A stretch of 64,000 bases of DNA. Source: Verrucomicrobiota bacterium. GTDB lineage: Bacteria > Verrucomicrobiota > Verrucomicrobiia > Limisphaerales > JANNEF01. The position numbers and the translations under genes are program-made. The notes under the pieces were generated by a model that saw only the letters and a program-made list of their open reading frames with translations, was not told where the DNA came from and searched no databases. Positions within the stretch are counted from its first letter, which is position 1; each line of letters opens with the position of its first letter. The stretch spans positions 3,893 through 67,892 of the forward strand of contig JANNEF010000313.1 in the NCBI GenBank assembly GCA_031378375.1. Reading direction: 5' to 3'. Positions 1 through 64,000 of the stretch are shown here, piece after piece.

Positions 1-120
1 GTGATGAACAGGACCATTGCCAGCAGACGAATCATGCGTTCTGGATACCAAAGGGCCGGCCGCAAAGGAAGGAAATTTCACGCCATCTCGCTGACTTTCG
101 GATGCGGTTCGGCAAGCGTC

Positions 121-588
121 TCAATATGGAATCTTGTCCTGCTTGCGCCGCCATTCGTCGAAAGCCGCCACCGCCGGATCGCGCAGGAGTTGTTCGCTGG
201 GCAGCCGGCGTTCGCGGGGCGGCAACGGAATCTCCCGGTAAATCAATTCATCATCAAACCCCGCCGCCGCCGCGTCCTGTCGTGTGGCTGCGTAAAACAG
301 CTTGCCGACGCGCGCCCAGTAGATCGCGCTCAGGCACATCGGGCACGGCTCACAACTGGAGTAGAGTTCGCACTCCGCCAGTTGGAAGTTGCCCAGCCGG
401 CGGCACGCCTCGCGCAGCGCGACGATCTCGGCGTGTGCGGTGGGATCGTTCGTCGAGGTCACCTGATTCCAGCCGCGCCCGATGATTTCGCCGGCCCGCA
501 CCACCACCGCGCCAAACGGTCCGCCCTGGCCCGCGCGCATTTTTTCGACGGAGAGGCGGATGGCCTCGCGCATGAATGCTTCGTTCAT
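121..588 (-). CDS. CDA-fold zinc deaminase, guanine deaminase (GuaD)-like
   Basis: 155 aa. HAE zinc/catalytic motif (TAHAEIVALR) and CEPCPMC zinc ligands. The GFDDELIY tail resembles Bacillus-type guanine deaminase (from memory). The ATG overlaps the stop of the upstream GNAT gene. Confidence 0.85.
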   Translation of the reverse strand: MNEAFMREAIRLSVEKMRAGQGGPFGAVVVRAGEIIGRGWNQVTSTNDPTAHAEIVALREACRRLGNFQLAECELYSSCEPCPMCLSAIYWARVGKLFYAATRQDAAAAGFDDELIYREIPLPPRERRLPSEQLLRDPAVAAFDEWRRKQDKIPY

Positions 589-1151
589 AATTCCACGTCT
601 CCCGGGATCAAAGAAAACATCACCGCGTCATGAAGCTGGCCGTGTTGGCGGATGCCGTTTCGCAGCACGCCTTCGCGTTTCGCCCCGGCCTTTTCCGCCA
701 CGCGCTGGCTGGCGAGGTTTTCCACCGCCGCCACGATTTCCAACCGGGTGAAGCCCAGTTCCTTCATTCCAAACCGCGCCGCCAGCCGTGTCGCCGCGCT
801 GGCGAACCCGCGCCTGGTGCGGCTGCTTCTCACCCAGTAGCCGACGTTGGCGAGGTTATGCACGCGGTTGATAAAATTCAGACCGACGCCACCGATGAAC
901 TCCCCGCCCGACTGCTCCGTAATTACGAAGCAATAGTGCTCGCCCTTCTCCCAGTCCGCGTCGCGCGATTGCACGAAGGCCGAACTGTCCGCCATCGAAT
1001 AATCCGGATGACACCATGGCAGCCAGCACGACAGGTCGCCGACCGATTCACGCACGGCCGCAAATAACAATGGCGCGTCGTCCGGGAGATAGCGCCGGAT
1101 GCACACCCGGCCCTCGGCGAATGTCGTCTTGAGTTGCTCTTCGGAATTCAT
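585..1151 (-). CDS. GNAT family N-acetyltransferase (RimJ/RimL-like)
   Basis: 188 aa. Acetyl-CoA binding-type segment VGYWVRSSRTRRGFASAATRLAARFG, and C-terminal ENLASQRVAEKAGAKREG typical of RimJ/RimL-type GNATs. Confidence 0.8.
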   Translation of the reverse strand: MNSEEQLKTTFAEGRVCIRRYLPDDAPLLFAAVRESVGDLSCWLPWCHPDYSMADSSAFVQSRDADWEKGEHYCFVITEQSGGEFIGGVGLNFINRVHNLANVGYWVRSSRTRRGFASAATRLAARFGMKELGFTRLEIVAAVENLASQRVAEKAGAKREGVLRNGIRQHGQLHDAVMFSLIPGDVEL

Positions 1152-1260
1152 GCGGGACGGCGGAAAGTCTCACCGCCGCGCCGGCCCGGCGCAAAACAAA
1201 TTTCCCGCAGCCTTTGACAATCTGAAATCGCGGTGCGACTTCTGCGCGATTTCGCGTGCG

Positions 1261-2265
1261 TCATTGGCTGATGCCGGCGTTCCGCGATTTCCATTGCACG
1301 CGGTGCAACTCAAACCGCGCCGGTTCCCGCGCCGCCGCGTCCAGTTCCACCGTGTAGAAGCCGCCGTCCTTGAGCAGTTCGATCCCCGTGAGTGACGGGC
1401 AGAGCCGCACGTTGAATGGCTTCCAGTGCCGTGCTTCGTTCAGCGCCGCCGTCAACCGCCGCGCCGTCGGACCTAGCCGTTCGAGCCGCGGCATCCCCGC
1501 CAGCAGGCGGCTCTTCCACAATAGCAGCGGCGTGTGCAGGTGCCCGATGATCGTTTGCTCCACCTGCGGCAATTTGCGGCGCACCGCCTCTTCGCGCAGC
1601 AGGAACGGCAGCGCCGTCGGGTCGTGACAGAAAAGCAGCACGCGCTGCTCCGGCCGCAAAGCGTCAAACGCCCGCGCCACCTCCGCAAGGTGCTCCTCGC
1701 GCAAGCACCGCCATTCCGCGCGCTCCTCCGGCAGCGTCTCCGGTTCGTAAACCGGCAGCGCCACCACCGTCGAGACCAGGCCGATCAAAACATAGTTGCC
1801 AAGCGTCACCTGCCAGAACGGTGGCAGGCCCAGTTCCCTCACCGCGCGGTGATAGCTGGAAAGCCGGGGGCCGCCCAGTTCCGCGCCCAGTTTCATCTTG
1901 CCCAACTCGTGATCGCCGAAGCTGGCCTGGAAGTTCGGGCTGAATTTCCCGCGCAGTTTCGCCAGGCATTCCGCCGCGCTCGCGCACGCCGCGTCGTCGC
2001 TCACGCCCACGAACGCGGAGTCGCATGAGTAATCGCCGTTGGCCACGACGAAATCCGGCGCGGGCGTCTGCTCCAGGAACTGGTCGAGCAGATGGTTGTG
2101 CGCGAAGGGATCGCGCAGCCAGATGAAGCGCCGGTACGCCCGCAGGAGCGCGCGCGCCAGGGGGCGCTGCATGCCCGCCAGCGTGTAATCCCCCCGCAGC
2201 CGCTCCGCCGCGCCGGCGTAATGCACGTCGCTGACAATCGCCACGCGAAAGGACGGCTGCCGCAT
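1261..2265 (-). CDS. calcineurin-like metallophosphoesterase
   Basis: 334 aa. Metallophosphoesterase signature blocks in order: VSDVHY, GDYSCD, GDHELG, CHDP, GHLH. Confidence 0.75.
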
Positions 2266-2266
2266 T

Positions 2267-3595
2267 TCACGTTCCCCGCCGGGCCGCCAGCCGGCGGTAT
2301 TTGGCCTGCGCCCAGCTTTGCCATTCGATCTTCTTCAGGTTGCGCGCGGCGGGGTCCTTCCACGCGCCGGCGGCCAGCGCGAGCGCCTCCGTCTCGGTGA
2401 GTGGCATGCGACCCAGTTCCGCCAGATCGGCGGGCGGCAGGCCGCGGGCGATGATGTTCCGCCAGGCCGACTGCAACTCGGCGTGCGTGTCCACCAGCAG
2501 CGCGCCGACGAGCGCGGCGACGACTTCGCGCCGCGCGCGGCTGAGTTTGGCGTCGTAGCGGAAGGTGGTTTTCAACTCGAAGGGCGAGAACTCGATGTTG
2601 CTCACGCCGCGAAACCGCTCGTAGAAATCGGGCCGCACGGACATGCGCTCGATGGAATGCCGGCGCGGCCCGTCGGGATGGCCGCGCGGCAGGAACCACA
2701 GCTTCTGCCCGTCCTCGGAAAGCACGTAGTCCACGAAGCGCCGCGCTGTGGCGAGGTTCGGAGCGCCCTTGAGGATGGCGATGCCGTCGGGGTTCACCGC
2801 CGTGAAATCCTGCGGCAGCGCGAAGGTCATGTTCGTGCGCCCCGCCACGGCGACCTGCGTGAAGCCGTAGAAATCAATCGCAAAGGCGTAGGCCGTTTCA
2901 CCGAGGGTCACATCCTTGGCGGTGCTGCTGGAGACGCGGTCGAACTTGCGCACGTTGCCGCCGATTTGCGCGAGCACCTGCCAGGCGCGCTCCCAGCCAT
3001 AGAACTGGAGGAACGCCTCGAACATCACGTTCATCGTGCCGCTGTTGCGCGGGTCGCCCGCGCCGACCCAGTTGAAGAGTTGCGGCTGCGCCAGTTCCTC
3101 CCAGCGCTGCACCAGCGGCAGGCCGACGATGCGCTGCACGCGCGTGTTCTGCAAAATGCCGAAGCTCGACAGCGCCGCGCCGAACCAGGTGTGGTTCGGA
3201 TCATAAACTTCCACGCCGTTCGCCGTCAGCGGAATGCCTGCGAGCAACTCAGCGGGCGGGTCGTAACGCTGCGAAAGTTTCTTGTCCGCGAGCAACAGGA
3301 ACGGCTCCTGGCCGCCGCCGAAGAAGCAGTCAATGCCGATGCCATCGGGCTTGCTGGTGAACTCCGACTGCACGAAGCGCAGCGCGTCCGCCGTGCCGCC
3401 GGTGTCGCGCCACTCGACCTCCGCCGCTACGCCGAACTGCGCCAGATGCCACCGCGCGAAGCCGCCGCCGAACTCGTGCCGGATGGCGTCCACATGCGGC
3501 GTGAGGATGATGACGCGCGGCGCGGCGCAGAGCGCGAGGGGGATGAGCAGCGTGGCGAGCCACAAACTTCCGACGCGGGAAGGTGCAAACTTCAT
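2267..3595 (-). CDS. ABC transporter periplasmic substrate-binding protein (family-1 SBP fold)
   Basis: The ORF track gives 2267..4321. I trimmed it to the ATG at 3595, which yields a signal peptide ([24 protein letters not shown]). The upstream extension is Arg/Gly-rich and overlaps purH. SBP-like sequence throughout; ligand not assignable. Confidence 0.65.
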
Positions 3596-3603
3596 GTTCG
3601 ACC

Positions 3604-5175
3604 TCAATGCCGGAAATGCCGCACGCCGGTGAACACCATCGCCACGCCGTGCTCGTCCGCAGCGGCGATCACCTCGGCGTCGCGCATCGAGCCGCCCGGT
3701 TGAATCGCGGCGGTCGCGCCGGCTTTGGCGGCGGCGATCAGCCCGTCGGGAAACGGGAAGAAGGCGTCGCTGCACACCACGCTGCCCGCCAGCGAAAGGC
3801 CGGCCTCGCCCGCCTTCCACACGGCGATGCGGCTGGAGTCCACGCGGCTCATCTGCCCCGCGCCGATACCGAGCGTGCGGTCGGGGCCGGCATAGACGAT
3901 GGCGTTGGATTTGATGTGCTTCACCACGCGCCAGCCGAAGAGCATCGCCTGCATCTCGGCGGGCGTGGGCGGGCGCTTGCTCACCACCTTGAGGTCCGCC
4001 ACGCCGACGCTCTTCAAATCGCGCTCCTGCATCAGAAAGGATTCCGCGCCGACGCTGCGCACTTCCAGCGGCGACGCGTTGAGCGGGCTTTGGAGAATCT
4101 TCAGCAGGCGCAGGTTCTTCTTCTTCTGCAACAACGCCGCCGCGTCCGGCGTGAAGTCCGGCGCGACGATGACCTCGCTGAAAATCTCCGCGATGGCCTC
4201 GGCCACCGGCAGGTCGAGCGTGCGGTTCACGGCGATGATGCCGCCAAAGGGCGCCTGCTTGTCCGTGGCGAACGCGCGCTCCCACGCCTCGCGCAAGGTG
4301 TCGCCCTGCCCGACGCCGCACGGGTTGGTGTGCTTGAGGATGGCGAGCGTCGGGCGGTCGTTGACGAATTCGGCGATGAGTTGCGCCGCCGCCGTGAGGT
4401 CCAGAATGTTGTTATACGAAAGCTCCTTGCCGTGAAGCTGCCGGAAGAACTCGTGGAAGCGCCCGTAGAGCGCGGCGCGCTGGTGCGGATTTTCCCCGTA
4501 CCGCAACGGCTGAACGCGCGACGCCTGGACGGCGAGCGACGCGGGTAGTTCGGTTGCCGCCGACGCCAGGGCAGGGGAGGGGGCGCCAAAAATTTTGCCC
4601 AGATACGCGGCAATGCCGGCGTCGTAAGCGGACGTGCGGGCGAAGACGCGCGCGGCCAGTTGCCGGCGCAGTTGGAGCGTGGTGCCGCCTGCGGCCTGGA
4701 CCTGCGCGGCGACTTCGGCGTAGTCCGCCGGGTCCACGATGACGGTGACGCTCTCGTGGTTCTTGGCCGCGCTGCGCAGCATGGAAGGGCCGCCAATGTC
4801 AATGTTCTCAATCGCTTCCTCCAGCGTGACGCCGGGCCGGGCGACGGTTTGCTCGAAGGGATAGAGGTTCACCACCACGAGATCAATGGGCGCGATGCCG
4901 TGCGCTTTGACGGCGGCCTCGTGCGTCGCGTTGCCGCGAATGTAAAGCAGTCCGCCGTGAATCTTCGGGTGCAGCGTCTTCACGCGGCCATCGAGCATTT
5001 CGGGAAAGCCGGTGTGCGCGCTCAAATCCGTGACGGTCAATCCGCCGTCGCGCAGCGCCTTCGCGGTTCCGCCGGTCGAGATGAGTTCAACGCCCGCCGC
5101 GGCCAGCGTCTGGGCGAAGGGCAGCAGGCCGGTCTTGTCGAAAACAGAAAGGAGCGCGCGTTGAATCTTTGCCAT
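3604..5175 (-). CDS. purH: bifunctional AICAR transformylase / IMP cyclohydrolase
   Basis: Canonical PurH N-terminus [17 protein letters not shown]...GGTAKAL...[13 protein letters not shown] and C-terminal QPGGSMRD motif. Start moved to the ATG at 5175 (the MAKIQ start). Confidence 0.95.
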
Positions 5176-5254
5176 AAAAAATTGAGGCGCAAAAATCCCC
5201 GGTGGGTTCGGCGGAGTCAACGGTAGAATCGGAGCGTGAGGCGGGGCAGGGAAC

Positions 5255-5389
5255 CAGTAGTCAGTAGTCAGTAGTCAGTAGTCAGTAGTCAGTAGTCAGT
5301 AGTCAGTAGTCAGTAGTCAGTAGTCAGTAGTCAGTAGTCAGTAGTCAGTAGTCAGTAGTCAGTAGTCAGTAGTCAGTAGGTCAGTAGGT
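5255..5389. repeat. heptanucleotide microsatellite: (CAGTAGT)x17 perfect, then 2x CAGTAGGT
   Basis: Counted directly. 17 uninterrupted 7-nt units span 5255-5373, followed by two 8-nt variants at 5374-5389. Located in the purH/phoU intergenic region. Confidence 0.97.
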
Positions 5390-5423
5390 CAGTGAACCCG
5401 CGCCGGCACCCGTCGCACCGCCG

Positions 5424-5464
5424 TCCCCACTGGTTCACTGGTTACTGACCTACTGATTACTGAT
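5424..5464 (+). repeat. ACTGA-type heptamer arm (reverse complement of the CAGTAGT family); right arm of an imperfect inverted repeat
   Basis: tccccactggttcactggttactgacctactgattactgat. It is complementary to ...gtcagtaggtcagtgaacc at 5380-5398 across a GC-rich ~25-35-nt spacer. Confidence 0.8.
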
Positions 5465-5531
5465 CTGGGCCGCGCGTTCGCCCGGCGGGCGGGAACTTTG
5501 CAATTTCCTTTCGCGCCGCTTTGGGTTTTCC

Positions 5532-6239
5532 TTGGGGCAACGAATTTTTATCGCTGTGCCCGCTCATCTGGAAACTGAACTTGCTGCGTTGAAGGAAAAC
5601 TTGATCGTCATGGCCAGCCATGCCGAGGCGGCGGTCAATCGCGCCGTCAAGGCGCTCATCAAACGCGATGACGATCTCGCCCGGCAGACCAAGGAGGAGG
5701 ACAGCGTGATTGACCGGCTGGAGATCGAGATTGACGAGGCGGCCATCGCCTTGTTGAGCCATCAGCCGGCGGCGACGGACGTGCGGCTCATCACGATGAC
5801 GATGAAGATCGCGCACGACCTGGAGCGCGTGGGCGACGAGGCGACGACGATTTCGCGGCGTTGCCTGGCCTTGAGCCGCGAGCCGCAGCTCAAGCAGGCC
5901 GCCAGCATCCCGCGCATGGCGGCGCTGGCGGTGCAGATGTTGAAGGACGCGCTGGATGCTTTCGTCCACCGCGACCCGGCCCGGGCGCGCGCGGTGATCC
6001 CGCGTGACGAGGCGGTGGACGCGTTGAACAAGCAGATGCGCCGCGAGCTGGCGGCGTGCATGGCCGCGCAGCCCGCGACCATCGGGCGGTGCCTGGACTT
6101 GATGGTGATTTCCAAGAGCGTGGAGCGCATCGCCGACCACGCCACGAACATCGCCGAGGAAGTGGTTTACCTGTGCGAAGGGCGCGACATCCGCCATGGC
6201 GGCAAGAAGGCCAAGGCCGCCACGCCCGCCACGACTTGA
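5532..6239 (+). CDS. phoU: phosphate signalling complex protein PhoU
   Basis: 235 aa. Duplicated PhoU repeat with DLERVGDEA and SVERIADHATNIAE motifs. TTG start at 5532; GTG at 5556 is an alternative. Confidence 0.9.
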   Translation: MGQRIFIAVPAHLETELAALKENLIVMASHAEAAVNRAVKALIKRDDDLARQTKEEDSVIDRLEIEIDEAAIALLSHQPAATDVRLITMTMKIAHDLERVGDEATTISRRCLALSREPQLKQAASIPRMAALAVQMLKDALDAFVHRDPARARAVIPRDEAVDALNKQMRRELAACMAAQPATIGRCLDLMVISKSVERIADHATNIAEEVVYLCEGRDIRHGGKKAKAATPATT

Positions 6240-6249
6240 AGCTCCTGTT

Positions 6250-6933
6250 ATGAAACAAAAAATCCTCGTGGTGGATGATGAGCCGGATGCGGTCGAACTC
6301 ATCGCGTTCAACCTGAAGGCCGCCGGTTATGACGTGGTGACGGCCGACGACGGGGCGGTCGCGTTGAAGAAGGCGCGCGCGGTCCTGCCCGACCTCATCA
6401 TCCTGGACCTGATGTTGCCGGAGGTGGACGGGTTGGAGGTGTGCAAGATCCTCCGGCGCGATCCGCAGACTTCGGCGATCCCGATCCTGATGCTCACGGC
6501 GAAGGTGGCGGAGATTGACCGGGTGCTGGGGCTGGAACTGGGCGCGGATGATTATGTGACGAAGCCGTTCAGCCCGCGCGAGCTGGTGCTGCGCGCGAAG
6601 CGGTTGTTGCGCGGCGCGCAACCGGCCGAGGCGGTCCGCGACCACATCGTCTGGAAGGAATTGACCGTGGATGTTCCCAAACATCTGGTCACGGTGAAAG
6701 GCAAGCCGGTGGATCTGACGGTCACGGAGTTCAAGCTGCTGACCGTGCTGGTGCAGCGGCGCGGGCGCGTGCAGTCGCGCGATCAGTTGCTCCGCGACGT
6801 GTGGGATTACGAGAACGTGATGGACACGCGCACGGTGGACACGCACATGCGGCGCTTGCGCGAGAAGATCGGACCGGCGGCCAAATACCTGGATACGGTG
6901 CGCGGCGTGGGCTACCGCTTCGTCGAGGAGTGA
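6250..6933 (+). CDS. phoB: OmpR/PhoB-family response regulator
   Basis: MKQKILVVDDE...DLIILDLMLPEVDG...KPF receiver domain plus a winged-helix C-terminus (VDTHMRRLREKIG...VRGVGYRF). Lies between phoU and a PhoR-like kinase. ATG at 6250 chosen over the 6196 ORF start. Confidence 0.9.
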   Translation: MKQKILVVDDEPDAVELIAFNLKAAGYDVVTADDGAVALKKARAVLPDLIILDLMLPEVDGLEVCKILRRDPQTSAIPILMLTAKVAEIDRVLGLELGADDYVTKPFSPRELVLRAKRLLRGAQPAEAVRDHIVWKELTVDVPKHLVTVKGKPVDLTVTEFKLLTVLVQRRGRVQSRDQLLRDVWDYENVMDTRTVDTHMRRLREKIGPAAKYLDTVRGVGYRFVEE

Positions 6934-6950
6934 GGGCCGGAGACCAACCG

Positions 6951-8072
6951 ATGCGTGACGCGAACCAATCGGAGTGCGAGCGGTTGCGCGCGGAACTGGC
7001 CGCGTTGCGCGACCAGCACGAGCAGGCCACCGCGCAAATCCAGGCGCAACAGCAGGCGCTTTTCAACAGCATGGCCGAAGGCGTTCTCGTACTCGACGCC
7101 GCCGGGCGCATCCTGCTGGTCAACCAATCGCTCGAACGGCTCTTCCGCCTCACGTCGGACGTGCGGGGCCGCACCATCCTCGAAGCCTTCCGCCTGCGCG
7201 AACTGGCCGAACTCGCGGCCCGCCTCCAACAGGAACGCATGGTCAGCGGTTGTGAACTTGAACTGCCGGGCGTGGACGAACGCTGGCTGGAGGTCAACGC
7301 CGCCGCCGTGCTCGACCGCGCCGGCGCGCATCAGGGCGCGATCCTGGTGTTCCACGATCTGACGCGCCTCAAGCAACTGGAGAACACGCGGCGGGAATTC
7401 GTCGCCAACGTCAGCCACGAACTGCGCACGCCGCTCTCGCTCATCAAAGGCTTCGTGGAAACGCTGCTCGACGGCGCGAAGGACGACCCCGCCACCGCCA
7501 CGCGCTTCCTGCAAACCATCGAGAAGCACGCCGACCGCCTGACGTATCTCATCGAGGATTTGCTGACCATCTCCCGGCTGGAGAGCGGTCGCATCGTGTT
7601 GAACCTGCAACCCGTCGAGTTGCGCGCGGAAGCCCAGCGCGTGCTCGATGATCTCCAGGCACGCGCGGCGGAGAAACACATCACGCTGGAGAACCTGCTG
7701 CCCGCCGGCCTGTCCGCCCGCGCCGATGCGGACCGGCTCGAACAGGTGTTGTTCAACCTCGTCGAGAACGCCCTCAAGTACGGCGCGCCCGCGGGCCGGG
7801 TGCAACTCGGCGCGCGTGCGCGGGCGGAGGGCGGCGTCGAGTTGTGGGTGCGCGATGACGGGCCGGGCATCCCGGAGGAGGCGCGCGAGCGCATCTTCGA
7901 GCGGTTCTATCGCGTGGACCGCGCCCGCTCGCGCGAAACCGGCGGCACGGGGCTGGGGTTGGCCATCGTCAAGCACATCGTCCAGGCGCACGGCGGCGAA
8001 GTGTGGGTGAAGAGCGAACCGGGCCACGGCGCGACCTTCTATTTCACGCTGCCACAGTCGGGGCGGGGTTGA
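6951..8072 (+). CDS. phoR: PAS-domain sensor histidine kinase, PhoR-like, apparently soluble
   Basis: H-box FVANVSHELRTPL, N/G1/G2 boxes (NLVENALKYG, DDGPGIP, GGTGLGLAIVKH), an upstream PAS-like segment and an N-terminal coiled coil. No hydrophobic TM segment seen. ATG at 6951. Confidence 0.85.
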   Translation: MRDANQSECERLRAELAALRDQHEQATAQIQAQQQALFNSMAEGVLVLDAAGRILLVNQSLERLFRLTSDVRGRTILEAFRLRELAELAARLQQERMVSGCELELPGVDERWLEVNAAAVLDRAGAHQGAILVFHDLTRLKQLENTRREFVANVSHELRTPLSLIKGFVETLLDGAKDDPATATRFLQTIEKHADRLTYLIEDLLTISRLESGRIVLNLQPVELRAEAQRVLDDLQARAAEKHITLENLLPAGLSARADADRLEQVLFNLVENALKYGAPAGRVQLGARARAEGGVELWVRDDGPGIPEEARERIFERFYRVDRARSRETGGTGLGLAIVKHIVQAHGGEVWVKSEPGHGATFYFTLPQSGRG

Positions 8073-8139
8073 ACGGAAACAGCCAGCGACCGACGCCCCC
8101 GGTGTCAATTCCACGCCGCAAAATTCCCGGAAAACGCGC

Positions 8140-8168
8140 TTGCAATCAATCCCCGCTTCGCCATACTC
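8140..8168 (+). promoter_or_regulatory. possible sigma70-type promoter (TTGCAA-N17-ATACTC)
   Basis: TTGCAA at 8140-8145, a 17-nt spacer, then ATACTC at 8163-8168. Weak -10 element. It faces into an 826-bp gene-free gap. Confidence 0.25.
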
Positions 8169-8348
8169 GCCACGTTCTCCATAATGGTTTTGCGCAGGTG
8201 AAAAGGTCTTGCGCAGCGGGCAAGGGTGCGGCAGATGAACGATTCAAGTTTTCAATCTCCCAACGCCATCCAACCTCAACCGAGGTTTGGCGCAGCGCCA
8301 CCGACACGCCCGCACACTCCCGGCCTTCGCGCCCTGAACCGCCGGATG

Positions 8349-8410
8349 TTTGTAGTCCCACCTTTAGGCGGTTGGAGGGCCGTGATTCCGCCTGAAGGCG
8401 GGACTACAAA
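8349..8410. repeat. REP-like palindromic element (tttgtagtccc...gggactacaaa)
   Basis: 23-nt arms at 8349-8371 and 8388-8410 are near-complementary, with a 16-nt loop. Confidence 0.85.
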
Positions 8411-8432
8411 CGGCGAACCACCCAGCCAGACC

Positions 8433-8728
8433 GATGCTTTCGGTTCTGCCAACCCCATCCTGCCCGGACGGACTGCCACTTTCGGACCCGAAAGCCCCAT
8501 CCGGCTGAACAGGACCACCTCATTCGGTACCGAAAGCCAGTTCCGCCAGGTCAGAATGCCTCTTTCAGACCCGAAAGCCTCATTCCCCCTGGACCGGACG
8601 CCACTTTCGGACCCGAAAATGCCATTCCGCTTCACCGGAACGCCACTTACAGAACCGAAAATGCCATTCCGCCACGCCAGTCTGCCACCTTCGGCCATGA
8701 AAATCAGCACCTTACGCAAAAACCATGG
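8433..8728. repeat. degenerate ~42-bp tandem array (6-7 units), each with a TTTCGG-ac-CCGAAA-type palindromic core
   Basis: Unit anchors at 8476, 8516, 8559, 8601, 8643 and 8685, with a weaker one at 8433. Both cores and inter-core segments are homologous between units. Confidence 0.8.
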
Positions 8729-8821
8729 TTTTCGCACTTTCGATGTAAGTGAAAATGCTCAAAAAACGCCACTTTTCCCATCCCAACTTGAAACCAGAAA
8801 CTAGAAACCAGAAACTTCCCC

Positions 8822-8867
8822 TCCCCACTGACCGACTGACTCACTGATTACTGACCTACTGATTACT
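8822..8867 (+). repeat. ACTGA-type heptamer arm, second copy
   Basis: tccccactgaccgactgactcactgattactgacctactgattact. It shares both ends (tccccactg... and ...ttactgacctactgattact) with the element at 5424-5464. It ends 31 nt before the ATG at 8899. Confidence 0.85.
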
Positions 8868-8898
8868 TCCCACTCCAACCCTTAACTCCCAACTAAAA

Positions 8899-9696
8899 AT
8901 GCCCTACCGCCGCCTCCCCAACTCCATGCCCGCCGTGCTGCGCACCCTCAAAGCCGCGCGCGACACCTACAAAAACACCCCCGTCGCCGCCGACCGCGCC
9001 ATCAGCGCCGCGCAATTTGCCCTGCTCGACGACGCGCTCCCCGCCAGCCTGCTCAACCGCCTCATCAAAGAAGCCAGCGACGTGGACCTCGCCCAAGCCG
9101 CCCAGGCCCCGCTCACCACCGCGCTGGCCCAGACCGCCGCGCGCCTGACGATGTTCGTCTCCCACTTTCATCAAGTGCTCGACCTGGGCATCTTGCGCGG
9201 CACGTTTGCCGCCGGGGCGCGTGGCTATTATGGACGCGACATCCACGCCACCACCATCCCCGACCTCTCCGACTACGACGCCGTGCAAGAAGCCGCCGAC
9301 CGGCTCACCGCCGGCGAAACCGCGCGCGGCATCGCCGAAGGCGCCGCCTACGTGCCGATGCAACTGCCCAACGCCAGCGAAGTCGCCCTGCTCGACGCGC
9401 AATTCCACACTTTGCGCAGCCAGGCCCAGGCCGCCGAAGTGCGGACCGACCGCGAACAGGAAGAAGCCAGCGCCCTCTACCCCGATGCGCAGGCGCTGGC
9501 GGTGGACATCTGCGACACCGTGGAATTTTTCTACCGCAAAGACCCGGACGCCAGCAGCCGCCGGGTGAAAGCGATGCGTTGGGGCGTGGTGTACATCTAC
9601 GAGCCGAACGAAACACCCGACCCCGGCGCCCCCGCCGGTGCCGGCGGAGCCACCGGCGGAACGACACCTACGCCGCCCCCGCCACCAACTCCCTGA
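8899..9696 (+). CDS. hypothetical protein with Pro/Thr/Gly-rich C-terminal tail
   Basis: 265-aa ORF with normal amino-acid composition, unlike the Arg/Gly/Ala-rich overlapping antisense ORF 8893..9801. No family recognised. Confidence 0.6.
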   Translation: MPYRRLPNSMPAVLRTLKAARDTYKNTPVAADRAISAAQFALLDDALPASLLNRLIKEASDVDLAQAAQAPLTTALAQTAARLTMFVSHFHQVLDLGILRGTFAAGARGYYGRDIHATTIPDLSDYDAVQEAADRLTAGETARGIAEGAAYVPMQLPNASEVALLDAQFHTLRSQAQAAEVRTDREQEEASALYPDAQALAVDICDTVEFFYRKDPDASSRRVKAMRWGVVYIYEPNETPDPGAPAGAGGATGGTTPTPPPPPTP

Positions 9697-9825
9697 ACCA
9701 ACGCACGCACTGATATAAATATGAACTTGAAAATGAAAACCACGGATGACGCGGATGGCACGGATGGGAAAGGCGTGGAATTGCGCAAGCCCCGTCCGCA
9801 CCGCCGCGAGGTCTTGGACTGCGGT

Positions 9826-9922
9826 GGCAAGTCCGACGCGACACCGCTTTGGAATCGTGCGACGCTTCTCGAAATCTCCGACACCTCAGCCCGTGCGAAA
9901 GCGCCGTCGCGTCCGACTTGCC
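9826..9922. repeat. REP-like palindromic element (ggcaagtccgacgcgac...gtcgcgtccgacttgcc)
   Basis: ~27-nt arms at 9826-9852 and 9896-9922 are near-complementary. Intergenic, upstream of the SBBP gene. Confidence 0.8.
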
Positions 9923-10017
9923 GGCGCACTCCACGACGCTGCCGCGACCTCCATGCCCCTGCTTTCCCTACTGCTGTATTACTTACATTGAAGACGATAC
10001 GATCTTTGACGGCGTCA

Positions 10018-12129
10018 ATGTTCATGCTTATTGTCGTGTCTTGCAGACTGATGGCATCTGCCCAGGCCGCCCCACCGGTTATTGTCGCACAACCTGGTTT
10101 TCAATTCAGTTGGGTTGGCTCGAATGTTACGTTTTCGGTCGCTGCCACCGGTTCAACACCCCTCTACTACCAGTGGTTCTTCAACGGGTCGGCACTGGCC
10201 TTGGCGACAAACGACACGCTGCCATTGAACAACCTCGCAACGAACAACGCGGGCAACTATTCAGTAACAATCAGCAATTCTGCCGGGTCGGTAACCAGCG
10301 ATAGCGCCGGCTTGCTGGTGCTGACGTTTTCCATCTCACAGCCCGATAGCTACAGAACATCGCAGGATACTCCCCTCTTGATTTTAGCCGCCAACCTGCT
10401 CACCAACGACACTCTTGCGTCGGCCATCCTTCCCCCTGATTTTCCTTTCCAGGTGCAATTGAGCGCATCCGTCACCGGTGTCAGCCCTGTCAGCGCGCAA
10501 GGAGGGACCGTGTCGCTGGCAAAGGATCAACTTTGGGTTGCTCACCACGGCGGTCAATTCTACAATTACAGTACGGCTTTGGCAGCGGATGGTGCCGGTA
10601 ATGTGTATGTCACTGGCATTGTAAGTACTGAATATACCCAAGACTCCTCCACCATCAAATACTCTAGCAACGGAACGCCGATCTGGACCAATCGCTACAA
10701 AGGCCCGGGTGATTTTTATATTTCCACGGCACTGGCCCTTGATGGGCTTGGCAATGTCTATGTCACCGGGTATTCACAGGGCGTGAATCCGTATCGACCA
10801 AGCAACCCCAAGCACGATTATGCAACATTAAAGTATGCAAACGATGGAACACCTATTTGGACAAACCGCTATAACGGTCCGGCTCAACAAGCACATGATA
10901 ATGCCATGGCGTTGGCGGTCGATAACTTGGGTAATGTTTATGTTACGGGGTATTCCGCAGGGACAGGCGTTTCCAATAATTACGACTATGCGACCATCAA
11001 GTATTCCAGTGATGGAAATGAGCTTTGGGTCAGCCGCTACGAAGGGCTGGGTGGCACAGATGACTATGCTCACTCGCTTGTGGTAGGTGGGTCGGGCAGT
11101 GTTTATGTCAATGGTATCTCCGGCGGTCATTTGACGACGTTGAAGTACGCAGGTGACGGAACCCCCATCTGGACCAACCGTTACGAGAGACCGACGAGCC
11201 AGGGCGATTCTAACGCGAGGCTGGCCCTCGACGGCGCGGATAATCTGTATGTTGCCTGTTCTTCAGCCGGCCTCGGTACTGGCTACGACTACGTGACGCT
11301 GAAGTACTCCAGTGACGGAACAGCACTCTGGACTAATCGCTACAACAGCCCGGACAGCGCGGACGATATCAACCGGGCGTTAATTGTGGACCATGCAGGA
11401 AGCGTCTATGTTACCGGATATTCGTTCGGATCAGCAGGCTTGCTTGCAAGCGCGACGGTGAAGTATGCTAGTGACGGAACGCCTCTTTGGAATAATTTTT
11501 TTGGTGCAATGGACTCCAGCGAGGCGCTGGCCGTGGACAAACAGGGCGATCTTTATGTGGGTGGATCCAGACCCGGCCCTGGGGGTGGGAAGGATTACGT
11601 GGTGGTGAAATTCGCCAGCAATGGAGTCAGTCTGTGGGAGGATGACTACAACGGCCCTGGCGATTTACACGACAGCCTTTCCGCGATTGCGGTGGACGAC
11701 ACCGGCAACGTCTATGTAACTGGAACCAGTCAATCCCCAGGTGAAAGTGATTATGCTACCGTGAAGTTCTCTCCGAACGCTCAGATTACCTATACTCCCC
11801 CAATGGGTTTCGAAGGTACGGACACATTCACGTACACAATTGCCGAATTGTTTGGGATTGTGCCGCCTGCGATTGGCGTAGTGACCGTAAATGTAGTTTC
11901 TCCATTTAGATTCAATATCTTCCCAAGCAGCTTTCGATTTACGACCAATGGCCTTTGGTTGCAACTTGATGGAACGGACGCCGAGCATACGGTGGTAGTC
12001 TATAGCTCCGAGAACTTGATGACGTGGAGACCGATGCTTACGAATCTTCCAATGACTGGAACGTTGCAATTTCTAGATTCATCCGCTACCAATACCAGCC
12101 AACGCTTTTACCGTGCCGTGTTGCAATAA
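10018..12129 (+). CDS. secreted Ig-like + SBBP beta-propeller repeat protein with C-terminal FYR-ending module
   Basis: Signal peptide ...MFMLIVVSCRLMASAQA. One I-set-like Ig domain (YYQWFFNGS...AGNYSVTISN). About 8 repeats of the SBBP type (GNVYVTGYS...DYATLKYSSDGTPIWTNRY). Ends ...QRFYRAVLQ. The ORF opens at 9721, but the first 100 codons cover REP DNA. A TTG at 9988 (MKTIRSLTAS...) is an alternative start. Confidence 0.8.
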   Translation: MFMLIVVSCRLMASAQAAPPVIVAQPGFQFSWVGSNVTFSVAATGSTPLYYQWFFNGSALALATNDTLPLNNLATNNAGNYSVTISNSAGSVTSDSAGLLVLTFSISQPDSYRTSQDTPLLILAANLLTNDTLASAILPPDFPFQVQLSASVTGVSPVSAQGGTVSLAKDQLWVAHHGGQFYNYSTALAADGAGNVYVTGIVSTEYTQDSSTIKYSSNGTPIWTNRYKGPGDFYISTALALDGLGNVYVTGYSQGVNPYRPSNPKHDYATLKYANDGTPIWTNRYNGPAQQAHDNAMALAVDNLGNVYVTGYSAGTGVSNNYDYATIKYSSDGNELWVSRYEGLGGTDDYAHSLVVGGSGSVYVNGISGGHLTTLKYAGDGTPIWTNRYERPTSQGDSNARLALDGADNLYVACSSAGLGTGYDYVTLKYSSDGTALWTNRYNSPDSADDINRALIVDHAGSVYVTGYSFGSAGLLASATVKYASDGTPLWNNFFGAMDSSEALAVDKQGDLYVGGSRPGPGGGKDYVVVKFASNGVSLWEDDYNGPGDLHDSLSAIAVDDTGNVYVTGTSQSPGESDYATVKFSPNAQITYTPPMGFEGTDTFTYTIAELFGIVPPAIGVVTVNVVSPFRFNIFPSSFRFTTNGLWLQLDGTDAEHTVVVYSSENLMTWRPMLTNLPMTGTLQFLDSSATNTSQRFYRAVLQ

Positions 12130-12555
12130 GGCACCTGCGTGCCTGCGAGCGAAGATGACGACAAGGGTGCCCCCGCGGTCCCCCGTGCCCATCTATCACG
12201 TGCAACGCCGTGCCGCCTTCGGCCCCGGGCGCGTGGCGGACCCGCCCGGACCCTTCGGCGACACGAACACGCTCGTCCCCTTCCCCGATACGAGCGCGAC
12301 GAACGCGCTGAATTTCTACCGCGTGCGCATGGGGGGCTATGACTACGGCGGGTGGAAGCCAACACTAACGAACTGTTCACCCTCGAAACCGCCACCAGCC
12401 TGAGCGTTCCCATCCCCTGGTCGCCGCTCCTGACCACCAACGTCTCCACCATGCCCTTCGACTACGTGGACTTCGACGTGAAGCTCTCCGGGAAGCCGCA
12501 GAAGTTCTACCGCGTCCGCAGCCGCAGGCGGAAGTTGATCGGTGGGGAGAGTTGA
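12130..12555 (+). pseudogene. out-of-frame remnants of two adhesin C-terminal (FYR-ending) modules
   Basis: Frame 2: ...VPFPDTSATNALNFYRVR (ends ~12328). Frame 1: FTLETATSLSVPIPWSPLLTT...KPQKFYRVRS (12352-12520). No plausible N-terminal parts. GC rises abruptly relative to the SBBP gene. Confidence 0.5.
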
Positions 12556-12570
12556 TGGTTGATAGCCCGA

Positions 12571-13110
12571 ATGGGCCGTGATGCGGCAGGCACGGCGTCG
12601 GGCAACGGCGCGTCCGCGCGTCCGGTGATGAGCGCCGATGGGCGCACGGTGTTGTTCCACAGTTTCGCCAGCGACCTGGTGGCGGGCGATTACAACGACT
12701 CGCGCGACGTCTTTGTGCTGCGCCTCGGCGGCGGGGACAGTGACAGCGATGGTCTGGATGATGACTGGGAGGTGGCTTACTTCGGCAACCTGGCCCGCGA
12801 CGGAACCGGCGACTTCGACAGTGACGGCGAAATGGATTCGCAGGAATTCCTCGCCGGCACCGACCCCACGAACAGCGGATCGATCCTGCGCGTGCTGACG
12901 GTCACTGCGCCGGGCAGCGGCAGCACAACCGTCCTCTGGAGCGCGGTGCCGGGGCGGAGTTATCGCGTGCAGTTCAAAGATGACCTGGGCGCGGCGGATT
13001 GGAGCGAGTTGGCCGGGACCGTCATCGCCAGCGGCACGACGGCCGGGAAGGCGGATGTCACCGCCAGCGGGCAGGTCCGGCGGTTTTACCGGGTGCTCCT
13101 GATTCCGTGA
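12571..13110 (+). CDS. truncated-looking surface protein fragment (acidic Asp-rich repeats plus FYR-ending module)
   Basis: Begins mid-motif (GNGASARPVMSADGRTVLFHSFASDL, normally internal to large beta-propeller proteins). Then DSDSDGLDDDWE...DFDSDGEMD acidic repeats. Ends RRFYRVLLIP. No signal peptide. Same frame as the preceding remnant, separated by one TGA. Confidence 0.5.
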   Translation: MGRDAAGTASGNGASARPVMSADGRTVLFHSFASDLVAGDYNDSRDVFVLRLGGGDSDSDGLDDDWEVAYFGNLARDGTGDFDSDGEMDSQEFLAGTDPTNSGSILRVLTVTAPGSGSTTVLWSAVPGRSYRVQFKDDLGAADWSELAGTVIASGTTAGKADVTASGQVRRFYRVLLIP

Positions 13111-13307
13111 AAGAGGAGGGCAGGGACGGGGTGGTTCAACCGAATACTTCCGAAGGCATGGGAGGACGGGTCCGCCTGCAGCCGTGTTCCCGCTTCACGC
13201 GCGCGAATTTATTCTGGTCCGTGAAAATAGATTTGCCCGTAACACAGATTTCACTTGCCAGTTTCGCCGGCTCACAGCATGGTTCTCACAGATCCGGAAT
13301 TTACGTT

Positions 13308-16304
13308 ATGCAAACTCGATTTCTGTTGGCGACTGTTCTTCTTGGCGCGTTGGGTCAATCTTCGCTGCTCGCGGTGGATCCGCCCCCGGCACCCCTCGTC
13401 ACAACCATCACCGTGAGCAACACCCAAAGGAAAGTGTCGTGGACGCCCTATCCGCACGCGCAACAGTATAATCTGTTGAGCGCGACGAATGTGGCCGGGC
13501 CTTACGGACCGGCGTTGCCGGGCGCCAACTCCGGCTACTCGTGGACGGGAACCAATTCGCGCCCGCGTGAATATTACCGGTTGCAGACCGTGCCGGTGGA
13601 CAGCAACAAGCTGGTGACGGCGCAAATGCTGAACCGCATGGCGTACGGTCCGACGCCGGACGAACTGGAACGCGTGCTGGCGATGGGGCCGGACGCCTAC
13701 ATCGCCGAGCAACTGGCGCCGGAGAACCTGCCGGAGCCGGGCGACAGCGTGTTCGCCTCGGTGGTCACGAATGCGAATCCTTTTGCACCGGTGTTTACGC
13801 CGACGAACGGTTGGGTGTTTGTGACGAACATCGGCACCTTGTCCAGCAACCGGCTTTACATGTACCTGCTGGCCGCCGGAGAAGGTTACATTGACGACGT
13901 GCGGCTGGTGGCGGGCACGGAGGCCGGCGTGGGGCCAAATTTCCTGGTGAACGGCGATTTCGAGTTGCCGCTCTCCAACGGATGGGCTGTGGCGGCCAAC
14001 CACATCGCTTCGGAAGTAACCAACAACCCTGCCTGCTCGGGCACGAACAGCCTGCACATGCGGGCCAATGCCGCCGGCTCGACGCTCAGTTCGTCCATCT
14101 CTCAATTCTTCCCCATCGCCATCAGCAACGGCGCACCCGCCGAACTGACCAACGGCCAGGTATGCACATTGAGCTACAGGTACTTGCCCGCCAGCAATTA
14201 CGCGAGCGTGACGCTCCGGCTTTCCGGCAACGGAGTATCAAGCACGGGCGGGCCGCTGGCCCCGCCGAAGCCGGCGACGTGGGTTTATTTCACGATGACC
14301 GGTCCAGGCACGACGTCTGGATCCTCCCCGACACCCACGATTTATCTTTACCTGAGCCAAGCGGGCATCCGAGAGGGATGGGTGGATGACATGAAACTCG
14401 TCGCGGGCACCGTGCCGGAGGCGGGAGCGAACCTGCTTGTAAACGGTAGTTTTGAGCAGCCGCTGACCACTGGCTGGACGGTTTCGTCGAACCTGTCAGG
14501 CTCCGAAATCACGACGAACATCTCGCGCTCAGGCGTCAGCAGTTTGCACCTGGTTTCCACCAGCGCCGGGAGCACGCTGGAAAGTTCCATCTACCAGACC
14601 AATCTGCCATTGACGGTCAACTCCATTTACACACTGAGTTTCTGGTACCTGTTGACCCCCGAAGGAGCGTTGCTCGACTCGGATGATTTCACCGCCCGGC
14701 TGGGCGGCAGCGGCATCAACCGCGTTAGCACGGCACCAATTGTAAACTTGGAAACCCGTGATGGCAGCCTTTCGGACTTGCGCGGATGGTTTTGCCGCAA
14801 TGCGGTGGAATCCAAACGACAGCTCCTGGAGGTCTTGTCCCAGTTCCTGGAAAACCATTTTGTCACCCAGTATTCGAAGCTCCAGGAATACATGGCCAAC
14901 AACAACAACAACACGCCGCGAGCCGGGATCCTGGCGGCGGACTTGGAATACCGCGAGATGAAGAAGTGGCGGCAGAAGCTGCTCGACCCGCTCTGCACGT
15001 TCCGGGATTTGTCGCTCATCAGCGCCGAAAGCCTGGCCATGATCATCTACCTCGACACGGTTGGCAGCAAGGGTAACGGCAGCAACATTGCCAACGAAAA
15101 CTACGCGCGTGAGTTACTCGAACTGTTTTGCAACGGCGTGGACAACGGCTACGATCAACAGGACATCATCCAGTTGTCCCGCTGTTGGACCGGCTGGTCG
15201 GGGCAGATTGTGGACGAGGCGAACATCAACAATCCCTTCGCACCGAAGACGACCCTGCCGATTGTGCCCGGTTCGACGGTCAACTCCAATCTGGCAGGTG
15301 TCTGGACCTTCAACTACAAGCAGGCCGACCATTACACCGGCGCCAAAGTCCTCTTTCCCGCCACGAACCACGTCGTGCCGATGCGCTTTGCGACCGCCTC
15401 GCCCCTGGCCGGGCAGACCTATCAACTAAATATCCCCGCCCGCACGGGCACCAACGGCATTCAGGACGGCTATCAGGTCATTGATTACCTGGCAGACCTC
15501 CCGTTCACGCAGGAATACATCAGCGTGAAGTTGTGCCGGCTGTTCGTGCATGACGACTTCGAGCACAATGTGTACGACTACAACAGCCCGAATCTCTCGG
15601 ATGAAGGCAAGTTGATCAAGCAGTGCATGTTGACCTGGAACGCGGGCAGTCCCAAAGGCCAGATTCGGCAGGTGCTCAAGACCATCTTCGATTCAGAACT
15701 CTTTCGCATGCATGCCGGGTCGCTGCAAAAGATCAAGACGCCATTTGAGTTTGTGGCGAGTTCCATCCGCTCCATGCGCGCAGTCAAGGCCGACGGCACC
15801 TACACTGCAACCACCTCCGGTGGCACCAGTTCATTCCAGGATCCAATGAACCGCATGGGGACCATGTTGCTTTTTGATCGCGACGCGCCCGATGGTTACC
15901 CCGAAACCGCGCCGTTTTGGATTAATGCCGGCAGCCTGGCCGAGCGCTTGCGCTACGTGCAGTCGCTGTTGCATTCCAGCAGCGGTCGCCCCTCCGACGC
16001 CGGCAGCAGCACGACCGACCCGGTCGCGCTCTTGCAGCGCAAGATCACCGATTCGGCCCAGTGGCGGAATGCAGGCGCGGTCGCAGACTTCTTCCTGGGC
16101 ATCCTCTATCCCGCCGAAGGCGCGGCCAACTTGAACCTCTACCGTCAGTCAGCAATGAACTTCCTCAACACGGCGGATGACGGCGTCACAGCATCGCTAT
16201 TCAGCGGCCTGACGGTCAGCGCCACCGCTGGAAGCACTTATGACACGCGCGTGCGCGGCATGGTGGCCATGCTGATGACTTTCCAACGCTTCCAGGAGCA
16301 ATAA
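13308..16304 (+). CDS. DUF1800 family protein with ~490-aa N-terminal extension (FN3-like module + two CBM4/9-like domains)
   Basis: Sec signal MQTRFLLATVLLGALGQSSLLA. Two LVNG(D/S)FE...GW...S(L/S)H(M/L) jelly-roll-like repeats. DUF1800 core motifs ENHFVTQYSK and NENYARELLELFCNGVDNGYDQQDI. Start trimmed from 12999 to the ATG at 13308. Confidence 0.85.
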   Translation: MQTRFLLATVLLGALGQSSLLAVDPPPAPLVTTITVSNTQRKVSWTPYPHAQQYNLLSATNVAGPYGPALPGANSGYSWTGTNSRPREYYRLQTVPVDSNKLVTAQMLNRMAYGPTPDELERVLAMGPDAYIAEQLAPENLPEPGDSVFASVVTNANPFAPVFTPTNGWVFVTNIGTLSSNRLYMYLLAAGEGYIDDVRLVAGTEAGVGPNFLVNGDFELPLSNGWAVAANHIASEVTNNPACSGTNSLHMRANAAGSTLSSSISQFFPIAISNGAPAELTNGQVCTLSYRYLPASNYASVTLRLSGNGVSSTGGPLAPPKPATWVYFTMTGPGTTSGSSPTPTIYLYLSQAGIREGWVDDMKLVAGTVPEAGANLLVNGSFEQPLTTGWTVSSNLSGSEITTNISRSGVSSLHLVSTSAGSTLESSIYQTNLPLTVNSIYTLSFWYLLTPEGALLDSDDFTARLGGSGINRVSTAPIVNLETRDGSLSDLRGWFCRNAVESKRQLLEVLSQFLENHFVTQYSKLQEYMANNNNNTPRAGILAADLEYREMKKWRQKLLDPLCTFRDLSLISAESLAMIIYLDTVGSKGNGSNIANENYARELLELFCNGVDNGYDQQDIIQLSRCWTGWSGQIVDEANINNPFAPKTTLPIVPGSTVNSNLAGVWTFNYKQADHYTGAKVLFPATNHVVPMRFATASPLAGQTYQLNIPARTGTNGIQDGYQVIDYLADLPFTQEYISVKLCRLFVHDDFEHNVYDYNSPNLSDEGKLIKQCMLTWNAGSPKGQIRQVLKTIFDSELFRMHAGSLQKIKTPFEFVASSIRSMRAVKADGTYTATTSGGTSSFQDPMNRMGTMLLFDRDAPDGYPETAPFWINAGSLAERLRYVQSLLHSSSGRPSDAGSSTTDPVALLQRKITDSAQWRNAGAVADFFLGILYPAEGAANLNLYRQSAMNFLNTADDGVTASLFSGLTVSATAGSTYDTRVRGMVAMLMTFQRFQEQ

Positions 16305-16310
16305 AAAAAT

Positions 16311-18002
16311 ATGCAACACATCAATCTCATCACACGGCGCGGTTTTTTGGACCGCAGCATGAAAATTGGGCTGGGCGTCACCCTGTCCACGATGGTGGAC
16401 GTGCCCTTCGTCCTCAAGCGCGCGCTGGCCGAAGGCAACATCGGCCTCAATGGCAAGAAACTGCTCTTCATCTGGCTGCGGTTTGGCAACGACTCGCTAA
16501 ACTCCGTAATCCCGGTCGAGGATCCCGGTTATCTCACCATGCGCCCGGTCGCGACGGGTGGATCGCCTGCGAACATCGGCATTCCCAAGGATCCCGGCAC
16601 CACCTACACGGACCGTGGGGCTTGTGACTTCCCGGTGGCCGGCACGGGGCCAACATTCGGCTACGCCAATGCCATCCGATTGGGCAACGGCTACGCGGGC
16701 TTGCATCCCTCGCTGAAGTTCCTCGCGCCCGTTTATAACGCCGGCGACCTCTCCATCATCCATCGCGTTGGCTATGCGAACCAGTCGCGCTCCCATTTCG
16801 ATTCCCAAATTTACTGGGAGAACGGCAATCCGCGAAACAACGTCTCCAAGGACGGCATTCTTTATCGGACGATCTACGAAGCCATTCAGGCCTCGCCCAC
16901 CGTGGCCAGTCGTGCGCTGACGGGAGTTTCCATTCAAACCACGCTGCCGTTGCTGCTGCGCGGCAAAGACGCGGCCATGACCAATCTCTCCGATGTCACT
17001 CGTTACGATTTGTTGAACGTTCCCAATTCGCTGAACACGAATCTGGTGACCAAGGCGGACATGGCGTTGACGGGTGCCAATGCGTATCCGTTCCCGGAGA
17101 AGGCGCAGCGCGAACTGCTTCAGGGGCAATATCAAAACCTGATGAACACGCTGCCCTTGTTCAAGGATATTGCGGCGGATCTCGCCACCCCGGTGCTTGA
17201 TGATGAAGCCACCGATGGGGATTATCCTTACAACCTCTTCCCGACCTCCAATAATACCAACGGCGGCTACGTGCGCGGAGGCGGTGCCCCTCCGGAAGCC
17301 GCCAAGTATGTCGTGCCCACCGACTCCTATTCTTTCTTCACCAAGCTCAAGGCGGCGGCGCTTGTGTTGAACAAGACCGAGGCCACCATCGCCGGTACCG
17401 AATACGGCGGGTTCGACACCCATTCCGCCCAGGGAGGAGTGACTGGTGCCCATTCCGATCTTAACCGACGCCTTGGCTGGTCGCTCTACGCGCTGCGGAA
17501 GTATTTCATGGCCCACTCAGACCAAGTGACGTGGGACAATCTGGTGGTGGTGACGCTCTCGGAATTCGGCCGCACCACGCGCGTCAACTCGGACTTCGGC
17601 ACCGACCACGGCGAAGCAGGCGTAATGTGGGTTGCTGGCGGCGCGGTCAAAGGGTTTGTCCCTGGCGCCGGTGCCAACCCGCCTGTTCGCTCCGGCGTTA
17701 TTGGCTGCCATGGCACGGCTGAACCTACGCGCGATCCCATTCCGTGGATACCGGGCACTGGGTCGAGTTCGTCCATGCTTGCCGTCGAAGGATCTTATCT
17801 CAAGCGAACGGCGGATTACAGATCGGTCATGGGCGAAATCATCCGGGAGCACCTTGGCGCGACCCAGGCACAATTGGATCGGATCATTCCCGGCTACGCG
17901 GATGAGGCGAATCACCATCTAAAGAACGGCGGCACAGTGGTGCCTCCAATCGAGAGAACCAACTACAACACGCAGATCCGGGGCGAACTGGACGTCGTCT
18001 AA
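16311..18002 (+). CDS. DUF1501 (sulfatase/alkaline-phosphatase-fold) protein with Tat signal
   Basis: Twin-arginine motif TRRGFL. DUF1501 C-terminal motifs GGFDTHS, LSEFGRT, FGTDHGEAG. 6 nt downstream of its DUF1800 partner. Confidence 0.9.
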   Translation: MQHINLITRRGFLDRSMKIGLGVTLSTMVDVPFVLKRALAEGNIGLNGKKLLFIWLRFGNDSLNSVIPVEDPGYLTMRPVATGGSPANIGIPKDPGTTYTDRGACDFPVAGTGPTFGYANAIRLGNGYAGLHPSLKFLAPVYNAGDLSIIHRVGYANQSRSHFDSQIYWENGNPRNNVSKDGILYRTIYEAIQASPTVASRALTGVSIQTTLPLLLRGKDAAMTNLSDVTRYDLLNVPNSLNTNLVTKADMALTGANAYPFPEKAQRELLQGQYQNLMNTLPLFKDIAADLATPVLDDEATDGDYPYNLFPTSNNTNGGYVRGGGAPPEAAKYVVPTDSYSFFTKLKAAALVLNKTEATIAGTEYGGFDTHSAQGGVTGAHSDLNRRLGWSLYALRKYFMAHSDQVTWDNLVVVTLSEFGRTTRVNSDFGTDHGEAGVMWVAGGAVKGFVPGAGANPPVRSGVIGCHGTAEPTRDPIPWIPGTGSSSSMLAVEGSYLKRTADYRSVMGEIIREHLGATQAQLDRIIPGYADEANHHLKNGGTVVPPIERTNYNTQIRGELDVV

Positions 18003-18030
18003 GCATCAGCCCAACGTTGAAACAGGGCTT

Positions 18031-18852
18031 GTGAAAGTGCGGCGAGTTGTACCGGTTTGCGCGGCGATTTTTTCGGCAGCAACATGTCTGTTTGTTCCCC
18101 AAGCGTGGGCGGAGGTGATGACATTCAACCCCGTGGCCGATACGACCCTGATTGAATTCAGGCCGGATCGAAACAACGGCGGCGAGGCGTGGTTTATCGC
18201 GGGCACCACGCAAAACTTCGAGCGTAATCGCGCTCTCCTACGATTCGACGTCGCTGCCGGTCTGCCGGCCCAAGCCGTGGTTCTCAACGTCTTCCTGTCC
18301 CTTGATGTCCTCCGCCAGCCCGCCGACGGATTCGCGCCGAATATCTTCGGCCTGCACCGGGTGTTGCAACCGTGGGGTGAGGGTGACAAGTACGCCATCG
18401 ACAACCGGGGCGGTCAAGGCGCGCCCGCGACCGCCGGCGAAGCGACTTGGAGTCACCGCTTCCTTGGGGGTGCCGCGTGGGCTGCTCCGGGCGGCTTGCC
18501 CGGCGTGGATTTCTTCATCGAGCCGGGCAGCACCGCATTCGTCGAAGGCGTCGGCGGGTCCCCCTACCTTTTCGGATCCACCGCCGACACGGTTGCAGAT
18601 GTGGAATTCTGGCGCGCTCATCCGGAGTCCAACTTTGGCTGGATGCTGCTGGCTCAGGCTGAAGACAGCAATTTCACCGCCCGCCAGTTCGGCTCCCGCA
18701 ACGGCGGATTCCCGCCGCTGCTCACGGTGGAGTTCGAAGTGGTGCCGGAACCGGGGTCGCTGGCGTTGTGGGGTCTGGGTTTGGCCGGTGCCAGTTGGCT
18801 CGCACGCCGCCGCCGCCGCAATGTCCCGGCGGACCCTTCCGAGCTTTCCTAG
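18031..18852 (+). CDS. PEP-CTERM-anchored secreted protein with DNRLRE-like domain
   Basis: Signal peptide ...FVPQAWA. N-terminal PVADTTL...RNRALLRFDV...L block resembles the DNRLRE domain (from memory). C-terminal VPEPGSLALWGLGLAGASWLARRRRR is a PEP-CTERM sorting signal. Confidence 0.8.
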   Translation: MKVRRVVPVCAAIFSAATCLFVPQAWAEVMTFNPVADTTLIEFRPDRNNGGEAWFIAGTTQNFERNRALLRFDVAAGLPAQAVVLNVFLSLDVLRQPADGFAPNIFGLHRVLQPWGEGDKYAIDNRGGQGAPATAGEATWSHRFLGGAAWAAPGGLPGVDFFIEPGSTAFVEGVGGSPYLFGSTADTVADVEFWRAHPESNFGWMLLAQAEDSNFTARQFGSRNGGFPPLLTVEFEVVPEPGSLALWGLGLAGASWLARRRRRNVPADPSELS

Positions 18853-18858
18853 CCGCGT

Positions 18859-19653
18859 ATGAAAAAACCTTGGCTTTTTCAACACGCCATCCTGTTGGTG
18901 GCGTTGATGGGATCGCCAGGGGCGAACGCGGAGGAATTCAGCCACACCTTTACGCCCATTGCCGACACGAGCCTCATTCAAATCGAACCGGACCGCAACC
19001 ACGGAGGCGCGCCGTTTTTCAATGCCGGCACCACGCGCACGGGCTGGCGCAATCGCGCGCTGATCCGTTTCGACCTCACCGAGATCCTTCCCGCCGGCGC
19101 GATCATCACCTCGGCCGATCTGGTGCTGGAACCGGTGCGACGCCCCATCATCGGCGCGGTATCGTCTTCGTTCGCGCTGCACCGCGTGCTGCGCGCCTGG
19201 GCCGAGGGTGACAAGATTTTCGAGGGAACCCTGGACGAGCCGATCAGCCCCGGCCTGGGGCTGCCCGCCTCGCCGAACGAGGCGACATGGAACGATCGTT
19301 TTGCTTTCAACGGCGGCTGGAGCGCGCCGGGCGGGATGGCGGGGGTTGATTTTTCCGGTCTGATCAGTGCGACGGCGGGGAGCGATGGATCGCCCGTGGT
19401 TTTTTCCTCCACGCCCGAGCTGGTGGCCGACTTGCAACACTGGGCAAATCAGCCTGCCGCCAACTTCGGCTGGCTGCTCATGAGTCAGTCGGAGGAGGTC
19501 TGGGGCACAGCCCGAGGCCTTGCTTCGCGTGAAAGCGAGTTTCCGCCGCAACTGGTGGTTACCTTCACCGTCGTGCCGGAGCCTGGTTCACTGGTGCTCT
19601 GGTGCCTGGGATTAGGAGTGGCGGCGGTTTGGTCGCGGCGCAAATCCAGATAG
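18859..19653 (+). CDS. PEP-CTERM-anchored secreted protein with DNRLRE-like domain (paralogue)
   Basis: Collinear with the previous gene (PIADTSLIQIEPDRNHGG...RNRALIRFDL...HRVLRAWAEGDK...). C-terminal VPEPGSLVLWCLGLGVAAVWSRRKSR. Confidence 0.8.
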   Translation: MKKPWLFQHAILLVALMGSPGANAEEFSHTFTPIADTSLIQIEPDRNHGGAPFFNAGTTRTGWRNRALIRFDLTEILPAGAIITSADLVLEPVRRPIIGAVSSSFALHRVLRAWAEGDKIFEGTLDEPISPGLGLPASPNEATWNDRFAFNGGWSAPGGMAGVDFSGLISATAGSDGSPVVFSSTPELVADLQHWANQPAANFGWLLMSQSEEVWGTARGLASRESEFPPQLVVTFTVVPEPGSLVLWCLGLGVAAVWSRRKSR

Positions 19654-19777
19654 GCGCCGGATTCGTGTGAATTGGTTCGATTGTTCCGCCCACCGCGAAG
19701 CAAAGTTGAGTCGGTGACTCGCGGTTGCGATGGCCGGAATGGTTGCAATATTGTGCCCCTGAATATGGAAGTATTTC

Positions 19778-19806
19778 TTGCAAGTTTGCGGGCGAGTTCC
19801 TAAATT
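19778..19806 (+). promoter_or_regulatory. possible sigma70-type promoter (TTGCAA-N17-TAAATT)
   Basis: TTGCAA at 19778-19783, a 17-nt spacer, then TAAATT at 19801-19806. Lies 14 nt upstream of the ATG at 19820, implying a very short leader. Confidence 0.35.
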
Positions 19807-19819
19807 GACGTAACAGCTT

Positions 19820-22414
19820 ATGAAAATTTGTCGTGTCTTCGGATGGTTGTCGTCTTTGCTTCTCTGCGCGGTTGCTGCGCCCCGCCTCTCCGCCGCAGAG
19901 GCCACGCCCCAGCCACCAGTCTTCACCGGCGGAGTCGTGACCAACGGCCAGCGGGTGTTTAGTTGGACGCCCTATCCCGCCGCCGACCAATACCGGATTC
20001 TCACGACTTCAAACCTGCTGGCCCCATTCATTGAGGATTTGGCGGGCGTGTTGTCCGGTAACACTTGGATCCAAAACTCGACGGCTCCGGTGGGATTTCA
20101 CCGGCTGCAGGTCACGCCGCTTTCCTCCAACGCCCTTTTTGCCGCGACGCTGCTCAACCGGATCACGTACGGGCCGTCGCCGGATTCCGTCGAGCGCATC
20201 GCCACCATCGGGCCGCAACGGTTTCTGGAGGAGCAATTGGCTTGGGAGCAAATCGCGGAGACGATTGACACGGACCCACCCATCACGAATGCGCCCATAA
20301 TCGTGCTGCCACCACCACCGCCGCCGCCGCTGACGAACTGGATACGCGTCGCGGTTACCGGCACCTCCTCTGGTCTCAATTTTGGAATGTATCTCAGCGG
20401 TGGATCGGGGCGGGTCTATGTTGACGACGTGAGGTTGGTTTACGGCACGAACGCGGACGTGGGTTCAAACCTCCTCGCGAATGCGGATTTTGAAGACCCG
20501 GAGTTGACGAACGGCTGGATTCGCGGAAGCAGCATCACCACCGGCACGATGATCACGAACAGCCCGACTGTGGACGGCCTCGCCGCCTCCGGCACCAATT
20601 GTGTGCTGCTGGTCGGCAACAACAATTCGACGCTCTCCGCCGGGTTGTATCAGCCTTTCACCAACGCGAACCCGCCAACGAGCCAGCGGTTTACATTGAG
20701 TTTCTCCTACCTGCCCGTGCGCCAGACTGTCAGCAACGTCTACCTCATCGTACGCACGTCCGGCACCGCTGCCACCTCGACCGTGCCGTTGCCCAACCCT
20801 CCGCCCACGCCGCCCACGCCGCCCACGCCGCCCACGCCGCCGCCGGCCGTTTCCCCCGCGTATGAGAAGCTGACGAACACGCTGGCGCAGATCGAAGACC
20901 TGCGCTCCTGGCACGTTCTCCACGCCGTCCGCAGCCAGCGCCAGCTTTACGAAATCCTCGTGCAATTCTTCGACAACCACTTCTGCACTCAGTATTCCAA
21001 AACGAAGGAATGGTTCGACAACGAGAAGGAGCAGTACGTGACCAACGAAACCGTCCGCGCGCGGCTGGCCACCGAGATGGATTGGCGCGAGCACGCCAAG
21101 TGGCGCGCGGCCCTGATGAACACCAACTGCAATTTTTACGATCTGCTCAAGATCAGCATTGAGAGTCCGGCGATGATCATCTACCTCGACACGGTGCTGA
21201 ACAAGAAGTCCGCTGCCAACGAGAACTACGGGCGCGAAATCCTCGAGCTCCACACCTTCGGCGCCGACAACGGTTACGTGCAGCAGGACATCGTGGATCT
21301 GGCCAAGGTCTGGACCGGCTGGTCGGTGGACAAAAAGGCTCCCGCCGATGCGAACAACCCCTTCGCCCCAGCCGTCCTCGACCGCACCAACGACGTCGGC
21401 GTGTGGACGCTGAACTTCGTCACCAACGATCACAGCTACGCCACCAAGCGGATGTTCACCAACGTGGTGGTTGCCCCGCGCTTCGGCCCGCCATACGGCG
21501 GCCAGCCCTACTCGCTCATCCTCTCCAACTACACCGGCACCAACGGGCTGGCCGAAGGCTACGCGGTCATAGATCATCTGGCCAAGTCGCCATACACCGC
21601 CGAGTTCCTGAGCGTGAAACTCTGCCGACTCTTCGTCCACGAGCACTTCGAAATCGACACCTATGACTACACCGCTCCGAATCCCTCGCTGGAAGTGCAA
21701 CTGGTCAAAGCGTGCATCACCGCGTGGGACACTCCGGCCGCCGACGGACGGCGCGGCAACATCCGTTCCATTCTCAACGTGATTCTCAACTCCGATCTCT
21801 TCCGCGGCCATGCGGCCTCGGCGCAGAAGGTCAAGACCCCGCTCGAACTGGCTGTGAGCGCCGTCCGTGCCCTGCGTTTGAACAGCACGGACATCAACGG
21901 CTGGGTCAGCAGCACGGGGGACACCGATGGCTACGGCATCGCTTACAGCAGCGGCAGTTCCAGCCCGCTCGTGCGCATGGGCAACATGAGCCTGTTCAAC
22001 AAGGCCGAGCCGGACGGCTACTCTGAATTCGGCCGCCTCTGGCTTAACACGGCCAACCTGTGCGAGCGCATGCGCTTCGTGCAGCACCTGCTGATGCCCA
22101 CGACCAGCAGCACCAAGTCTTCCGATTATGGAAGCGGCGGCACAAAGAACACCTCCAATCCGGCGGCGTTGGTCCGGGCGAAACTCCCCGCCGCCAGTTG
22201 GAACAACGCCGGCGCGGTCGCGGATTATTTCCTCGGAGTCCTTTACCCGGGAGAAGGCCGCGCCAACCTCGACCTGGACCGGCAGGCCGCCATCAATTTC
22301 CTGAACACCGACGACGCAGGCAACACCTCCACCTTCATTTTGGCGAGCCACGACACCCGGCTGCGCGGCATGGTGGCGATGCTGATGTGTTTTCCCCGCT
22401 TCCAGGAACAATAA
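19820..22414 (+). CDS. DUF1800 family protein with N-terminal FN3-like + CBM-like extension (paralogue)
   Basis: Signal MKICRVFGWLSSLLLCAVAAPRLSA. VYVDDVRLVYGTNADVGSNLLANADFE CBM-like domain. (PTP)n linker. DUF1800 core FFDNHFCTQYSK and NENYGREILELHTFGADNGYVQQDI. Confidence 0.85.
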   Translation: MKICRVFGWLSSLLLCAVAAPRLSAAEATPQPPVFTGGVVTNGQRVFSWTPYPAADQYRILTTSNLLAPFIEDLAGVLSGNTWIQNSTAPVGFHRLQVTPLSSNALFAATLLNRITYGPSPDSVERIATIGPQRFLEEQLAWEQIAETIDTDPPITNAPIIVLPPPPPPPLTNWIRVAVTGTSSGLNFGMYLSGGSGRVYVDDVRLVYGTNADVGSNLLANADFEDPELTNGWIRGSSITTGTMITNSPTVDGLAASGTNCVLLVGNNNSTLSAGLYQPFTNANPPTSQRFTLSFSYLPVRQTVSNVYLIVRTSGTAATSTVPLPNPPPTPPTPPTPPTPPPAVSPAYEKLTNTLAQIEDLRSWHVLHAVRSQRQLYEILVQFFDNHFCTQYSKTKEWFDNEKEQYVTNETVRARLATEMDWREHAKWRAALMNTNCNFYDLLKISIESPAMIIYLDTVLNKKSAANENYGREILELHTFGADNGYVQQDIVDLAKVWTGWSVDKKAPADANNPFAPAVLDRTNDVGVWTLNFVTNDHSYATKRMFTNVVVAPRFGPPYGGQPYSLILSNYTGTNGLAEGYAVIDHLAKSPYTAEFLSVKLCRLFVHEHFEIDTYDYTAPNPSLEVQLVKACITAWDTPAADGRRGNIRSILNVILNSDLFRGHAASAQKVKTPLELAVSAVRALRLNSTDINGWVSSTGDTDGYGIAYSSGSSSPLVRMGNMSLFNKAEPDGYSEFGRLWLNTANLCERMRFVQHLLMPTTSSTKSSDYGSGGTKNTSNPAALVRAKLPAASWNNAGAVADYFLGVLYPGEGRANLDLDRQAAINFLNTDDAGNTSTFILASHDTRLRGMVAMLMCFPRFQEQ

Positions 22415-22433
22415 AACCCAAACGATTACTGTT

Positions 22434-24005
22434 ATGGCAAATCTCATCACTCGACGCTCGTTTCTCCAGACCAGCTTTCAGGCCACTCTGGCCGCCAGCC
22501 TGGCCTCCGTGATGCATATCCCGCCCTTCCTCCAGCGCGCGCTGGCCGAAGGCAACATTGGCATCAGCGGCAAGAAGCTGCTCTTCATCTTCCTGCGCGG
22601 CGGCAATGACGGCATCAACAACCTCATCCCCATCCAGGATCCGAGCTACGCCCCGAACCGCCTGGCGATCGCGCTGCCGAAAGACGGTGCCGTGAACTAC
22701 GGCGTGGCGACCGGCGTTTGCGACACACCGGGTGCCGGCTATCCCTATGGCATCAACTTGGGCAATGGCTTCGCCGCGCTCAACCCGAACCTTTACGACC
22801 TGGCGCCGCTCTACAACACTGGCAAACTCGCGCTGCTGCACCGGGTCGGCTACCGCAGCCAGTCCCGCTCGCACTTCGATTCCGAAGTTTATTGGGAGAA
22901 AGGCTCCAGCGGCAGCCGCGCGGAGTACAGCACCATCAGCGACGGCATGTTCTATCGCGCCATGGTCGAGTCCGGCTGGAATCAAAACCACGCCCTGTCC
23001 GGCGTCTCCATCCAGTCGAACATGCCGCAGTGTCTGCGCGGACAGCAACCGATGACCAATCTCAGTTCCATCAATCGTTACAATCTCCTCGGCGTCGCCA
23101 GCCCGTCCGGCTCCACCAACACCGACCGGATTAAACTGCTCAACGCCATTGATGCCGCCAACCTCCGCGCGATGCCCGTGAAGGATAACCGCGACCTCGT
23201 CTCCGGTCTCGGCACGGCCTTCCGCGACACGCTGGACATCTTCCAAAGCCCGACCTTCGCCACCAACGACTTCAAAGACACGGACGGCACCACGCATCTG
23301 TTCCCCATTGACGCGGCCTCGGATCAAAAAGGCTTCAACAGCAACAACGCCTACGATTTCTTCAATAAGATCAAGGCCGCCGCGCAGGTGCTGGCCAACA
23401 CGGACGCCGTTATCGCCGGCACTGAGATGGGCGGCTTCGACACGCACACTGGACAGGTCACCATGGGCAGTCCTCACTTGGGTGGCCACGGCAGTCTCCT
23501 CAAGCGCATCGGCTGGGCGTTCTACGCGCTCTCGAAGTTCTTTGGCAACATCCCCAAGGCCGGAGGCGGCACCCTTTGGGATGATGTCGTTGTGGTAACC
23601 ATGTCCGAGTTCGGGCGCACCTCCGCAGAGAATGGCTCCGTGGGCACCGACCACGCCGAGGCCAGCGTGATGTATGTCGCCGGCGGCAGCGTCAACGGCG
23701 GCATCCATGGTTGCAGCGATACCCCCACGGCACGATTTGGCACCATAAAAAATTGGGACAAGGGCGATGGCGGCAAGAACGGCTCCATGTTCGTGGCCAA
23801 CAGCACCGTCGGTTACCTCCGGCGCCTGATTGACTACCGTTCCGTCATGGGCGAAATCATCCGCGACCATCTGGGCGCGACGCAAGGCCAGTTGGAACGC
23901 ATCATTCCTGGCTACGCCAACGACGGTGTCGAGAAACTCTTGAACGGCATTGCTCCCGGCCCTAACGTCACCACGCCCATCGTGGGTGAAGTCGGCATCC
24001 TGTAG
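22434..24005 (+). CDS. DUF1501 protein with Tat signal (paralogue)
   Basis: ITRRSFL twin-arginine motif. LRGGNDGINNLIP, GGFDTHT, MSEFGRT and VGTDHAEAS motifs. Confidence 0.9.
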   Translation: MANLITRRSFLQTSFQATLAASLASVMHIPPFLQRALAEGNIGISGKKLLFIFLRGGNDGINNLIPIQDPSYAPNRLAIALPKDGAVNYGVATGVCDTPGAGYPYGINLGNGFAALNPNLYDLAPLYNTGKLALLHRVGYRSQSRSHFDSEVYWEKGSSGSRAEYSTISDGMFYRAMVESGWNQNHALSGVSIQSNMPQCLRGQQPMTNLSSINRYNLLGVASPSGSTNTDRIKLLNAIDAANLRAMPVKDNRDLVSGLGTAFRDTLDIFQSPTFATNDFKDTDGTTHLFPIDAASDQKGFNSNNAYDFFNKIKAAAQVLANTDAVIAGTEMGGFDTHTGQVTMGSPHLGGHGSLLKRIGWAFYALSKFFGNIPKAGGGTLWDDVVVVTMSEFGRTSAENGSVGTDHAEASVMYVAGGSVNGGIHGCSDTPTARFGTIKNWDKGDGGKNGSMFVANSTVGYLRRLIDYRSVMGEIIRDHLGATQGQLERIIPGYANDGVEKLLNGIAPGPNVTTPIVGEVGIL

Positions 24006-24118
24006 GTGAGTTCGTCCTTTATGGCTGATGAAGGCTCTGGATCCTCAAGTGCTCAGCAGCGCCGTCTGAATTTTTTCTCGTCAAGCGCACTCACTTGCGC
24101 TACTTTTTCACCAGTTTT

Positions 24119-25408
24119 ATGAAAAACATTTTTGGATGGAACACGCTCACTCTCGCGGTCGCCACCTTGGTGATTTGGCCGGTGGTTCAGACGTTTGCGG
24201 CCGATCCGGCGGCCCCAACCCCGTTGTCCCCACCCTTGCCGGGTTTACGGCCGATTGTCACCAATCGGCAGGCGTTATTGACCCCGCCGAACCTGACCAA
24301 CCGGCAGATTACCGTAGCACCGCCCCCAGCCTCCGGGCAGCCGGTGGCGGCGAATGGGTTGCCCCCGGCGCCGACTGCGCGCGTGCTGCCGCAGCCGGTC
24401 ATACCGGGTCTGAACACGCCCCCCAACGCGATTGTCTGGGATGCCGAGATCAAGGAGGTCAACGCCACGTTTGGCGACACGAACGCGCATTTCACCTTCT
24501 GGCTCACGAACACGCACACCAGCGAAGTGCTCGTGAACAATGTTCGCACCTCCTGCGGTTGCACCGTCGCCAAGCTGCCGGAACAGCCCTGGCACATCGC
24601 GCCTGGTGCCAGCGGGCCGATTGAAGTCAGCATGGACCTTCGCGGCCGGCGCGGGGTGCAAAGCAAGAGTGTCACGGTTGAGAGCAGCAGCGGTATCAAG
24701 AGTCTCGTGGTCAAGGCGAACATCGCCGAGGTGGGCGCCACCGCCACGCCGGAAGACGGCAAGCGGGTGAACAATCTGCAGGCGGCACTGGCGGACCGGC
24801 AGGCGGTGTTCAAAGGCGATTGCGCCTCGTGCCACGTCGAGCCGGCCAAGGGCAAGATGGGTGCGGAGCTTTACACCGCCGCGTGCGCCATCTGCCACGA
24901 CGCCGAACATCGCGCGGCGATGGTGCCGGACCTGAAGGTGCGCCATCCGAGCACGGCTTACGATTGGAAGACCTGGATCATGTACGGTCGGCCCGGTTCG
25001 TTGATGCCCGGCTTCGCCAAGAGCGAGGGCGGCCCGTTGACCGACGAGCAGATCGCTTCACTGTCGGATCTTTTGTGGCAGAAATACGGCAGCCCCACAA
25101 CGGGGACCGTGCCCGGCATCAAGCCGGTTTCACCGGCTTTTTCGGTGCCGCCAGCTACGCCGCCCACGCCGCCCACGCCGCCCACGCCGCCTTCTACACC
25201 AGTAATCGCTCCACGCGCGGCGGTCGTTGCGCCCTCATCGCCTGCGGTTTCTCCTGTCGCAACGGCCCCGGCGCTGATTCGTCCGGCACCACCTGCTGCG
25301 GCCACGGCTCCGGTGCTGCCCGCCGCGCCCAAGGTGGCTGTGCCTGCCGTCAAGCCTGCTCCTCCAGCCAGCAGCATCAGCGTGTTCCCGTTCCCGAAGG
25401 ACAAATAG
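24119..25408 (+). CDS. DUF1573 domain / c-type cytochrome fusion protein with Pro-rich tail
   Basis: Signal-anchor MKNIFGWNTLTLAVATLVIWPVVQTFA. DUF1573 hallmark VRTSCGCTVAKL. Two CXXCH motifs (CASCH, CAICH) followed by GSLMPGF...LTDEQIASLSDLL, typical of class I cytochrome c. ATG at 24119 preferred over TTG at 24095. Confidence 0.8.
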   Translation: MKNIFGWNTLTLAVATLVIWPVVQTFAADPAAPTPLSPPLPGLRPIVTNRQALLTPPNLTNRQITVAPPPASGQPVAANGLPPAPTARVLPQPVIPGLNTPPNAIVWDAEIKEVNATFGDTNAHFTFWLTNTHTSEVLVNNVRTSCGCTVAKLPEQPWHIAPGASGPIEVSMDLRGRRGVQSKSVTVESSSGIKSLVVKANIAEVGATATPEDGKRVNNLQAALADRQAVFKGDCASCHVEPAKGKMGAELYTAACAICHDAEHRAAMVPDLKVRHPSTAYDWKTWIMYGRPGSLMPGFAKSEGGPLTDEQIASLSDLLWQKYGSPTTGTVPGIKPVSPAFSVPPATPPTPPTPPTPPSTPVIAPRAAVVAPSSPAVSPVATAPALIRPAPPAAATAPVLPAAPKVAVPAVKPAPPASSISVFPFPKDK

Positions 25409-25520
25409 TCGTGGCAGCGGCCGGATTGGCAGCACGTGGCGCGGGGTTCTTGTCTCCGAGTTCGGGCGGCGTTTTTTCCTCGGAGAAATTCCTCGGTCCA
25501 GTCATCCGGTTGCCACTGCC

Positions 25521-26237
25521 ATGAGTGGCACGTTCATCACCTTCGAGGGGACGGAAGGCAGCGGCAAGTCCACCCAAATACAAATTCTTGCCGAGCGCTT
25601 GCGCGCCATGGGGCTTGCCATTCGTGTGCTGCGTGAGCCTGGTGGCACGCTCATCGGCGAGGAAATCCGCCACACCCTGAAACACAGCGAGCACAACCAC
25701 GCCATGACCGCTGAGGCCGAGTTGCTGCTCATGAACGCCAGCCGCGCGCAACTCGTTCGCGAAATCATCCGCCCCGCTTTGACCGCCGGGGAGATTGTCG
25801 TCTGCGACCGCTTCTTCGATTCCACGACCGCGTATCAAGGTTACGGGCGGCGTCTGAATCTCGCCCAAGTCAAAGCGGTGATTGATTTTGCGGTTGGAAG
25901 CACGCGACCGGATTTGACAGTGCTGCTCGACATTCCTTTGAGCGTCAGCGAGGCCCGCCGGCTGTCGCGCCAGGCCAAACTGATCGATGTGCCGCCAACC
26001 GCCACTCACCCGCGCACCAAGCTCGCCTTCAACGAGCCATTGCGCGACCGTATGGAAGAGGCTGACCGGGCTTTTTTTGAGCGCGTTCACGAAGGCTACG
26101 CCGACTTGACGGCCGCTGATCCGGCGCGCGTGCGGGTGATTGATGCGACCGGTGCACCCGAAGAAGTCAGTGCTGCCGTCTGGGCGGTGGTTCTGCCACT
26201 GGTATCGCCCAGGAAAAAAGCCAAAGGCGGTCGTTGA
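25521..26237 (+). CDS. tmk: thymidylate kinase
   Basis: FITFEGTEGSGKSTQ P-loop, REPGGT, DRF...S..AYQG motifs. Confidence 0.92.
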   Translation: MSGTFITFEGTEGSGKSTQIQILAERLRAMGLAIRVLREPGGTLIGEEIRHTLKHSEHNHAMTAEAELLLMNASRAQLVREIIRPALTAGEIVVCDRFFDSTTAYQGYGRRLNLAQVKAVIDFAVGSTRPDLTVLLDIPLSVSEARRLSRQAKLIDVPPTATHPRTKLAFNEPLRDRMEEADRAFFERVHEGYADLTAADPARVRVIDATGAPEEVSAAVWAVVLPLVSPRKKAKGGR

Positions 26238-26296
26238 CAAGGCCGGTGGTTTCGATACGGTTACGCCCCTGATTTAGAAAATTGCACTAGAAGAAT

Positions 26297-26560
26297 ATGC
26301 CGAACACGAAGTCCGCCAAACGCCGGGTCCGCAGCAGCGCCCGCAAGCAACTGAACAACCATAGCATTAAATCCCGCCTCAAGACCTTGGAGCGTGGTTA
26401 TCTCAGCGCCGTCACCAACGGCAAGAAGGATGAAGCCTCGCTGGCATTTCGCGGTGTGAGTTCGGCTTTCGACAAGGCGGTGAAGAGCGGCGTCGTCCAC
26501 CGGGCGACGGCCAACCGGAAAAAATCCCGTCTGGCCGCGCAGCTTGCCACCATCAAGTAA
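26297..26560 (+). CDS. rpsT: 30S ribosomal protein S20
   Basis: 87 aa. MPNTKSAKRRVRSSARKQLNN...; basic, S20-typical N-terminus. Confidence 0.92.
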   Translation: MPNTKSAKRRVRSSARKQLNNHSIKSRLKTLERGYLSAVTNGKKDEASLAFRGVSSAFDKAVKSGVVHRATANRKKSRLAAQLATIK

Positions 26561-26583
26561 GCGGCAGCTGATTTTCAAATGAA

Positions 26584-26607
26584 GGCGCCGGCTGCGGCGC
26601 CTTTTTT
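26584..26607 (+). terminator. rho-independent terminator of rpsT
   Basis: ggcgccg-gctg-cggcgcc: 7-bp GC stem and 4-nt loop, followed by tttttt. Confidence 0.8.
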
Positions 26608-26621
26608 GTGGGGTGAAGGAG

Positions 26622-26699
26622 TGGTCGGAGCGACAGGATTCGAACCTGCGACTTCGTGGACCCAAACCACGCGCTCTAGCCAGGCTGAGCTACGCTCCG
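26622..26699 (-). tRNA. tRNA-Pro (anticodon TGG), CCA encoded
   Basis: Manual fold. Acceptor CGGAGCG/CGCTCCG, D-arm GCTC..GAGC, anticodon stem CGTGG/CCACG with loop TTTGGGT, T-loop TTCGAAT. 78 nt. Confidence 0.9.
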
Positions 26700-26809
26700 T
26701 CTGCGCCGCAGACTATCCCCGGAACTGAAGTGCGGCGCAATCAGTATTTCAGAGATTTCGATTCTGTCGAACCGCCTCGAAATCAGGCGTCCGCCCGCCA
26801 GAGTTTGCA

Positions 26810-29665
<2,856 letters not shown>

Positions 29666-29689
29666 AACGAAAGCTGTCACCACAGAACC

Positions 29690-30109
29690 ATGAACGAGCG
29701 CATGAACCCACGTTTGAAAAGAGCTGGTTGGCTGGCTTTGATCGGGTGTGGGCTGCTGGTGGTGTGGAGCCTGACGACCAACGAACTGACTGTCTGCGTA
29801 AGGAACAACGCCGTTCCGAGGTTGAAGCAACTGGTCGTGTGGCGACCGTGGTTGATCAACCGGCGTGATCGGTGGGGCCGGACGCCTTTGTTTCACGCGG
29901 CGCACGTTGGCAATCTTGGAGCATTCAAAGTCTTGATGGAACACAACGCGCACTTTGACCGGAAGGACACCTTGGGCTACACCATCGAGCAACAGCTAAG
30001 TGCCGAAGCCTGGGGCCGACCCGAAGTAAAGCCGGGGATGCTGGAGTTGATCAAACAAGCGCGGGCCGAGGCGGAGGCAAAGAAACACGCGCTGAAGTGG
30101 TGGCAATGA
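29690..30109 (+). CDS. membrane-anchored ankyrin-repeat protein
   Basis: 139 aa. N-terminal TM (WLALIGCGLLVVWSL). Ankyrin consensus GRTPLFHAAHVGNLGAFKVLMEHNAHFDRKDTLGYT. Its stop overlaps the ATG of the next gene (ATGA). Confidence 0.7.
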   Translation: MNERMNPRLKRAGWLALIGCGLLVVWSLTTNELTVCVRNNAVPRLKQLVVWRPWLINRRDRWGRTPLFHAAHVGNLGAFKVLMEHNAHFDRKDTLGYTIEQQLSAEAWGRPEVKPGMLELIKQARAEAEAKKHALKWWQ

Positions 30110-31554
30110 GCATCCCCAATCACCTTGATTTCTCCCGCCGCGAATTTCTTTGGCGCTTTGGCGGCGGGCTGGGCGGCGTCGCGCTGGCGCATCTGCTGGG
30201 CGAGCACGACTTGCTGGCGGACAATGCGCCGCTCAAACCGCGCGCTGACTTGAACGGCGGTCTGCACCATCGCGCCAAGGTCCGCCGTATCGTGCAGCTT
30301 TTCATGAACGGCGGGGCCAGCCAGTGCGACACGTTTGATTACAAACCCGAACTCATCAAACGCAGCGGGCAGAAGTTCGACCCCGGCACGCGCGTCGAAG
30401 CGGCCACCAGTGATCCGGGCAACCTGATGAAGCCGCCGTTCGAGTGGCGGCAGCACGGGCAGTGCGGGCGCTGGGTGAGCAGCGTCTTCCCGCACATCGC
30501 CGGCTGCGTGGACGACCTCGCGTTCCTCATGGCGATGGCGTCCAAGACCAACGTCCACGGCCCCGGCAGCTACATGATGAACACCGGTTTCACGCTGCCC
30601 GGCTTCCCGTGCATGGGCGCGTGGATTTCCTACGCGCTCGGCAACCTGAGCGACAACCTGCCCACGTTCGTTGTGCTACCGGACCCGCGCGGCCTGCCTT
30701 ACAACCAGAAAGGAAACTTTTCGTCCGGCTTTCTGCCGGTGACTCATCAGGGCGTCATCATCAAAGCTAACGCCCCAACGCCCATCGAGGATTTGTTCGC
30801 GCCGCCGTCGGCGAAGTTCATCACCAAGTCGAGCGAGGCGGAAGGGTTGGCGCTCTTGAAGAAATTAAACAGCCAGCATCTCGCTCAAAACGCCGGCGAC
30901 TCGCGGCTCGATGCCCGCATCGCCTCCTACGAACTGGCGGCGAAGATGCAACTCAGCGCGCCCGACGCACTCGACCTCGCCGGTGAATCGGAGGCGACGC
31001 ACAAACTCTACGGCCTCGACGAGAAAGTGACGGCGGACTTCGGCAAGAGCTGTCTCACCGCGCGACGGTTGCTGGAGCGCGGCGTGCGTTTCGTGCAGGT
31101 GTGGAGCGGCGCGGGCGGGCCCAAGGACAATTGGGACAACCACGCCGACATCCCCAAGGAACTCCCCGCGATGGCCAACGCCACGGACAAGCCGGTGGCC
31201 GCGCTGGTGAAGGACTTGAAGGCGCGCGGCCTGTTTGAGGACACGCTCGTCGTGTGGAGCACCGAGTTCGGGCGGATGCCGTTCAGCCAGGGCAGCACCG
31301 GCCGCGACCACAACGGTGGCACGTCAGTAACATGGCTGGCAGGCGCGGGCATCAAGGGCGGCGTGGCGCACGGGGAAAGCGATGAGTGGTCCTGGAAAGC
31401 GGCGCGCGACAAAACTTATTGCTACGACCTCCACGCGACGATCCTGCACCTGCTGGGCATTGACCACGAGAAGCTCACGTTCCGTCATAACGGCGCGAAC
31501 CGCCGGCTGACGGACGTGCATGGGGATGTCGTCCGTGAAATTCTTCAAACGTAG
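30106..31554 (+). CDS. DUF1501 protein with Tat signal (PSCyt/PSD partner type)
   Basis: SRREFL twin-arginine motif. FMNGGASQCDTFDYKPE, WSTEFGRMP, GRDHNGG motifs. Confidence 0.9.
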   Translation: MSIPNHLDFSRREFLWRFGGGLGGVALAHLLGEHDLLADNAPLKPRADLNGGLHHRAKVRRIVQLFMNGGASQCDTFDYKPELIKRSGQKFDPGTRVEAATSDPGNLMKPPFEWRQHGQCGRWVSSVFPHIAGCVDDLAFLMAMASKTNVHGPGSYMMNTGFTLPGFPCMGAWISYALGNLSDNLPTFVVLPDPRGLPYNQKGNFSSGFLPVTHQGVIIKANAPTPIEDLFAPPSAKFITKSSEAEGLALLKKLNSQHLAQNAGDSRLDARIASYELAAKMQLSAPDALDLAGESEATHKLYGLDEKVTADFGKSCLTARRLLERGVRFVQVWSGAGGPKDNWDNHADIPKELPAMANATDKPVAALVKDLKARGLFEDTLVVWSTEFGRMPFSQGSTGRDHNGGTSVTWLAGAGIKGGVAHGESDEWSWKAARDKTYCYDLHATILHLLGIDHEKLTFRHNGANRRLTDVHGDVVREILQT

Positions 31555-31580
31555 CAGCCTCCTCCCGTCAGGAACGCTGG

Positions 31581-32699
31581 CTACGTGTAAAGCTCCACCG
31601 GCTCGATTTTGAATTTCGGAAAAATCTGGCCAAGGTCCGCACCCGCGCTGTGGCGCTGGAGAATCGGCGCGAGCACGTTGCGGTAGTTGTGCAGCACGGG
31701 CAGATCGCCGGGGCCTTCGAGCACGTCGCCTTTCAAGCCGGGCCAGCGGCCCAGCACGCGCCCGCCTTTGACGCCGCCGCCGATGACAAACATCGCGCCG
31801 CCGCGCCCGTGGTCGGTGCCGAAGGACGCGTTCTCGCGCACGCGCCGGCCAAACTCCGTCATCACGACGACGGTGGTGTGATCCATCGCCCGGCCCAGGT
31901 CGCGGTAAAACGCGGCGAGACCTTTGGACAGCTTCACCATCAGCGGATCCATCATCGTGCCTTGCGTGAAGTGCGAATCCCACCCGCCCAGGTCAATGGA
32001 AACGGCTTCGAGACCGACGCGGGCCTTGATGAGCCGCGCCACCTGCTTGAGGCCTTGCGCGAACCCGTCCTTCGCGTATTCCGCGCCGTGTTCGGGTTGG
32101 TAAGGCGTGTTGCGCAGTTTCTCGATGCGCCGCAACGCGTCGAGCGTGTCGCGGGCCGCGCCGCCCAGCGCGTCGCTTTCCAGCGCGTAAAGCCTCTCCA
32201 ACTCCCCGGCCAGCGTCCCGGAAGCGCCGAGTGAAAATTCGTCAATGGACTGCATCACTGTTGCCGAGGGCGCTCCGCGAAGACATTCGGGAAGCTCCCG
32301 GCCCACGGCGATGGCGGAAAGCGCGCCGCGTCCGGCCTGGGGACGAAAGCGCAGAAAACGTCCGAGCCAACCGCCGGCAACAAGGCCGCCGTGTTCCATC
32401 AAATCCTGCGCTTCGAAGTGCGAGCGCGTGTCGTCCTCTGAGCCGGTGCAGTGAAGGATGGCCATCGAACCGTCCTGGTAGATTGGCCCGATCTCCTTGA
32501 GCAGCGGATTCAAGCCGAAGAAGCCGTCGAGCCGCACTGCCTGCGCTTTGCTCACCGCGATGCGCGGACGCGCTTTGTGATATTCGTCGTCTTCGATCGG
32601 TGCGACGAGGCTGAGGCCATCCGCGCCGCCACGCAGGAACACAGCGACCAACGTCTGCTGGCGATCGCCGTTGCCGGAGAGGAAAGTTTCTGTGGCCAT
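31581..32699 (-). CDS. DUF1501 protein, apparently without its own signal peptide
   Basis: LVAVFLRGGADGLSLVAPIED, GGWDSHF, MTEFGRR, FGTDHGRGG. ATG at 32699 lies 2 nt after the DUF1800 stop. The only longer alternative (ATG at 32795) would overlap the DUF1800 gene by 94 nt. Confidence 0.85.
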   Translation of the reverse strand: MATETFLSGNGDRQQTLVAVFLRGGADGLSLVAPIEDDEYHKARPRIAVSKAQAVRLDGFFGLNPLLKEIGPIYQDGSMAILHCTGSEDDTRSHFEAQDLMEHGGLVAGGWLGRFLRFRPQAGRGALSAIAVGRELPECLRGAPSATVMQSIDEFSLGASGTLAGELERLYALESDALGGAARDTLDALRRIEKLRNTPYQPEHGAEYAKDGFAQGLKQVARLIKARVGLEAVSIDLGGWDSHFTQGTMMDPLMVKLSKGLAAFYRDLGRAMDHTTVVVMTEFGRRVRENASFGTDHGRGGAMFVIGGGVKGGRVLGRWPGLKGDVLEGPGDLPVLHNYRNVLAPILQRHSAGADLGQIFPKFKIEPVELYT

Positions 32700-32701
32700 G
32701 G

Positions 32702-34180
32702 TCAACACCTTTGAAATCCCGGCGACGCCAGCAGTAAGGCCAGCCCCGCGCCGGAGCCGTGGTAGCCTTGCTTTTCCGCGGCGGTCGCGCGGCATCCGAG
32801 GAAATGCGCCATCAGGCCGTCGTCGCCACCGAGAGTTTGTTTGAGCGACTTCAGGTTGACGCGCGCGCCTTTGATTTTGTTGTCGTTCAGCGCGACGGCG
32901 AAATTCCAGCGCCAGAGCAGCGTGCCCATCCACGGCGAGGCTTCCTCGGGATAACCATCCGGCGTCGGGTAGCCGAAGGGCGCGTGGCCCATGCGCAGCA
33001 GGTAGTCAATGACCTTGGGGTCCGCGTCGGTTTCAGCATCAGCGCCGCGAAGCGCGGAGACGATGAAGTGGAAGGGGCGTTTGAATTTCGCGCCTCGCGC
33101 AACCTGAAACTCCGGCGTGCCGAACAACGCGCGAAGTGTGGCGCGGAGGTCGCCCTGACTATTTGAAAATGCTTCCGCCACCACCGTCACCGCACTGGCC
33201 GGCGGTTCGTCCGCGATGAAACGTCGGCACAGTTTTGTGGCCAGGTAACGCGCGGTGGACGGATGCAGCGCAACGATGTCCAGCACGCGGTCGAGGTCTT
33301 TCTCGCCCAAGCCGGCGGGAATGCGCTGGCCGAGGACTTCCTTGGTGCCGTTGTCGTGGAGATGTTTCTTGAACTCCACTTTGCCTTTGTAGAACGGCTC
33401 CTTGGAGCGGACGTGCCAGCCGGTCAGGCAGCGGGCGACTTCCATCACGTCGCGCTGCGTGTAGCCGCCGTGAACGCCGAGCGTGTGCAGTTCCATCAAC
33501 TCGCGCGCGTAGTTTTCGTTCGGTTTGTCGTCGGGCTGCTGCTTGCGATTTGCGCGCCCGTCGAGATACCAGAGCATCGCCGGACTGAGGGCGGAGGCGC
33601 GGAGCAATGCCGGGAATTTACCCAGCGCGTGCGCGCGAATCACCGTGCGGTCATCGGCGGCCTTGAGCCACTTACAATCGCCCTTGGACGGATCAATGTT
33701 GAAGTGGTCGGTCCAGAACTGGACCATTACCTCGTGAAGCTGGCGCTCAGTGAGCACGGCGCGCAACACGGACTCGCGCATCATCTCGTTGAGCAGGAAT
33801 TTTTCCTGATACTCGAACAGATCGCCGGCGGGCTGGTTAAGCGTTTCCGTGAAGCGACGCAATGAGTAATCGCACCAGGAGTCGTCAATCTTCGCCGGAG
33901 ACAGTTGCTCTTCGACGTAGGCGCGGAACGCCTCCTCGCTGGTCGGCGCCAGGCGGTTGATGCGCGCGTAGTCGCCGGGCCGCGCGCCAAAGGAGAGACG
34001 GTTAAGCGCGTGCGCAATGAGGTCAATGGATTCGGCGACGGGTGGATGGAACGGGCCGCGGCGGACGGGTCTGGATTGGAAGCCGAATAGAAGATTGCGG
34101 GGAACTTGCTCGCAGCCCGTTGCGGCGAGGAGCGCGGCGCTACCGCCGGCTTGCAGGAAAATGCGCCGCGAGATGTTCAT
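32702..34180 (-). CDS. DUF1800 protein with Tat-type lipoprotein-like signal
   Basis: MNISRRIFLQAGGSAALLAATGC (RR motif plus a lipobox-like LAATGC). Core motifs WTDHFNI and NENYARELMELHTLGVHGGYTQRDV. Trimmed from the 34369 ORF start. Confidence 0.88.
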   Translation of the reverse strand: MNISRRIFLQAGGSAALLAATGCEQVPRNLLFGFQSRPVRRGPFHPPVAESIDLIAHALNRLSFGARPGDYARINRLAPTSEEAFRAYVEEQLSPAKIDDSWCDYSLRRFTETLNQPAGDLFEYQEKFLLNEMMRESVLRAVLTERQLHEVMVQFWTDHFNIDPSKGDCKWLKAADDRTVIRAHALGKFPALLRASALSPAMLWYLDGRANRKQQPDDKPNENYARELMELHTLGVHGGYTQRDVMEVARCLTGWHVRSKEPFYKGKVEFKKHLHDNGTKEVLGQRIPAGLGEKDLDRVLDIVALHPSTARYLATKLCRRFIADEPPASAVTVVAEAFSNSQGDLRATLRALFGTPEFQVARGAKFKRPFHFIVSALRGADAETDADPKVIDYLLRMGHAPFGYPTPDGYPEEASPWMGTLLWRWNFAVALNDNKIKGARVNLKSLKQTLGGDDGLMAHFLGCRATAAEKQGYHGSGAGLALLLASPGFQRC

Positions 34181-34710
34181 CAAGCCGGTTCCTTCGCCGT
34201 GTCCAGCGCAGGGATGGACTCGGTTTGCGATTGCTTCTTCATCCTGATGGCAACGACTACGGCACCCAGGCCGCTGACAATTGCCCAAGGCATCACGACG
34301 AACCAACCGATGAACGGCAGCAGAAACGTCAGCGACAGCACGACGCCGCCGCGCAATCCCCGCCGCCATGGATGCAGTTCGTCAATCGCCGACGGCAAAC
34401 CGGCGCCGATACGCTGGCTCAAGCCGGCCGAGCCGAGCAACCCCAACAAGGCAGGCACGCCGTACAAGACCACACTCAGGGCTTTCGCCGCCGGATGCGC
34501 GGCCTGGCCGATCAACGCGCCCAAGCCGGCCAACGGCAACAGCACGAGCAGGCCCATGAGGGTGATTTTGACCGGGTGCGCCTGGTATTGCTGGCTGGCG
34601 CGCTCCACCAGCGCCGGAAAGAGTGCCGTCGCGGCCAGCCAGTAACTGATGTACACGAGCACCACGCCCAGGATGAGGAACACGAACTTCAACACATCAG
34701 CCATGATCAT
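34180..34710 (-). CDS. hypothetical polytopic membrane protein
   Basis: 176 aa with 4-5 hydrophobic helices. Its stop overlaps the start of the DUF1800 gene, which suggests co-translation. Confidence 0.6.
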   Translation of the reverse strand: MIMADVLKFVFLILGVVLVYISYWLAATALFPALVERASQQYQAHPVKITLMGLLVLLPLAGLGALIGQAAHPAAKALSVVLYGVPALLGLLGSAGLSQRIGAGLPSAIDELHPWRRGLRGGVVLSLTFLLPFIGWFVVMPWAIVSGLGAVVVAIRMKKQSQTESIPALDTAKEPA

Positions 34711-34860
34711 AGAAATGTCTTTCTCAATCTGCCGCCTCGCGACTTCAATTTGAAGAGCCTGTGTGACGGCGTTTGCATCTGCTCGAAGGACACGCGGAGA
34801 ACATCCCCGGTTGCAAAAATATTTTCTCTGGCCGCGACTTGCCGACCAAGAAAGCGCACT

Positions 34861-35886
34861 TCACTCGCGTGGGCGAAACGGAGACTCGCGCGCAAGTTGA
34901 TCCCACAATTTGCGTTCGGAGTCGGTGATGTTTTCCGGCAGCCGAATGCGCGCCACGACGAGCAGGTCACCGCGCGCCCCGCCCTTGCCCAGACCGCGTC
35001 CACGCACGCGCAGGCGCGCGTTGTTTTGAGTTCCCGGCGGGATCTTGATGTTTACCCGCCCTTCCAGAGTCGGCACCGAGACGCTTGCACCCAACACTGC
35101 TTCCCAAGGTGCCAGATCGATGTCCAAGTAAAGGCAGCCGTCTTCCACCCGGAAGTCAGGGTGCCTGGCCAAACGCACACGCAGCAACAAATCGCCGGCT
35201 TGGCCTCCGCTGGCGCCCGCTTCGCCCTTGCCGCCCACGCGCAAACGCTGGCCTTCGCTTACCCCAGCGGGGATTTTGACTTTGTAGGACTCGGTGTGGG
35301 TGGATTGCCCGGTACCGCCGCACGCCGGACAGACACGGTTGCGCACCGCGCCGGTGCCGCGACACTCTTTGCACACAACCGACCGGCGCAGGGAGATGGC
35401 GCGAACGGAGCCCTGCAACGCTTCTTCCAGCGTGACCAGCAGGTCGGCTTCCACGTCATCGCCACGCTCGGTGGTTTCTTCGGTCGTGAATCCGGTGGCT
35501 CCGGCAAAACCGTGTCCACGTCCCCGAGTTCCAAACAGTTGCTCAAAAAAATCACTGAACCCGGTTCCGCCAAAATGAAATTCAGAACGCTCTTCGCGCC
35601 CCGCAGTTGATCTACCCGTTGATTCCCACCCCGAGGGCGGGCGAAAGTCAGCGCCCTGTTTCCAATGCGCGCCCAAGGCGTCGTATTTCTTGCGCTTCTC
35701 CGCATCGCTCAGGACTTCGTAAGCTTCGTTGATCTCCTTGAACTTCTCCTCGGCCTGGGCCTTGTTTTTGGCCACATCGGGGTGGTATTCGCGCGCCAGT
35801 TTTCGGAACGCTTTGCGAATCTCGTCGGCGCTCGCAGAACGAGGTGCGCCGATTACTTCGTAATAATCTTTGAACCGGACGGCCAT
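34861..35886 (-). CDS. DnaJ-class co-chaperone (J domain, Gly/Phe region, reduced zinc finger, CTD)
   Basis: DYYEVIG...YHPDVAK...EAYEVLSD J domain. Only two CxxCxGxG units ([16 protein letters not shown]). DnaJ/CbpA-like C-terminal domains. Confidence 0.85.
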
Positions 35887-35991
35887 AGGATTCTGAATTG
35901 GAAATGCAGGCGGTTATGCCTTGCCTGTCAAAAACTTTGAGCCTGACTGAAGACGGGGTCAAGCGTGGTGGCGAAATTGGCCGGACAAGTG

Positions 35992-36066
35992 TGGAGCCAG
36001 TTGTCGGGATTGAACCGACGACCGACGGTTTACAAAACCGTTGCTCTACCACTGAGCTAAACTGGC
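35992..36066 (-). tRNA. tRNA-Thr (anticodon TGT), CCA encoded
   Basis: Manual fold. GCCAGTT/AACTGGC acceptor, GCTC..GAGC D-arm, ACGGT-TTTGTAA-ACCGT anticodon arm, GTCGG-TTCAATC-CCGAC T-arm. 75 nt. Confidence 0.9.
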
Positions 36067-36306
36067 TGTCGGCGTTTGAACGTGGCTGCTAAATTCAAAC
36101 CTGACGCAGATATTTTGGCGGCTGAATTCACGATTTACAATCCTGATTTCACGCTGGCCGCCCTTCCGAAACGGATACTCGGGCCGAAAAGATTCTGGCG
36201 CAGACGCCAAGGAGGTGGGGGTAGGGAACCCCGCAGAGGAAACGATCTGTCAACCGAATCAAAGCCTCCGGCGTGTTTCCAACCGACGGACAACGACAAA
36301 GGGCAG

Positions 36307-36786
36307 TCAGTTGCCTCCGACTCCAATCGTGAATCCAGCTTTTTGCGCGTGCATGTTGAACTGGTTGAATGGCGATGATGTGGTCATAACCGGAGTTGTG
36401 CTGCCGGGGATTTCCTCCGGTCGCAAGATCGACCTCGAAGTGGTGCCGGCGGTCATCGCTGTTGTGCTTGGGTATGCCGACACATTCCCATCGCGGCCAG
36501 ATTTACCCGACGCCAATGCCGACGGACTTAACTGCGTAGCGGCGATTATACCCGTCAGCAACAAACCGCAGACGATTACTCCCAACGCGCAGACCATGGC
36601 CGGCTTGGGGTCGTAACCGAAGCCCAGACGCTGAAACCAAGCGGCCCATCCCTGTTGGTGGTCGGCGCGGAGCCGGGCGATGACCTTCTCTGAGAAGTCA
36701 TTAAAATACCGGGGCGGTGGCTGTTCATGTCGTTTCAAGGTCAGCAACTTTTGCAATGAGTTAAAATTTTCCGGTTCGGTATTCAT
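36307..36786 (-). CDS. putative anti-sigma factor (single-pass membrane protein)
   Basis: 159 aa, 4 nt downstream of the ECF sigma gene. One TM (MVCALGVIVCGLLLTGIIAA) and a Ser/Thr-rich periplasmic tail. Assignment is by context only. Confidence 0.5.
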   Translation of the reverse strand: MNTEPENFNSLQKLLTLKRHEQPPPRYFNDFSEKVIARLRADHQQGWAAWFQRLGFGYDPKPAMVCALGVIVCGLLLTGIIAATQLSPSALASGKSGRDGNVSAYPSTTAMTAGTTSRSILRPEEIPGSTTPVMTTSSPFNQFNMHAQKAGFTIGVGGN

Positions 36787-36790
36787 ACGT

Positions 36791-37444
36791 TTACTTCAAA
36801 TAGTCTGAGAGATGCCCTTGCAACTGCTGCCGGGCGTAAAAAAGGCGCGACCGGACAGTGCCCACATTGGAATCCATGACTTTTCCTATTTCTTCATGCG
36901 ACAGTCCCTGCACATCATGCAGAGTGACGACTAATCTGTGAACTTCTGACAGTTTCATCATCGCTGCGTTCAATTTCTCCTGCAGTTCCGCCAGGGCTGC
37001 GTCCCGGCGGGGTGTCTTGTCCGAGATCAGCGACACCAAGTCCGGGTCGTTTTCCGCATGAACGTCCAAATCGTTGAGGCTCATGTGCGTGCGATTCTTC
37101 CGTTGTTTGAGGAAGTTGATCGTCTTGTTCACGGCGATCCGGTAAACCCAGGTGTAAAAACTCGAATCACCTTTGAACGACTGTAACGCCTGGTAACCCT
37201 TGATGAACGTCTCCTGGGCCAGATCATTGGCATCTTCGTGGTTGGAGGTCATGTGGTATACCGTGGCATACACCCGCTCCTGATAGCGTCGGATCAGGTC
37301 ATCGTACGCCGCCATGTCACCTCGCTGGGCGCGTTGCACGAGAACCAAATCGTTTTCTTCCACGACGACGGGCGTGACCTCCGGCGGATCCATCGCCAGC
37401 GAGGCTATCGTCGCTTTGTGGGAGACTGGTTTGTTCATCGTCAA
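36791..37444 (-). CDS. ECF (sigma-70 group 4) RNA polymerase sigma factor
   Basis: Region 2 (DLAQETFIKGYQALQSFKGDSSFYTWVYRIAVN) and region 4 (HRLVVTLHDVQGLSHEEIGKVMDSNVGTVRSRLFYARQQL). Confidence 0.88.
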   Translation of the reverse strand: MTMNKPVSHKATIASLAMDPPEVTPVVVEENDLVLVQRAQRGDMAAYDDLIRRYQERVYATVYHMTSNHEDANDLAQETFIKGYQALQSFKGDSSFYTWVYRIAVNKTINFLKQRKNRTHMSLNDLDVHAENDPDLVSLISDKTPRRDAALAELQEKLNAAMMKLSEVHRLVVTLHDVQGLSHEEIGKVMDSNVGTVRSRLFYARQQLQGHLSDYLK

Positions 37445-37449
37445 AGTTT

Positions 37450-38502
37450 TCAGTTGGTTTGGCCCAACACCTCGGTTTGCTGCTCCAAATACTCAGCCAA
37501 ACCCAACAAACCATTTCGGCTTTCTGATTCTGGTAAGTTACCCAACCTGTCCCGGGCCGAACGCAGGTATTCCCGAACTACCTGCCGCGACTGTTCGAGG
37601 GTGCGGTAATGACACAACAATTCCAGCAGTTGCGGAAAGCTACCTGGTTCCCACTCCCGTAACAGGGCTTGAATCCGGGATCGTTCACTCGTTCCTGCTT
37701 GCTCCAAGAGCAACAGTATTGGCAGCGTCAATTTCCCCTTTGCCAAGTCCGTGCCCAGTGACTTGCCGGCGGCGGTTTCAGAGCCGAACAGGTCCAGGCA
37801 GTCGTCATAAACTTGATAGGCCGTGCCGACGGCCAGGCCGAATTGGCGCAAGGCTGTGCGCCGGATCGCGTCCGCCCCACTCAGGTATGCGCCCAGATCG
37901 CAGGACAGAGCGAACAGTTCACCGGTTTTCATCTGTAACACTTTGAAATAATCCGAGCGGGAAAGTTCAAAAGTTTTCCGGCGCTGGGTCTGTAAAATTT
38001 CCCCCGAACAGACCGTGTTGGTGGCCGCCGCCACTGCCCGGCAGATTTCCGTGGTTGGGAAACTGGCTGCCAGTCTCAAAGCGTGGGCGAAGAGGCAGTC
38101 ACCCAGCAGCACGGAAAGCTCATTCCCCCAATTGGCCGCGAGCGTCGGCCGGCCTCGACGAATTTGCGCCTCATCCATCACGTCGTCATGCACCAGCGTG
38201 GCCAGATGCACCATTTCAATGATGACGGCGACGAGCACATGCGAATCATTCAGCCTGCCGGTGGCTCCCGCGCTCAACGCGACGAGCGTCGGGCGCAACT
38301 GCTTCCCTTGCCCCGTCAGCGCATACTCTGCGTACGCGGCGATGTCCGGGTCAAAAGTGTCAACCTGTTCGGCTAAACGGCGGCTGACGGCCAAGAGGAA
38401 CGGATCCGCCGAGCCTACGATCCGCTTCCACGCCAACAGGTTTTTCGGAGACAGCGCAATTGATTCAGGAGCAGCGACCGCACTGGTTTCGGTTGCCAAC
38501 AT
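37450..38502 (-). CDS. trans-polyprenyl diphosphate synthase (IspB/HepT-like)
   Basis: First DDxxxxD motif LVHDDVMDEAQIRRGRPT and second DDxxD motif YQVYDDCLD. ATG at 38502; TTG at 38538 is the alternative. Confidence 0.88.
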   Translation of the reverse strand: MLATETSAVAAPESIALSPKNLLAWKRIVGSADPFLLAVSRRLAEQVDTFDPDIAAYAEYALTGQGKQLRPTLVALSAGATGRLNDSHVLVAVIIEMVHLATLVHDDVMDEAQIRRGRPTLAANWGNELSVLLGDCLFAHALRLAASFPTTEICRAVAAATNTVCSGEILQTQRRKTFELSRSDYFKVLQMKTGELFALSCDLGAYLSGADAIRRTALRQFGLAVGTAYQVYDDCLDLFGSETAAGKSLGTDLAKGKLTLPILLLLEQAGTSERSRIQALLREWEPGSFPQLLELLCHYRTLEQSRQVVREYLRSARDRLGNLPESESRNGLLGLAEYLEQQTEVLGQTN

Positions 38503-38699
38503 GCCGGCAAAGCTACGGTCCGCGCCAAACCAAGTCAAACCGTTATCATATTATCAAGTGCCTGCGAGTTGACTCTGGGACACCGTGGATAGGGTTGGGG
38601 AGGGGAAGCGGCTCGTCTTCAGGAAGCCAGGCACAACGGCCACTGGGAAGATCTCTGGAACCCCCCGATCCCAACCAAGATGAAAAGTTGCGCCCAGAC

Positions 38700-38775
38700 T
38701 GGTGGAGCCTAAGGGATTCGAACCCTTGACCCCCACAATGCCATTGTGGTGCTCTACCAACTGAGCTAAGACCCC
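38700..38775 (-). tRNA. tRNA-Ala (anticodon GGC), CCA encoded
   Basis: Manual fold. Acceptor GGGGTCT/AGGCTCC with the G3:U70 alanine identity pair. Anticodon loop ATGGCAT. T-loop TTCGAAT. 76 nt. Confidence 0.9.
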
Positions 38776-39109
38776 AGCCAACTTGCGCCTGACGGTAGAA
38801 AGTCGCCGATAATTTGTCAAAAACTTTCTCGGAGCTTTCACGACTCAGTGTATATCCTGCGACTTGCCCCGGCGCGCGCCTGCAAGCCGCTGCAGCAACC
38901 GAACTGGCTCGGATAAAACGCTGGCCGGTACGGTTGCGACGGTGAAGCGTCGCAAACGCCATGCGCCGCCGTGTTTTGCATTTGGGGACAAACTTTCCGG
39001 GTGAAAAGTCTTGAAATATATCGGGGAAAGTGGATTCTTTCAAGGTTCATGCCCTCACACGACTTAACTGATTTGGCTTTGCCTGTCTAAACATCCGAGA
39101 CCTACCCTC

Positions 39110-42100
39110 ATGAAGATCATTGCTGTCTGGTCGCCAATGCAAGCTGTGCGGTTGCTGGTGCTCCTTTGGCCGCTCCTCGCGCCGGGACAAGCCGCGTTCG
39201 CCATCCCCGCCATCTCGACGCAGCCCACCAACCAGTCTGTGACCTCCGGAGCAAGTGCGAGCTTCACCGTGGCCGCCAACGGCTCCAGCTTGACTTACCA
39301 GTGGCGGCATAATGACGCGAACCTCCCGCAGGCGACCAACGCCATCCTCTCGCTGACAAGTGTCCAAGTCCGTGACGCCGGCGCCTACGCCGTGGAAGTC
39401 CGCGACAATTCCGGCGCGGTCACCAGTCAGGTGGCGGTTCTGACGATTGATGCGCACCTGACGTTCAAAGTCACCGGCCTCGCCACGAACGGCTTCATCG
39501 CGTTTGAACACAGTGGACTCACTGGCGACGACCGCGGCGGCATCGCCGTCTCCGGCACGCAGGTTTTTTACACCGGCGACAACAGCACGGCGCGGTGGAA
39601 CATCGAGTATCTGAACGGCGGCACCACACTCTCGACGCGCTTCGATGCGTTGGTGAGTGACCTCCGGACCGCCACCGTCTATTCGCTGGCCAACGGCACC
39701 ACGGCGCTCACCTCGCCGGGTGGCACCGCGAATTCGCTGCTGGAACACAACGGCGCGACCGGGGCGCTCACGGGCAATCGGATCGACCTCTCCGCCAGCA
39801 TCGCGCTGAATAACAACCAGAACATCGGTATCTTCGCCGGGTTCGGGCGAATTGTGCTCCACGATGGGACGCGCGCCTATGACGTCGCGTTGCCTTCAGG
39901 AGTGGTGACGGACCTGGGCGAGGTGTTCATTCCGCAGCACGCCAACACCGAAAACTGGGCCTACTGGGGTCTGGCCGAATACATCGGCGGCGCGATTCAC
40001 CTCGTTTACGTGCGCGACAACCAAAGTATCGTGCGCACACGCGTGACAGACGGGGCCACCAGCGTGGCCGCGAGTTTCGAAAACCTTTCCGACATGGCGG
40101 CAATTTCCTTCTCCGTCGCTTTCAGCCGCTGGTTTTTCCACCACGAAGGCACTTCTCAGTTCAACTCCGCCGACGAAACCATCGGTTCCGCCAAGGCGTT
40201 CTACACGACCAACCCCGGCTACCCGGCCATTCTCCGTGAACCGCAGGGCCAATCCTCTTTTCCCGGCGGCACCGTCACGTTCACGGTCCTCGCCACCGGC
40301 GGCGAGCCGTTGACTTATCAGTGGCGGGTCAACGGCCAAGCCATCGCCGGCGTCAACGGCCCGACACTCATGCTCACTAACATTCAGCCCGGCGACGCAG
40401 GCAATTACGACGTCGAAGTCAGCAACGCCTTCGGTGCCGTCACAAGCCTGGAGGCGGTGTTGCAGGTGTTCACCGTGCCCACCATCGTGGCGGACCCTTC
40501 GGGCCAGGCCACGTATCCGGGAGGCAGCGCCTCGTTCAGTGTGTCGGTTGTCGGTGCGCCGCCGCTCAGCTATCAATGGCGCTACAACGGTACCAGTATT
40601 AACGGTGCCACCAACGACACGCTGTCCCTCTCAAACATCGCGCCCGCGAGTGCCGGTAACTACAGCGTGCGCGTGAGCAACACTTACGGCAGCGCCACCA
40701 GTGCGGATGCGACGCTGGACGTGATTACGGTTCCGTTCGTTCTGATCGATCCGCAGGGGCAGACGGTGGCGCAAGGCGCTGCCGCGACGTTTTCCGTGCT
40801 CGCCGACGGCGCTCCACCGCTGCGCTATCAATGGTTCTTCAACAACGCCACAATCGCGGGTGCTACCAACGACACGCTGCTGCTGACCAATGTGACCCCC
40901 GCCCTGGCCGGACTCTATGGCGTGCGCGTCACCAACATTTATGGAGCGACCACCAGCGCGGTTGCCGTGCTGACGGTGCTGGGTGCGCCGGAAATTCTCA
41001 CGCAGCCGGCGAGCCAGTCGGTGTTTCCCGGACAGAGCACGTCCTTCTCGGTCTCTGTGTCGGGCGCGACGCCCTTGCGTTTCCAATGGCTGCTCAACGG
41101 CAACATCGTCACCAACGCCACCAGCGCCACGCTCAATCTGAACAATATCCAGACCAACCAGGCGGGCCTCTACAGCGTGCGCGTGACCAACCAGTTCGGC
41201 GCGGTGATCAGTTCCAGCGCACTGCTGACGGTCATCTTTTTCGAGGACGACGGCTCGGTCTTCCGCATTGCCAGCCTGCAGACCAACAACCCGCGCACGG
41301 CCCTCACCGGTCCAATCCTGGGCGGGAACTACGAGCGCGGTCCCATTGCCGTTTCAGCGAGCAATGTTTTTTTCTCGGGTCCCACCTTCTCCGCCCGGGC
41401 CAACGCCGAAACCCTCACCGGACTCGCTTCCGTCGGGCGATACTACGGCGGCCTCTGCGCCAACCTGCGCACCGAAAATGTTTATGCGCTGGGTAACGGC
41501 ACCAATGTCATCGGCGAAGGCGGTGGCACCGTCACCACGCTGCTGGAGTTGAACGGACTCACCGGTGCCCTCACGAACCGGAGCGTCACCCTGTCCTCCT
41601 CCATTCCGGCCACGGAATCCGGCGGCCAGGTCGGCATCTATTCCGGCTATGATCGGATTGTCATCCACAACGGCTCGCGCGTGTACAACATCGCGCTGCC
41701 GTCCGGTACGGTGTCGGATTTTGGACCGCTGAGTTCGCCGACGCATCCGTTTTCGTTCGGCTGGGCGTATGGCGGCATCGCCGAGCACTTCGGTGGCGTC
41801 GTGCATCTCGTTTATGCGCAAAACAGTACCACCATCGTCCGTCGCAGCGTGGCCACGGGGACGATTACCACGGTCACTAATTTCTTGAACCTTTCCCCGT
41901 ACATGAACGCCCTGGGCGCTTCCATCGCGCGCGGCCGTTGGTACTTTCATCACCTGCTCGCATCGCAGTTTGGCAACAACAATAACGACAACAACCTCCT
42001 CGGCTACGCTCCGGCGACTTTCACCATCAACTCCGGTCAGAACATCGATCACTTTGACTTCGCTCCGATTAACGCCCTCCAGGTCGTCAATGTTCCCTTC

Positions 42101-45100
42101 ACGGTGACCCTGACCGCGCGGACGACCGGTGGAACGCTCGCCAGCAACTACACGGGCACCGCGTTTCTGACCGGTCGGCACATCACCAGTGGCGCCCTGG
42201 TCTCGATTTCACCCGCCTCCGTCACCCTCACCAACGGTGTCGCCACCGGCCCTGTCACCGTCTCGGTCGGTTCGCCTGGCATGACGCTGCGCGCCGACGA
42301 CCGTAACGGCAACCTCGGTGCCAGCGCGCCGTTCTCCGTCAGCCCGCTGAACGATCTCGTCGTCAGCGTCACGGATGCGCCGGACCCGGTTCTGCTCGGC
42401 TCCAACCTCACCTACGTTGTCACCGTCACGAATATCGGCCCCACCACCGCCACGGCCGTGACGATCACGAACACGCTGCCACCCACGGTCACCCTTGTTT
42501 CCGTCGCCACCACGCAAGGCAGTTGCACCACCAACGGGAACGTCATCCGCTGCGCGCTTGGCTCCGTCGCGACCGGTGCCACCGTCACCATTGTCGTCGT
42601 CCCGCCCGCGCCAGGCCTCATCACCAACCGCGTGGCCATCGGGCGCGGCGAAAGCGATCCCAACGCGGCCAACAACGCCGCGACCAATGTCACCACGGTC
42701 ACGTTGCCCGCGTTGTTCGTCAGTGGCGCGACCGTCGCCGAAGGTAATAGCGGGACCAATGCCCTGCTGTTTACTGTGAGTTTGGATCCCGCCGCGACCA
42801 ACACTGTCACCGTCAATTATGCCACCGCCAACGGCACCGCCATTTCAGCCGGTGCCAACGCCGACTACGTTTCCATCTCCGGGCAACTGACTTTCCTCGC
42901 GGGCGAAACCAACAAAACCATCAGCGTCAGCATCCGCGGCGACACCACGTTCGAAACCAACGAAACGTTCTTCGTCAACCTGAGCAATCCCGTCAACGCC
43001 ACGACCAACAACAACCAGGCCAACGGCCTGATTCTGAACGACGACCAACCGCCGACCGTCAGCGTGACGGATGTGACGATCACGGAAGGTAACTCGGGCA
43101 CGAACAACGCCGTGTTCCGCGTGGGGCTGTCCGCCACCTCCGGCGTGGGCATCCAGGTGCCTTACTCCACCGCCAACGGCACCGCCCGGTCTGTCACCGA
43201 TTATATCGCGCGCAGCGGTGTGCTGAACTTCACGCCGAACACCGCCACGCTGACGCAGACGCTGACCATCTCGGTGCTGGGCGACACGGTGGTTGAGCCG
43301 AACGAGGTTTTTTACCTGAACCTGCTGGGCGCGACCAATGCCACGCTCATGAACACGCAGGGTGTCTGCACGATTCTCGCCGATGACGGCATCGGCGTGG
43401 TGGAACATTTTGTCTTTGACCCGGTCGCGTCGCCGCAGCGCACCAACGAGCCATTCACGGTCACGGTGACGGCGAAGGATGTGTTTGAGACGACCATCAG
43501 CAATTTCACCGGGACGGTCACGCTCTCCGGTCTGTTCGGTACGCCGCCGGTGCAGGACCGGATCGTGGGCGACCTGGCGGCGACCAACACTGGCACGGGC
43601 GACTACACTCTCGGTTTCGCGTTCACGCCGACGAATGACCTGCGCGTAACGCATGTGCGGCACTATTCCGGCACAAAAGTTTCCATCTGGACCAGCGGGG
43701 GTGCGCTGCTGGCCAGCCGGAACGTGACCAGCACGCCGGGCACCTGGGTAGAGACACCACTGACTGAACCGCTGCTGCTGCCGGCGGGCAGCACTTACGT
43801 CGTGGCGGCCTATACGGGTGGCGGCAGCGGCAGTTATTTCTTCGAAACCAATCCGACGACCAATTTCAACCACGGCTTGCTTGGGAGAAACCTTTTCAAT
43901 TCCGGCGACACCTTTCCCACCCAAGAACCGGGCGCTCTTTTCCTGGTGGATTTGGTTTACGAAACAGGCGCGCCGCCGGCGCCGGTGCCGGTGTCGCCAA
44001 CTATGTCAGGCAATTTTGTGGACGGCGTCTGGACCGGCGTCATCGCGGTGGAGCAGGCCAGGACCAACATGCAGTTAAGGGCGACGGACGCGGCGCAGCA
44101 CACGGGCCTCAGCAATCCCTTCGACGCGGTGCCGGTCACCGTCGTTTTGCCCGCGCTGGCCATCAGTGGGGCGACCTTGGCTGAAGGCAACAGCGGGACC
44201 AATGACCTGATGTTCACCGTGAGTTTGGATCCCGCTTCGGCGAACACCGTCATCGTCAATTATGCCACCGCCAACGGCACGGCGCTCTCAGCGGGTGCCA
44301 ATGCCGACTACGTTTCCACTTCCGGGCAATTGACCTTCCTCGCGGGCGAAACCAACAAGACCATCAGCGTCGGCATCCGCGGTGACACCACGTACGAAAC
44401 CAACGAAACGTTTTTCGTCAACCTGAGTAACCCTGTTAACGCCACGACCAACAACAGTCAGGGCATCGGCCTGATACTGAACGACGACCAACCGCCGACC
44501 GTCAGCGTGACGGACGTGACGATCACGGAAGGCAATTCGGGGACCAATAACGCGGTGTTCCGCGTGGGCTTGTCCGCCACCTCCGGCGTGGGCATCCAGG
44601 TGCCCTACGCCACCGCCAACGGCACCGCCGTGGCCGGCAGCGATTACATCGCGCGCAGCGGCGTGCTCAACTTCACGCCAAACACCGCCACGCTGACGCA
44701 GACACTGACCATCTCGGTGCTGGGCGACACGGTGGTTGAGCCGAACGAGGTCTTCTACCTAATCCTGCTCGGCGCGACCAACGCCACGCTCATGAACACG
44801 CAGGGTGTCTGTACGATTCTCGCCGATGACGGCATCGGCGTGCTGGACCATTTCGTCTTTGACCCGATCGCGTCGCCCCAGCCGGCCTACACGCCGTTCG
44901 CGATCACGGTGACGGCGAAGGACGTTTCCGAGACGACGATCAGCAATTTCACCGGAACGGTTTCGCTGTCCGGGTTGGTCGGCTCGCCTTCGGTGCCCGT
45001 GCCGGTGTTGCCGACGGTGTCGGCCAATTTTGTGGCGGGCGTCTGGACCGGCGTCATCGCGGTGGAACAGGTCGCAACCAACCTGCAGTTACAGGCCACG

Positions 45101-45898
45101 GACGCGGCGCAACACACGGGCCTCAGCAATCCTTTCGACGCCGTCTCTGGATCAGACGCGGATCTTTCGCTCGCGGTTGTTGCGGCCCCCAGCCCGGCCC
45201 CGTTCACGAGCAACGTGACGTTCGCTGTGACGATCACCAATCGCGGGCCACACGATGCTTCGAGCGTGATTCTGTCCAACCAACTGCCCGTCGGCGCGGC
45301 ATTGCTTTCCGTCCAATTCAGTCAGGGCGGTTGCACCAATGGCAACGGGTGGATTAGCTGCGATCTGGGCAGCCTGACCAACGGTGGCGGCGCCACGGTT
45401 TCCTTCGCCGTCCAACCGGCGGCATCCGGCACGCTCTCGAACTTCGTCGCCATCACCGCCGTGGAGCCGGACTCCGCTCCCGGCAACAATGCCGCCGCGA
45501 CGCTCGTCACCGTCTGCACCGACTGCGATGGCGACGGATTGCCCAACGACTGGGAATGGCTCTACGGATTGAACGCCATGGATTCCGCCGACGCCGCGTG
45601 GGACGGCGACAACGACGGCGCGTTGAACTGGGAAGAGTACGTGGCTGGCACCAGCCCGGTTGATGCCGCGAGTGTGCTGCGCATTGTCCGCATCCAACGC
45701 AGCGGTGCCGACGTGGAGATCGCCTTCGACGCTGTGGCGGGGAAACGCTACCGCCTGGAGCGCTTGGATGGCATGGCTGGCGCCGCCTGGTCGGGCATGG
45801 TGGATTTTCGCGTCAGTCAAAAAACCACCGTTGAGTTACTCGACACCGGTGCCGCCGGCCACCTCTCCCGCTTCTACCGCATCCGCGTGCTGCCGTGA
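39110..45898 (+). CDS. giant secreted multidomain adhesin-like protein (Ig, unknown X domain x2, DUF11 x2, Calx-beta x4, DUF4082, acidic repeats, FYR-ending module)
   Basis: 2262 aa. Signal peptide. Five I-set-like Ig domains (LxYQWxxNG...AGxYxVxVxN). Calx-beta (ATANGTA..G.DY....G.L.F..GE..KTI). DUF11-like (LTYVVTVTNIGPTTA; VTFAVTITNRGPHDA). DUF4082-like (YTLGFAFTPTNDLRVTHVRHY...). C-terminus DCDGDGLPNDWE...DGDNDG...RFYRIRVLP. Confidence 0.9.
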   Translation: MKIIAVWSPMQAVRLLVLLWPLLAPGQAAFAIPAISTQPTNQSVTSGASASFTVAANGSSLTYQWRHNDANLPQATNAILSLTSVQVRDAGAYAVEVRDNSGAVTSQVAVLTIDAHLTFKVTGLATNGFIAFEHSGLTGDDRGGIAVSGTQVFYTGDNSTARWNIEYLNGGTTLSTRFDALVSDLRTATVYSLANGTTALTSPGGTANSLLEHNGATGALTGNRIDLSASIALNNNQNIGIFAGFGRIVLHDGTRAYDVALPSGVVTDLGEVFIPQHANTENWAYWGLAEYIGGAIHLVYVRDNQSIVRTRVTDGATSVAASFENLSDMAAISFSVAFSRWFFHHEGTSQFNSADETIGSAKAFYTTNPGYPAILREPQGQSSFPGGTVTFTVLATGGEPLTYQWRVNGQAIAGVNGPTLMLTNIQPGDAGNYDVEVSNAFGAVTSLEAVLQVFTVPTIVADPSGQATYPGGSASFSVSVVGAPPLSYQWRYNGTSINGATNDTLSLSNIAPASAGNYSVRVSNTYGSATSADATLDVITVPFVLIDPQGQTVAQGAAATFSVLADGAPPLRYQWFFNNATIAGATNDTLLLTNVTPALAGLYGVRVTNIYGATTSAVAVLTVLGAPEILTQPASQSVFPGQSTSFSVSVSGATPLRFQWLLNGNIVTNATSATLNLNNIQTNQAGLYSVRVTNQFGAVISSSALLTVIFFEDDGSVFRIASLQTNNPRTALTGPILGGNYERGPIAVSASNVFFSGPTFSARANAETLTGLASVGRYYGGLCANLRTENVYALGNGTNVIGEGGGTVTTLLELNGLTGALTNRSVTLSSSIPATESGGQVGIYSGYDRIVIHNGSRVYNIALPSGTVSDFGPLSSPTHPFSFGWAYGGIAEHFGGVVHLVYAQNSTTIVRRSVATGTITTVTNFLNLSPYMNALGASIARGRWYFHHLLASQFGNNNNDNNLLGYAPATFTINSGQNIDHFDFAPINALQVVNVPFTVTLTARTTGGTLASNYTGTAFLTGRHITSGALVSISPASVTLTNGVATGPVTVSVGSPGMTLRADDRNGNLGASAPFSVSPLNDLVVSVTDAPDPVLLGSNLTYVVTVTNIGPTTATAVTITNTLPPTVTLVSVATTQGSCTTNGNVIRCALGSVATGATVTIVVVPPAPGLITNRVAIGRGESDPNAANNAATNVTTVTLPALFVSGATVAEGNSGTNALLFTVSLDPAATNTVTVNYATANGTAISAGANADYVSISGQLTFLAGETNKTISVSIRGDTTFETNETFFVNLSNPVNATTNNNQANGLILNDDQPPTVSVTDVTITEGNSGTNNAVFRVGLSATSGVGIQVPYSTANGTARSVTDYIARSGVLNFTPNTATLTQTLTISVLGDTVVEPNEVFYLNLLGATNATLMNTQGVCTILADDGIGVVEHFVFDPVASPQRTNEPFTVTVTAKDVFETTISNFTGTVTLSGLFGTPPVQDRIVGDLAATNTGTGDYTLGFAFTPTNDLRVTHVRHYSGTKVSIWTSGGALLASRNVTSTPGTWVETPLTEPLLLPAGSTYVVAAYTGGGSGSYFFETNPTTNFNHGLLGRNLFNSGDTFPTQEPGALFLVDLVYETGAPPAPVPVSPTMSGNFVDGVWTGVIAVEQARTNMQLRATDAAQHTGLSNPFDAVPVTVVLPALAISGATLAEGNSGTNDLMFTVSLDPASANTVIVNYATANGTALSAGANADYVSTSGQLTFLAGETNKTISVGIRGDTTYETNETFFVNLSNPVNATTNNSQGIGLILNDDQPPTVSVTDVTITEGNSGTNNAVFRVGLSATSGVGIQVPYATANGTAVAGSDYIARSGVLNFTPNTATLTQTLTISVLGDTVVEPNEVFYLILLGATNATLMNTQGVCTILADDGIGVLDHFVFDPIASPQPAYTPFAITVTAKDVSETTISNFTGTVSLSGLVGSPSVPVPVLPTVSANFVAGVWTGVIAVEQVATNLQLQATDAAQHTGLSNPFDAVSGSDADLSLAVVAAPSPAPFTSNVTFAVTITNRGPHDASSVILSNQLPVGAALLSVQFSQGGCTNGNGWISCDLGSLTNGGGATVSFAVQPAASGTLSNFVAITAVEPDSAPGNNAAATLVTVCTDCDGDGLPNDWEWLYGLNAMDSADAAWDGDNDGALNWEEYVAGTSPVDAASVLRIVRIQRSGADVEIAFDAVAGKRYRLERLDGMAGAAWSGMVDFRVSQKTTVELLDTGAAGHLSRFYRIRVLP
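42704..44146 (+). repeat. intragenic tandem duplication, copy 1 (2x Calx-beta + Ig-like + DUF4082 insert + NFVDGVWTGVIAVEQ segment)
   Basis: 42704-43540 aligns colinearly with 44147-44983 at an in-frame offset of 1443 nt. 43978-44130 aligns with 44990-45145. Confidence 0.85.
44147..45150 (+). repeat. intragenic tandem duplication, copy 2 (lacks the ~440-bp DUF4082 segment)
   Basis: See copy 1. Long identical nucleotide runs, e.g. gacgaccaaccgccgaccgtcagcgtgacgg and ctgtccgccacctccggcgtgggcatccaggtgcc. Confidence 0.85.
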
Positions 45899-45922
45899 GC
45901 GCACGGTCTGCTGACGCCGGAC

Positions 45923-47410
45923 TCAAGCGCCCGTTGGCTTCTTGATTTCCTTCAACTGCTGGAATTCCGGTTTCGCGCTGTAATACTTGTCGAGCGGATA
46001 GCAGCCGCTGATCAATCCGTTGCGGGGCGCAGTGGTGCAATCGCTGAACGTGCGGCAAATCAGCTTCGGAGTGACTGCGCCATCTGCCACCGCGTCCGCA
46101 AACAGGTCCGGATACGACAGCACCATCCGACCGAGACCGACCAGGTCCGTCCAGCCGGAGCGCAGGACGGATTGCGCGACGTGCGGCAGATACTCCTGCA
46201 AATAACTGTAAGCCGTGCCGATCAGCGCGAGGCCCGGCGGTGCCTTGGCCTTGAGTTGGCGCACGACGTTGATCTGCCGCGCCACGTCAATGAGCGGATC
46301 GTGCGCGGGCTGGTAGCCGTCGCTCGGCGGGTACGCCGCCGGCCGCTGGAGGTGGGGATTATAGTAAGGCGAACCGGCGCTGACATTCAGAAGCTTGACG
46401 CCGAGCCGCGCGCACAATTCCACGAACTGGAAGGTCTCGGCAAGGTCCGGCTCGACCGGATGGTTTTGGTTCACCCCGAAGGCGAAGCGATACGGCAGGC
46501 ATTGTGAAAAATCCTCCGGCACGCCCGGCCCCGGCTTGCCGGGCTGCGAGAGTGCCGGGTCCGGCTTGAACGGGACGAAGTCAAACGCGCTCAACCGCAC
46601 GCCCAGTTCGATCCGGTTGCCGCTCGCGCGAATGCCGGAAACGATCTCGCGCAGGATGCGCGTCCGATTCTCGAAGGAGCCGCCGTATTTGCCGGGCCGA
46701 GTGAAGGCGCTCAGGAACTCGTGCAGCAGGTAGCCGTGGCAGTGCTTGATGTCCACGAAGTCCGCGCCGGCGTCCCATGCAACCTTCGCCGCCGCGACGT
46801 AACACTCGACGAGTCGCTCGATCTCGCCGTCCGAGAAGACCTGCGCGTCGCTCGTCACGTTGAATTTCCGGTCAAGGATCGGATGCCGGTAGGCGACACG
46901 CGGCTCCATGCGCTTCTTGTCGGTGGGCTTGCAGAACCGGCCCGAGTGCGTCAGTTGAAATCCAATCACCAGATCGTCGGCCCCGCCAAACCGCTCGCGG
47001 TGCGCCCGCACGAGCGTCTCGCGCAGCCCGGCCAGCCCTGCCAGGTTCGTGTCGTTGATGATGAGTTGATTGGGGTTCGCGCGTCCGTCCGGCCGCACGG
47101 CCATCGCTTCGCCGCCGTAAATCAGCTTCGCGCCGCTTTCGCCAAATCGCTGCCAGCGCCGCCGGACTTCGTCGGTGACGCCGCCTGTCGTGGTGGCGTC
47201 CCATCCTTCCATCGGATGGATCGCGCAACGGTTGCCAATGGTCTTTCCGTTGATCGTCACACCGGGAACCGGCTGCGCCAGCGGAGAACTGGCGCCGGCG
47301 ACAATCTGATCGTCGCACGGCAAGTCCAGTCCCAGGCCGGCGACATGCTGGCGAAAATCCGCCACGGTCTTGAGCGACGGAATCCGCGTAAGTTTGAAGG
47401 TGTCGGGCAT
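45923..47410 (-). CDS. NADH:flavin oxidoreductase, Old Yellow Enzyme / 2,4-dienoyl-CoA reductase-like family
   Basis: 495 aa. QLTHSGRF, DIKHCHGYLLHEFLS and GLGRMVLSYPD motifs typical of OYE-fold TIM barrels. Confidence 0.8.
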   Translation of the reverse strand: MPDTFKLTRIPSLKTVADFRQHVAGLGLDLPCDDQIVAGASSPLAQPVPGVTINGKTIGNRCAIHPMEGWDATTTGGVTDEVRRRWQRFGESGAKLIYGGEAMAVRPDGRANPNQLIINDTNLAGLAGLRETLVRAHRERFGGADDLVIGFQLTHSGRFCKPTDKKRMEPRVAYRHPILDRKFNVTSDAQVFSDGEIERLVECYVAAAKVAWDAGADFVDIKHCHGYLLHEFLSAFTRPGKYGGSFENRTRILREIVSGIRASGNRIELGVRLSAFDFVPFKPDPALSQPGKPGPGVPEDFSQCLPYRFAFGVNQNHPVEPDLAETFQFVELCARLGVKLLNVSAGSPYYNPHLQRPAAYPPSDGYQPAHDPLIDVARQINVVRQLKAKAPPGLALIGTAYSYLQEYLPHVAQSVLRSGWTDLVGLGRMVLSYPDLFADAVADGAVTPKLICRTFSDCTTAPRNGLISGCYPLDKYYSAKPEFQQLKEIKKPTGA

Positions 47411-47531
47411 AGCGAGTCAGTGCAACGGGCCCGCCGATGACACCACTGACGCCAGCCCCGGTCAAGCCACGTGCCCGCGCCGAAATCTTTGCGCTTTGGA
47501 GGGTCGCGGTTCCGTGCTACTGTTCGCGCGT

Positions 47532-47825
47532 ATGCCAAACTCCGCCGATGCCTTGCGCCGCTGGCTGGGGATGTTTTGTCTGGCGATGGCAGCCGGCATG
47601 TTGATTTGGGGCCGGACGGTGTTGCAGCCCCATCTGACCGGCGTGGGGTTTGTGTGCTACTGGCTGGGATGCTTCACCTTCACCTTCGCGGCCATTTTCG
47701 TCGCCATGCTGGACTTGCGCACCCTGCGCCGGCGGGCGCAGGAACAACACCGGGAGTTGATTCGCCGGACGTTGGACGAAACCACCGCGTCCGCCCGGCG
47801 CGAAAGCGATCCGTCGGAGCATTGA
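47532..47825 (+). CDS. small hypothetical membrane protein
   Basis: 97 aa from the internal ATG. Two hydrophobic helices (WLGMFCLAMAAGMLIWG; FVCYWLGCFTFTFAAIFVAML). No family recognised. Confidence 0.4.
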   Translation: MPNSADALRRWLGMFCLAMAAGMLIWGRTVLQPHLTGVGFVCYWLGCFTFTFAAIFVAMLDLRTLRRRAQEQHRELIRRTLDETTASARRESDPSEH

Positions 47826-47919
47826 TCCGCCGCACCGGCACGCGATTTTTCCGGTGTTACCTCACGATTTGAATTGATTTCTTTCCGCCGCCCTGTCAGG
47901 CTGCCGCCATCTCAGGAGT

Positions 47920-48789
47920 ATGCAGACCATTGTCAAAACTGCGGGCGCAACTCTGCCGGACAACCAACGGTTGGCCTTGATCAGCCTCCTGGTGGACGAG
48001 GACCCGGCGATTTACCAGATGGTGCGGCGTCGCCTGCTCGCTTACGGCCAGGCCGCCTGCGAATGGCTCCGCCCCCACATGTTGAGCAACGACCCGTTGA
48101 TGCGGCGCCGGGCGCTGGAAATCGTCCACCACCTTTCGCGCGCGGCCAGCGACGGGGATTTTCTGGAGTACTGCCTGAACCACGGCGAGGAACTTGACCT
48201 GGAGTGCGCCGTGGGACTGCTGTCCCAAACGCAGTATCCCGACATCCAAACCGAGGCCTACCAGGCGCTCTACGATGTCTGGGCCGCCGATCTGCGGGAG
48301 CGCATGGATGTGTCGGCCGGCGCGGAGAAAAACCTGGCCGCCATCAACCAGTATCTTTTTGGCGAACTGGGTTTCGCGGGCACTGAACAGTTCGTCTATA
48401 ACCCCGAAAGCTCGTATCTCAACCGGGTGGTGGACCGCCGCGTTGGCAACCCGATCAGCCTGTGCGCCATCTACCTGTTCCTCAGCCGGCGGCTGTGTCT
48501 CCCCATCACCGGCATCGGCCTGCCGGGCCATTTCCTGTGCCGCTATCAATCCGCCACCCGGGAGATCTACATTGACGCCTTCAACCGGGGCCGCTTCTGG
48601 ACCAAGGCCGATTGCGTGAAATACCTTCAGCAAAACAACTACGGCCTGCAGGAAGGCTACCTCGCGCCGGTGACGCCCCGCCGGATGTTGCTCCGCATGT
48701 GCTCCAACCTGCATCAAACCTACTCGCGCCTCGAAATGATCGAGGAGGCGACGCGGCTCCAGCGTTATCTGGTGGCGCTGGCGAGATAG
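47920..48789 (+). CDS. transglutaminase-like (SirB1/YchA-type) protein
   Basis: RVGNPISLCAIYLFLSRRLCLPITGIGLPGHFLCRY matches the Transglut_core2/SirB1 core from memory, followed by a TPR-like tail. Confidence 0.7.
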   Translation: MQTIVKTAGATLPDNQRLALISLLVDEDPAIYQMVRRRLLAYGQAACEWLRPHMLSNDPLMRRRALEIVHHLSRAASDGDFLEYCLNHGEELDLECAVGLLSQTQYPDIQTEAYQALYDVWAADLRERMDVSAGAEKNLAAINQYLFGELGFAGTEQFVYNPESSYLNRVVDRRVGNPISLCAIYLFLSRRLCLPITGIGLPGHFLCRYQSATREIYIDAFNRGRFWTKADCVKYLQQNNYGLQEGYLAPVTPRRMLLRMCSNLHQTYSRLEMIEEATRLQRYLVALAR

Positions 48790-49039
48790 GAAGCGCGCCG
48801 GGCGTGATTCGGACCTGAGTGCGTCACGTTCCGTTGCGTGGCATTCGTAGAGTGCCACGACCGGCCACAAAAACTCGTGTTCACATCATCTCGCCAAGCT
48901 GTATCCAGGCGCTGCGACCGGAGACCGGTCGCGCTCTTATCGAAGCATTACGGCTAGGGTAGTTTCCAGCCGCGCGCTCCGCCTTCTTGATCGCGGCTAC
49001 GCCGTGGAGTCAGCGGGAGGTAGGCTCAAAGGCCCGCGT

Positions 49040-49984
49040 TCACTTCTGCCCGGCCTCAATCGAATCGAACAAACTCTCCAGGTTGTTCAGCGGCGCGTCC
49101 CGGCGGGGGCCGGGGTTGAGCGTCTGGCGCAGGTAATCAATCGCCTCCGGGATGCCGCGGATGGACTTGGGCATGGTCGCGCCGCAGGCGTTGGCGTGGC
49201 CGCCGCCCTGGAGTTTCTCGGCCACCTTGAGCGCCTCGCCGTTGCGGCTGCGCAGGCTGGCGATGACCACGCCGTTGGCGCGCCGAAACAGCGTGAGCAA
49301 CACCGGGTAGGGCGTGGCCTGCTTCTCGAGCAGTTGATGAACAATCAGATTGTTGTTGCCCAGGATGGTGTCCACGAAGCCGATGGTCGGACTGAGGGCG
49401 ACGACGTTCTTCCGGCTCCACTCGAACCCCAGCGGGTCTTCCACGCGCCGTTTGACGGCCATCACTTCGAGCAGCGGATGGTCGAGCAGTTTTTCGATCT
49501 GCCCGTTCAGGAGCGAATGCAGATTCCAGAAGCCATAAACTTTCACGAGGTTCGCGTAATCATTCGCCAGCGTGAACTCCGGGTCGTCTTCGAGGAACAG
49601 GTCGGAGACGTTGTTCAGATGCACCAGCCGGTCCAGCTCCGGGGAGGTCAGCTCGTGGTCGCGGCACACGTCGTAACACAGCCGGCCGGCGGACTTGGTC
49701 AAATCGTGGATGAACTGCGCCTTCTTCGGTTGCACCTCGGTCGCGTGATGGTCAATCACCAGCCAGTTCGGCCGGTCCAGCCGCGCCTCGAAGCTGAGGT
49801 CGCACACCCACGCGGCGGCTTCGCGCGGCTCGCGCTGACGCCAGGTGTGGTAATGGTGCGCTTCGAGCCGCACGTCCACGTCGTAGAGTTTCCGCGCCAA
49901 CCGGCGCAACAGAACGCCGGACACCAGCCCGTCGAGATCGCTCTCGTGGGTGAGGATTACATCGGGCTTGGGCAGCGAAATCAT
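49040..49984 (-). CDS. DHH/DHHA1 family phosphoesterase (NrnA-like)
   Basis: DLDG, IDHH and GGGH (KLQGGGHANACG) motifs in canonical order. Confidence 0.8.
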   Translation of the reverse strand: MISLPKPDVILTHESDLDGLVSGVLLRRLARKLYDVDVRLEAHHYHTWRQREPREAAAWVCDLSFEARLDRPNWLVIDHHATEVQPKKAQFIHDLTKSAGRLCYDVCRDHELTSPELDRLVHLNNVSDLFLEDDPEFTLANDYANLVKVYGFWNLHSLLNGQIEKLLDHPLLEVMAVKRRVEDPLGFEWSRKNVVALSPTIGFVDTILGNNNLIVHQLLEKQATPYPVLLTLFRRANGVVIASLRSRNGEALKVAEKLQGGGHANACGATMPKSIRGIPEAIDYLRQTLNPGPRRDAPLNNLESLFDSIEAGQK

Positions 49985-50233
49985 GCGGTGAAGCTAAGGC
50001 AGTGCGCGGAACGTGGCTAGTTTTAACCTGAATTCCGAAACAGCCAGTGAGCGAAACCGCGCCGGTGCGCCCGGAGCGCGGCGTTCACGCCGCCTCAACA
50101 TGCGAGCGGAAAAGCTCATGATTCGGCCACCGAGTTGGGGACGTCGAGGCGGCCTGAAGGCCGCGCGCCTGCTCCCGTCCTGCCGCCAACTTCGGAGTTT
50201 TGGTTTAAGCGCCTGTTTGAATTGTGCACCGGA

Positions 50234-50277
50234 GCGGGCGCCTCGCCCGCCGTGCGTTCTGCGGGCGAGGCGCCCGC
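50234..50277. repeat. perfect 17-bp GC-rich inverted repeat (REP-like hairpin)
   Basis: gcgggcgcctcgcccgc, a 10-nt loop, then gcgggcgaggcgcccgc. The arms are exact reverse complements. No U-tract on either strand. Confidence 0.9.
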
Positions 50278-50312
50278 AGGACTATCGCTGGCGGGGGCGC
50301 CAGCGCCACTGG

Positions 50313-50711
50313 TCAGGAAGCGGACTTGCGCGCCACGCGGCGGGCGAAACTCTCCACGCGGATGACGGCGCGCTTGTGTTGGCCGCGCGCGATGATCTCG
50401 TGCTCGTCGCGCGCCTCGACGTGGAAGGTGATTTGCGCGCCCTCCGCGTGGACGACTCGCGCGGTGCAGGTCACGGTCTGGCCAAGTGGCGTCGGCGCGA
50501 GGTGGCGCAGGTCTATCTCCGCGCCCACGGTGCGCTCGCCGGCTTCGAGGAACGGCAGCAACGCCTCGCGCGCCGTCCGCTCCAACAGGCCGATGAGCCG
50601 GGGCGTGCTCAACACGGCGGGCATTCCGTCCGTGGCGAAATCAATCACATGCTCCGGGCCGACGATGAATTTCAACTCGCCCGCCGTGCCGATCTTCGGT
50701 CGCGCTTTCAT
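50313..50711 (-). CDS. hotdog-fold thioesterase (fluoroacetyl-CoA thioesterase-like)
   Basis: 132 aa. The pattern ...VLSTPRLIGLLE....E.....GAEIDLRHLAPTPLG..V...A.V resembles the FlK-type thioesterase family. Confidence 0.7.
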   Translation of the reverse strand: MKARPKIGTAGELKFIVGPEHVIDFATDGMPAVLSTPRLIGLLERTAREALLPFLEAGERTVGAEIDLRHLAPTPLGQTVTCTARVVHAEGAQITFHVEARDEHEIIARGQHKRAVIRVESFARRVARKSAS

Positions 50712-50720
50712 GACGTTCGC

Positions 50721-51167
50721 TCAACTTTGCCGGCAGCCCATCGTGAGCAGCACGTTGGCCCAGAGCGACTGGTCGGCGGTCTGGATCGTCAACACATGAT
50801 CGGGCGAGGCGACGGCTTCGTAGAAATCCCACTTCTGGATCGGCTCCAGTTTGAGTTTTAGCCGCGCCTGCTTGATCACCTGGCGGTATTCGTGCCACAC
50901 CGGCGGCTCGCCTTCGCGCGCGTAAGGATCGTCGGCGGGGATGCCCATCGTGTTTACGGCGTCCACCGGCGCGGCGCTCAACACGGCGCGCAGCACTTGC
51001 GCCACGGTCACGATGCCGGGCGCGAGGTTCAGGCAGACGAGTTGCGCGTTCGGACCTTTCTTGGTCGAGGCGGGGTAGTTGCCGTCGGCGATGAGAATCT
51101 TCGCGTGATGCCCGGCGCGGCCGAGGATTTCGTTGATCTGCGGGTGAAGGAGTTCGTGCTTGAGCAT
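50721..51167 (-). CDS. RbsD/FucU family sugar mutarotase/pyranase
   Basis: MLKHELLHPQINEILGRAGHHAKILIADGNYP... matches the RbsD/FucU N-terminal His-containing motif. Confidence 0.8.
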   Translation of the reverse strand: MLKHELLHPQINEILGRAGHHAKILIADGNYPASTKKGPNAQLVCLNLAPGIVTVAQVLRAVLSAAPVDAVNTMGIPADDPYAREGEPPVWHEYRQVIKQARLKLKLEPIQKWDFYEAVASPDHVLTIQTADQSLWANVLLTMGCRQS

Positions 51168-51216
51168 GTGCCGGAGTAATCAGTGGGTCAGTAATCAGTG
51201 AACCAGTTGTCAGTCG
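51168..51216 (-). repeat. ACTGA-type heptamer arm, third copy (reads gacgactgacaactggttcactgattactgacccactgattact on the minus strand)
   Basis: It occupies the whole 49-nt gap between the isomerase stop (51217) and the FucU-like start (51167). Orientation relative to the downstream start codon is the same as at 5424 and 8822. Confidence 0.85.
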
Positions 51217-52038
51217 TCACGGGCGGGGGAAGAATTTGCGGAAGCTCTCGATGGTTTGCTTTGCCGCCGTTGCGGAGTCGGGCAGCGGCAGCGCCTCCGC
51301 CGAGAGGAAGCCGGCGTAGCCGATGTCGCGCAACGCCCGTGCCACGGCGGCGACATCCGTGTGGCCGAAGCCGATCGCGCGCCGGTTGCTGTCCACGAAA
51401 TGGATGTGGCCGATGTGCGGGCCGCCGGCGCGCAGGGCGTCGGCCACGGACGCCTCCTCGATGTTCATGTGGAACAGGTCGCTCAGGAGCTTCACGTTTT
51501 TCGTCTGGAGCGTGCCGAGGAAGGCGACGGCATCGGCGGTGACGTTGAGCAGGTTGGTTTCAAAGCGGTTCAACGGCTCGTACAGCAACGCCACGCCGTG
51601 AGCCTGCGCGCGCGGGGCCAGCAGTTCCAACGCTTCGCGCAACCAGTCCAGCGCCTGCTCGCGGGAGACGCCGCCCTCGAAGCGCCCCTGCATGGAGCCG
51701 ATGATCGCGGGAGCGCCGAAGCCGCCGGCCAGATCAATGACGCTGCCGATGAATTCCCGCGCGGCGCGGCGCACCGCCGCATCGGCATCGGTGAGGCGTA
51801 ACTTGTGGACGACCCAGCCCGCGCCCGTGCCCATCGCGGCGAGCTTGAGGCGGTGTTGCGCGAGCAAAGCTTTCAGTTGGGGCGCGTCAAATGTTTCGAC
51901 GGCGCGGGGAAACACTTCCACCGCGTCAAATCCGAGCGCGGCGGCCTGCGCGCAGCCGGCGGCGAGGTCGTCCCAGAAGACGAACGGCCCACCGCGCGCT
52001 TCGGGCACGAGGGAAATGGTGACGGCGGATTGAATCAT
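51217..52038 (-). CDS. xylose-isomerase-like TIM-barrel sugar phosphate isomerase/epimerase
   Basis: 273 aa from ATG 52038. GFDAVE, ...LYEPLNRFE..., HIHFVDSNR metal-site-type motifs. Confidence 0.75.
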   Translation of the reverse strand: MIQSAVTISLVPEARGGPFVFWDDLAAGCAQAAALGFDAVEVFPRAVETFDAPQLKALLAQHRLKLAAMGTGAGWVVHKLRLTDADAAVRRAAREFIGSVIDLAGGFGAPAIIGSMQGRFEGGVSREQALDWLREALELLAPRAQAHGVALLYEPLNRFETNLLNVTADAVAFLGTLQTKNVKLLSDLFHMNIEEASVADALRAGGPHIGHIHFVDSNRRAIGFGHTDVAAVARALRDIGYAGFLSAEALPLPDSATAAKQTIESFRKFFPRP

Positions 52039-52046
52039 GGCGTGGT

Positions 52047-52703
52047 TCAGGGCAGGACGATGACCGGGCGGCAGAACGCGCCGGTGTGGCCTTTCAAGTT
52101 GATGGGCAGGCTCCAGAATTGAAACGGCTGCGGCAGCGCGAAAACTTCCTCCGGGAAAAACAGTTCCTCGACGATCCACACGCCGGCTTTCAACAGCACC
52201 TCGTGCGTGAGCGAATTCATCGGGTCGCGCGAGCCGGCGATGGAGTAGTGGTCAATTCCGACCGCGCGGATTTTCTGTTCGACGAACCACTCCGCGCCGT
52301 CGGGCGAAAGATAGGGCGGATGGTAAAGCCACTCGTCGGACTTCGCGCGCTTGTTGCCCCAGCCGGTGGCGAGCAGGACGATGTGGTCCTCCAGCGGTCG
52401 GTCGCGCAACCGCTGGCTCAAGATCGTGGACGTGAGCGGCTGGTCGGGGCGCGCGTCGCGGAAGTCGGCGAGGACGGCGGGGCCGGCGAACTTTTCCAGC
52501 GGGATTTGATCGAGGTTCGCGCCGCCGGCCAGCTTGTGATACGGCGCGTCCACATGGCTGCCGGTGTGGCTGGCGAGCGTGAGCAACTCAACGCGCCAGC
52601 CGTCCTTCGGATGGTCGGCGATGATTTCCGATTTGACGGGCGGATGCGCCGGGCAGTTCGGGCAGTCGTGGTAAAGCGGCTGTGAGAGGTCAATGAGTTT
52701 CAC
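52047..52703 (-). CDS. cyclase family protein (kynurenine formamidase-like fold)
   Basis: GTG start giving VKLIDLSQPL. HTGSHVDAPYH motif and ...GIDHYS... typical of Pfam Cyclase (from memory). Confidence 0.75.
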   Translation of the reverse strand: MKLIDLSQPLYHDCPNCPAHPPVKSEIIADHPKDGWRVELLTLASHTGSHVDAPYHKLAGGANLDQIPLEKFAGPAVLADFRDARPDQPLTSTILSQRLRDRPLEDHIVLLATGWGNKRAKSDEWLYHPPYLSPDGAEWFVEQKIRAVGIDHYSIAGSRDPMNSLTHEVLLKAGVWIVEELFFPEEVFALPQPFQFWSLPINLKGHTGAFCRPVIVLP

Positions 52704-52725
52704 GGCGGGCAGGGCAGGGGACGGG

Positions 52726-53412
52726 TCAGTTCTCCAGCGCCTTGGGCGGGCCGAGAATGACCGACGCGATGATGGCCGACTGAAGGGATTGTCGCTGGCG
52801 CACGAGCGCGCGGGCCTGGGCGATTTGCGGACGGTTCGCGATTGCTCGCGACTGCGGGGAGCAATGAGTGACCATCCCGGTCCGATGGCCCAGGTGTTCG
52901 GCCGCCTGCTCATCAATCTGGCTGGCGCGGTGGTGGGCGGCGGCGGCTTCCGCCATCGCGCCGCGGGCGCGCATCCGCTCCGCCACCCGGTCGTCAATCG
53001 TGCTGCCGCGCAAGTATGCCTGGGCGGATTCCGTCAACGTCGGCATGTGGACGGGCAATCCCTCATCCTCCTCGTTCACTTCCGGAACGGTCACGCGCGA
53101 CGGGCGGGGAACCGGCGGCGGCGGCGCGACGGCGCGCGGTGATGGGGCGGGCCGGGGCTTCTCCTGAACGATCACGGGCGGTGGCCGGGGCGCGGACTCG
53201 GTTTCGCCACCTTCGAGGATGCGTCGCAATTCCTCCTCCCACTTCGCCGCCTTGGTGGGGCGCGGCTTCTGGTCCAGCGGCGGCGCGGGATCGGCGCCGG
53301 TCTCGTCGGGTTGCTGACGGTTCTTCAGCCAGTTGGAGATCACGCCGATGCCGAGGAAAACCAGCAGCGTGACGATTGATTCCCAACCCGCGGCGGCGAA
53401 GAACAGTGTCAT
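52726..53412 (-). CDS. hypothetical N-terminally anchored Pro-rich protein
   Basis: 228 aa from ATG 53412. TM helix IVTLLVFLGIGVISNWL, then a Pro-rich linker. 10 nt downstream of floA. Confidence 0.5.
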   Translation of the reverse strand: MTLFFAAAGWESIVTLLVFLGIGVISNWLKNRQQPDETGADPAPPLDQKPRPTKAAKWEEELRRILEGGETESAPRPPPVIVQEKPRPAPSPRAVAPPPPVPRPSRVTVPEVNEEDEGLPVHMPTLTESAQAYLRGSTIDDRVAERMRARGAMAEAAAAHHRASQIDEQAAEHLGHRTGMVTHCSPQSRAIANRPQIAQARALVRQRQSLQSAIIASVILGPPKALEN

Positions 53413-53422
53413 GTGTCGGCTC

Positions 53423-54546
53423 CTAACTCGCAGGCGGCTTGCCCGCAGCTCCGCCGGCGGTTCCACCCGCGCCGCCCGTGCCGCCGCCGGCGATGCTGTC
53501 CCTCATGCCGGTGTCGGCCTGCATGTTCTTCATGCGATAGTAATCCATGATGCCCAGGTTGCCGGAGCGGAACGCCTCGGCCATCGCCATCGGCACCTGC
53601 GCCTCCGCTTCCACCACGCGCGCGCGCATCTCCTGCACGCGCGCGAGCATTTCCTGTTCGACGGCCACCGCCGCCGCGCGCCGCACTTCCGCGTGCGCCT
53701 GCGCGATGAGCTTGTTCGCCTCGGCCTGCTCGGCCTGCAACTTCGCGCCCACGTTTTCGCCCACGTCCACGTCGGCGATGTCTATGGAAAGAATTTCAAA
53801 CGCGGTGTTCGAGTCGAGCGCCTTGTCGAGCACCGTCTTGGAAATGCGGTCGGGGTTTTCCAGCACGTCCTTGTAACTGTTCGCCGAGCCGATGTGGTGA
53901 CGATGCCCTCGCCCACGCGCGCGATGATCGTCTCCTCCGTCGCGCCGCCGACGAAGCGGTCGAGGTTCGTGCGCACGGTGACGCGCGCCTTGGCCTTGAT
54001 GACGATGCCGTCCTTGGCCACGGCGTCTATGGTGATCTTGCCCGACGCGGGATTCGGGCAGTCAATGACCTTGGGGTTGACGGAGGTGCGCACGGCTTCG
54101 ATGACCGTCTTGCCCGTGCCCTTGGTCGCGAGGTCAATCGCGCACGCGCGGTCGAAGTCCAGGTGAATGCTCGCCTTCTGCGCGTTGATGAGCGACATGA
54201 CCACCATCTCGACGTTGCCGCCGGCCATGTAATGCGCGGACAAATCATCAATGGTGATCAGCCGCAACTGTTGCGACGTCTGGTCCTTCACGCGCAGGCC
54301 GGACTTCACGCCCGTGATGCGGCTGTCCACGATGAGCGCCACCGGGATGCGCTGCAAACGCAGCGCGACCAGTTCGGTGAACTTCACGCGCGCGCCCGAC
54401 GTGAGCGCGCGTACCCAGATCATGCCGAAGTTCAGGAAGATGATCGCGAAGATGAACGCCCCCAGTGCCAGCGCCCCCCAGAGGATGAGTGTGATGAGGT
54501 TGCCGCTGGTTGTCGCCTGTGCGAATAACGTGTCGAATGAGTTCAT
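53423..54546 (-). pseudogene. floA: flotillin-like protein FloA (UPF0365/YqfA), interrupted by a 1-nt frameshift
   Basis: The N-terminal 218 codons (MNSFDTLF...[15 protein letters not shown]) are in one frame. The C-terminal part ([43 protein letters not shown]...) is in another. The frames meet at ~53893-53897 (gtcaccac-atcggc). The span is 1124 nt, which is 3n+2. Confidence 0.85.
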
Positions 54547-55046
54547 GTTTTGTTTTGATTGTTTGGTTCCCGCAAGTTTGCCGCTCCCTCCGTCTGCGTC
54601 CGCACCACGACGCGCAAGCCCTCGATGCCGACGACTTTGATCGCCGTGCCGCGCTCGATCAGGCCGCCCTCCGTCACCACGTCCACCCGTTTGCCGCCGA
54701 TGATCGCCGTGCCTGACGGGCGCAAGTTCGAGTGCGCCACGCCCGTTTGGTGCAGCAATTCCGGCTGGTCCGTCCCGATGCTCCCGACCTCCCGTTGCGA
54801 TACCAGCACGCGGCCCATCGGGCTGTCGGGGAAGAATTTGATCCACGCGCAGAACCCGCCAGTCAGCCCCGCAATCACGGCGAACAAGATCCAGTTGCCC
54901 GTGCGCAGGCCGAACTCCACGTAACCGAACGCGACCCCGGCCACCAGGCAGCCGAAACCCACTATGCCCGCAATCATTCCCGGCAGGACTGTCTCCAGGA
55001 GCAGCAGCACGACGCCCGCGACCAAGAGTGTGACGACCAATGCCAT
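54543..55046 (-). CDS. nfeD: NfeD family membrane protein
   Basis: 167 aa. Three N-terminal TM helices plus a C-terminal OB-like domain ([47 protein letters not shown]). Its stop overlaps the floA ATG. Confidence 0.8.
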
Positions 55047-55136
55047 GTGGCGAGGGTATGAAGCCCCCGCGCGGGCGCAAGTAAAAAGGGCGGCGGGAAA
55101 TTATTCAGCCGACCCGCTGCGGCGCGTGTCGCCGCT

Positions 55137-55955
55137 TCAAGGCGCCTTCTGCTCAGGCGTGCCCAAGTTCAGCTTGTCGAAGTCCATCTCGAGGAATTCC
55201 ATCAACTCGGGGCCAAGTCCCGCCTTCTCGGCGGCGCCGGGTGGAAGGATGCCCTTCAAGCCGTTGGCGGTTTGCTCGTTGAAGGCGTCGCGCCGGTGCT
55301 CCCAGGCTTCTTCGAGCTTCGGGTCGGTCGGCTCCTCGGCGGAGTTGAGTTCCTGTTGATTCATCACGATGCCGCGCTGGCGCATGAATTCCTGGACCTG
55401 CGCCGCCTGCGGGTCCGTCAGGCCGGCCGCCTGCTGGAGCATGCTGCTGAAGAAACGCCCGTACTCGTCCGGGTTGTCCTGGAAGGCGGTGATTTGCGGC
55501 AGCGCGCCCAGCAACTTGGCGTGATCGCGTTGCAGCTCCAGGAGCCGGCGCTTCTCCTCCGGGGAAAGCGTGTTGCGGTCGCGGCCCGCCAGCGCCGACA
55601 ACTCGCCCATCGCCGGCAGGAAGACGCCCGCGCGCTTGCCGATGTCCTCCACCTTGCCCAGCGAGACCACCACATTGGTTTCCAACGGCGCCACCTGCTC
55701 GCGGAGCGCGGCGGCCTCGGCTTCGGCGACCTGGCGGGCGCGCTGTTCCTCGGCCAGCCGCCCTTTGAGTTTCGACACCTCCGCGCTGCGTTCGGGCGCG
55801 GGCGTTGCCAGGGCCTCCACGGTGCGGGTCTCGACTGGCGGTTCGGCGGGCGAGCCGGGCGGTTCCGCGTGGCGGGGACGCAATGTTTGCACGAGCAGGA
55901 CGATGGCGCCGAGGACACCGATTCCGACGATGGTTTTGGTGATGGTGGATGACAT
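55137..55955 (-). CDS. hypothetical membrane-anchored coiled-coil protein
   Basis: 272 aa from ATG 55955. TM (IVGIGVLGAIVLLV), then a coiled-coil (KLKGRLAEEQRARQVAEAEAAALREQ). No family recognised. Confidence 0.5.
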   Translation of the reverse strand: MSSTITKTIVGIGVLGAIVLLVQTLRPRHAEPPGSPAEPPVETRTVEALATPAPERSAEVSKLKGRLAEEQRARQVAEAEAAALREQVAPLETNVVVSLGKVEDIGKRAGVFLPAMGELSALAGRDRNTLSPEEKRRLLELQRDHAKLLGALPQITAFQDNPDEYGRFFSSMLQQAAGLTDPQAAQVQEFMRQRGIVMNQQELNSAEEPTDPKLEEAWEHRRDAFNEQTANGLKGILPPGAAEKAGLGPELMEFLEMDFDKLNLGTPEQKAP

Positions 55956-56034
55956 GTTTCGTGATGTTGTGATGAAGTTAGTTAATCGGAAGATCGGGCC
56001 GACTGGTTGCCCTCTGGTTTGTGGCGCGGCAGCG

Positions 56035-56358
56035 TCATGCGATGAACAACGTGACAAACGACAGCAGCAGACCCAAGGCGACCAGGCCGGAAACAATCCG
56101 GTGTGTTGTCAGGACGCCCGCACTGTCGCCGTCCGACTCGTCGCCCGTTTTTCGGCGCGCAAGGAAACTGGACGGCAACCCAAACAGCATCCATCCGCCA
56201 AATGTCGCGGGGAAATAGAAGAAGGTGATGAGCATCCCGCCTTGATCGTGAAATGTGCCCGCCGGCCGGGTGAGAATCCAAGCCCACACGCCGAGCGTAA
56301 ACAGCATGGACATTGCCGCGAGAGTCATCGCGATTCGAGACCGGGTGCGAGTGGTCAT
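56035..56358 (-). CDS. small hypothetical membrane protein
   Basis: 107 aa with three hydrophobic helices. No family recognised. Confidence 0.45.
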   Translation of the reverse strand: MTTRTRSRIAMTLAAMSMLFTLGVWAWILTRPAGTFHDQGGMLITFFYFPATFGGWMLFGLPSSFLARRKTGDESDGDSAGVLTTHRIVSGLVALGLLLSFVTLFIA

Positions 56359-56457
56359 ACGTGCAATTGGCTGTGTGAATAGGCGGCTGTCGAGTCGCGA
56401 CGCGACCGGTGCGAAGACTCCGGCGACGGGTTGATCAGAAAGTTTTTCATGTCCACC

Positions 56458-56853
56458 TCAAATTCCGTCCGAGCGCCGGCAAATCACACGATTGCCATGC
56501 AGTCCCACGATGTATCTGCGGTATTTCCTTCCGTTTACGAAGGACACGGTTCCTTCATTGGGGTTGAAACTCCAGCGGACGAAATATTTGTCGGGCGTTC
56601 CGTCCGGAGCTTTGCTGGGAGGCTGATCCACGCGCGTGGGTTGCCACAGGTTCACGGCGCTACTCTCCATGTTCATTGTTTGACGGGCTTTGGAAAGGGC
56701 CAGTTCCTCGGTCAGAAAAGGCGGCGCTGGCTCGACGGAAAAAATGTGATCCGGCCCGGACCGCGGCGCGACCGTGAGGATGCAGCCACTCATTAAGAGG
56801 AGCAGCACCGCCGCCGCACTTTTGAGGCATTGAACAATCTTTGATTGCAGCAT
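56458..56853 (-). CDS. hypothetical lipoprotein
   Basis: 131 aa from ATG 56853. Lipobox LLLLMSGC. The rest of the 433-aa ORF in the track is Arg/Gly-rich and antisense to the TauE gene. Confidence 0.55.
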   Translation of the reverse strand: MLQSKIVQCLKSAAAVLLLLMSGCILTVAPRSGPDHIFSVEPAPPFLTEELALSKARQTMNMESSAVNLWQPTRVDQPPSKAPDGTPDKYFVRWSFNPNEGTVSFVNGRKYRRYIVGLHGNRVICRRSDGI

Positions 56854-56972
56854 GTGACGCCGCCGACGGTGAAGGTCGGCGACGATCGCTGGCGAGCAGA
56901 ATCGTTCATGCAAGGTGCGTCCCCATCGCCGCCCCGCCCCGGGTGCTGCGGCGCGCTGGTCCGGCCGGTTGC

Positions 56973-57710
56973 TCATTTGGTGAAGATTAACTTCGAGCCG
57001 GCGATGAGGAGCACGGCGGCCAGCAACAGGCAGACGGTGCGCACTGGAAAACGCCGGCTGCCCAGGTGCGATCCGAGCGTGCCGCCCATCACGGCCGCCA
57101 CCGCCAGCGTCCAGGCAAATGACGGCACGGGTTGGCCGCTGCTGCAATGCCCCGCCAGCCCCGCCACCGAGTTGACCAGGATGAACAGGGCGGAAACCGC
57201 CGCCGCCGGTCGCGTGCGTGCCCACCGGCAGAACAGCAACAACGGCGTGAGAAAAATGCCGCCGCCGGTGCCGGTGAGGCCCGACAAGAATCCGATGCCG
57301 GCACCAATCCCCATGGCCGTGGGCAAGGCCGGCGGCGAAACCTCTGCCGGGTCGCCCCGGCGAAAGCACAGCCGGACGGCGGAGAATAAAAGTACGACGC
57401 CGACCAACGGCTTGAAGATGGCAACGGGCAGATGCAGGTAGCCGCCGAGAAAGGCGGCGGGCACGGCCAGGGCCGCAAATGGCCAGAACAACTGCCAGGA
57501 GAAATGCCCGGCCCGCCAGAATTGGAATGTGCCGATGCTCGCCACGAGGATGTTGAGCACCAGCGCGGTTGGTTTGATCATGGCGGGGGCAAATCCGCAC
57601 AACGTCAGGGTGGCGATGTAGCCCGAGGCGCCCGCATGCCCCACCGAGGAGTAGAGAAACGCCACGAGGCCGATGGCCGCGGCGATCAAGGCGAGTTGCG
57701 TGTTGTCCAT
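56973..57710 (-). CDS. TauE/SafE (DUF81) family sulfite/anion exporter
   Basis: 245 aa, polytopic. SSVGHAGASGY and GTGGGIFLTPLLL motifs typical of TauE/SafE. Confidence 0.8.
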   Translation of the reverse strand: MDNTQLALIAAAIGLVAFLYSSVGHAGASGYIATLTLCGFAPAMIKPTALVLNILVASIGTFQFWRAGHFSWQLFWPFAALAVPAAFLGGYLHLPVAIFKPLVGVVLLFSAVRLCFRRGDPAEVSPPALPTAMGIGAGIGFLSGLTGTGGGIFLTPLLLFCRWARTRPAAAVSALFILVNSVAGLAGHCSSGQPVPSFAWTLAVAAVMGGTLGSHLGSRRFPVRTVCLLLAAVLLIAGSKLIFTK

Positions 57711-57971
57711 GCGCGCGTAAAGGTTGGCCCCAAAGGTTAGTGCGTCGCGCCCGCGGCACGAGGAGATGCCAGGCGACGTGTCGGGATCTCTTTCGCCTCG
57801 CTCACGTCAGTCATTGAGAGCAGGCAAACAGAGCAGCGCATTTGGTTCAAGGACTATCGCCAAGGTGGCAGCGTCTCAGGGATGGATTCGTGGCTTCAAG
57901 TGCAGGTGCGAAGTCAGGCGCGCGCGAACTTTGACCTTTGCCCCGTGGGGGTTTGGTGGCACGGTGGCCGG

Positions 57972-58805
<834 letters not shown>

Positions 58806-58869
58806 CGCAGCACGGCGGTCGCGGGTGAAACTTTAGCGCGCAACAGGTTATCAATACAGAGTCTAGTCT

Positions 58870-60144
58870 ATGCCACAATTTGCTTACAAGGCCCGGCGGC
58901 GTTCGGGCGAGGTCGTGCAGGGGGTTCTCGACGTGGCGGACCGTTCGGCGGCGCTCGTGCAGATCGAACGGCAGGGCTTGTTCCCCGTAATGGTGGACGC
59001 CGCCAAGGGCGCGGTCGCTGCCGCTGAAAAAGAAGCCGAACGCAAGCCGGGCAAATCGTCCTCGTTGATGCCGGTGGCGATGCGCGAGGCCATGGGGCGC
59101 AAGCGCAAGCCGAAGTTGCAGGAACTGGCGACGTTCACCCAGCAGTTGGCCAACCTGCTCAAGTGCGGCATGCCGCTGACGGTGGCGCTGCAAAGCATGT
59201 CACACCTGGAGTCCAAGGGCATCCCCTCGGACGTGAGCAAGGATCTCAAGCAGGACGTCATGGAGGGCAAAAGCCTGTCCGACGCGATGGCCAAGAAGCC
59301 CGACATCTTCTCCGACCTCTACGTGAACATGGTCAAAGCCGGCGAGCAGGCGGGCGCGCTGGTCGAGGTGCTCAGGCGTCTGGCCACTCACTTCGAACGG
59401 TTCGCGGAGGTGCAGTCCAAGTTCACCTCCGCGCTGATTTACCCGGCGATCGTGGCGACGGTGGGCATCGTCATCATCATTTTCTTCATGACCTTCATGC
59501 TGCCGAAGTTCATGACGATCTTTCAGGGATTGAAGGTTCCGTTGCCGTGGGCGACCCGGATGCTGATGGGGGCGTCGGACTTTTTCACCTATTATTGGTG
59601 GTTGATGCTGGCGGTGCTCATCGTCGCTTCGGTGATCTGGAAACGGTTTTCGGCCACGGAGGAAGGCAAGCGCAAGATTGACGGGTGGAAGATGCGCGCG
59701 CCCATTTTGGGCAAAGCGGTAAAGTTGAATCTGTTCGGTCAGTTCGCGCGCACCCTTTCGACGTTGCTCATCAACGGCGTGCCCGTGCTCACGGCGCTCA
59801 AAATCACCGAGCAAATCGTGCCCAACCGCATTCTGAAGGAAGCCATCGCCCAAACGCGCGAAGGTGTGACTGACGGTAAAACCATCGCCCAGCCGCTGGC
59901 CAAGAGCAAACTGTTCCCGCAACTCATGATTGACCTGCTGAAGATTGGCGAGGAAACCGGCGATGTCCCGGGCGCGTTGCAGAACATCGCCGAGACTTAC
60001 GAGAGTGAACTGAGCATCCAGTTGCGCGTGATGACCAATTTGATCGAGCCGATCATGATCATCTGCATGGCCGTGGGCGTGGGCTTCCTGCTGTTCAGCG
60101 TGCTTTCAGCCATGTTCGCCATCACGAGCAGCATCAACCGGTGA
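58870..60144 (+). CDS. gspF: type II secretion / type IV pilus platform protein (GspF/PilC family)
   Basis: 424 aa. Duplicated T2SF domains (FTQQLANLLKCGMPLTVAL...; FARTLSTLLINGVPVLTAL...) and three TM segments. Confidence 0.9.
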   Translation: MPQFAYKARRRSGEVVQGVLDVADRSAALVQIERQGLFPVMVDAAKGAVAAAEKEAERKPGKSSSLMPVAMREAMGRKRKPKLQELATFTQQLANLLKCGMPLTVALQSMSHLESKGIPSDVSKDLKQDVMEGKSLSDAMAKKPDIFSDLYVNMVKAGEQAGALVEVLRRLATHFERFAEVQSKFTSALIYPAIVATVGIVIIIFFMTFMLPKFMTIFQGLKVPLPWATRMLMGASDFFTYYWWLMLAVLIVASVIWKRFSATEEGKRKIDGWKMRAPILGKAVKLNLFGQFARTLSTLLINGVPVLTALKITEQIVPNRILKEAIAQTREGVTDGKTIAQPLAKSKLFPQLMIDLLKIGEETGDVPGALQNIAETYESELSIQLRVMTNLIEPIMIICMAVGVGFLLFSVLSAMFAITSSINR

Positions 60145-60148
60145 GATT

Positions 60149-60769
60149 ATGAGAGTTCGTAGTCAGTGGTCAGTCGTCAGTAGTCAGGGCCTGCGCAGGC
60201 GTGGGCTGCGGACTACGGACTGCGGACTACGGACTGGCTGCGCCTTCACGCTCGTCGAAATCATGGTTGTCGTTGCCATCATGGGCGTGGTGATGACGAT
60301 GGCCATCCCGTCCATGTGGCGGAAGCTGCACCCTGAATCCATGCAGAAAGCCGTCTCGGACATGATGGAGGCGTGCAGCCACGCGCGGGCGAACGCGATT
60401 TTGGGCGGCGTGATCACCGAACTGGTCGTCCGTCCCTACGACCGGCAAATCAGCGTCCACGCCACCGGCAGTGCCACGGCGGATGATTCGCCATATGGCG
60501 GAGGAGACGCACCGCCATCGCCGAAATCAGGAGGCGGTGGGGAGGGTTTTTCCTTCCGCGTGGCCGAGAACATCATGATCGAAGGGATCCGGTTGAACTT
60601 GGAGGACTGGACGGAGGACGAGGAGGTGCGCGTGCGTTTTTATCCGAATGGAACGGCGGATGAGTTCAGCATTTTTTTCGTTTCGGACAAGGCGGAGCGA
60701 CGGCAGATTTTTCTGGAAGTGACGACGGGGCTCGCGGATCTGGAGTCGGATCCGCTAAAATTCAGGTGA
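60149..60769 (+). CDS. pseudopilin with prepilin-type N-terminal methylation motif (GspH-like), unusually long leader
   Basis: AFTLVEIMVVVAIMGVVMTMAIPS motif begins at codon 32-33. The only in-frame start upstream of it is the ATG at 60149. C-terminus is GspH-like (RVRFYPNGTADEFSIFF). Confidence 0.8.
   Translation: MRVRSQWSVVSSQGLRRRGLRTTDCGLRTGCAFTLVEIMVVVAIMGVVMTMAIPSMWRKLHPESMQKAVSDMMEACSHARANAILGGVITELVVRPYDRQISVHATGSATADDSPYGGGDAPPSPKSGGGGEGFSFRVAENIMIEGIRLNLEDWTEDEEVRVRFYPNGTADEFSIFFVSDKAERRQIFLEVTTGLADLESDPLKFR
60158..60236. repeat. heptamer-repeat inverted pair: (GTNGTCA)x4, GC spacer, (CGGACTR)x4
   Basis: cgtagtcagtggtcagtcgtcagtagtcag (60158-60187) and cggactacggactgcggactacggactgg (60209-60236). 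gtagtc and gactac are complementary. Same heptamer family as 5255-5373. Confidence 0.8.
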
Positions 60770-60773
60770 ACGC

Positions 60774-61238
60774 GTGAACCTTTTGATTTTCACTCACGAT
60801 TCACACGCCACGCGCCACGGCGCGCGCACCAGCGCGTTCACCCTGCTGGAAGTCATCGTGGCGTGCGCGATTTTCTTCATGGCAGTATTCTCGATTTTAT
60901 CACTGGTGACGGGCGGACTGGCAGCCGCGCGAGCGTTGCAACAACGCGAGCCGGACGCGGGGATGATTGCATCCGTGGACATCCAGACGAACATCATGGT
61001 GGAGGAAAGCCGGCAGGGGGATTTCGAGGATTTGTATCCCGGCCTGTATCCGGGCTACTCCTGGGGTTTCGATTCGGTGGAAATCGGGAGCAACGGTTTG
61101 TTTCAGGTGGATTACGTCGTGGCCCGCGCGCAAGGCAAGAAGGGCGTTTCCGAAACCCGCATGCAAGTTCTGATGTTCATGCCCGGTTCGCCGCCTGGCA
61201 GCGCCTCGAAGGCGATGGGAGGATTGGGAGGAAGATGA
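60774..61238 (+). CDS. pseudopilin (GspI-like) with prepilin-type N-terminal motif
   Basis: SAFTLLEVIVACAIFFMAVFSILSL. 154 aa. GTG start. Confidence 0.75.
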   Translation: MNLLIFTHDSHATRHGARTSAFTLLEVIVACAIFFMAVFSILSLVTGGLAAARALQQREPDAGMIASVDIQTNIMVEESRQGDFEDLYPGLYPGYSWGFDSVEIGSNGLFQVDYVVARAQGKKGVSETRMQVLMFMPGSPPGSASKAMGGLGGR

Positions 61239-62068
61239 TGCCCGTCGCGTTCAAATGGAACGGTTCGATCCTCGCCGCCCGGCGCAGTCGCAGTCGCGCT
61301 GCGTTTACCATCCTGGAAATCATGATCGCCATCTCGATTTTCGCGATGGTACTGACGGCGATTTATACCATTTGGATTTCGATTCTGAAAGGATCGAAGA
61401 CTGCCATGGCCGCCGCCGCAGGAGTGCAACGGTCGCGCATCGCCATCCGTTCCATCGAAGACGCGCTGCTGACAACGACGATGTACAGCGCGAACGTCAA
61501 CGAGTATTCCTTCGTCGGCGAGGCCAACAGTGTGAGCATGTTGGCTCGGCTGCCGGCGACTTTTCCAGGCGTTGGCCGCTACGGCGATCAGGTGGTGCGA
61601 CGGGTGAGCTTTTACACCCAGGCCGGAAAAGACGGGATGGACGAACTGGTCATGTCGCAGCATCCCATGCTGCTGGACACAACTGGAACGGTCGAGGCCT
61701 ACACAATCACACTGGCGCGCGATGTGAGCGAGTTCTCATTGGAGTATTATGACGCTCAAAAAAAGAAGTGGAGCGAAGATTGGATCATCACCACCAACCA
61801 ACTGCCGAAGATGGTACGGGTCATTCTTGGATTGGGCAAGCTGCCCGGGTCGAACTCGAAAGCGCAGGATGTGGTAGCGAAGATTGTGGCCTTGCCGGCA
61901 ACCGCGGTGGGGCCGGATCTCCAGGGAGCTGTGCCGGCCACGGGCGGTTTGAACACAAACCGGCTGGGCCAGGATTCGCGAATGGGGAACGACAGGCTGC
62001 GGCAAGGCGGCGGCGGCGGCACGCAGCCGGGCGGGAACCAGTTCAAGAACCCCAAGAATCCCTTCTAA
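61235..62068 (+). CDS. pseudopilin (GspJ-like) with prepilin-type N-terminal motif
   Basis: AAFTILEIMIAISIFAMVLTAIYT. ATG at 61235 overlaps the previous stop (ATGA). Gly-rich tail. Confidence 0.75.
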   Translation: MMPVAFKWNGSILAARRSRSRAAFTILEIMIAISIFAMVLTAIYTIWISILKGSKTAMAAAAGVQRSRIAIRSIEDALLTTTMYSANVNEYSFVGEANSVSMLARLPATFPGVGRYGDQVVRRVSFYTQAGKDGMDELVMSQHPMLLDTTGTVEAYTITLARDVSEFSLEYYDAQKKKWSEDWIITTNQLPKMVRVILGLGKLPGSNSKAQDVVAKIVALPATAVGPDLQGAVPATGGLNTNRLGQDSRMGNDRLRQGGGGGTQPGGNQFKNPKNPF

Positions 62069-62082
62069 GGGTGGTCCCGGGC

Positions 62083-63183
62083 ATGAAGATAAAACCGCAT
62101 TCAACTTCCTCCGGCATCGCGCTCATCATGGTGATGATCGTGGTGATGGTGCTGGCGATTCTGGCGGGCGGCTTCGCTTATTCGATGAAGGTGGAGACGA
62201 AGCTGGCGCGTAATGCGTCGAATGACTCGGAGTTGGAATGGATGGGGCGGTCGGGAATTGAACTGGCGAAATACATCCTCGCGCAGGAGTTTCAAAAACG
62301 CGACGGGCGTTACGATTCATTGCGAGACCGATGGGCGGGTGGCCCAGGCGATACGAACGGCGTGCTGGCCGAAATCCCCATGGACCATTACCAACTGGGC
62401 AACGGCTGGTTCTCGCTGAAAATGGTGGACATGGACCGCAAGTTCAACATCAACGTGGCCGCCAACCCGCGCCAGCGCCAACCGGAGGTGCTGCGGCGTG
62501 CGCTCACACTCGTCGGCGTGGACGCAGCGGCGGTTCCGACGATTGTGGATTCCATTTTGGACTGGTGCGATCCGAATGACAGCACCGAACCCAATGGAAC
62601 GGAGAGTGATACTTACCAGCATTCGACCCCGCCGTATTTTGCCAAGAACGGGCCGATTGACGACCTTTCGGAATTGCTGCTTATCAACGGGGTGACGCCG
62701 GCGATGTATTGGGGTTCTTCTGGCGGTGGCGCCCGTGTTCAGGTGATGAATCGCCCCGTACTCGGTCGGCGAACGCCGAGCGAGGAGCCGGCCTATCTGG
62801 TCGGATTCGTGGAATTATTTACGACGATTTCGAGTGGGAAAATCAACGCCAACACGGCTTCGCTCACGGATTTACAGGTATTGCCGTTCATTGAGGAGAA
62901 CATAGCAGCAGCGATTATTTCAGGGCCAGCTGGTCGCGCCGGCCCGAATGGTACAGACGGCGATGAGGATGACATGCCCTTTCATAGCGTGGGCGAAATG
63001 GCGCGAGTCCCTGAACTCCAACAGGTGCCGCCACAGTTTCTACAACAGTTTTTCACCACGCAAAGCCTTGTCTTCGAGGTTCGTGTTGATGCGAATATTA
63101 ACGGCAGCCGCCGTCAGTTTGTGGCGTTAGTGCGCCGCAATAGCCCGCGCGATATTCAGATCCTGAATCTGAGCTGGAAATAA
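62083..63183 (+). CDS. gspK: type II secretion minor pseudopilin GspK-like
   Basis: SSGIALIMVMIVVMVLAIL anchor. GspK-typical KFNINVA, LDWCDPNDS and ELLLINGVTPAMY segments. Confidence 0.8.
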   Translation: MKIKPHSTSSGIALIMVMIVVMVLAILAGGFAYSMKVETKLARNASNDSELEWMGRSGIELAKYILAQEFQKRDGRYDSLRDRWAGGPGDTNGVLAEIPMDHYQLGNGWFSLKMVDMDRKFNINVAANPRQRQPEVLRRALTLVGVDAAAVPTIVDSILDWCDPNDSTEPNGTESDTYQHSTPPYFAKNGPIDDLSELLLINGVTPAMYWGSSGGGARVQVMNRPVLGRRTPSEEPAYLVGFVELFTTISSGKINANTASLTDLQVLPFIEENIAAAIISGPAGRAGPNGTDGDEDDMPFHSVGEMARVPELQQVPPQFLQQFFTTQSLVFEVRVDANINGSRRQFVALVRRNSPRDIQILNLSWK

Positions 63184-63197
63184 TCCCACTCGCTCAC

Positions 63198-63941
63198 TTG
63201 GGAAAAATTGTTTTTGTCACGGGAACTGACACGGGCGCTGGCAAGACGCTGCTGACCGCCTCGTTGCTTCTTCATCTGCGCCAAAGTGGAGTGAAGGCGT
63301 TGGCAATGAAGCCATTTTGTTCGGGGCCGCGCTCGGACGTTCGACTGATTCAGAATATCCAGAATTCGGAAGTTCCGGACGAAGTGGTGAACCCGTTTTA
63401 CTTTCCTGAATCGCTCGCTCCACTCGTCGCATCCAGGAAGCATCGGAAAAGAATTCTTATCGCCGACGTTCTCGAACGCATCAGCAGCATTAGTGAAGAA
63501 TGCGATTATCTGCTGGTGGAGGGTGCTGGCGGTTTGCTCGCGCCACTCGGTGAACATTACACGGCACTGGACATCATAAGGGAGCTGCGCTGTGGGGTGC
63601 TTGTAGTCGCTCGCAACCGGTTGGGCACGCTTAACCACACCCTACTCACCGTTAAGGCCCTGGAGAGTGTCGCGCATGGCGGGTTTACGGTCGTTTTGTC
63701 AGACGAGCGGCTACCTGACGATTCTGCGGAAACGAACCTCTTAACTTTGCAAGAATTGCTGGCGCCAGCGGAAGTATTGACGCTTCCATATTTGGGAAAG
63801 CGCGCGACCCAGTTGATGGGCGTGAGAAAGAATCAAAAAAAAGTCAAAAAAGTACTTGCACCGATTCTGGGTTCCGCTATTTTCGGCGTCGTTCGCAGTG
63901 ACAGCACGCGAATGTTAAAGACAAGTAACAAAACCTGTTGA
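63198..63941 (+). CDS. bioD: dethiobiotin synthase
   Basis: VTGTDTGAGKT P-loop and LLVEGAGGLLAPL motif. TTG start. Confidence 0.85.
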   Translation: MGKIVFVTGTDTGAGKTLLTASLLLHLRQSGVKALAMKPFCSGPRSDVRLIQNIQNSEVPDEVVNPFYFPESLAPLVASRKHRKRILIADVLERISSISEECDYLLVEGAGGLLAPLGEHYTALDIIRELRCGVLVVARNRLGTLNHTLLTVKALESVAHGGFTVVLSDERLPDDSAETNLLTLQELLAPAEVLTLPYLGKRATQLMGVRKNQKKVKKVLAPILGSAIFGVVRSDSTRMLKTSNKTC

Positions 63942-64000
63942 CAGTCTTTTGAGAAAAAGGGTATTTTTTCTCCACACGGAACTGATAACTCAGATGCCGA

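Follow-up and report, generated by a model that had tools for sequence, protein, structure and literature searches.

The tandem pilS loci of Neisseria are promoterless, 5'-truncated silent cassettes, in which only the 3' part of a gene for a surface protein is retained; they are paralogues of the expressed pilE, and conserved blocks common to both drive gene conversion. A second described case of serial gene ends is that of the orphan modules of the Rhs and CdiA systems. Rhs orphans keep a piece of conserved core whose sequence is nearly that of the main gene, in Salmonella LT2 over 522 bp at 95% identity. They end in a variable toxin domain, and an immunity gene comes after each of them (Koskiniemi et al. 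2014, PMC3967940). Here we describe a locus in a 64-kb stretch of Verrucomicrobiota DNA (called the window in the following), where three orphan gene ends lie behind an intact surface-protein gene with SBBP repeats. We think it likely that positions 12130-13110 are the piled-up remains of three different genes for secreted or surface proteins, which have lost their 5' parts and no longer function.

Four modules that end in FYR lie head to tail on the + strand at 11932-13110, and an intact gene is present only for the first of them, namely the SBBP beta-propeller gene at 10018-12129. The features of the locus and its flanks are as follows.

8899..9696, + strand: ORF of 265 aa, family unknown (tblastn, 32% identity, E 4e-8)
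9721..9960, no strand: stretch of GC-rich repeat elements, with the 265-aa ORF to its left and the AT-rich 5' flank of the SBBP gene to its right (motif, composition profile)
10018..12129, + strand: intact SBBP beta-propeller surface-protein gene, 703 aa (Pfam SBBP, E 3e-22)
12130..12182, no strand: junction 1, a 53-nt spacer of 72% GC directly after the TAA (composition)
12183..12340, + strand: fragment 2, decayed C-terminal module of a protein of choice-of-anchor-Q/beta-helix type (81% identical to P0124)
12348..12527, + strand: fragment 3, C-terminal module of an LVIVD-repeat protein, lacking the first strand (69-76% identical to P0122-P0127)
~12534..13110, + strand: fragment 4, 3' end of a ~1070-aa PD40-repeat protein (223 homologues, the best at 60-65% identity)
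13308..16304, + strand: DUF1800 gene (Pfam DUF1800, E 8.5e-67)
16311..18002, + strand: DUF1501 gene, next after the DUF1800 gene

In the three-frame translation, the first module ends in ..QRFYRAVLQ before the stop at 12129 (frame of 12100), the second in ..NALNFYRVR at 12311-12328 (frame of 12101), and the third in ..KFYRVRS at 12505-12522, from where its frame continues to a TGA at 12553-12555. The ORF at 12559-13110 lies in the same frame as the third module and ends in ..RRFYRVLLIP and a stop. An HMM of the module matches the window at 11932-12126, 12179-12331, 12349-12519 and 12880-13107; these matches are partly circular, because the seeds include window sequences. In a profile-profile comparison made without the window sequences, the LVIVD-type and PD40-type modules align in register (P = 1.6e-4). 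The original prediction of four such modules in tandem is thus confirmed by both translation and HMM, and the similarity goes beyond the tripeptide itself, as seen from the HMM matches and the profile-profile comparison. The predicted split of module 3 and ORF 12559-13110 by a single TGA in a common frame is also found.

In its three + frames, the whole window contains no more than 10 FYR tripeptides, so that four within 1 kb correspond to a scan-corrected Poisson p of ~1.4e-3; the clustering is not due to chance. Five of the six modules found by the HMM in the window fall within 1.7 kb, and the window modules are mutually only 24-31% identical. The GC3 of the fragments is high in their own frames (0.89, 0.92 and 0.83), and this is restricted to those frames (0.83-0.92), the minus-strand ORFs showing no such pattern. 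The gaps between the units are 0-53 nt (53, 7 and at most 6 nt), with no ORF in them.

Measured against relatives that are 60-81% identical and that carry the module at their extreme C-terminus, the three downstream units are orphan 3' ends, truncated on the 5' side and devoid of a credible start, as had been proposed. Fragment 2 is the most decayed of them. Its DNA is ~88% identical to positions 1274-1480 of the related locus L007, and its protein relative P0124 bears the choice_anch_Q model NF041518. It contains two compensating indels, the conserved Trp of the family is replaced by Val, and the former stop TAG at 12338-12340 is now TAT; the public record has an 82-aa ORF annotated over it, at 12155-12403. 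We have also considered that its homology might reach back to the SBBP stop, and this was rejected, as the alignment of 12130-12182 with L007 scores no better than shuffles. A GTGCGGGTGG microhomology at junction 2, common to the tail of module 2 and the first strand of module 3, was likewise discarded: the window retains the whole module-2 tail, which means that the junction is not within the GTGCGGGTGG repeat.

The DNA of fragment 3 is ~80% identical to the related locus L004, and the parent genes of this type are LVIVD genes (PF08309, E 3e-75). Its stop has been lost through a 1-nt deletion at 12520 and a change of TAG to CAG at 12525-12527, the frame now staying open as far as the TGA at 12553-12555. 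The module-3 tail was found at ~27 independent loci, ~20 of which are intact or contig-limited LVIVD genes ending in ..FYRVRQP and a stop, and truncation affects about one in four of the module-3 loci that were examined. Since LVIVD genes carry from 2 to ~14 repeats, internal deletions appear to be frequent in them. A constraint at the nucleotide level in the final 80 nt of this module, in the form of an RNA element or an att site, was rejected, because the amino-acid identity is complete there as well; synonymous differences are not clearly rarer in this part (~2 in 22 identical codons, vs 2 in 9 upstream). Terminator hairpins after the stop as deletion hot spots were rejected too, as the 60 nt that follow the stop do not fold better than shuffled sequences (for 22 intact or fragmentary LVIVD genes, the median z is 0.2). 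With homology to intact genes, truncation and disabling lesions, fragments 2 and 3 both qualify as pseudogene remnants on these alignments.

Fragment 4 is different in this respect. It encodes the last PD40 blade, then calcium-binding repeats of TSP3 type, and finally FYR module 4 (12880-13107), and its full-length relatives are found at L002 5344-8543 and L003 5345-8528. The earlier suggestion that the last fragment begins in the middle of a domain agrees with this comparison, the start falling inside the last PD40 blade. The annotated ORF4 covers 12571-13110 (179 aa), the homology begins at ~12534 in another frame, and an in-frame TGA or a frameshift lies within 40 nt of the 5' end of the fragment. 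The AF2 model has a pLDDT of 87. Against a leave-one-out family profile, the fragment is in the 97th percentile, which indicates that its 540-nt body is not decayed; it should be noted that the family was gathered with ORF4 as the query and that the profile is for this reason centred on it. Fragment 4 qualifies as a pseudogene remnant by its truncation and its 5' stop or frameshift, but not by its undecayed 540-nt body. A narrow module HMM of the ORF4 family did not detect fragments 2 and 3.

These properties raise the question of whether ORF4 (12571-13110) encodes a small protein that functions by itself, with a blade remnant, the TSP3 repeats and the FN3-like module as its parts. The frame is open over 179 codons and is listed among the proteins of the public record, every near-invariant residue of the family is retained, and the profile score is in the 97th percentile, but this score is biased by the profile being centred on ORF4. 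Furthermore, the protein has no signal peptide, no Shine-Dalgarno-like motif was seen by reading before the ATG, and the start falls inside a beta-propeller blade that is unable to fold alone. The family homology extends upstream of the ATG, across the stop or frameshift, and similar short ORFs in L002, L003, L035 and L036 are frameshift products of full-length genes. A functional ORF4 protein is thus rather improbable; it would be compatible with the main explanation for fragments 2 and 3.

We now consider the intact gene and its surroundings. The SBBP protein consists, in order, of a signal peptide, an Ig-like domain, the SBBP repeats, a Big_9 domain and FYR module 1 (11932-12126), and the NCBI record calls the identical 703-aa protein (P0166). 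The GC3 of the gene is 0.57, compared to 0.73-0.87 for most genes in the window and ~0.8 for its neighbours, and its composition has a z of about -2.6 within the window. The GC content changes from 0.47 at 12077-12129 to 0.72 at 12130-12182, the step being located exactly at the SBBP stop (12129/12130). From this composition alone we infer a foreign origin of the gene. The donor cannot be named, because the closest SBBP homologues are at most 47% identical. On the left side, the repeat-element stretch at 9721-9960 forms the edge of the low-GC block, and a motif at 9742 is common to L007 1499. A distant homologue of the 265-aa ORF is located directly upstream of an LVIVD-FYR gene in L011. On the right side, a signal peptide and a module of FYR-like type (13398-13595, matched by the module HMM) form the beginning of the DUF1800 product. 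Operon spacers in the window are 6-28 nt, no terminator-like sites were found on the + strand between 9600 and 13500, and an Rfam search of the window and of L004, L005 and L007 gave three tRNAs only.

The explanation of a pile of remnants builds on four things that the data show: what each fragment is and how it is truncated, where the breakpoints lie, that the fragments are not homologous to the SBBP gene, and that this gene is atypical in composition. On this explanation, the locus would be a turnover spot for FYR-module surface-protein genes, at which each event juxtaposed the end of a then-intact gene with the interior of the next one, so that the 5' part of the latter was deleted. Nearly whole genes would have been replaced in this way, rather than 3' ends. 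The SBBP gene may have come in as a gene-sized foreign block of ~2.2 kb, likely as the latest step, with the junctions themselves not orderable. The remnants are probably untranslated spacer on a transcript that continues into the DUF1800 and DUF1501 genes. Several points stand against this explanation. If the series had simply grown leftward, the rightmost fragment would be the oldest, yet its 540 nt show no decay and fragment 2 is the most decayed, and the 0-7 nt spacing to the preceding (former) stop is not accounted for. Further points are that no close relative with an earlier state of the locus was found, that no donor of the SBBP gene can be named and its foreign origin is read from composition, and that the join at 12455-12460 comes from the deposited assembly (see below).

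A different history would be the decay in situ of a native tandem array, in which four adjacent genes (SBBP, beta-helix, LVIVD and PD40) with short operon-type spacers suffered three deletions, each running from just past the upstream stop into the next gene. Selection would have kept the upstream gene intact and eliminated the start and signal peptide of the dead one. Arrays of FYR genes are indeed common in relatives: an Ig/SBBP-like gene follows 30 nt after an LVIVD gene in L014, L019, L023 and L028, and L013, L016 and L029 have two modules each. The 6-28 nt operon spacers of the window and the frequent internal deletions behind the LVIVD repeat numbers of 2 to ~14 also fit this scheme. However, the SBBP GC3 of 0.57 and the composition step at its stop suggest that this gene is no old resident, intact LVIVD genes are followed by native spacers of 30 nt and not by gaps as short as 0-7 nt, the stops left untouched at junctions 2 and 3 belong to units that are dead today, and the gene order is unseen in any relative. 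A decaying tandem gene family had been the alternative given in the original prediction. It is closer to the evidence than the replacement of 3' ends favoured there, but it leaves out the atypical SBBP composition, and we regard it as unlikely, though it has more weight than any of the other alternatives. A single multi-module protein in decay was also considered, as tandem in-frame modules do occur in the FYR family. It was rejected, since the nearest relatives of each fragment have a stop codon at the corresponding point and the fragments are of different sub-types.

The layout could in principle also be created by an assembler that joined pieces of different loci or strains through the conserved module sequence. 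Two contigs of run SRR20217213 in Logan are identical to the window at 11080-12454 and at 12461-20830, and they break at 12455-12460, which is the start of the most conserved ~80 nt of module 3. As the contigs end there, the link over 12455-12460, inside module 3, comes from the deposited assembly alone. Junctions 1 and 2 are nevertheless within one of these contigs and junction 3 within the other, both identical to the window, and even with a mis-join at 12455-12460 there would be orphan fragments in both halves. In addition, a k-mer mis-join would give a hybrid module and not head-to-tail units, and similar arrangements are present in unrelated samples and assemblies. The probability of a chimera is accordingly very small.

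These comparable arrangements deserve some attention. In L021, an LVIVD-module fragment begins 0 nt after the stop of an intact RCC1 gene. L007 has a choice-of-anchor-Q fragment with its module within ~3 nt of the stop of a PIN toxin gene, and a second orphan tail farther downstream. In L004, the last 90 nt of an intact LVIVD gene are duplicated downstream, and L005, L019 and L024 contain truncated LVIVD genes. Repeat elements flank the fragments of the window, and in related loci toxin-antitoxin genes do so as well. A search with the DUF1800 protein as query in GTDB genomes and JGI metagenomes found no relatives of the locus showing an earlier state.

Stop-adjacent junctions of 0-7 nt are thus seen at five places in three samples. 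On the basis of these junctions and the undecayed ORF4, one can speculate that the stacking is not passive decay and that a directed process recognises the ends of FYR genes and places 5'-truncated 3' ends of other FYR genes right behind stop codons, for which site- or structure-specific recombination and a copy-choice or reverse-transcription step may be candidates. We consider this very unlikely. If it were true, Verrucomicrobiota genomes would contain arrays of module tails, possibly as a reservoir for the exchange of terminal modules, and if stop-adjacent stacking were general, it would point to a non-random replacement of FYR-module genes. On the explanation by remnants, the "hypothetical proteins" of 82 aa and 179 aa in the public annotation would be gene wreckage, and the same is likely true of many short ORFs of this kind in catalogues of metagenomes.

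The module itself is widespread. Its profile matches 2,589 cluster representatives (clusters at 50% identity), and no Pfam or NCBIfam model for it was found. It is ~70 aa long, has ..RFYRV.. near its end and stops 0-2 residues before the stop in ~35 of 40 HMM matches in 245 kb of related loci, the exceptions to the C-terminal placement being tandem arrays and N-terminal copies. The proteins that carry it are of SBBP, LVIVD, RCC1, PD40, choice-of-anchor Q and Calx-beta/DUF11 types. This Verrucomicrobiota lineage thus uses the FYR module as the C-terminal end of numerous surface proteins, of beta-propeller and beta-helix types, that are otherwise unrelated.

The module is predicted to be an FN3-like beta-sandwich with six strands, where the FN3 fold has seven. 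Its best Foldseek matches in the PDB are FN3 domains (Tencon 4lpw and integrin beta4), with an E of 0.036, a probability of 0.98, a target TM of ~0.53 and an rmsd of 3.4 Å over 78 columns. The Trp of the B strand, the Y-x-V-x-Y of the C strand and the terminal (F/Y)YRV motif resemble the B, C and F strands of FN3, and classical FN3 arrays with ..YFYRVRA.. are also matched by the module profile (P0144). In contrast to FN3 (PF00041), no module has a significant Pfam FN3 match, the module is mostly located at the extreme C-terminus, and the G strand is apparently missing, because the module stops right after the YRV strand.

In its placement, the module resembles the T9SS sorting domain (PF18962/TIGR04183), which is a small, beta-rich, extreme C-terminal domain of many unrelated secreted proteins, and in SBBP homologues from the Bacteroidota/FCB group PF18962 occupies the place that the FYR module has here. 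It also resembles the choice-of-anchor signals, a parent of fragment 2 having a choice-of-anchor Q domain just before the module. On the other hand, no FYR module matches PF18962 or TIGR04183, and unlike the T9SS domain the module is also found N-terminally and in tandem arrays. The original prediction that the conserved part is the extreme C-terminus, and could be a sorting or anchoring module, agrees with the placement across unrelated secreted proteins, by which the module could be a generic C-terminal signal of this kind. To our knowledge, surface-anchoring and sorting signals are poorly known in Verrucomicrobiota; the module is a candidate for one, and a model of it would improve annotation.

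Turning back to the described systems, the fragments share with orphan rhs-CT/rhsI and cdiA-CT/cdiI modules that they are 5'-truncated, have no translation start or export signal, and lie serially on the same strand downstream of a full-length gene. The successive 3'-end replacements suggested by analogy with these loci are not supported, as the three architectures are unrelated to that of the SBBP gene and there are no toxin or immunity genes. When 12130-13110 was compared with the SBBP gene by blastn and tblastx, only chance matches of at most 14 nt were obtained, and no DNA or protein homology of the fragments to that gene was found beyond the module tail. Pfam and NCBIfam searches detected no toxin family in the C-terminal parts, and the junction gaps of 0-53 nt leave no room for immunity genes. 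Whereas Rhs/CdiA orphans share a core with the main gene and end in a toxin domain, the part retained here is the conserved terminal module, and the fragments come from three unrelated gene families.

A functional use of the fragments as silent cassettes, that is, as a reservoir of C-terminal modules that can recombine onto the expressed gene, would agree with the head-to-tail, one-strand, 5'-truncated layout directly behind that gene, with the recurrence of the pattern in other samples and with the undecayed ORF4. Yet the SBBP gene and the fragments have no common sequence ahead of the module at which they could recombine, and their DNA matches nowhere exceed 14 nt. This missing homology largely refutes the proposal. 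In addition, the source architectures are unrelated, the retained part is conserved and not variable, fragment 2 has lost the conserved Trp and its reading frame, and toxin and immunity genes are absent, and such a use is very improbable. With pilS the fragments have in common that they are tandem, promoterless, 5'-truncated copies keeping the 3' part, but in contrast to pilS they are not paralogues of the intact gene. A VR/TR pair of a diversity-generating retroelement (DGR) was considered as well and rejected: the window modules are 24-31% identical, the two 96-nt copies in L004 differ at 5 sites that are not adenine-specific, and no reverse transcriptase is present among the called genes.

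The locus is mostly ordinary gene decay with a curiously regular packing. As in ordinary pseudogene remnants, we find truncation, frameshifts, lost stops, lost conserved residues and flanking repeat elements. It differs from them in that three different genes are stacked in one orientation, all as 3' ends, in that each fragment starts near the previous stop, and in that one of the fragments is undecayed.

The original prediction described four FYR-ending C-terminal modules at 12100-13110, and all four tails are seen in a three-frame translation of 12100-13140. The features of this region are as follows.

10018-12129, + strand: intact SBBP gene with signal peptide, Ig-like domain, SBBP repeats and Big_9; its ORF ends ..QRFYRAVLQ, stop at 12129
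12311-12328, + strand: second tail, ..NALNFYRVR, in a frame other than that of SBBP
12505-12522, + strand: third tail, ..KFYRVRS, in the SBBP frame, open until a TGA at 12553-12555
12559-13110, + strand: ORF in the frame of the third tail, ending ..RRFYRVLLIP and stop
13398-13595: FYR-like module near the N-terminus of a DUF1800 protein, from the module HMM

The window contains 15 FYR tripeptides over six frames, 10 of these on the + strand, and the occurrence of four within 1 kb has p ~1.4e-3 (scan-corrected Poisson). With an HMM of the module, which is partly circular since window sequences are among its seeds, six modules are found in the window, namely the four tails, 13398-13595 and 45671-45895. 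They are 24-31% identical to one another. As a non-circular test, 21 LVIVD-type modules from other loci were compared by hhalign with 111 PD40-type modules from other samples, giving an alignment in which the Trp and FYRV positions fall in register (P = 1.6e-4). The modules thus form a single family of divergent members, and the likeness between the tails exceeds the FYR tripeptide. The module at 45671-45895 closes a 2262-aa protein (39110-45898) of Calx-beta-like, DUF11 and TSP3 parts. There are also three DUF1800-DUF1501 pairs in the window (13308-18002, 19820-24005 and 31581-34369 (minus strand)); pairs one and two are paralogues (42% identical) with two PEP-CTERM paralogues (18031-19653) between them, and their DUF1800 proteins start with an FYR-like module behind the signal peptide.

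An AlphaFold2 model based on a 120-sequence alignment of the family of ORF4, the open frame of the last fragment, has a pLDDT of 87 and consists of three blade strands, a TSP3 part with two short helices, and a sandwich of six strands (residues 113-182). Its best PDB matches are FN3 domains, with weak E-values (0.036) and a probability of 0.98. No model in Pfam or NCBIfam matches the module. A profile built from the six modules of the window retrieves 2,589 representatives out of 1.84 billion (E <= 1e-3); many have in-frame tandem modules, from two to >20, and some are classical FN3 arrays with ..YFYRVRA... One retrieved relative, P0141 (92 aa), carries a module of the module-2 type partly duplicated in tandem and in frame, joined as ..NFYRV|QRRAAFG.., and appears to reflect recombination between two YRV-coding sites of one module.

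The module is carried by SBBP, LVIVD, RCC1, PD40, choice-of-anchor Q and Calx-beta/DUF11 proteins, and in 245 kb of related loci it ends 0-2 residues before the stop in ~35/40 matches. In Bacteroidota SBBP homologues, a T9SS sorting domain holds the position of the FYR module here. The suggestion that the C-terminus is a sorting or anchoring module agrees with this terminal placement, and such a role can reasonably be inferred; however, the N-terminal and tandem modules speak against a pure signal.

Alignment to relatives and inspection of the reading frames placed the breakpoints of the three fragments behind the SBBP gene. Fragment 2 (12183-12340) is 81% identical to P0124, a relative with a choice-of-anchor Q domain directly before the module, and ~88% identical in DNA to 1274-1480 of L007, a related locus. 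Two compensating indels are present in it, the conserved Trp of the family is replaced by Val, and the TAG stop of the relative reads TAT. Fragment 3 (12348-12527) shares 69-76% identity with P0122-P0127 and, at the level of DNA, ~80% with locus L004. An exact degenerate DNA pattern retrieved 25 further loci, in which the module closes LVIVD-repeat proteins (PF08309, E 3e-75) as ..KPQKFYRVRQP and stop. Fragment 3 lacks the first strand of the module, has a 1-nt deletion at 12520, and reads CAG at the relatives' stop. ORF4 (12559/12571-13110) has 223 homologues, the best 60-65% identical, all of them the C-terminal ends of proteins with PD40 repeats and bacterial TSP3 repeats. Full-length relatives of ~1070 aa occur in L002 and L003, and Pfam confirms the PD40 assignment. 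ORF4 retains only the last blade, the TSP3 stretch and the module, and translation against P0003 and P0008 extends the similarity to ~12534, 5' of its ATG, across a TGA or frameshift. Together with the SBBP gene, the four modules thus come from four unrelated architectures.

Frameshifts split the full-length PD40-TSP3-FYR relatives in L002 (~7835-7850), L003 (~7985), L035 (550-3169) and L036 (~600-660), in all examined 5-70 codons 5' of the last PD40 blade, and the longest of the best 120 ORF4 matches is <=321 aa. Three of these four loci are from one study, and their frameshifts may be assembly indels; more generally, the splits could stem from errors of assembly, from contigs broken at repeats or from a recurrent cause.

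The former stop of fragment 2 (12338-12340) lies 7 nt before fragment 3, and that of fragment 3 (12525-12527) 6 nt before the PD40-family similarity. From the SBBP stop to the first supported base of fragment 2 there are 53 nt, whose similarity to the relative is not significant. In all five junctions examined, including those at other loci, the distance from the preceding stop codon is 0-7 nt, with the fifth junction assigned by composition; these gaps are shorter than the 30-nt spacers behind intact LVIVD genes. Selection sparing the upstream gene explains one side of the junctions only, and in two cases the upstream unit is itself a dead one. Terminator hairpins as a hot spot find no support. 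An assembly chimera is unlikely, as every junction lies inside one of two Logan contigs (run SRR20217213) identical to the window, although the link at 12455-12460 comes from the deposited assembly only.

The SBBP gene, for which the public record has an identical 703-aa protein, differs in composition from its surroundings. Its GC3 is 0.57, compared to 0.73-0.87 for most window genes and 0.83-0.92 for the fragments, and GC steps from 0.47 to 0.72 exactly at 12129/12130. The low-GC block begins at ~9960, immediately right of lineage-wide repeat elements, and looks like a gene-sized foreign block of ~2.2 kb, the SBBP gene being an atypical and probably acquired occupant of the site. No terminator-like site was found on the + strand of 9600-13500, in contrast to an intact SBBP-FYR relative with a classic terminator 30 nt 3' of its stop. 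Two more low-GC3 ORFs (0.63 and 0.57, SBBP-like) at 61768-63941, at the window's end, may form another atypical block. The motif ACCACGGAT(G/T)AC(G/A)CGGATGGCACGGATGGG is present at 9742-9770, 5' of the SBBP gene, and, in hairpin form, at 1499-1560 of L007, where it separates two module tails; it seems to be a repeat element that accompanies FYR-module loci. Further upstream, the intergenic stretch 8409-8709 has seven tandem copies of a 42-nt unit, each with a small TTTCGG..CCGAAA hairpin, just preceded by a 24-nt inverted repeat (8348-8411; GTTTGTAGTCCCACCTTTAGGCGG / CCGCCTGAAGGCGGGACTACAAAC, 92% complementary) that looks like a lineage-wide palindromic repeat. A 265-aa ORF at 8899-9696, matching no Pfam or NCBIfam model, has a 32%-identical homologue at 4959-5333 of L011 (a Verrucomicrobiota MAG), directly 5' of an LVIVD-FYR gene, and may represent a conserved partner of genes of this kind.

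Comparable cases exist in other loci. In L021, the TAG stop of an intact RCC1-repeat gene, which has a module of its own, is followed without a gap by an LVIVD-module fragment. In L007, a choice-of-anchor-Q fragment with module follows a PIN toxin gene stop within ~3 nt; 3' of it come a repeat element and an orphan tail (..QRFYRARLVP and stop), and one more tail lies 5' of the toxin-antitoxin pair. In L004 (5880-6225), an intact LVIVD gene has its final ~90 nt copied 165 nt downstream at 95% identity, with four short GC-rich hairpins between the copies. In L005, L019 and L024, LVIVD genes truncated at the 5' end lie behind toxin-antitoxin genes, transposase debris or repeats. Truncation affects about a quarter of the module-3 loci, on the 5' side in every case.

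The best-supported reading is that 12130-13110 is the wreckage of three genes, all from a single functional class, at a site where surface-protein genes of that class would be turned over. The main rival is in-situ decay of a native four-gene array: intact FYR genes in tandem arrays are also common in related loci, and short spacers are known there, but the SBBP composition step does not fit. Fragment 2 is the most damaged remnant, and ORF4 (the rightmost 540 nt) scores at the 97th percentile against a leave-one-out profile of its family, which is centred on ORF4 owing to the way the family was retrieved. This gradient runs in the wrong direction for a simple series; ORF4 may be the youngest remnant or under some constraint.

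The observation is real and non-random, and at its core it is an ordinary case of pseudogene remnants, which the annotation now lists as hypothetical proteins. Of modest interest are the FN3-like terminal module of surface proteins in Verrucomicrobiota, a large family without a catalogue entry, and the recurrent stacking of FYR-gene tails directly behind stop codons.

The original comparison with Rhs/CdiA orphans holds for the outcome: fragments that lack the 5' part and a start lie displaced behind a full-length gene. However, those orphans are defined by a conserved stretch in common with the main gene, a variable toxin end and immunity genes (PMC3967940), and the fragments here have none of the three.

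Follow-up and report, generated by a model that had tools for sequence, protein, structure and literature searches.

Gene content and order of the locus

Between positions 13308 and 24005 on the plus strand of the window (by which we mean the whole 64-kb stretch of verrucomicrobial DNA that was analyzed), six genes lie in the order DUF1800 (long form)–DUF1501 (Tat)–DNRLRE/PEP-CTERM, followed by DNRLRE/PEP-CTERM–DUF1800 (long form)–DUF1501 (Tat). We refer to the two halves as cassettes A and B. The features of the locus and its surroundings are as follows.

13308-16304, plus strand: DUF1800-A, long form, 998 aa (also 998 aa in public gene calls); PF08811, E 8.5e-67
16311-18002, plus strand: DUF1501-A, 563 aa; PF07394, E 1.2e-16; Tat motif RRGFL; alkaline-phosphatase-superfamily-like by prediction
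18031-18852, plus strand: PEP-A, third gene of cassette A, 273 aa; signal peptide, DNRLRE (CBM96-like) domain, predicted PEP-CTERM anchor VPEPGS…RRRRR
18859-19653, plus strand: PEP-B, 264 aa; signal peptide, DNRLRE domain, predicted PEP-CTERM anchor
19654-19819, plus strand: intergenic gap between PEP-B and DUF1800-B, 166 nt
19820-22414, plus strand: DUF1800-B, long form, 864 aa; PF08811, E 1.5e-70
22434-24005, plus strand: DUF1501-B, 523 aa; PF07394, E 4.4e-20; Tat motif RRSFL; alkaline-phosphatase-superfamily-like by prediction
24095-25408: DUF1573–cytochrome c fusion, with two CxxCH motifs (diheme), 89 nt downstream of DUF1501-B
26810-31554: PSCyt/PSD1–DUF1501 module in the same window

Rereading the open reading frames (ORFs) against Pfam and NCBIfam bore out the six genes, coordinates, and strand of the preliminary description, and the gaps between the genes are, in order, 6, 28, 6, 166, and 19 nt. 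The 166-nt gap before the second DUF1800 gene is real. The promoter-like box reported within it is not supported: a consensus sigma-70 scan returned no site there, and promoter and terminator counts across the region equal the shuffle expectation. Rfam and tRNA scans returned only three tRNAs, every one of them outside the module.

Both families of the DUF1800–DUF1501 pair score above their cutoffs. PF08811 scores 226.6 bits against DUF1800-A and 238.9 against DUF1800-B (gathering cutoff, 26.1), and PF07394 scores 61.3 and 72.6 bits (cutoff, 27) against DUF1501-A and DUF1501-B, which lie co-oriented 6 and 19 nt behind their DUF1800 partners. In Pfam, NCBIfam, structure searches, and the literature, we found no characterized family that would account for any of these genes separately.

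DUF1800 carries jelly-roll insertions

Sec-type signal peptides can be read directly in both DUF1800 proteins, as had been claimed. In DUF1800-A, the signal peptide is followed by an Fn3-like domain, the first DUF1800 helices, two tandem jelly-roll inserts, and the DUF1800 helical domain. The AlphaFold2 model of DUF1800-B (pLDDT, 89.4) has a signal peptide, an Fn3-like domain (residues 35-100), DUF1800 helices (103-140), one jelly-roll insert (175-323), a PPTPP linker, and the helical DUF1800 domain (345-864). The preliminary description had read these proteins as bearing sugar-binding-like extensions at their N termini. Jelly-roll, carbohydrate-binding-module (CBM)-like parts do exist, but they are insertions rather than extensions, because the AlphaFold model and the Pfam coordinates both put them inside DUF1800, after its first helices; what precedes those helices, by the same model and coordinates, is the separate Fn3-like beta-sandwich.

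The second insert of DUF1800-A matches CBM_4_9 (PF02018) at 29.7 and 29.1 bits against a gathering cutoff of 25.9. Neither the first insert nor that of DUF1800-B has a Pfam CBM match when searched alone, but each aligns with this second insert by BLASTP, as both DUF1800-A inserts do with the single DUF1800-B insert. DUF1800-B has 440 homologues, the closest at 65% identity. Searches of solved structures with single sequences and homologue profiles of DUF1800-B, DUF1501-B, and PEP-B yielded one marginal relative, a GH10-associated CBM (4mgq; E = 0.009) that the DUF1800 family profile matches at the insert. Foldseek comparison of the DUF1800-B model with the PDB gave chance Ig-like matches alone (E > 0.1). 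The helical domain, which has no solved neighbor by Foldseek, may be a presenter, an enzyme, or a cofactor binder.

DUF1501 is a predicted metalloenzyme

The Tat signals attributed to both DUF1501 proteins are equally plain: by eye and by regular expression, RRGFL occurs at residue 9 of DUF1501-A and RRSFL at residue 7 of DUF1501-B, and in both a hydrophobic stretch and then ALA-EG come next. The two proteins are 43% identical and have the motifs GND, SRSHFD, DTH, EFGR, and TDH in common. The AlphaFold2 model of DUF1501-B (pLDDT, 80.7) weakly supports the alkaline-phosphatase-superfamily fold proposed previously, in that all of its top 50 Foldseek matches in the PDB belong to that superfamily, at weak scores (best E, 0.017; TM, ~0.3). 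The leading matches include LtaS/LtaP, choline sulfatase, Vibrio alkaline phosphatase, YejM, EptC, and GacH. Sequence and profile searches detected no similarity to any solved member of the superfamily.

Across 63 DUF1501 sequences, GND59, S144-R-S146-H147, D336-x-H338, and D406-H407 are invariant, and in the model these residues fall after strand 1, at a helix N terminus, and after later strands. Judged by motif position alone, D59, S144/S146, D336/H338, and D406/H407 are candidate metal ligands and nucleophile, and DUF1501 would be a metalloenzyme with a probable serine nucleophile. None of the three DUF1501 proteins in the window contains the formylglycine signature C/S-x-P/A-x-R.

Twin DNRLRE proteins with PEP-CTERM tails

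The preliminary characterization of the twin proteins as DNRLRE-like and PEP-CTERM stands, for all three pertinent models score above cutoff: PF07589 (PEP-CTERM) at 27.2 bits for PEP-A and 31.7 for PEP-B (cutoff, 20.7), TIGR02595 at 22.6 and 18 bits (cutoff, 16), and NF033679 (DNRLRE, NCBIfam) at 44.1 and 56.5 bits (cutoff, 34). Their tails, VPEPGSLALWGLGLAGASWLARRRRR and VPEPGSLVLWCLGLGVAAVWSRRKSR, comprise a VPEP motif, a hydrophobic helix, and an Arg/Lys cluster, and the NCBIfam floc_PepA model matches the tail region. Their N-terminal signal peptides are MKVRRVVPVCAAIFSAATCLFVPQAWA/E and MKKPWLFQHAILLVALMGSPGANA/E, with which homologues align through signal peptides of their own. The longer gene starts of the preliminary description keep this signal peptide, and the shorter starts of a public gene call (L081) lose it. 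In all of these traits the pair resembles the PEP-CTERM/exosortase system, and the tails imply sorting and cell-surface anchoring by an exosortase; the locus departs from that system in that no exosortase (EpsH/Xrt) gene was found among the scanned ORFs of the window, a scan that covered all but 58870-63941 and some smaller ORFs.

Pfam CBM96 (PF24517) scores 19.8 bits against PEP-B, below its gathering score of 26, and does not match PEP-A; certain homologues exceed that score, among them P0146 (27.5 bits). PEP-A and PEP-B are 48% identical and group together in a neighbor-joining tree built without bootstrap. PEP-B may be a tandem paralogue of PEP-A, or it may correspond to the gene located upstream of cassette B elsewhere. 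P0157, a DNRLRE homologue whose tail differs, also lies 5 nt behind a DUF1800–DUF1501 pair. We also considered a tail ending in RFYRV as a special sorting domain and rejected it; it is a generic Fn3/Ig-like module found in tandem-repeat proteins as well.

The gene linkage is conserved in other genomes

The linkage of DNRLRE/PEP-CTERM genes to DUF1800/DUF1501 is present in other genomes in both directions of search, which supports the earlier proposal that the genes form a functional module. When metagenomes were scanned with a 12-sequence alignment, 33 of the 40 distinct PEP homologues with enough upstream DNA lay directly behind DUF1501; about 82 to 90% of close PEP homologues are tied to DUF1501, at a median of 134 nt between tblastn hit ends. 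Among species-representative genomes, the PEP gene occupies the third position in 10 of 11 cassette-A orthologues and lies just 5' of DUF1800 in 6 of 16 cassette-B orthologues. It is downstream in 7 of 33 loci of a third clade, and it is directly 5' of a B-type DUF1800 at L013, L016, L021, and L085. The whole A–PEP–B array recurs on four other contigs (L006, L012, L014, and L140). The pair of long DUF1800 and DUF1501 was found at every locus whose contig permits, and the distance matrices of the two proteins covary over 63 pairs (r = 0.86; Mantel p <= 0.001). The arrangement recurs in dozens of independent contigs, beyond chance.

These data point to the DUF1800–DUF1501 pair as an obligate core and the DNRLRE/PEP-CTERM gene as a frequent third gene. 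We regard the PEP lectin as accessory, because most B-type and third-clade pairs have no adjacent PEP gene. Clustering of flanking ORFs returned, apart from the PEP family, only artifact clusters (ORFs overlapping the DUF1800 start and antisense ORFs of PEP) and lineage-restricted groups of at most five loci. Neither that clustering nor the scanned ORFs of the window revealed an exosortase, glycoside hydrolase, transporter, or polysaccharide-synthesis gene linked to the module.

Duplication history

A co-duplication of the whole set had been proposed. The window does hold two paralogous cassettes, but the event was not recent: the DUF1800–DUF1501 genes of A and B are 42 to 43% identical, and their own orthologues are usually unlinked elsewhere, standing apart from each other in eight other genomes. 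The other A–B arrays have one PEP gene apiece rather than two. A tandem duplication of the DUF1800–DUF1501 pair, long ago, probably gave rise to the two cassettes, and the second PEP gene would be either a further duplication or an upstream companion of cassette B.

Comparison with known systems

Two-gene DUF1800–DUF1501 units are already known, for example those transferred together with chitin synthase genes of bacteria (PMC5122149), and are uncharacterized; the unit described here is a long-form variant with a DNRLRE/PEP-CTERM third gene. The cassettes have in common with canonical units (PF08811–PF07394) the two families, their order and orientation, and the Tat motif on DUF1501. They differ in a DUF1800 of 860 to 1000 aa rather than ~450 to 550 aa, with an Fn3-like domain and one or two jelly-roll inserts; in a divergent DUF1501 that scores 61 to 73 bits to Pfam, whereas the canonical copy in the window scores 453 bits; and in the conserved third gene. 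In none of the papers found on these families did a fixed operon link between PEP-CTERM and DUF1800/DUF1501 genes appear.

The PSCyt/PSD1–DUF1501 modules of the Planctomycetes–Verrucomicrobia (Kamneva 2012, PMC3542564; He 2017), one of which lies in the same window, likewise join a Tat-exported DUF1501 to a large exported partner, and such partners often contain carbohydrate-binding inserts (PMC3542564; bioRxiv 10.1101/150078). Here, in contrast, the partner is DUF1800 and has no heme motif. A relationship between DUF1800 and PSCyt2/PSD1 was dismissed at the sequence level: hhalign against an 11-sequence profile gave a probability of 2.5% over 16 columns, and no such Pfam domains occur in the cassettes.

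The alginate-binding module CBM96 (TM6-N4; PMC9971899) is a relative of the DNRLRE domain. Both PEP proteins match NF033679, and PEP-B and several homologues have threshold or subthreshold matches to CBM96 (those in the window being subthreshold); the domain stands here by itself on a predicted surface anchor instead of being attached to a lyase. The predicted fold of DUF1501-B, with Asp, Ser, and Asp-His motifs that would lie at the expected positions, weakly resembles the alkaline-phosphatase superfamily (S1 sulfatases, LtaS/EptA-type transferases, and alkaline phosphatase), from whose members DUF1501 differs in its weak scores (E >= 0.017), lack of detectable sequence similarity to solved members, lack of a formylglycine signature, and Tat export.

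Proposed function and competing explanations

In the literature we found no function assigned to DUF1800, DUF1501, or PSCyt2/PSD1 and no biochemical or genetic work on DUF1800 or DUF1501, in keeping with the earlier statement that these widespread pairs have no established role. The linkage is real; the function we infer from domain content. We tentatively propose that the locus encodes two paralogous envelope units for glycan capture and the cleavage or transfer of ester groups. The surface DNRLRE protein would bind an anionic or ester-decorated glycan polymer, either environmental or the cell's own exopolysaccharide; the jelly-roll insert(s) of DUF1800 would present the polymer to DUF1501; and DUF1501 would cleave or transfer a phospho- or sulfo-ester group.

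A somewhat less likely arrangement of the same parts would have the cell build or remodel its own matrix, with a DUF1501 akin to LtaS, EptA, or GacH placing a phospho-alcohol on an exopolysaccharide or envelope glycan, DUF1800 binding the polymer, and the PEP-CTERM lectin recognizing the modified polymer as a matrix protein. The nearest Foldseek matches of DUF1501-B are indeed phosphoglycerol and phosphoethanolamine transferases (LtaP, LtaS, YejM, EptC, and GacH), and the floc_PepA match at the PEP tail points in the same direction, PEP-CTERM proteins being linked with the formation of flocs and the production of exopolysaccharide (Haft 2006, as cited in PMC4960237). Those Foldseek scores, however, are too weak to tell transferases from sulfatases or phosphatases; LtaS/EptA-type transferases are membrane anchored and draw on lipid donors, unlike DUF1501, a soluble Tat substrate whose signal is predicted to be cleavable; and neither polysaccharide-synthesis nor exosortase genes are linked to the module. 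We think it distinctly improbable that the pair instead serves general periplasmic scavenging of P or S from small organic esters, with the DNRLRE/PEP-CTERM gene as a co-transcribed passenger that has a surface role of its own, e.g., in adhesion. Such a role would suit the richness of the alkaline-phosphatase superfamily in scavenging phosphatases and sulfatases and the wide occurrence of pairs without any PEP gene, which include most B-type and third-clade loci and those in Proteobacteria (PMC5122149). It would leave the CBM-like inserts of the long-form DUF1800 pointless for small substrates, and it sits poorly with the short gaps at which most close PEP homologues are tied to DUF1501.

The preliminary description had also placed the DUF1573–cytochrome c gene behind the cassettes and entertained an oxidation role. 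The gene does follow the cassettes here, its diheme product encoded directly downstream of DUF1501-B, and Kamneva et al. (PMC3542564) proposed electron transport for DUF1501 clusters with PSCyt/PSD1, so that a redox or electron-transfer module might be envisaged. That linkage is not conserved, however: of 77 genome loci, a single one has the cytochrome gene close to the module, and there on the opposite strand, alongside the housekeeping gene tmk. On this ground we place the fusion gene outside the module. CxxCH occurs in no protein of either cassette, which leaves the oxidation role unsupported, and DUF1800 has no profile homology to PSCyt2/PSD1; a redox function is thus very improbable.

Glycan capture and ester-group cleavage or transfer, our tentative reading, bears on a large body of uncharacterized protein, as few protein families have expanded in Planctomycetes and Verrucomicrobia as much as DUF1501, and its pairs with DUF1800 are widespread, with no known function for either. 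The subfamily described here offers three clues, namely, the CBM-type inserts of DUF1800, the frequent link to a CBM96-like surface protein, and the conserved active-site-like motifs of DUF1501 without a formylglycine signature. Together they suggest ester-decorated or anionic glycans as candidate substrates of a small, portable three-gene unit. A bolder version, which we consider unlikely, is that long DUF1800, DUF1501, and the DNRLRE protein make up an undescribed exosortase-linked system for glycan recognition and de-esterification, in which DUF1800 would be a catalytic or cofactor-binding subunit of new fold in an obligate complex with DUF1501. Such a system would be a functional counterpart of polysaccharide-utilization loci built from entirely different parts and would open a first route to the function of DUF1501, so greatly expanded in the Planctomycetes–Verrucomicrobia group. 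The gene unit is conserved in Limisphaerales/Pedosphaera-type Verrucomicrobiota, many of them soil and freshwater members, and glycan capture and ester-group processing by it would amount to a glycan-processing route, in abundant bacteria of these habitats, that counts of glycoside hydrolases and sulfatases miss.

Organization of the gene set

The DUF1800-DUF1501-PEP-CTERM unit is a real, conserved, and uncharacterized envelope operon, of which the window carries two old paralogous copies in tandem. The literature that we searched nowhere assigns a function to DUF1800 or DUF1501 and does not mention the three-gene unit, which offers a tractable way into two large families with no assigned function. 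Gene calls and family matches bear out the gene order, strand, coordinates, and gaps of the preliminary description: six co-oriented genes occupy window positions 13308-24005 on the + strand, with successive intergenic gaps of 6, 28, 6, 166, and 19 nt.

13308-16304, + strand: DUF1800-A (cassette A), 998 aa
16311-18002, + strand: DUF1501-A (cassette A), 563 aa
18031-18852, + strand: PEP-A, 273 aa
18859-19653, + strand: PEP-B, 264 aa
19820-22414, + strand: DUF1800-B (cassette B), 864 aa
22434-24005, + strand: DUF1501-B (cassette B), 523 aa

A longer open reading frame (ORF) from 12999, upstream of DUF1800-A, was set aside; public gene calls give 998 aa. The longer starts first proposed for the PEP genes retain the signal peptide required of PEP-CTERM proteins; one automatic call loses it. 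A promoter-like box had also been suggested in the 166-nt gap, where a consensus scan recovered no site. The 1.18 kb lying 5' of DUF1800-A (12130-13307) holds just an unsupported 183-aa TTG ORF (12559-13110) with no Pfam match and may contain the regulatory region of the operon.

Conservation of the linkage

We searched for the linkage in both directions. The forward scan, using one genome per species and a profile of the long DUF1800 form with extra beta domains, followed by tblastn with the window proteins, gave 77 loci, mostly in Verrucomicrobiota-labeled records and chiefly in Limisphaerales or Pedosphaera-type MAGs; a few bear other labels (e.g., Bifidobacterium, Methylomirabilota, and Limnocylindria), which we take to be mis-binned or mislabeled records. 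The long DUF1800-DUF1501 pair occurs at every one of these loci where the contig permits. Three clades of long DUF1800 emerge, and among loci with ≥900 nt of flank they differ in their association with the PEP family. A homologue lies directly downstream in 10/11 A-type loci (two inserts), downstream in 7/33 loci of an A-like third clade (one insert), and downstream in 0/15 B-type loci; directly upstream, 6/16 B-type loci have one. The reverse scan of metagenomes from a PEP-family seed yielded 77 distinct PEP genes, of which 40 are preceded by 900 nt or more of sequence. Of these 40, 33 directly follow a DUF1501, 1 more directly precedes a B-type DUF1800, and 2 have DUF1501 somewhat farther off. 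The absence of conserved linkage, which would have spoken against the proposed association of PEP-CTERM/DNRLRE genes with DUF1800/DUF1501, did not materialize in either direction, and we therefore regard the linkage as real.

Clustering of all flanking ORFs revealed no other widely recurrent neighbor; the remaining clusters are artefacts (ORFs overlapping the DUF1800 start or antisense to PEP) or are confined to ≤5 loci. A DNRLRE homologue with an Fn3-like tail in place of PEP-CTERM (P0157) begins 5 nt after a DUF1800-DUF1501 pair, and the more distant DNRLRE variants P0146 and P0166 have no such pair just ahead.

DUF1800-domain distances correlate with those of the partner DUF1501 proteins across 63 pairs (r = 0.86, Mantel p ≤ 0.001), in part through shared species history; the two genes thus duplicate and diverge together. 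Protein divergence between A and B is 57-58% for DUF1800 and DUF1501 and 52% between the PEP genes. Each cassette is nearer its orthologues in other genomes (65-72% identity for cassette B) than its neighbor, and the pair duplication is therefore old. The full array A-DUF1501-PEP-B-DUF1501 recurs at L006, L012, and L014 and on the metagenome contig L140, and eight other genomes carry the A and B cassettes on separate contigs or tens of kilobases apart. The preliminary description envisaged co-duplication of the whole set. For the A/B pair the event is old, and the other arrays have only one PEP gene each. In cassette A the third gene is canonically a PEP gene, and PEP-A has that place. There are two readings of PEP-B: a tandem duplicate of PEP-A, for which we count the grouping of the two in an unbootstrapped NJ tree, or an upstream companion of B-type cassettes, for which we count the PEP gene preceding such cassettes at L013, L016, L021, and L085.

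Protein architecture

Profile-HMM annotation of all six proteins, as suggested at the outset, assigned both DUF1800 proteins to PF08811 and both DUF1501 proteins to PF07394, far over gathering score (Pfam), and identified in PEP-A and PEP-B the PEP-CTERM tail (PF07589) and, over cut-off, the DNRLRE domain (NCBIfam NF033679). Sec-type signal peptides start the DUF1800 and PEP proteins, the DUF1501 N termini carry twin-arginine motifs (RRGFL in A, RRSFL in B), and both PEP proteins have the sequence features of exosortase substrates.

In a confident AlphaFold2 model of DUF1800-B (80 input sequences; mean pLDDT 89.4, pTM 0.79), the signal peptide is followed by a small beta-sandwich of the generic Fn3/Ig-like kind (residues 35-100). 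The DUF1800 helices then begin (103-140), are interrupted by an all-beta insert (175-323), and resume beyond a PPTPP linker as the large helical DUF1800 domain (345-864). DUF1800-A has the insert in two tandem copies, each aligning to the single insert of B; the second matches CBM_4_9 over gathering score, and the family profile marginally matches a GH10 xylanase-associated CBM (4mgq, E 0.009). The position of the sugar-binding-like parts of DUF1800, which had been proposed as N-terminal extensions, is not simply N-terminal. Near-identical PPTPPTPPTPP linkers occur in DUF1800-B (window 20790-20850, residues ~325-343) and a DUF1573-cytochrome c protein (25140-25180), exported proteins that are otherwise unrelated.

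The modeled fold of DUF1501-B (pLDDT 80.7) appears alkaline-phosphatase-superfamily-like. All of its best 50 Foldseek matches in the PDB belong to that superfamily, with weak scores (best E 0.017), and include LtaS/LtaP, choline sulfatase, Vibrio alkaline phosphatase, YejM, EptC, GacH, and S1 sulfatases. GND59, S144-R-S146-H147-F-D, D336-T-H338, E392-F-G-R, and D406-H407 are essentially invariant among 63 A- and B-type DUF1501 sequences, and their positions in the model suggest metal ligands and a serine nucleophile. We tested a formylglycine sulfatase identity and rejected it, as the signature is absent from DUF1501.

Possible function

The unit belongs to the DUF1800-DUF1501 pair family, showing every defining feature tested, and is distinguished within it by the long DUF1800 with inserts, the divergent DUF1501, and the third gene. 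Identity as a PSCyt/PSD1 module was tested and rejected on that module's criteria. Nothing that we found contradicts expectations for the unit, whose function we infer. The exported pair is conserved, its third gene frequently encodes a surface lectin, and its inserts are of CBM type. Exosortase would place the DNRLRE protein at the cell surface, where it would bind an anionic or ester-decorated glycan; DUF1800 would present the polymer via its jelly-roll insert(s), and DUF1501 would remove or transfer a phospho- or sulfo-ester group. We put this forward tentatively, as somewhat less than an even prospect. Alginate-binding CBM96 is a relative of the DNRLRE domain (PMC9971899), and PSCyt/PSD1, another DUF1501 partner family in which carbohydrate-binding modules are common (PMC3542564; bioRxiv 10.1101/150078), follows the same logic.

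Matrix or exopolysaccharide remodeling through an LtaS-like transfer reaction is a less likely possibility, and scavenging of small-ester nutrients, with PEP as a passenger, is improbable. A redox role is very improbable; no protein of either cassette contains a CxxCH (haem) motif. The DUF1573-dihaem cytochrome c gene (24095-25408), noted at the outset as following the cassettes, recurs near the module with tmk only at L055, inverted, and looks like local synteny rather than function.

Surrounding genes and related lectins

The 24095-25408 product is a fusion of DUF1573 with a dihaem cytochrome c and carries a long tail rich in Pro and Ala; tmk is the next gene (25521-26237); at L055 (14694-16106) the fusion gene and tmk adjoin a DUF1800-DUF1501-PEP unit, inverted. 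None of the scanned window ORFs, which lie before position 58870, encodes an exosortase, a transporter, a glycoside hydrolase, or a protein of polysaccharide synthesis, and Rfam identified only three tRNAs in the window, all outside the module.

Close DNRLRE homologues (PEP-family alignment A2; P0136, P0144, P0146-P0173) end in a PEP-CTERM tail or a ~70-aa beta-sandwich ending RFYRV. The latter, a generic Fn3/Ig-like module present also in tandem-repeat proteins, is profile-homologous to the long-DUF1800 N-terminal domain (window 19895-20134 and 13374-13613; hhalign probability 93%, E 2.7e-7). The DNRLRE C-terminal motif (W..P..NFGW…) resembles the TGF-beta/myostatin propeptide at nonsignificant levels (PDB 6umx with the A2 profile, E 0.56; Pfam TGFb_propeptide, E 0.12 in P0146, and also listed among the precomputed matches of P0186). 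L162 (3673-8972) presents a different context for this lectin family, with two tandem DNRLRE/RFYRV-tailed paralogues divergent from an adjoining PSCyt1 protein and multihaem cytochrome.

A third DUF1501 system (26810-31554, +) is led by PSCyt2/PSD1 (951 aa, one CxxCH). A small ankyrin-repeat ORF follows (29690-30109), sharing 13 nt with the gene after it, and the DUF1501 of this system is a canonical Tat protein (485 aa; 453 bits against Pfam). A canonical DUF1800 (32702-34369, −; 555 aa, 396 bits) has no same-strand DUF1501 and converges on the DUF1501 at 30097-31554, apparently as an orphan partner. Farther along, 39110-45898 (+) encodes a 2262-aa secreted-type giant protein with Calx-beta, Ig, DUF11, and DUF4082 domains.

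Follow-up and report, generated by a model that had tools for sequence, protein, structure and literature searches.

The locus studied here raises the question of why a minor pseudopilin gene should begin with a hairpin of 7-nt repeats, and whether that hairpin is translated, switches the gene, regulates it or is tolerated there. The gene lies in a 64,000-nt stretch of DNA, probably from the Verrucomicrobiota (hereinafter the window, with positions counted from its first nucleotide). A gspF-like platform gene (58870–60144, plus strand; Pfam T2SSF, 4e-60) ends with the TGA stop codon at 60142–60144, and the ATG of a 206-residue GspH-like minor pseudopilin ORF (60149–60769, plus strand) follows after a spacing of 4 nt (GATT). 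The top NCBIfam match of the platform protein is GspF (354 bits, against an equivalog cut-off of 424), and its C-terminal tail, ending in SAMFAITSSINR before the stop, is kept in about 60 ortholog loci among the matches listed. The top NCBIfam match of the 206-residue protein is GspH (TIGR01708, 38.6 bits over residues 33–185, cut-off 80); a protein search returned 281 homologues, some of them named GspH/FimT by JGI or carrying Pfam PF12019.

Three further genes on the plus strand complete the order gspF-H-I-J-K. A GspI-like pseudopilin with the motif SAFTLLE and a 20-residue leader (60774–61238) starts 4 nt past the gspH-like stop, a GspJ-like pseudopilin with AAFTILE and a 22–23-residue leader (61235–62068) starts in overlap with the gspI-like stop, and a GspK-like minor pseudopilin (62071–63183; Pfam T2SSK_1st) exceeds the NCBIfam T2SS_GspK cut-off of 130 with 154 bits. 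GspI and GspJ, like GspF, are top matches that fall below their cut-offs. Stop and start codons touch or overlap along the gspH/I/J/K-like genes, as the initial annotation had said in calling the downstream genes tightly packed.

Leader and hairpin of the GspH-like gene

The GspH-like ORF carries the maturation motif A32-F33-T34-L35-V36-E37 (60242–60259, plus strand), with Ala at –1, Phe at +1 and Glu at +5. Residues 32–53 match both Pfam N_methyl (26.5 bits, above the cut-off of 21.2) and NCBIfam IV_pilin_GFxxxE (22.1 bits, above 16.3). F33, T34, L35 and E37 are invariant in an alignment of 45 homologues, and residue –1 is Ala in most family members and Gly in some. The 32 codons that precede F33 (60149–60244, plus strand) translate to MRVRSQWSVVSSQGLRRRGLRTTDCGLRTGCA, a hydrophilic leader of net charge +6 that ends in Ala rather than Gly and lies outside the 6–26 residues given for prepilin leaders in a review (PMC4471445). 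The ATG at 60149–60151, preceded by a weak Shine-Dalgarno-like GGTGAG at 60140–60145, is the sole canonical in-frame start upstream of F33; a scan of the sequence found no ATG, GTG or TTG in frame between it and F33. The sequence thus agrees throughout with the initial annotation of a 32-residue leader, AFTLVE at codons 32–37 and a single canonical start.

Most of the leader is encoded by two heptamer arrays in opposite orientation. The 5′ arm, GTAGTCA GTGGTCA GTCGTCA GTAGTCA (60159–60186, plus strand), has the genome's CTACTGA unit in reverse orientation and is preceded by a partial unit from 60154. A GC-rich spacer or loop of 19 nt (60187–60205), with the mini-palindrome CCTGCGCAGG at 60190–60199, separates it from the 3′ arm, CTGCGGA CTACGGA CTGCGGA CTACGGA CT (60206–60235, plus strand; full units 60206–60233), which carries the forward orientation. 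Tandem Repeats Finder (TRF) reports GTAGTCA ×4.1 at 60159–60187 and CGGACTA ×3.9 at 60209–60235, the latter also readable as a 14-mer ×2.2 at 100%. The arms at 60154–60194 and 60195–60235 are 41 nt each and 71% complementary, and the RNA of 60145–60244 is predicted to fold at –48.0 kcal/mol (z –3.47), with one of 200 dinucleotide shuffles folding equally well; a 131-nt frame around the hairpin folds to –55.1 kcal/mol (z –2.4). TRF, arm complementarity and fold therefore bear out the earlier description of (GTNGTCA)x4, a GC spacer and (CGGACTR)x4 as an inverted pair, and also its placement over the initiation region: the stem, at 60154–60235, lies wholly inside the ORF, beginning 3 nt past the AUG and 10 nt past the gspF stop.

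Canonical units of this repeat are untranslatable, as they include a stop codon in either orientation, TAG in the reverse and TGA in the forward form. The canonical unit would place an in-frame TAG at codon 7 (60167–60169), where the sequence has TGG, and in the third unit of the 3′ arm an in-frame TGA at 60224–60226, where it has GGA. The change from TGA to GGA is present in all four 3′-arm units and leaves one A·G mismatch per stem heptamer. A terminator scan found no terminator-like site at 60154–60250, the stem being followed by GGCTGCGCC with no T-tail or U-tract, and an Rfam search of 60050–60350 gave no family at the gathering thresholds or by E-value, its sole match being a chance miRNA-like one (17.5 bits against a threshold of 197). 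A promoter scan gave a weak minus-strand promoter-like match inside a hairpin arm, which was disregarded.

Reading frame at orthologous junctions

We scanned metagenomes with the mature part of the protein as query and considered the best 80 of 287 confirmed matches, so that the relatives are metagenome contigs. Both the gspF tail and the FTLIE motif are present in 63 of these 80 loci, of which 53 are non-redundant, and Phe(+1) was located by anchoring on FYPNGT. A full-length-alignment scan with the pattern [AG]FTL[IV]E returned mostly unrelated pilins, L001 and L003 being usable. The P0001 contig begins 4 nt before the ATG, with a JGI call that starts at a TTG within FTLVE; given that starting point, a break of the contig at the repeat was considered and rejected.

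Among the matches listed, the gap between the gspF stop and Phe(+1) is short at 20 of the 53 junctions (29–78 nt), where the leader has 8–24 residues and, in most cases, start and stop overlap in the sequence ATGA. The remaining 33 are long junctions, defined by a gap of at least 80 nt, with gaps of 83–363 nt in 23 distinct lengths and leaders of up to 53 residues (L114). We call a start stop-adjacent if it lies from –4 to +12 nt relative to the gspF stop. At 31 of these 33 long junctions among the matches listed, such a start shares the frame of Phe(+1) with no stop codon in between, compared with 1 of 33 in each control frame under the same start test (binomial P = 4e-13, with loci treated as independent). 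This start is ATG in 28 of the 31; taking short and long junctions among the matches listed together, 50 of 53 have a stop-adjacent start in frame. In three long junctions out of 33 the last 12 codons before Phe(+1) contain a canonical start, each time TTG. The mean number of stop codons per junction is 0.18 in the true frame and 1.30 and 0.97 in the other two.

Since a ribosome starting at the gspF stop could read on to Phe(+1) in 31 of 33 cases, the insert is evidently translated as a leader, and since the 23 gap lengths all preserve the frame, many independent length changes must have kept it. The comparison indicates that the hairpin insert in the window is read by ribosomes and encodes most of the 32-residue basic leader, in line with the initial proposal that the hairpin is translated as an unusually long leader, and on far firmer ground than one sequence alone could give. 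Leader net charge (+5.8 in the true frame, +4.2 and +3.5 in the others) and hydropathy were also compared and were dropped as evidence of translation, the difference between frames being small.

The closest relative found among the matches listed, L161, has 96% protein identity and the same 4+4 units; its leader aligns without gaps, with 16 of 96 nt substituted (17%). Codon changes between the two leaders comprise 1 synonymous and 11 non-synonymous, whereas those in the mature part comprise 37 and 7. In L161, non-compensatory substitutions have weakened the hairpin to –32.6 kcal/mol (z –0.27), a fold indistinguishable from that of shuffled sequence, which in this one close relative argues that the structure is under no strong selection. 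Both the leader peptide and the stem appear loosely constrained, with length and frame alone tightly so.

The annotated N-termini of the 281 homologues range from 5 to about 70 residues, and many of the long ones resemble translated repeats. Many database N-termini of this family are miscalled, some of them truncated at an internal Met or TTG, and the long ones, spurious-looking as they are, are probably real.

Repeats in relatives and elsewhere in the window

Heptamer arrays of at least three units stand on both sides of a loop at 16 other junctions among the matches listed, with stems of –34 to –101 kcal/mol that begin 3–45 nt past the gspF stop. Their units are unrelated between loci, for example CAGGATG/CATCCTG in L111, GAGTTTC/CGAAACA in L140 and L146, GATTGCC/GGCAATC in L124, GCGTGKT/CACGCAM (for example GCGTGTT/CACGCAA) in L107, L112, L114, L122 and L123, GTGTTCC/GGAACAC in L134 and CTGAATA/GTATTCG in L113. 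Fifteen of the 16 are in frame with a stop-adjacent start; the remaining one, L127, has a start of its own farther downstream. In a neighbour-joining tree of the mature proteins, hairpin loci occur in most of the window's clade, and sister taxa differ in their units. Nested within this clade is a short-leader subclade (L086, L094 and L106) with 29–68-nt junctions and no hairpin, and most outgroups have junctions of the same kind.

Lengths also differ between near relatives, and hairpins that are not the same may stand between near-identical flanks. L122 and L123 are separated by a 33-nt in-frame indel plus substitutions, and L114 exceeds L107 by 42 nt, shared between both arms; L098, L100 and L101, independent assemblies of one relative, are identical. 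RNAalifold gave weak support (–11 kcal/mol, with an unfavourable covariation term) for a common fold in the L091–L126 clade, whose leaders are long and in frame, and long leaders are thus not always hairpins.

Repeats recur at other gene boundaries of these contigs. L124 has a CGATTGC hairpin, of the same unit as at its gspF junction, in frame in the GspI-like leader (MMRLPIADCRLPIAQRRF...AAAFTLLE), and L123 has another hairpin in the GspI-like leader position. Direct arrays are found in the GspI-like leader of L143 and the GspJ-like leader of L112, and in L122 a hairpin directly follows an unrelated stop codon. Because they appear in the next pseudopilin leaders and after other stops, these elements are best described as gene-boundary repeats specific to each genome, and in pseudopilin operons that lack intergenic space such repeats appear to land in the leader.

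The window's own unit, TCAGTAG, has the forward form CTACTGA and belongs, together with TTACTGA, to an NNACTGA family with an ACTGA core. Arrays of this family lie at 5254–5393, 5428–5464, 8827–8867, 51175–51215 and 60159–60235. The first two form a non-coding sister element (5254–5464) between divergent purH and phoU: 18 perfect TCAGTAG units at 5254–5379, which TRF extends to 5393 and 19.6 units, and past a spacer their inverted partner at 5428–5464, made of ACTGGTT/ACTGACC/ACTGATT units. The initial annotation had assigned the leader repeat to the same heptamer family as a 17-copy tract at 5255; the family assignment holds, with the copy number corrected to 18 perfect units (19.6 by TRF). 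A further sister array of ACTGACC/ACTGATT units (8827–8867, plus strand) lies about 30 nt upstream of the ATG at 8899. On the minus strand, direct repeats alone (51175–51215) fill the space from the stop codon of a TIM-barrel gene to the rbsD/fucU ATG, reading TGA-CGACTGA-CAACTGG-TTCACTGA-TTACTGA-CCCACTGA-TTACTCC-ggcac-ATG, so that the NNACTGA units end 5 nt before the start codon.

Repeats of TAACTGA/TTACTGA have been described in Beggiatoaceae, Cyanobacteria and Bacteroidetes, with forward arrays that lie a few bases ahead of start codons and, in the forward orientation of TAACTGA-type repeats, stops in all three frames (PMC4679880). The array at 51175–51215 matches this pattern in its sequence. 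Judged by its units, the leader element is one copy of the genome's own heptamer-repeat family. Unlike the three other family sites in the window, which are non-coding and lie at gene boundaries, the leader copy stands past a start codon and inside an ORF and has a reverse-orientation arm in addition; inverted pairs occur at just two of the four sites.

Origin and possible function of the leader hairpin

We favour, at a probability of about 0.55, the reading that the leader element is a genome-specific, REP-like heptamer repeat that is translated and tolerated in a cleavable leader, any effect of its stem being a by-product, and that it does not act as a phase-variation switch. Ribosomes terminating at gspF would start the GspH-like gene at 60149 by translational coupling, and prepilin peptidase would remove the leader, together with the repeat-encoded residues, at A32/F33. 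Because it would be removed by the peptidase, the leader sequence would be nearly free to vary, and this freedom would leave it as the one site able to accommodate a gene-boundary repeat where the stops and starts of an operon touch. The copy may have been made readable by changes in the units, one in each arm, whose TAG or TGA would otherwise fall in frame. As the stem begins 3 nt past the AUG, its –48 kcal/mol would probably lower independent initiation and leave gspH translation dependent on ribosomes arriving from gspF, and we take this damping to be a by-product, not a conserved function.

A strong stem beside the AUG could matter more than this by-product view allows, and the presence of hairpins in most of the window's clade could reflect selection for structure rather than tolerance. 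A tentative alternative, which we hold to be possible but clearly less probable, is that the hairpin is a selected cis-regulatory element, one that occludes gspH initiation and so forces coupling to gspF, or that, in the manner of REP elements, stabilises the gspF message or interferes with termination at the nearby stop. Such selection would fit the position of the hairpin, which is the same through most of the clade despite complete turnover of unit sequence, as well as the high stability (–40 to –100 kcal/mol) of stems beginning 3–45 nt past the gspF stop, the hairpins found again at the next pseudopilin junction and the onset of the window's stem 3 nt past the AUG. It sits poorly with L161, which keeps length and frame yet has lost the fold by non-compensatory substitutions, with the hairpin-free 29–68-nt junctions of the L086/L094/L106 subclade and most outgroups, with the long leaders of the L091–L126 clade that lack conserved structure, and with the missing T-tail after the stem. 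An extended and speculative version, about which we are doubtful, would have a soil Verrucomicrobiota-like lineage maintain selected translatable leader hairpins in gspH/I/J-like genes that gate initiation, enforce coupling and set the stoichiometry of the minor pseudopilins, the repeats speeding the evolution of expression and including rare frameshift OFF states. If true, selected leader hairpins would represent a novel kind of regulatory repeat, one embedded in coding sequence and making use of a peptide that is later removed.

Phase variation was the function first proposed for this repeat: gain or loss of one 7-nt unit by slipped-strand mispairing would toggle the GspH-like gene and, by polarity, gspI/J/K. 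We consider this improbable. Seven is not a multiple of three and the repeat lies in a leader-coding region, as does the CTCTT repeat of Neisseria opa; the 18 perfect units of the non-coding sister tract imply that slippage does occur in this genome, and the 33-nt (L122/L123) and 42-nt (L114/L107) differences demonstrate length change between relatives, each of them in frame. The window's units are imperfect, however, adjacent ones never being identical, and the longest perfect repeat is the 14-mer ×2.2; no leader array has a perfect run of more than 4 units, against 18 in the non-coding tract. Comparison of unit number and frame between orthologues, which had been suggested as a check, also speaks against a switch: in the single comparison available, with L161, the repeat number is conserved despite 17% nucleotide divergence of the leader, an outcome of the kind that the initial annotation had named as refuting; the L098, L100 and L101 assemblies are identical, and an OFF frame is seen in none of the hairpin-bearing relatives among the matches listed, 15 of the 16 junctions being in frame and L127 having its own start. 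Nothing in these sequences indicates phase variation in this type II secretion-like operon. Least probable of all, and in our estimate very unlikely, is an untranslated hairpin with an accidentally open frame, the true start being either a non-canonical codon beyond the 3′ arm (past about 60236) or one of the in-frame CTGs at 60191 and 60206. The leader does exceed the 6–26-residue prepilin range (PMC4471445), and stop codons are few in GC-rich sequence, but junction length modulo 3 would then be unconstrained, whereas 31 of the 33 long junctions are in frame; moreover, each arm is altered in the unit whose stop codon would fall in frame, and no ATG, GTG or TTG lies between the 3′ arm and F33.

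The favoured reading, a tolerated repeat in a cleavable leader, has counterparts in several known systems. REP/BIME elements of enterobacteria are likewise species-specific imperfect palindromes that lie just past stops in operons and form structure in the transcript, where they influence how stable individual mRNA segments are and how the preceding gene is translated. By definition, REPs lie outside genes, and they carry no tandem heptamers, whereas the window copy is intragenic. Rickettsia palindromic elements (RPEs; PMC10969869) resemble the window element as genome-wide palindromes translated in frame at tolerant ORF sites, but RPEs are MITE-like, about 150 bp long and encode a conserved peptide, while the element described here consists of heptamer arrays, has no conserved peptide and falls in a part predicted to be cleaved off.

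The TAACTGA-type heptamers (PMC4679880) and the cyanobacterial STRR heptamers share with the window a 7-nt unit and tandem arrays at gene boundaries. The likeness to the TAACTGA-type repeats extends to the ACTGA core, to TTACTGA, which is named there, to forward arrays that face start codons, as the other window copies do, and to a forward unit with stops in every frame (MacGregor 2015, PMC4679880). The leader copy differs from them in the phylum of its host, probably Verrucomicrobiota, in forming an inverted pair with a long stem, in lying inside an ORF and in having TGA replaced by GGA, and the window's relatives use unrelated heptamers. Contingency loci, such as Neisseria opa with CTCTT and H. 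influenzae hmw with heptanucleotides (PMC8262952), resemble the window element superficially, since their unit length, too, is no multiple of three and the repeat falls in the part of the gene that encodes a cleavable leader; their tracts are long, perfect and variable between sibling clones, many of them OFF, in contrast to four imperfect units per arm and no OFF state among the relatives.

Type IVb prepilins have long leaders of about 15–30 residues that are hydrophilic and basic before the F-x-x-x-E segment, as in the window, and they demonstrate that prepilin peptidases accept long leaders (PMC4471445). The protein studied here differs in being a T2SS-type minor pseudopilin, with a hypervariable leader of 32 residues (at most 53 in relatives) that ends in Ala in most members. 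A literature search turned up no previous account of prepilin leaders that contain repeat hairpins. Prepilin leaders would accordingly be far longer and more variable than 6–26 residues, able to harbour genome-specific repeats where intergenic space is absent, and the biology of heptamer repeats, so far mainly that of cyanobacteria, Beggiatoaceae and Bacteroidetes, would reach another phylum. The differing hairpins at one fixed site form a natural series in which the effect of a stem after a coupled start codon can be tested.

Heptamer arrays at other gene boundaries of the window

Between the divergent genes purH (minus strand) and phoU (plus strand), positions 5254-5464 hold a tract of 18 perfect TCAGTAG units, the reverse form of CTACTGA, together with an ACTGGTT/ACTGACC/ACTGATT tract. 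Because each array lies in the forward orientation (NNACTGA) relative to the gene that it faces, this 'inverted pair' may represent two 5'-UTR arrays and not a hairpin. On the minus strand, the stop codon of a TIM-barrel gene resembling xylose isomerase is separated by 49 nt from the ATG of rbsD/fucU, and this space is taken up by a direct NNACTGA array (51175-51215) whose end lies 5 nt short of the ATG. The layout is that published for the TAACTGA repeats of Beggiatoaceae, in which an obvious Shine-Dalgarno sequence is absent (PMC4679880).

Heptamer elements and annotated N-termini in pseudopilin genes

At metagenome loci orthologous to the gspF/gspH-like junction, in-frame heptamer hairpins or arrays are also found in the leaders of the following pseudopilins, GspI-like and GspJ-like (L124:1464-1554, L123:1056-1150, L143:825-852 and L112:1499-1526), and in L124 one heptamer unit is common to the gspH-like leader and the leader of the next pseudopilin. 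Another such locus carries a (GGTTCCG)x4/(CGGAACC)x4 hairpin (L122:871-948) directly 3' of the TAA stop codon of an unrelated upstream gene, and such elements therefore also occupy ordinary intergenic positions in these genomes.

Public gene calls for the gspH-like pseudopilin family often begin within or past the FTLIE maturation motif (L161:107-625 in the closest relative; proteins P0001, P0021, P0030 and P0038-P0040). The L161 call, for instance, starts from the TTG codon within F-T-L, and others use internal Met codons, so the database N-termini and leader lengths of these pseudopilins are unreliable. The residue at -1, immediately before Phe(+1) of the mature protein, is mostly Ala, with Gly in the minority (window 60242-60247 and homologues P0002-P0050); reviews describe Gly at -1 as invariant in bacteria.

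No gspG, gspE, gspD or prepilin peptidase gene was seen adjoining the window's block of gspF-, gspH-, gspI-, gspJ- and gspK-like genes. The ORF upstream of gspF (57882-58805) is PP-loop ATPase-like, with a weak NAD_synthase match under the cut-off, and is not gspE; a bioD-like gene (63198-63941) follows the block.

Other repeats and hairpins in the window

A unit of ~42 nt is repeated in about five tandem copies at 8453-8688, each containing the small palindrome CTTTCGGACCCGAAAG with a 6-bp stem and GGA at the loop. The array has no Rfam match and the ORFs overlapping it have no Pfam match; one possibility is a non-coding RNA with multiple hairpins that acts as a sponge in the manner of CsrB/RsmY. 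Just downstream lie heptamer arrays (8785-8867). Upstream is a distinct stable hairpin (8337-8418), for which Rfam returned chance miRNA-like matches only, far under threshold. Perfect 9-nt tandem repeats at 20801-20841 (CCGCCCACG, 4.6 copies) and 25157-25191 (ACGCCGCCC, 3.9 copies) probably encode Pro/Thr-rich linkers.
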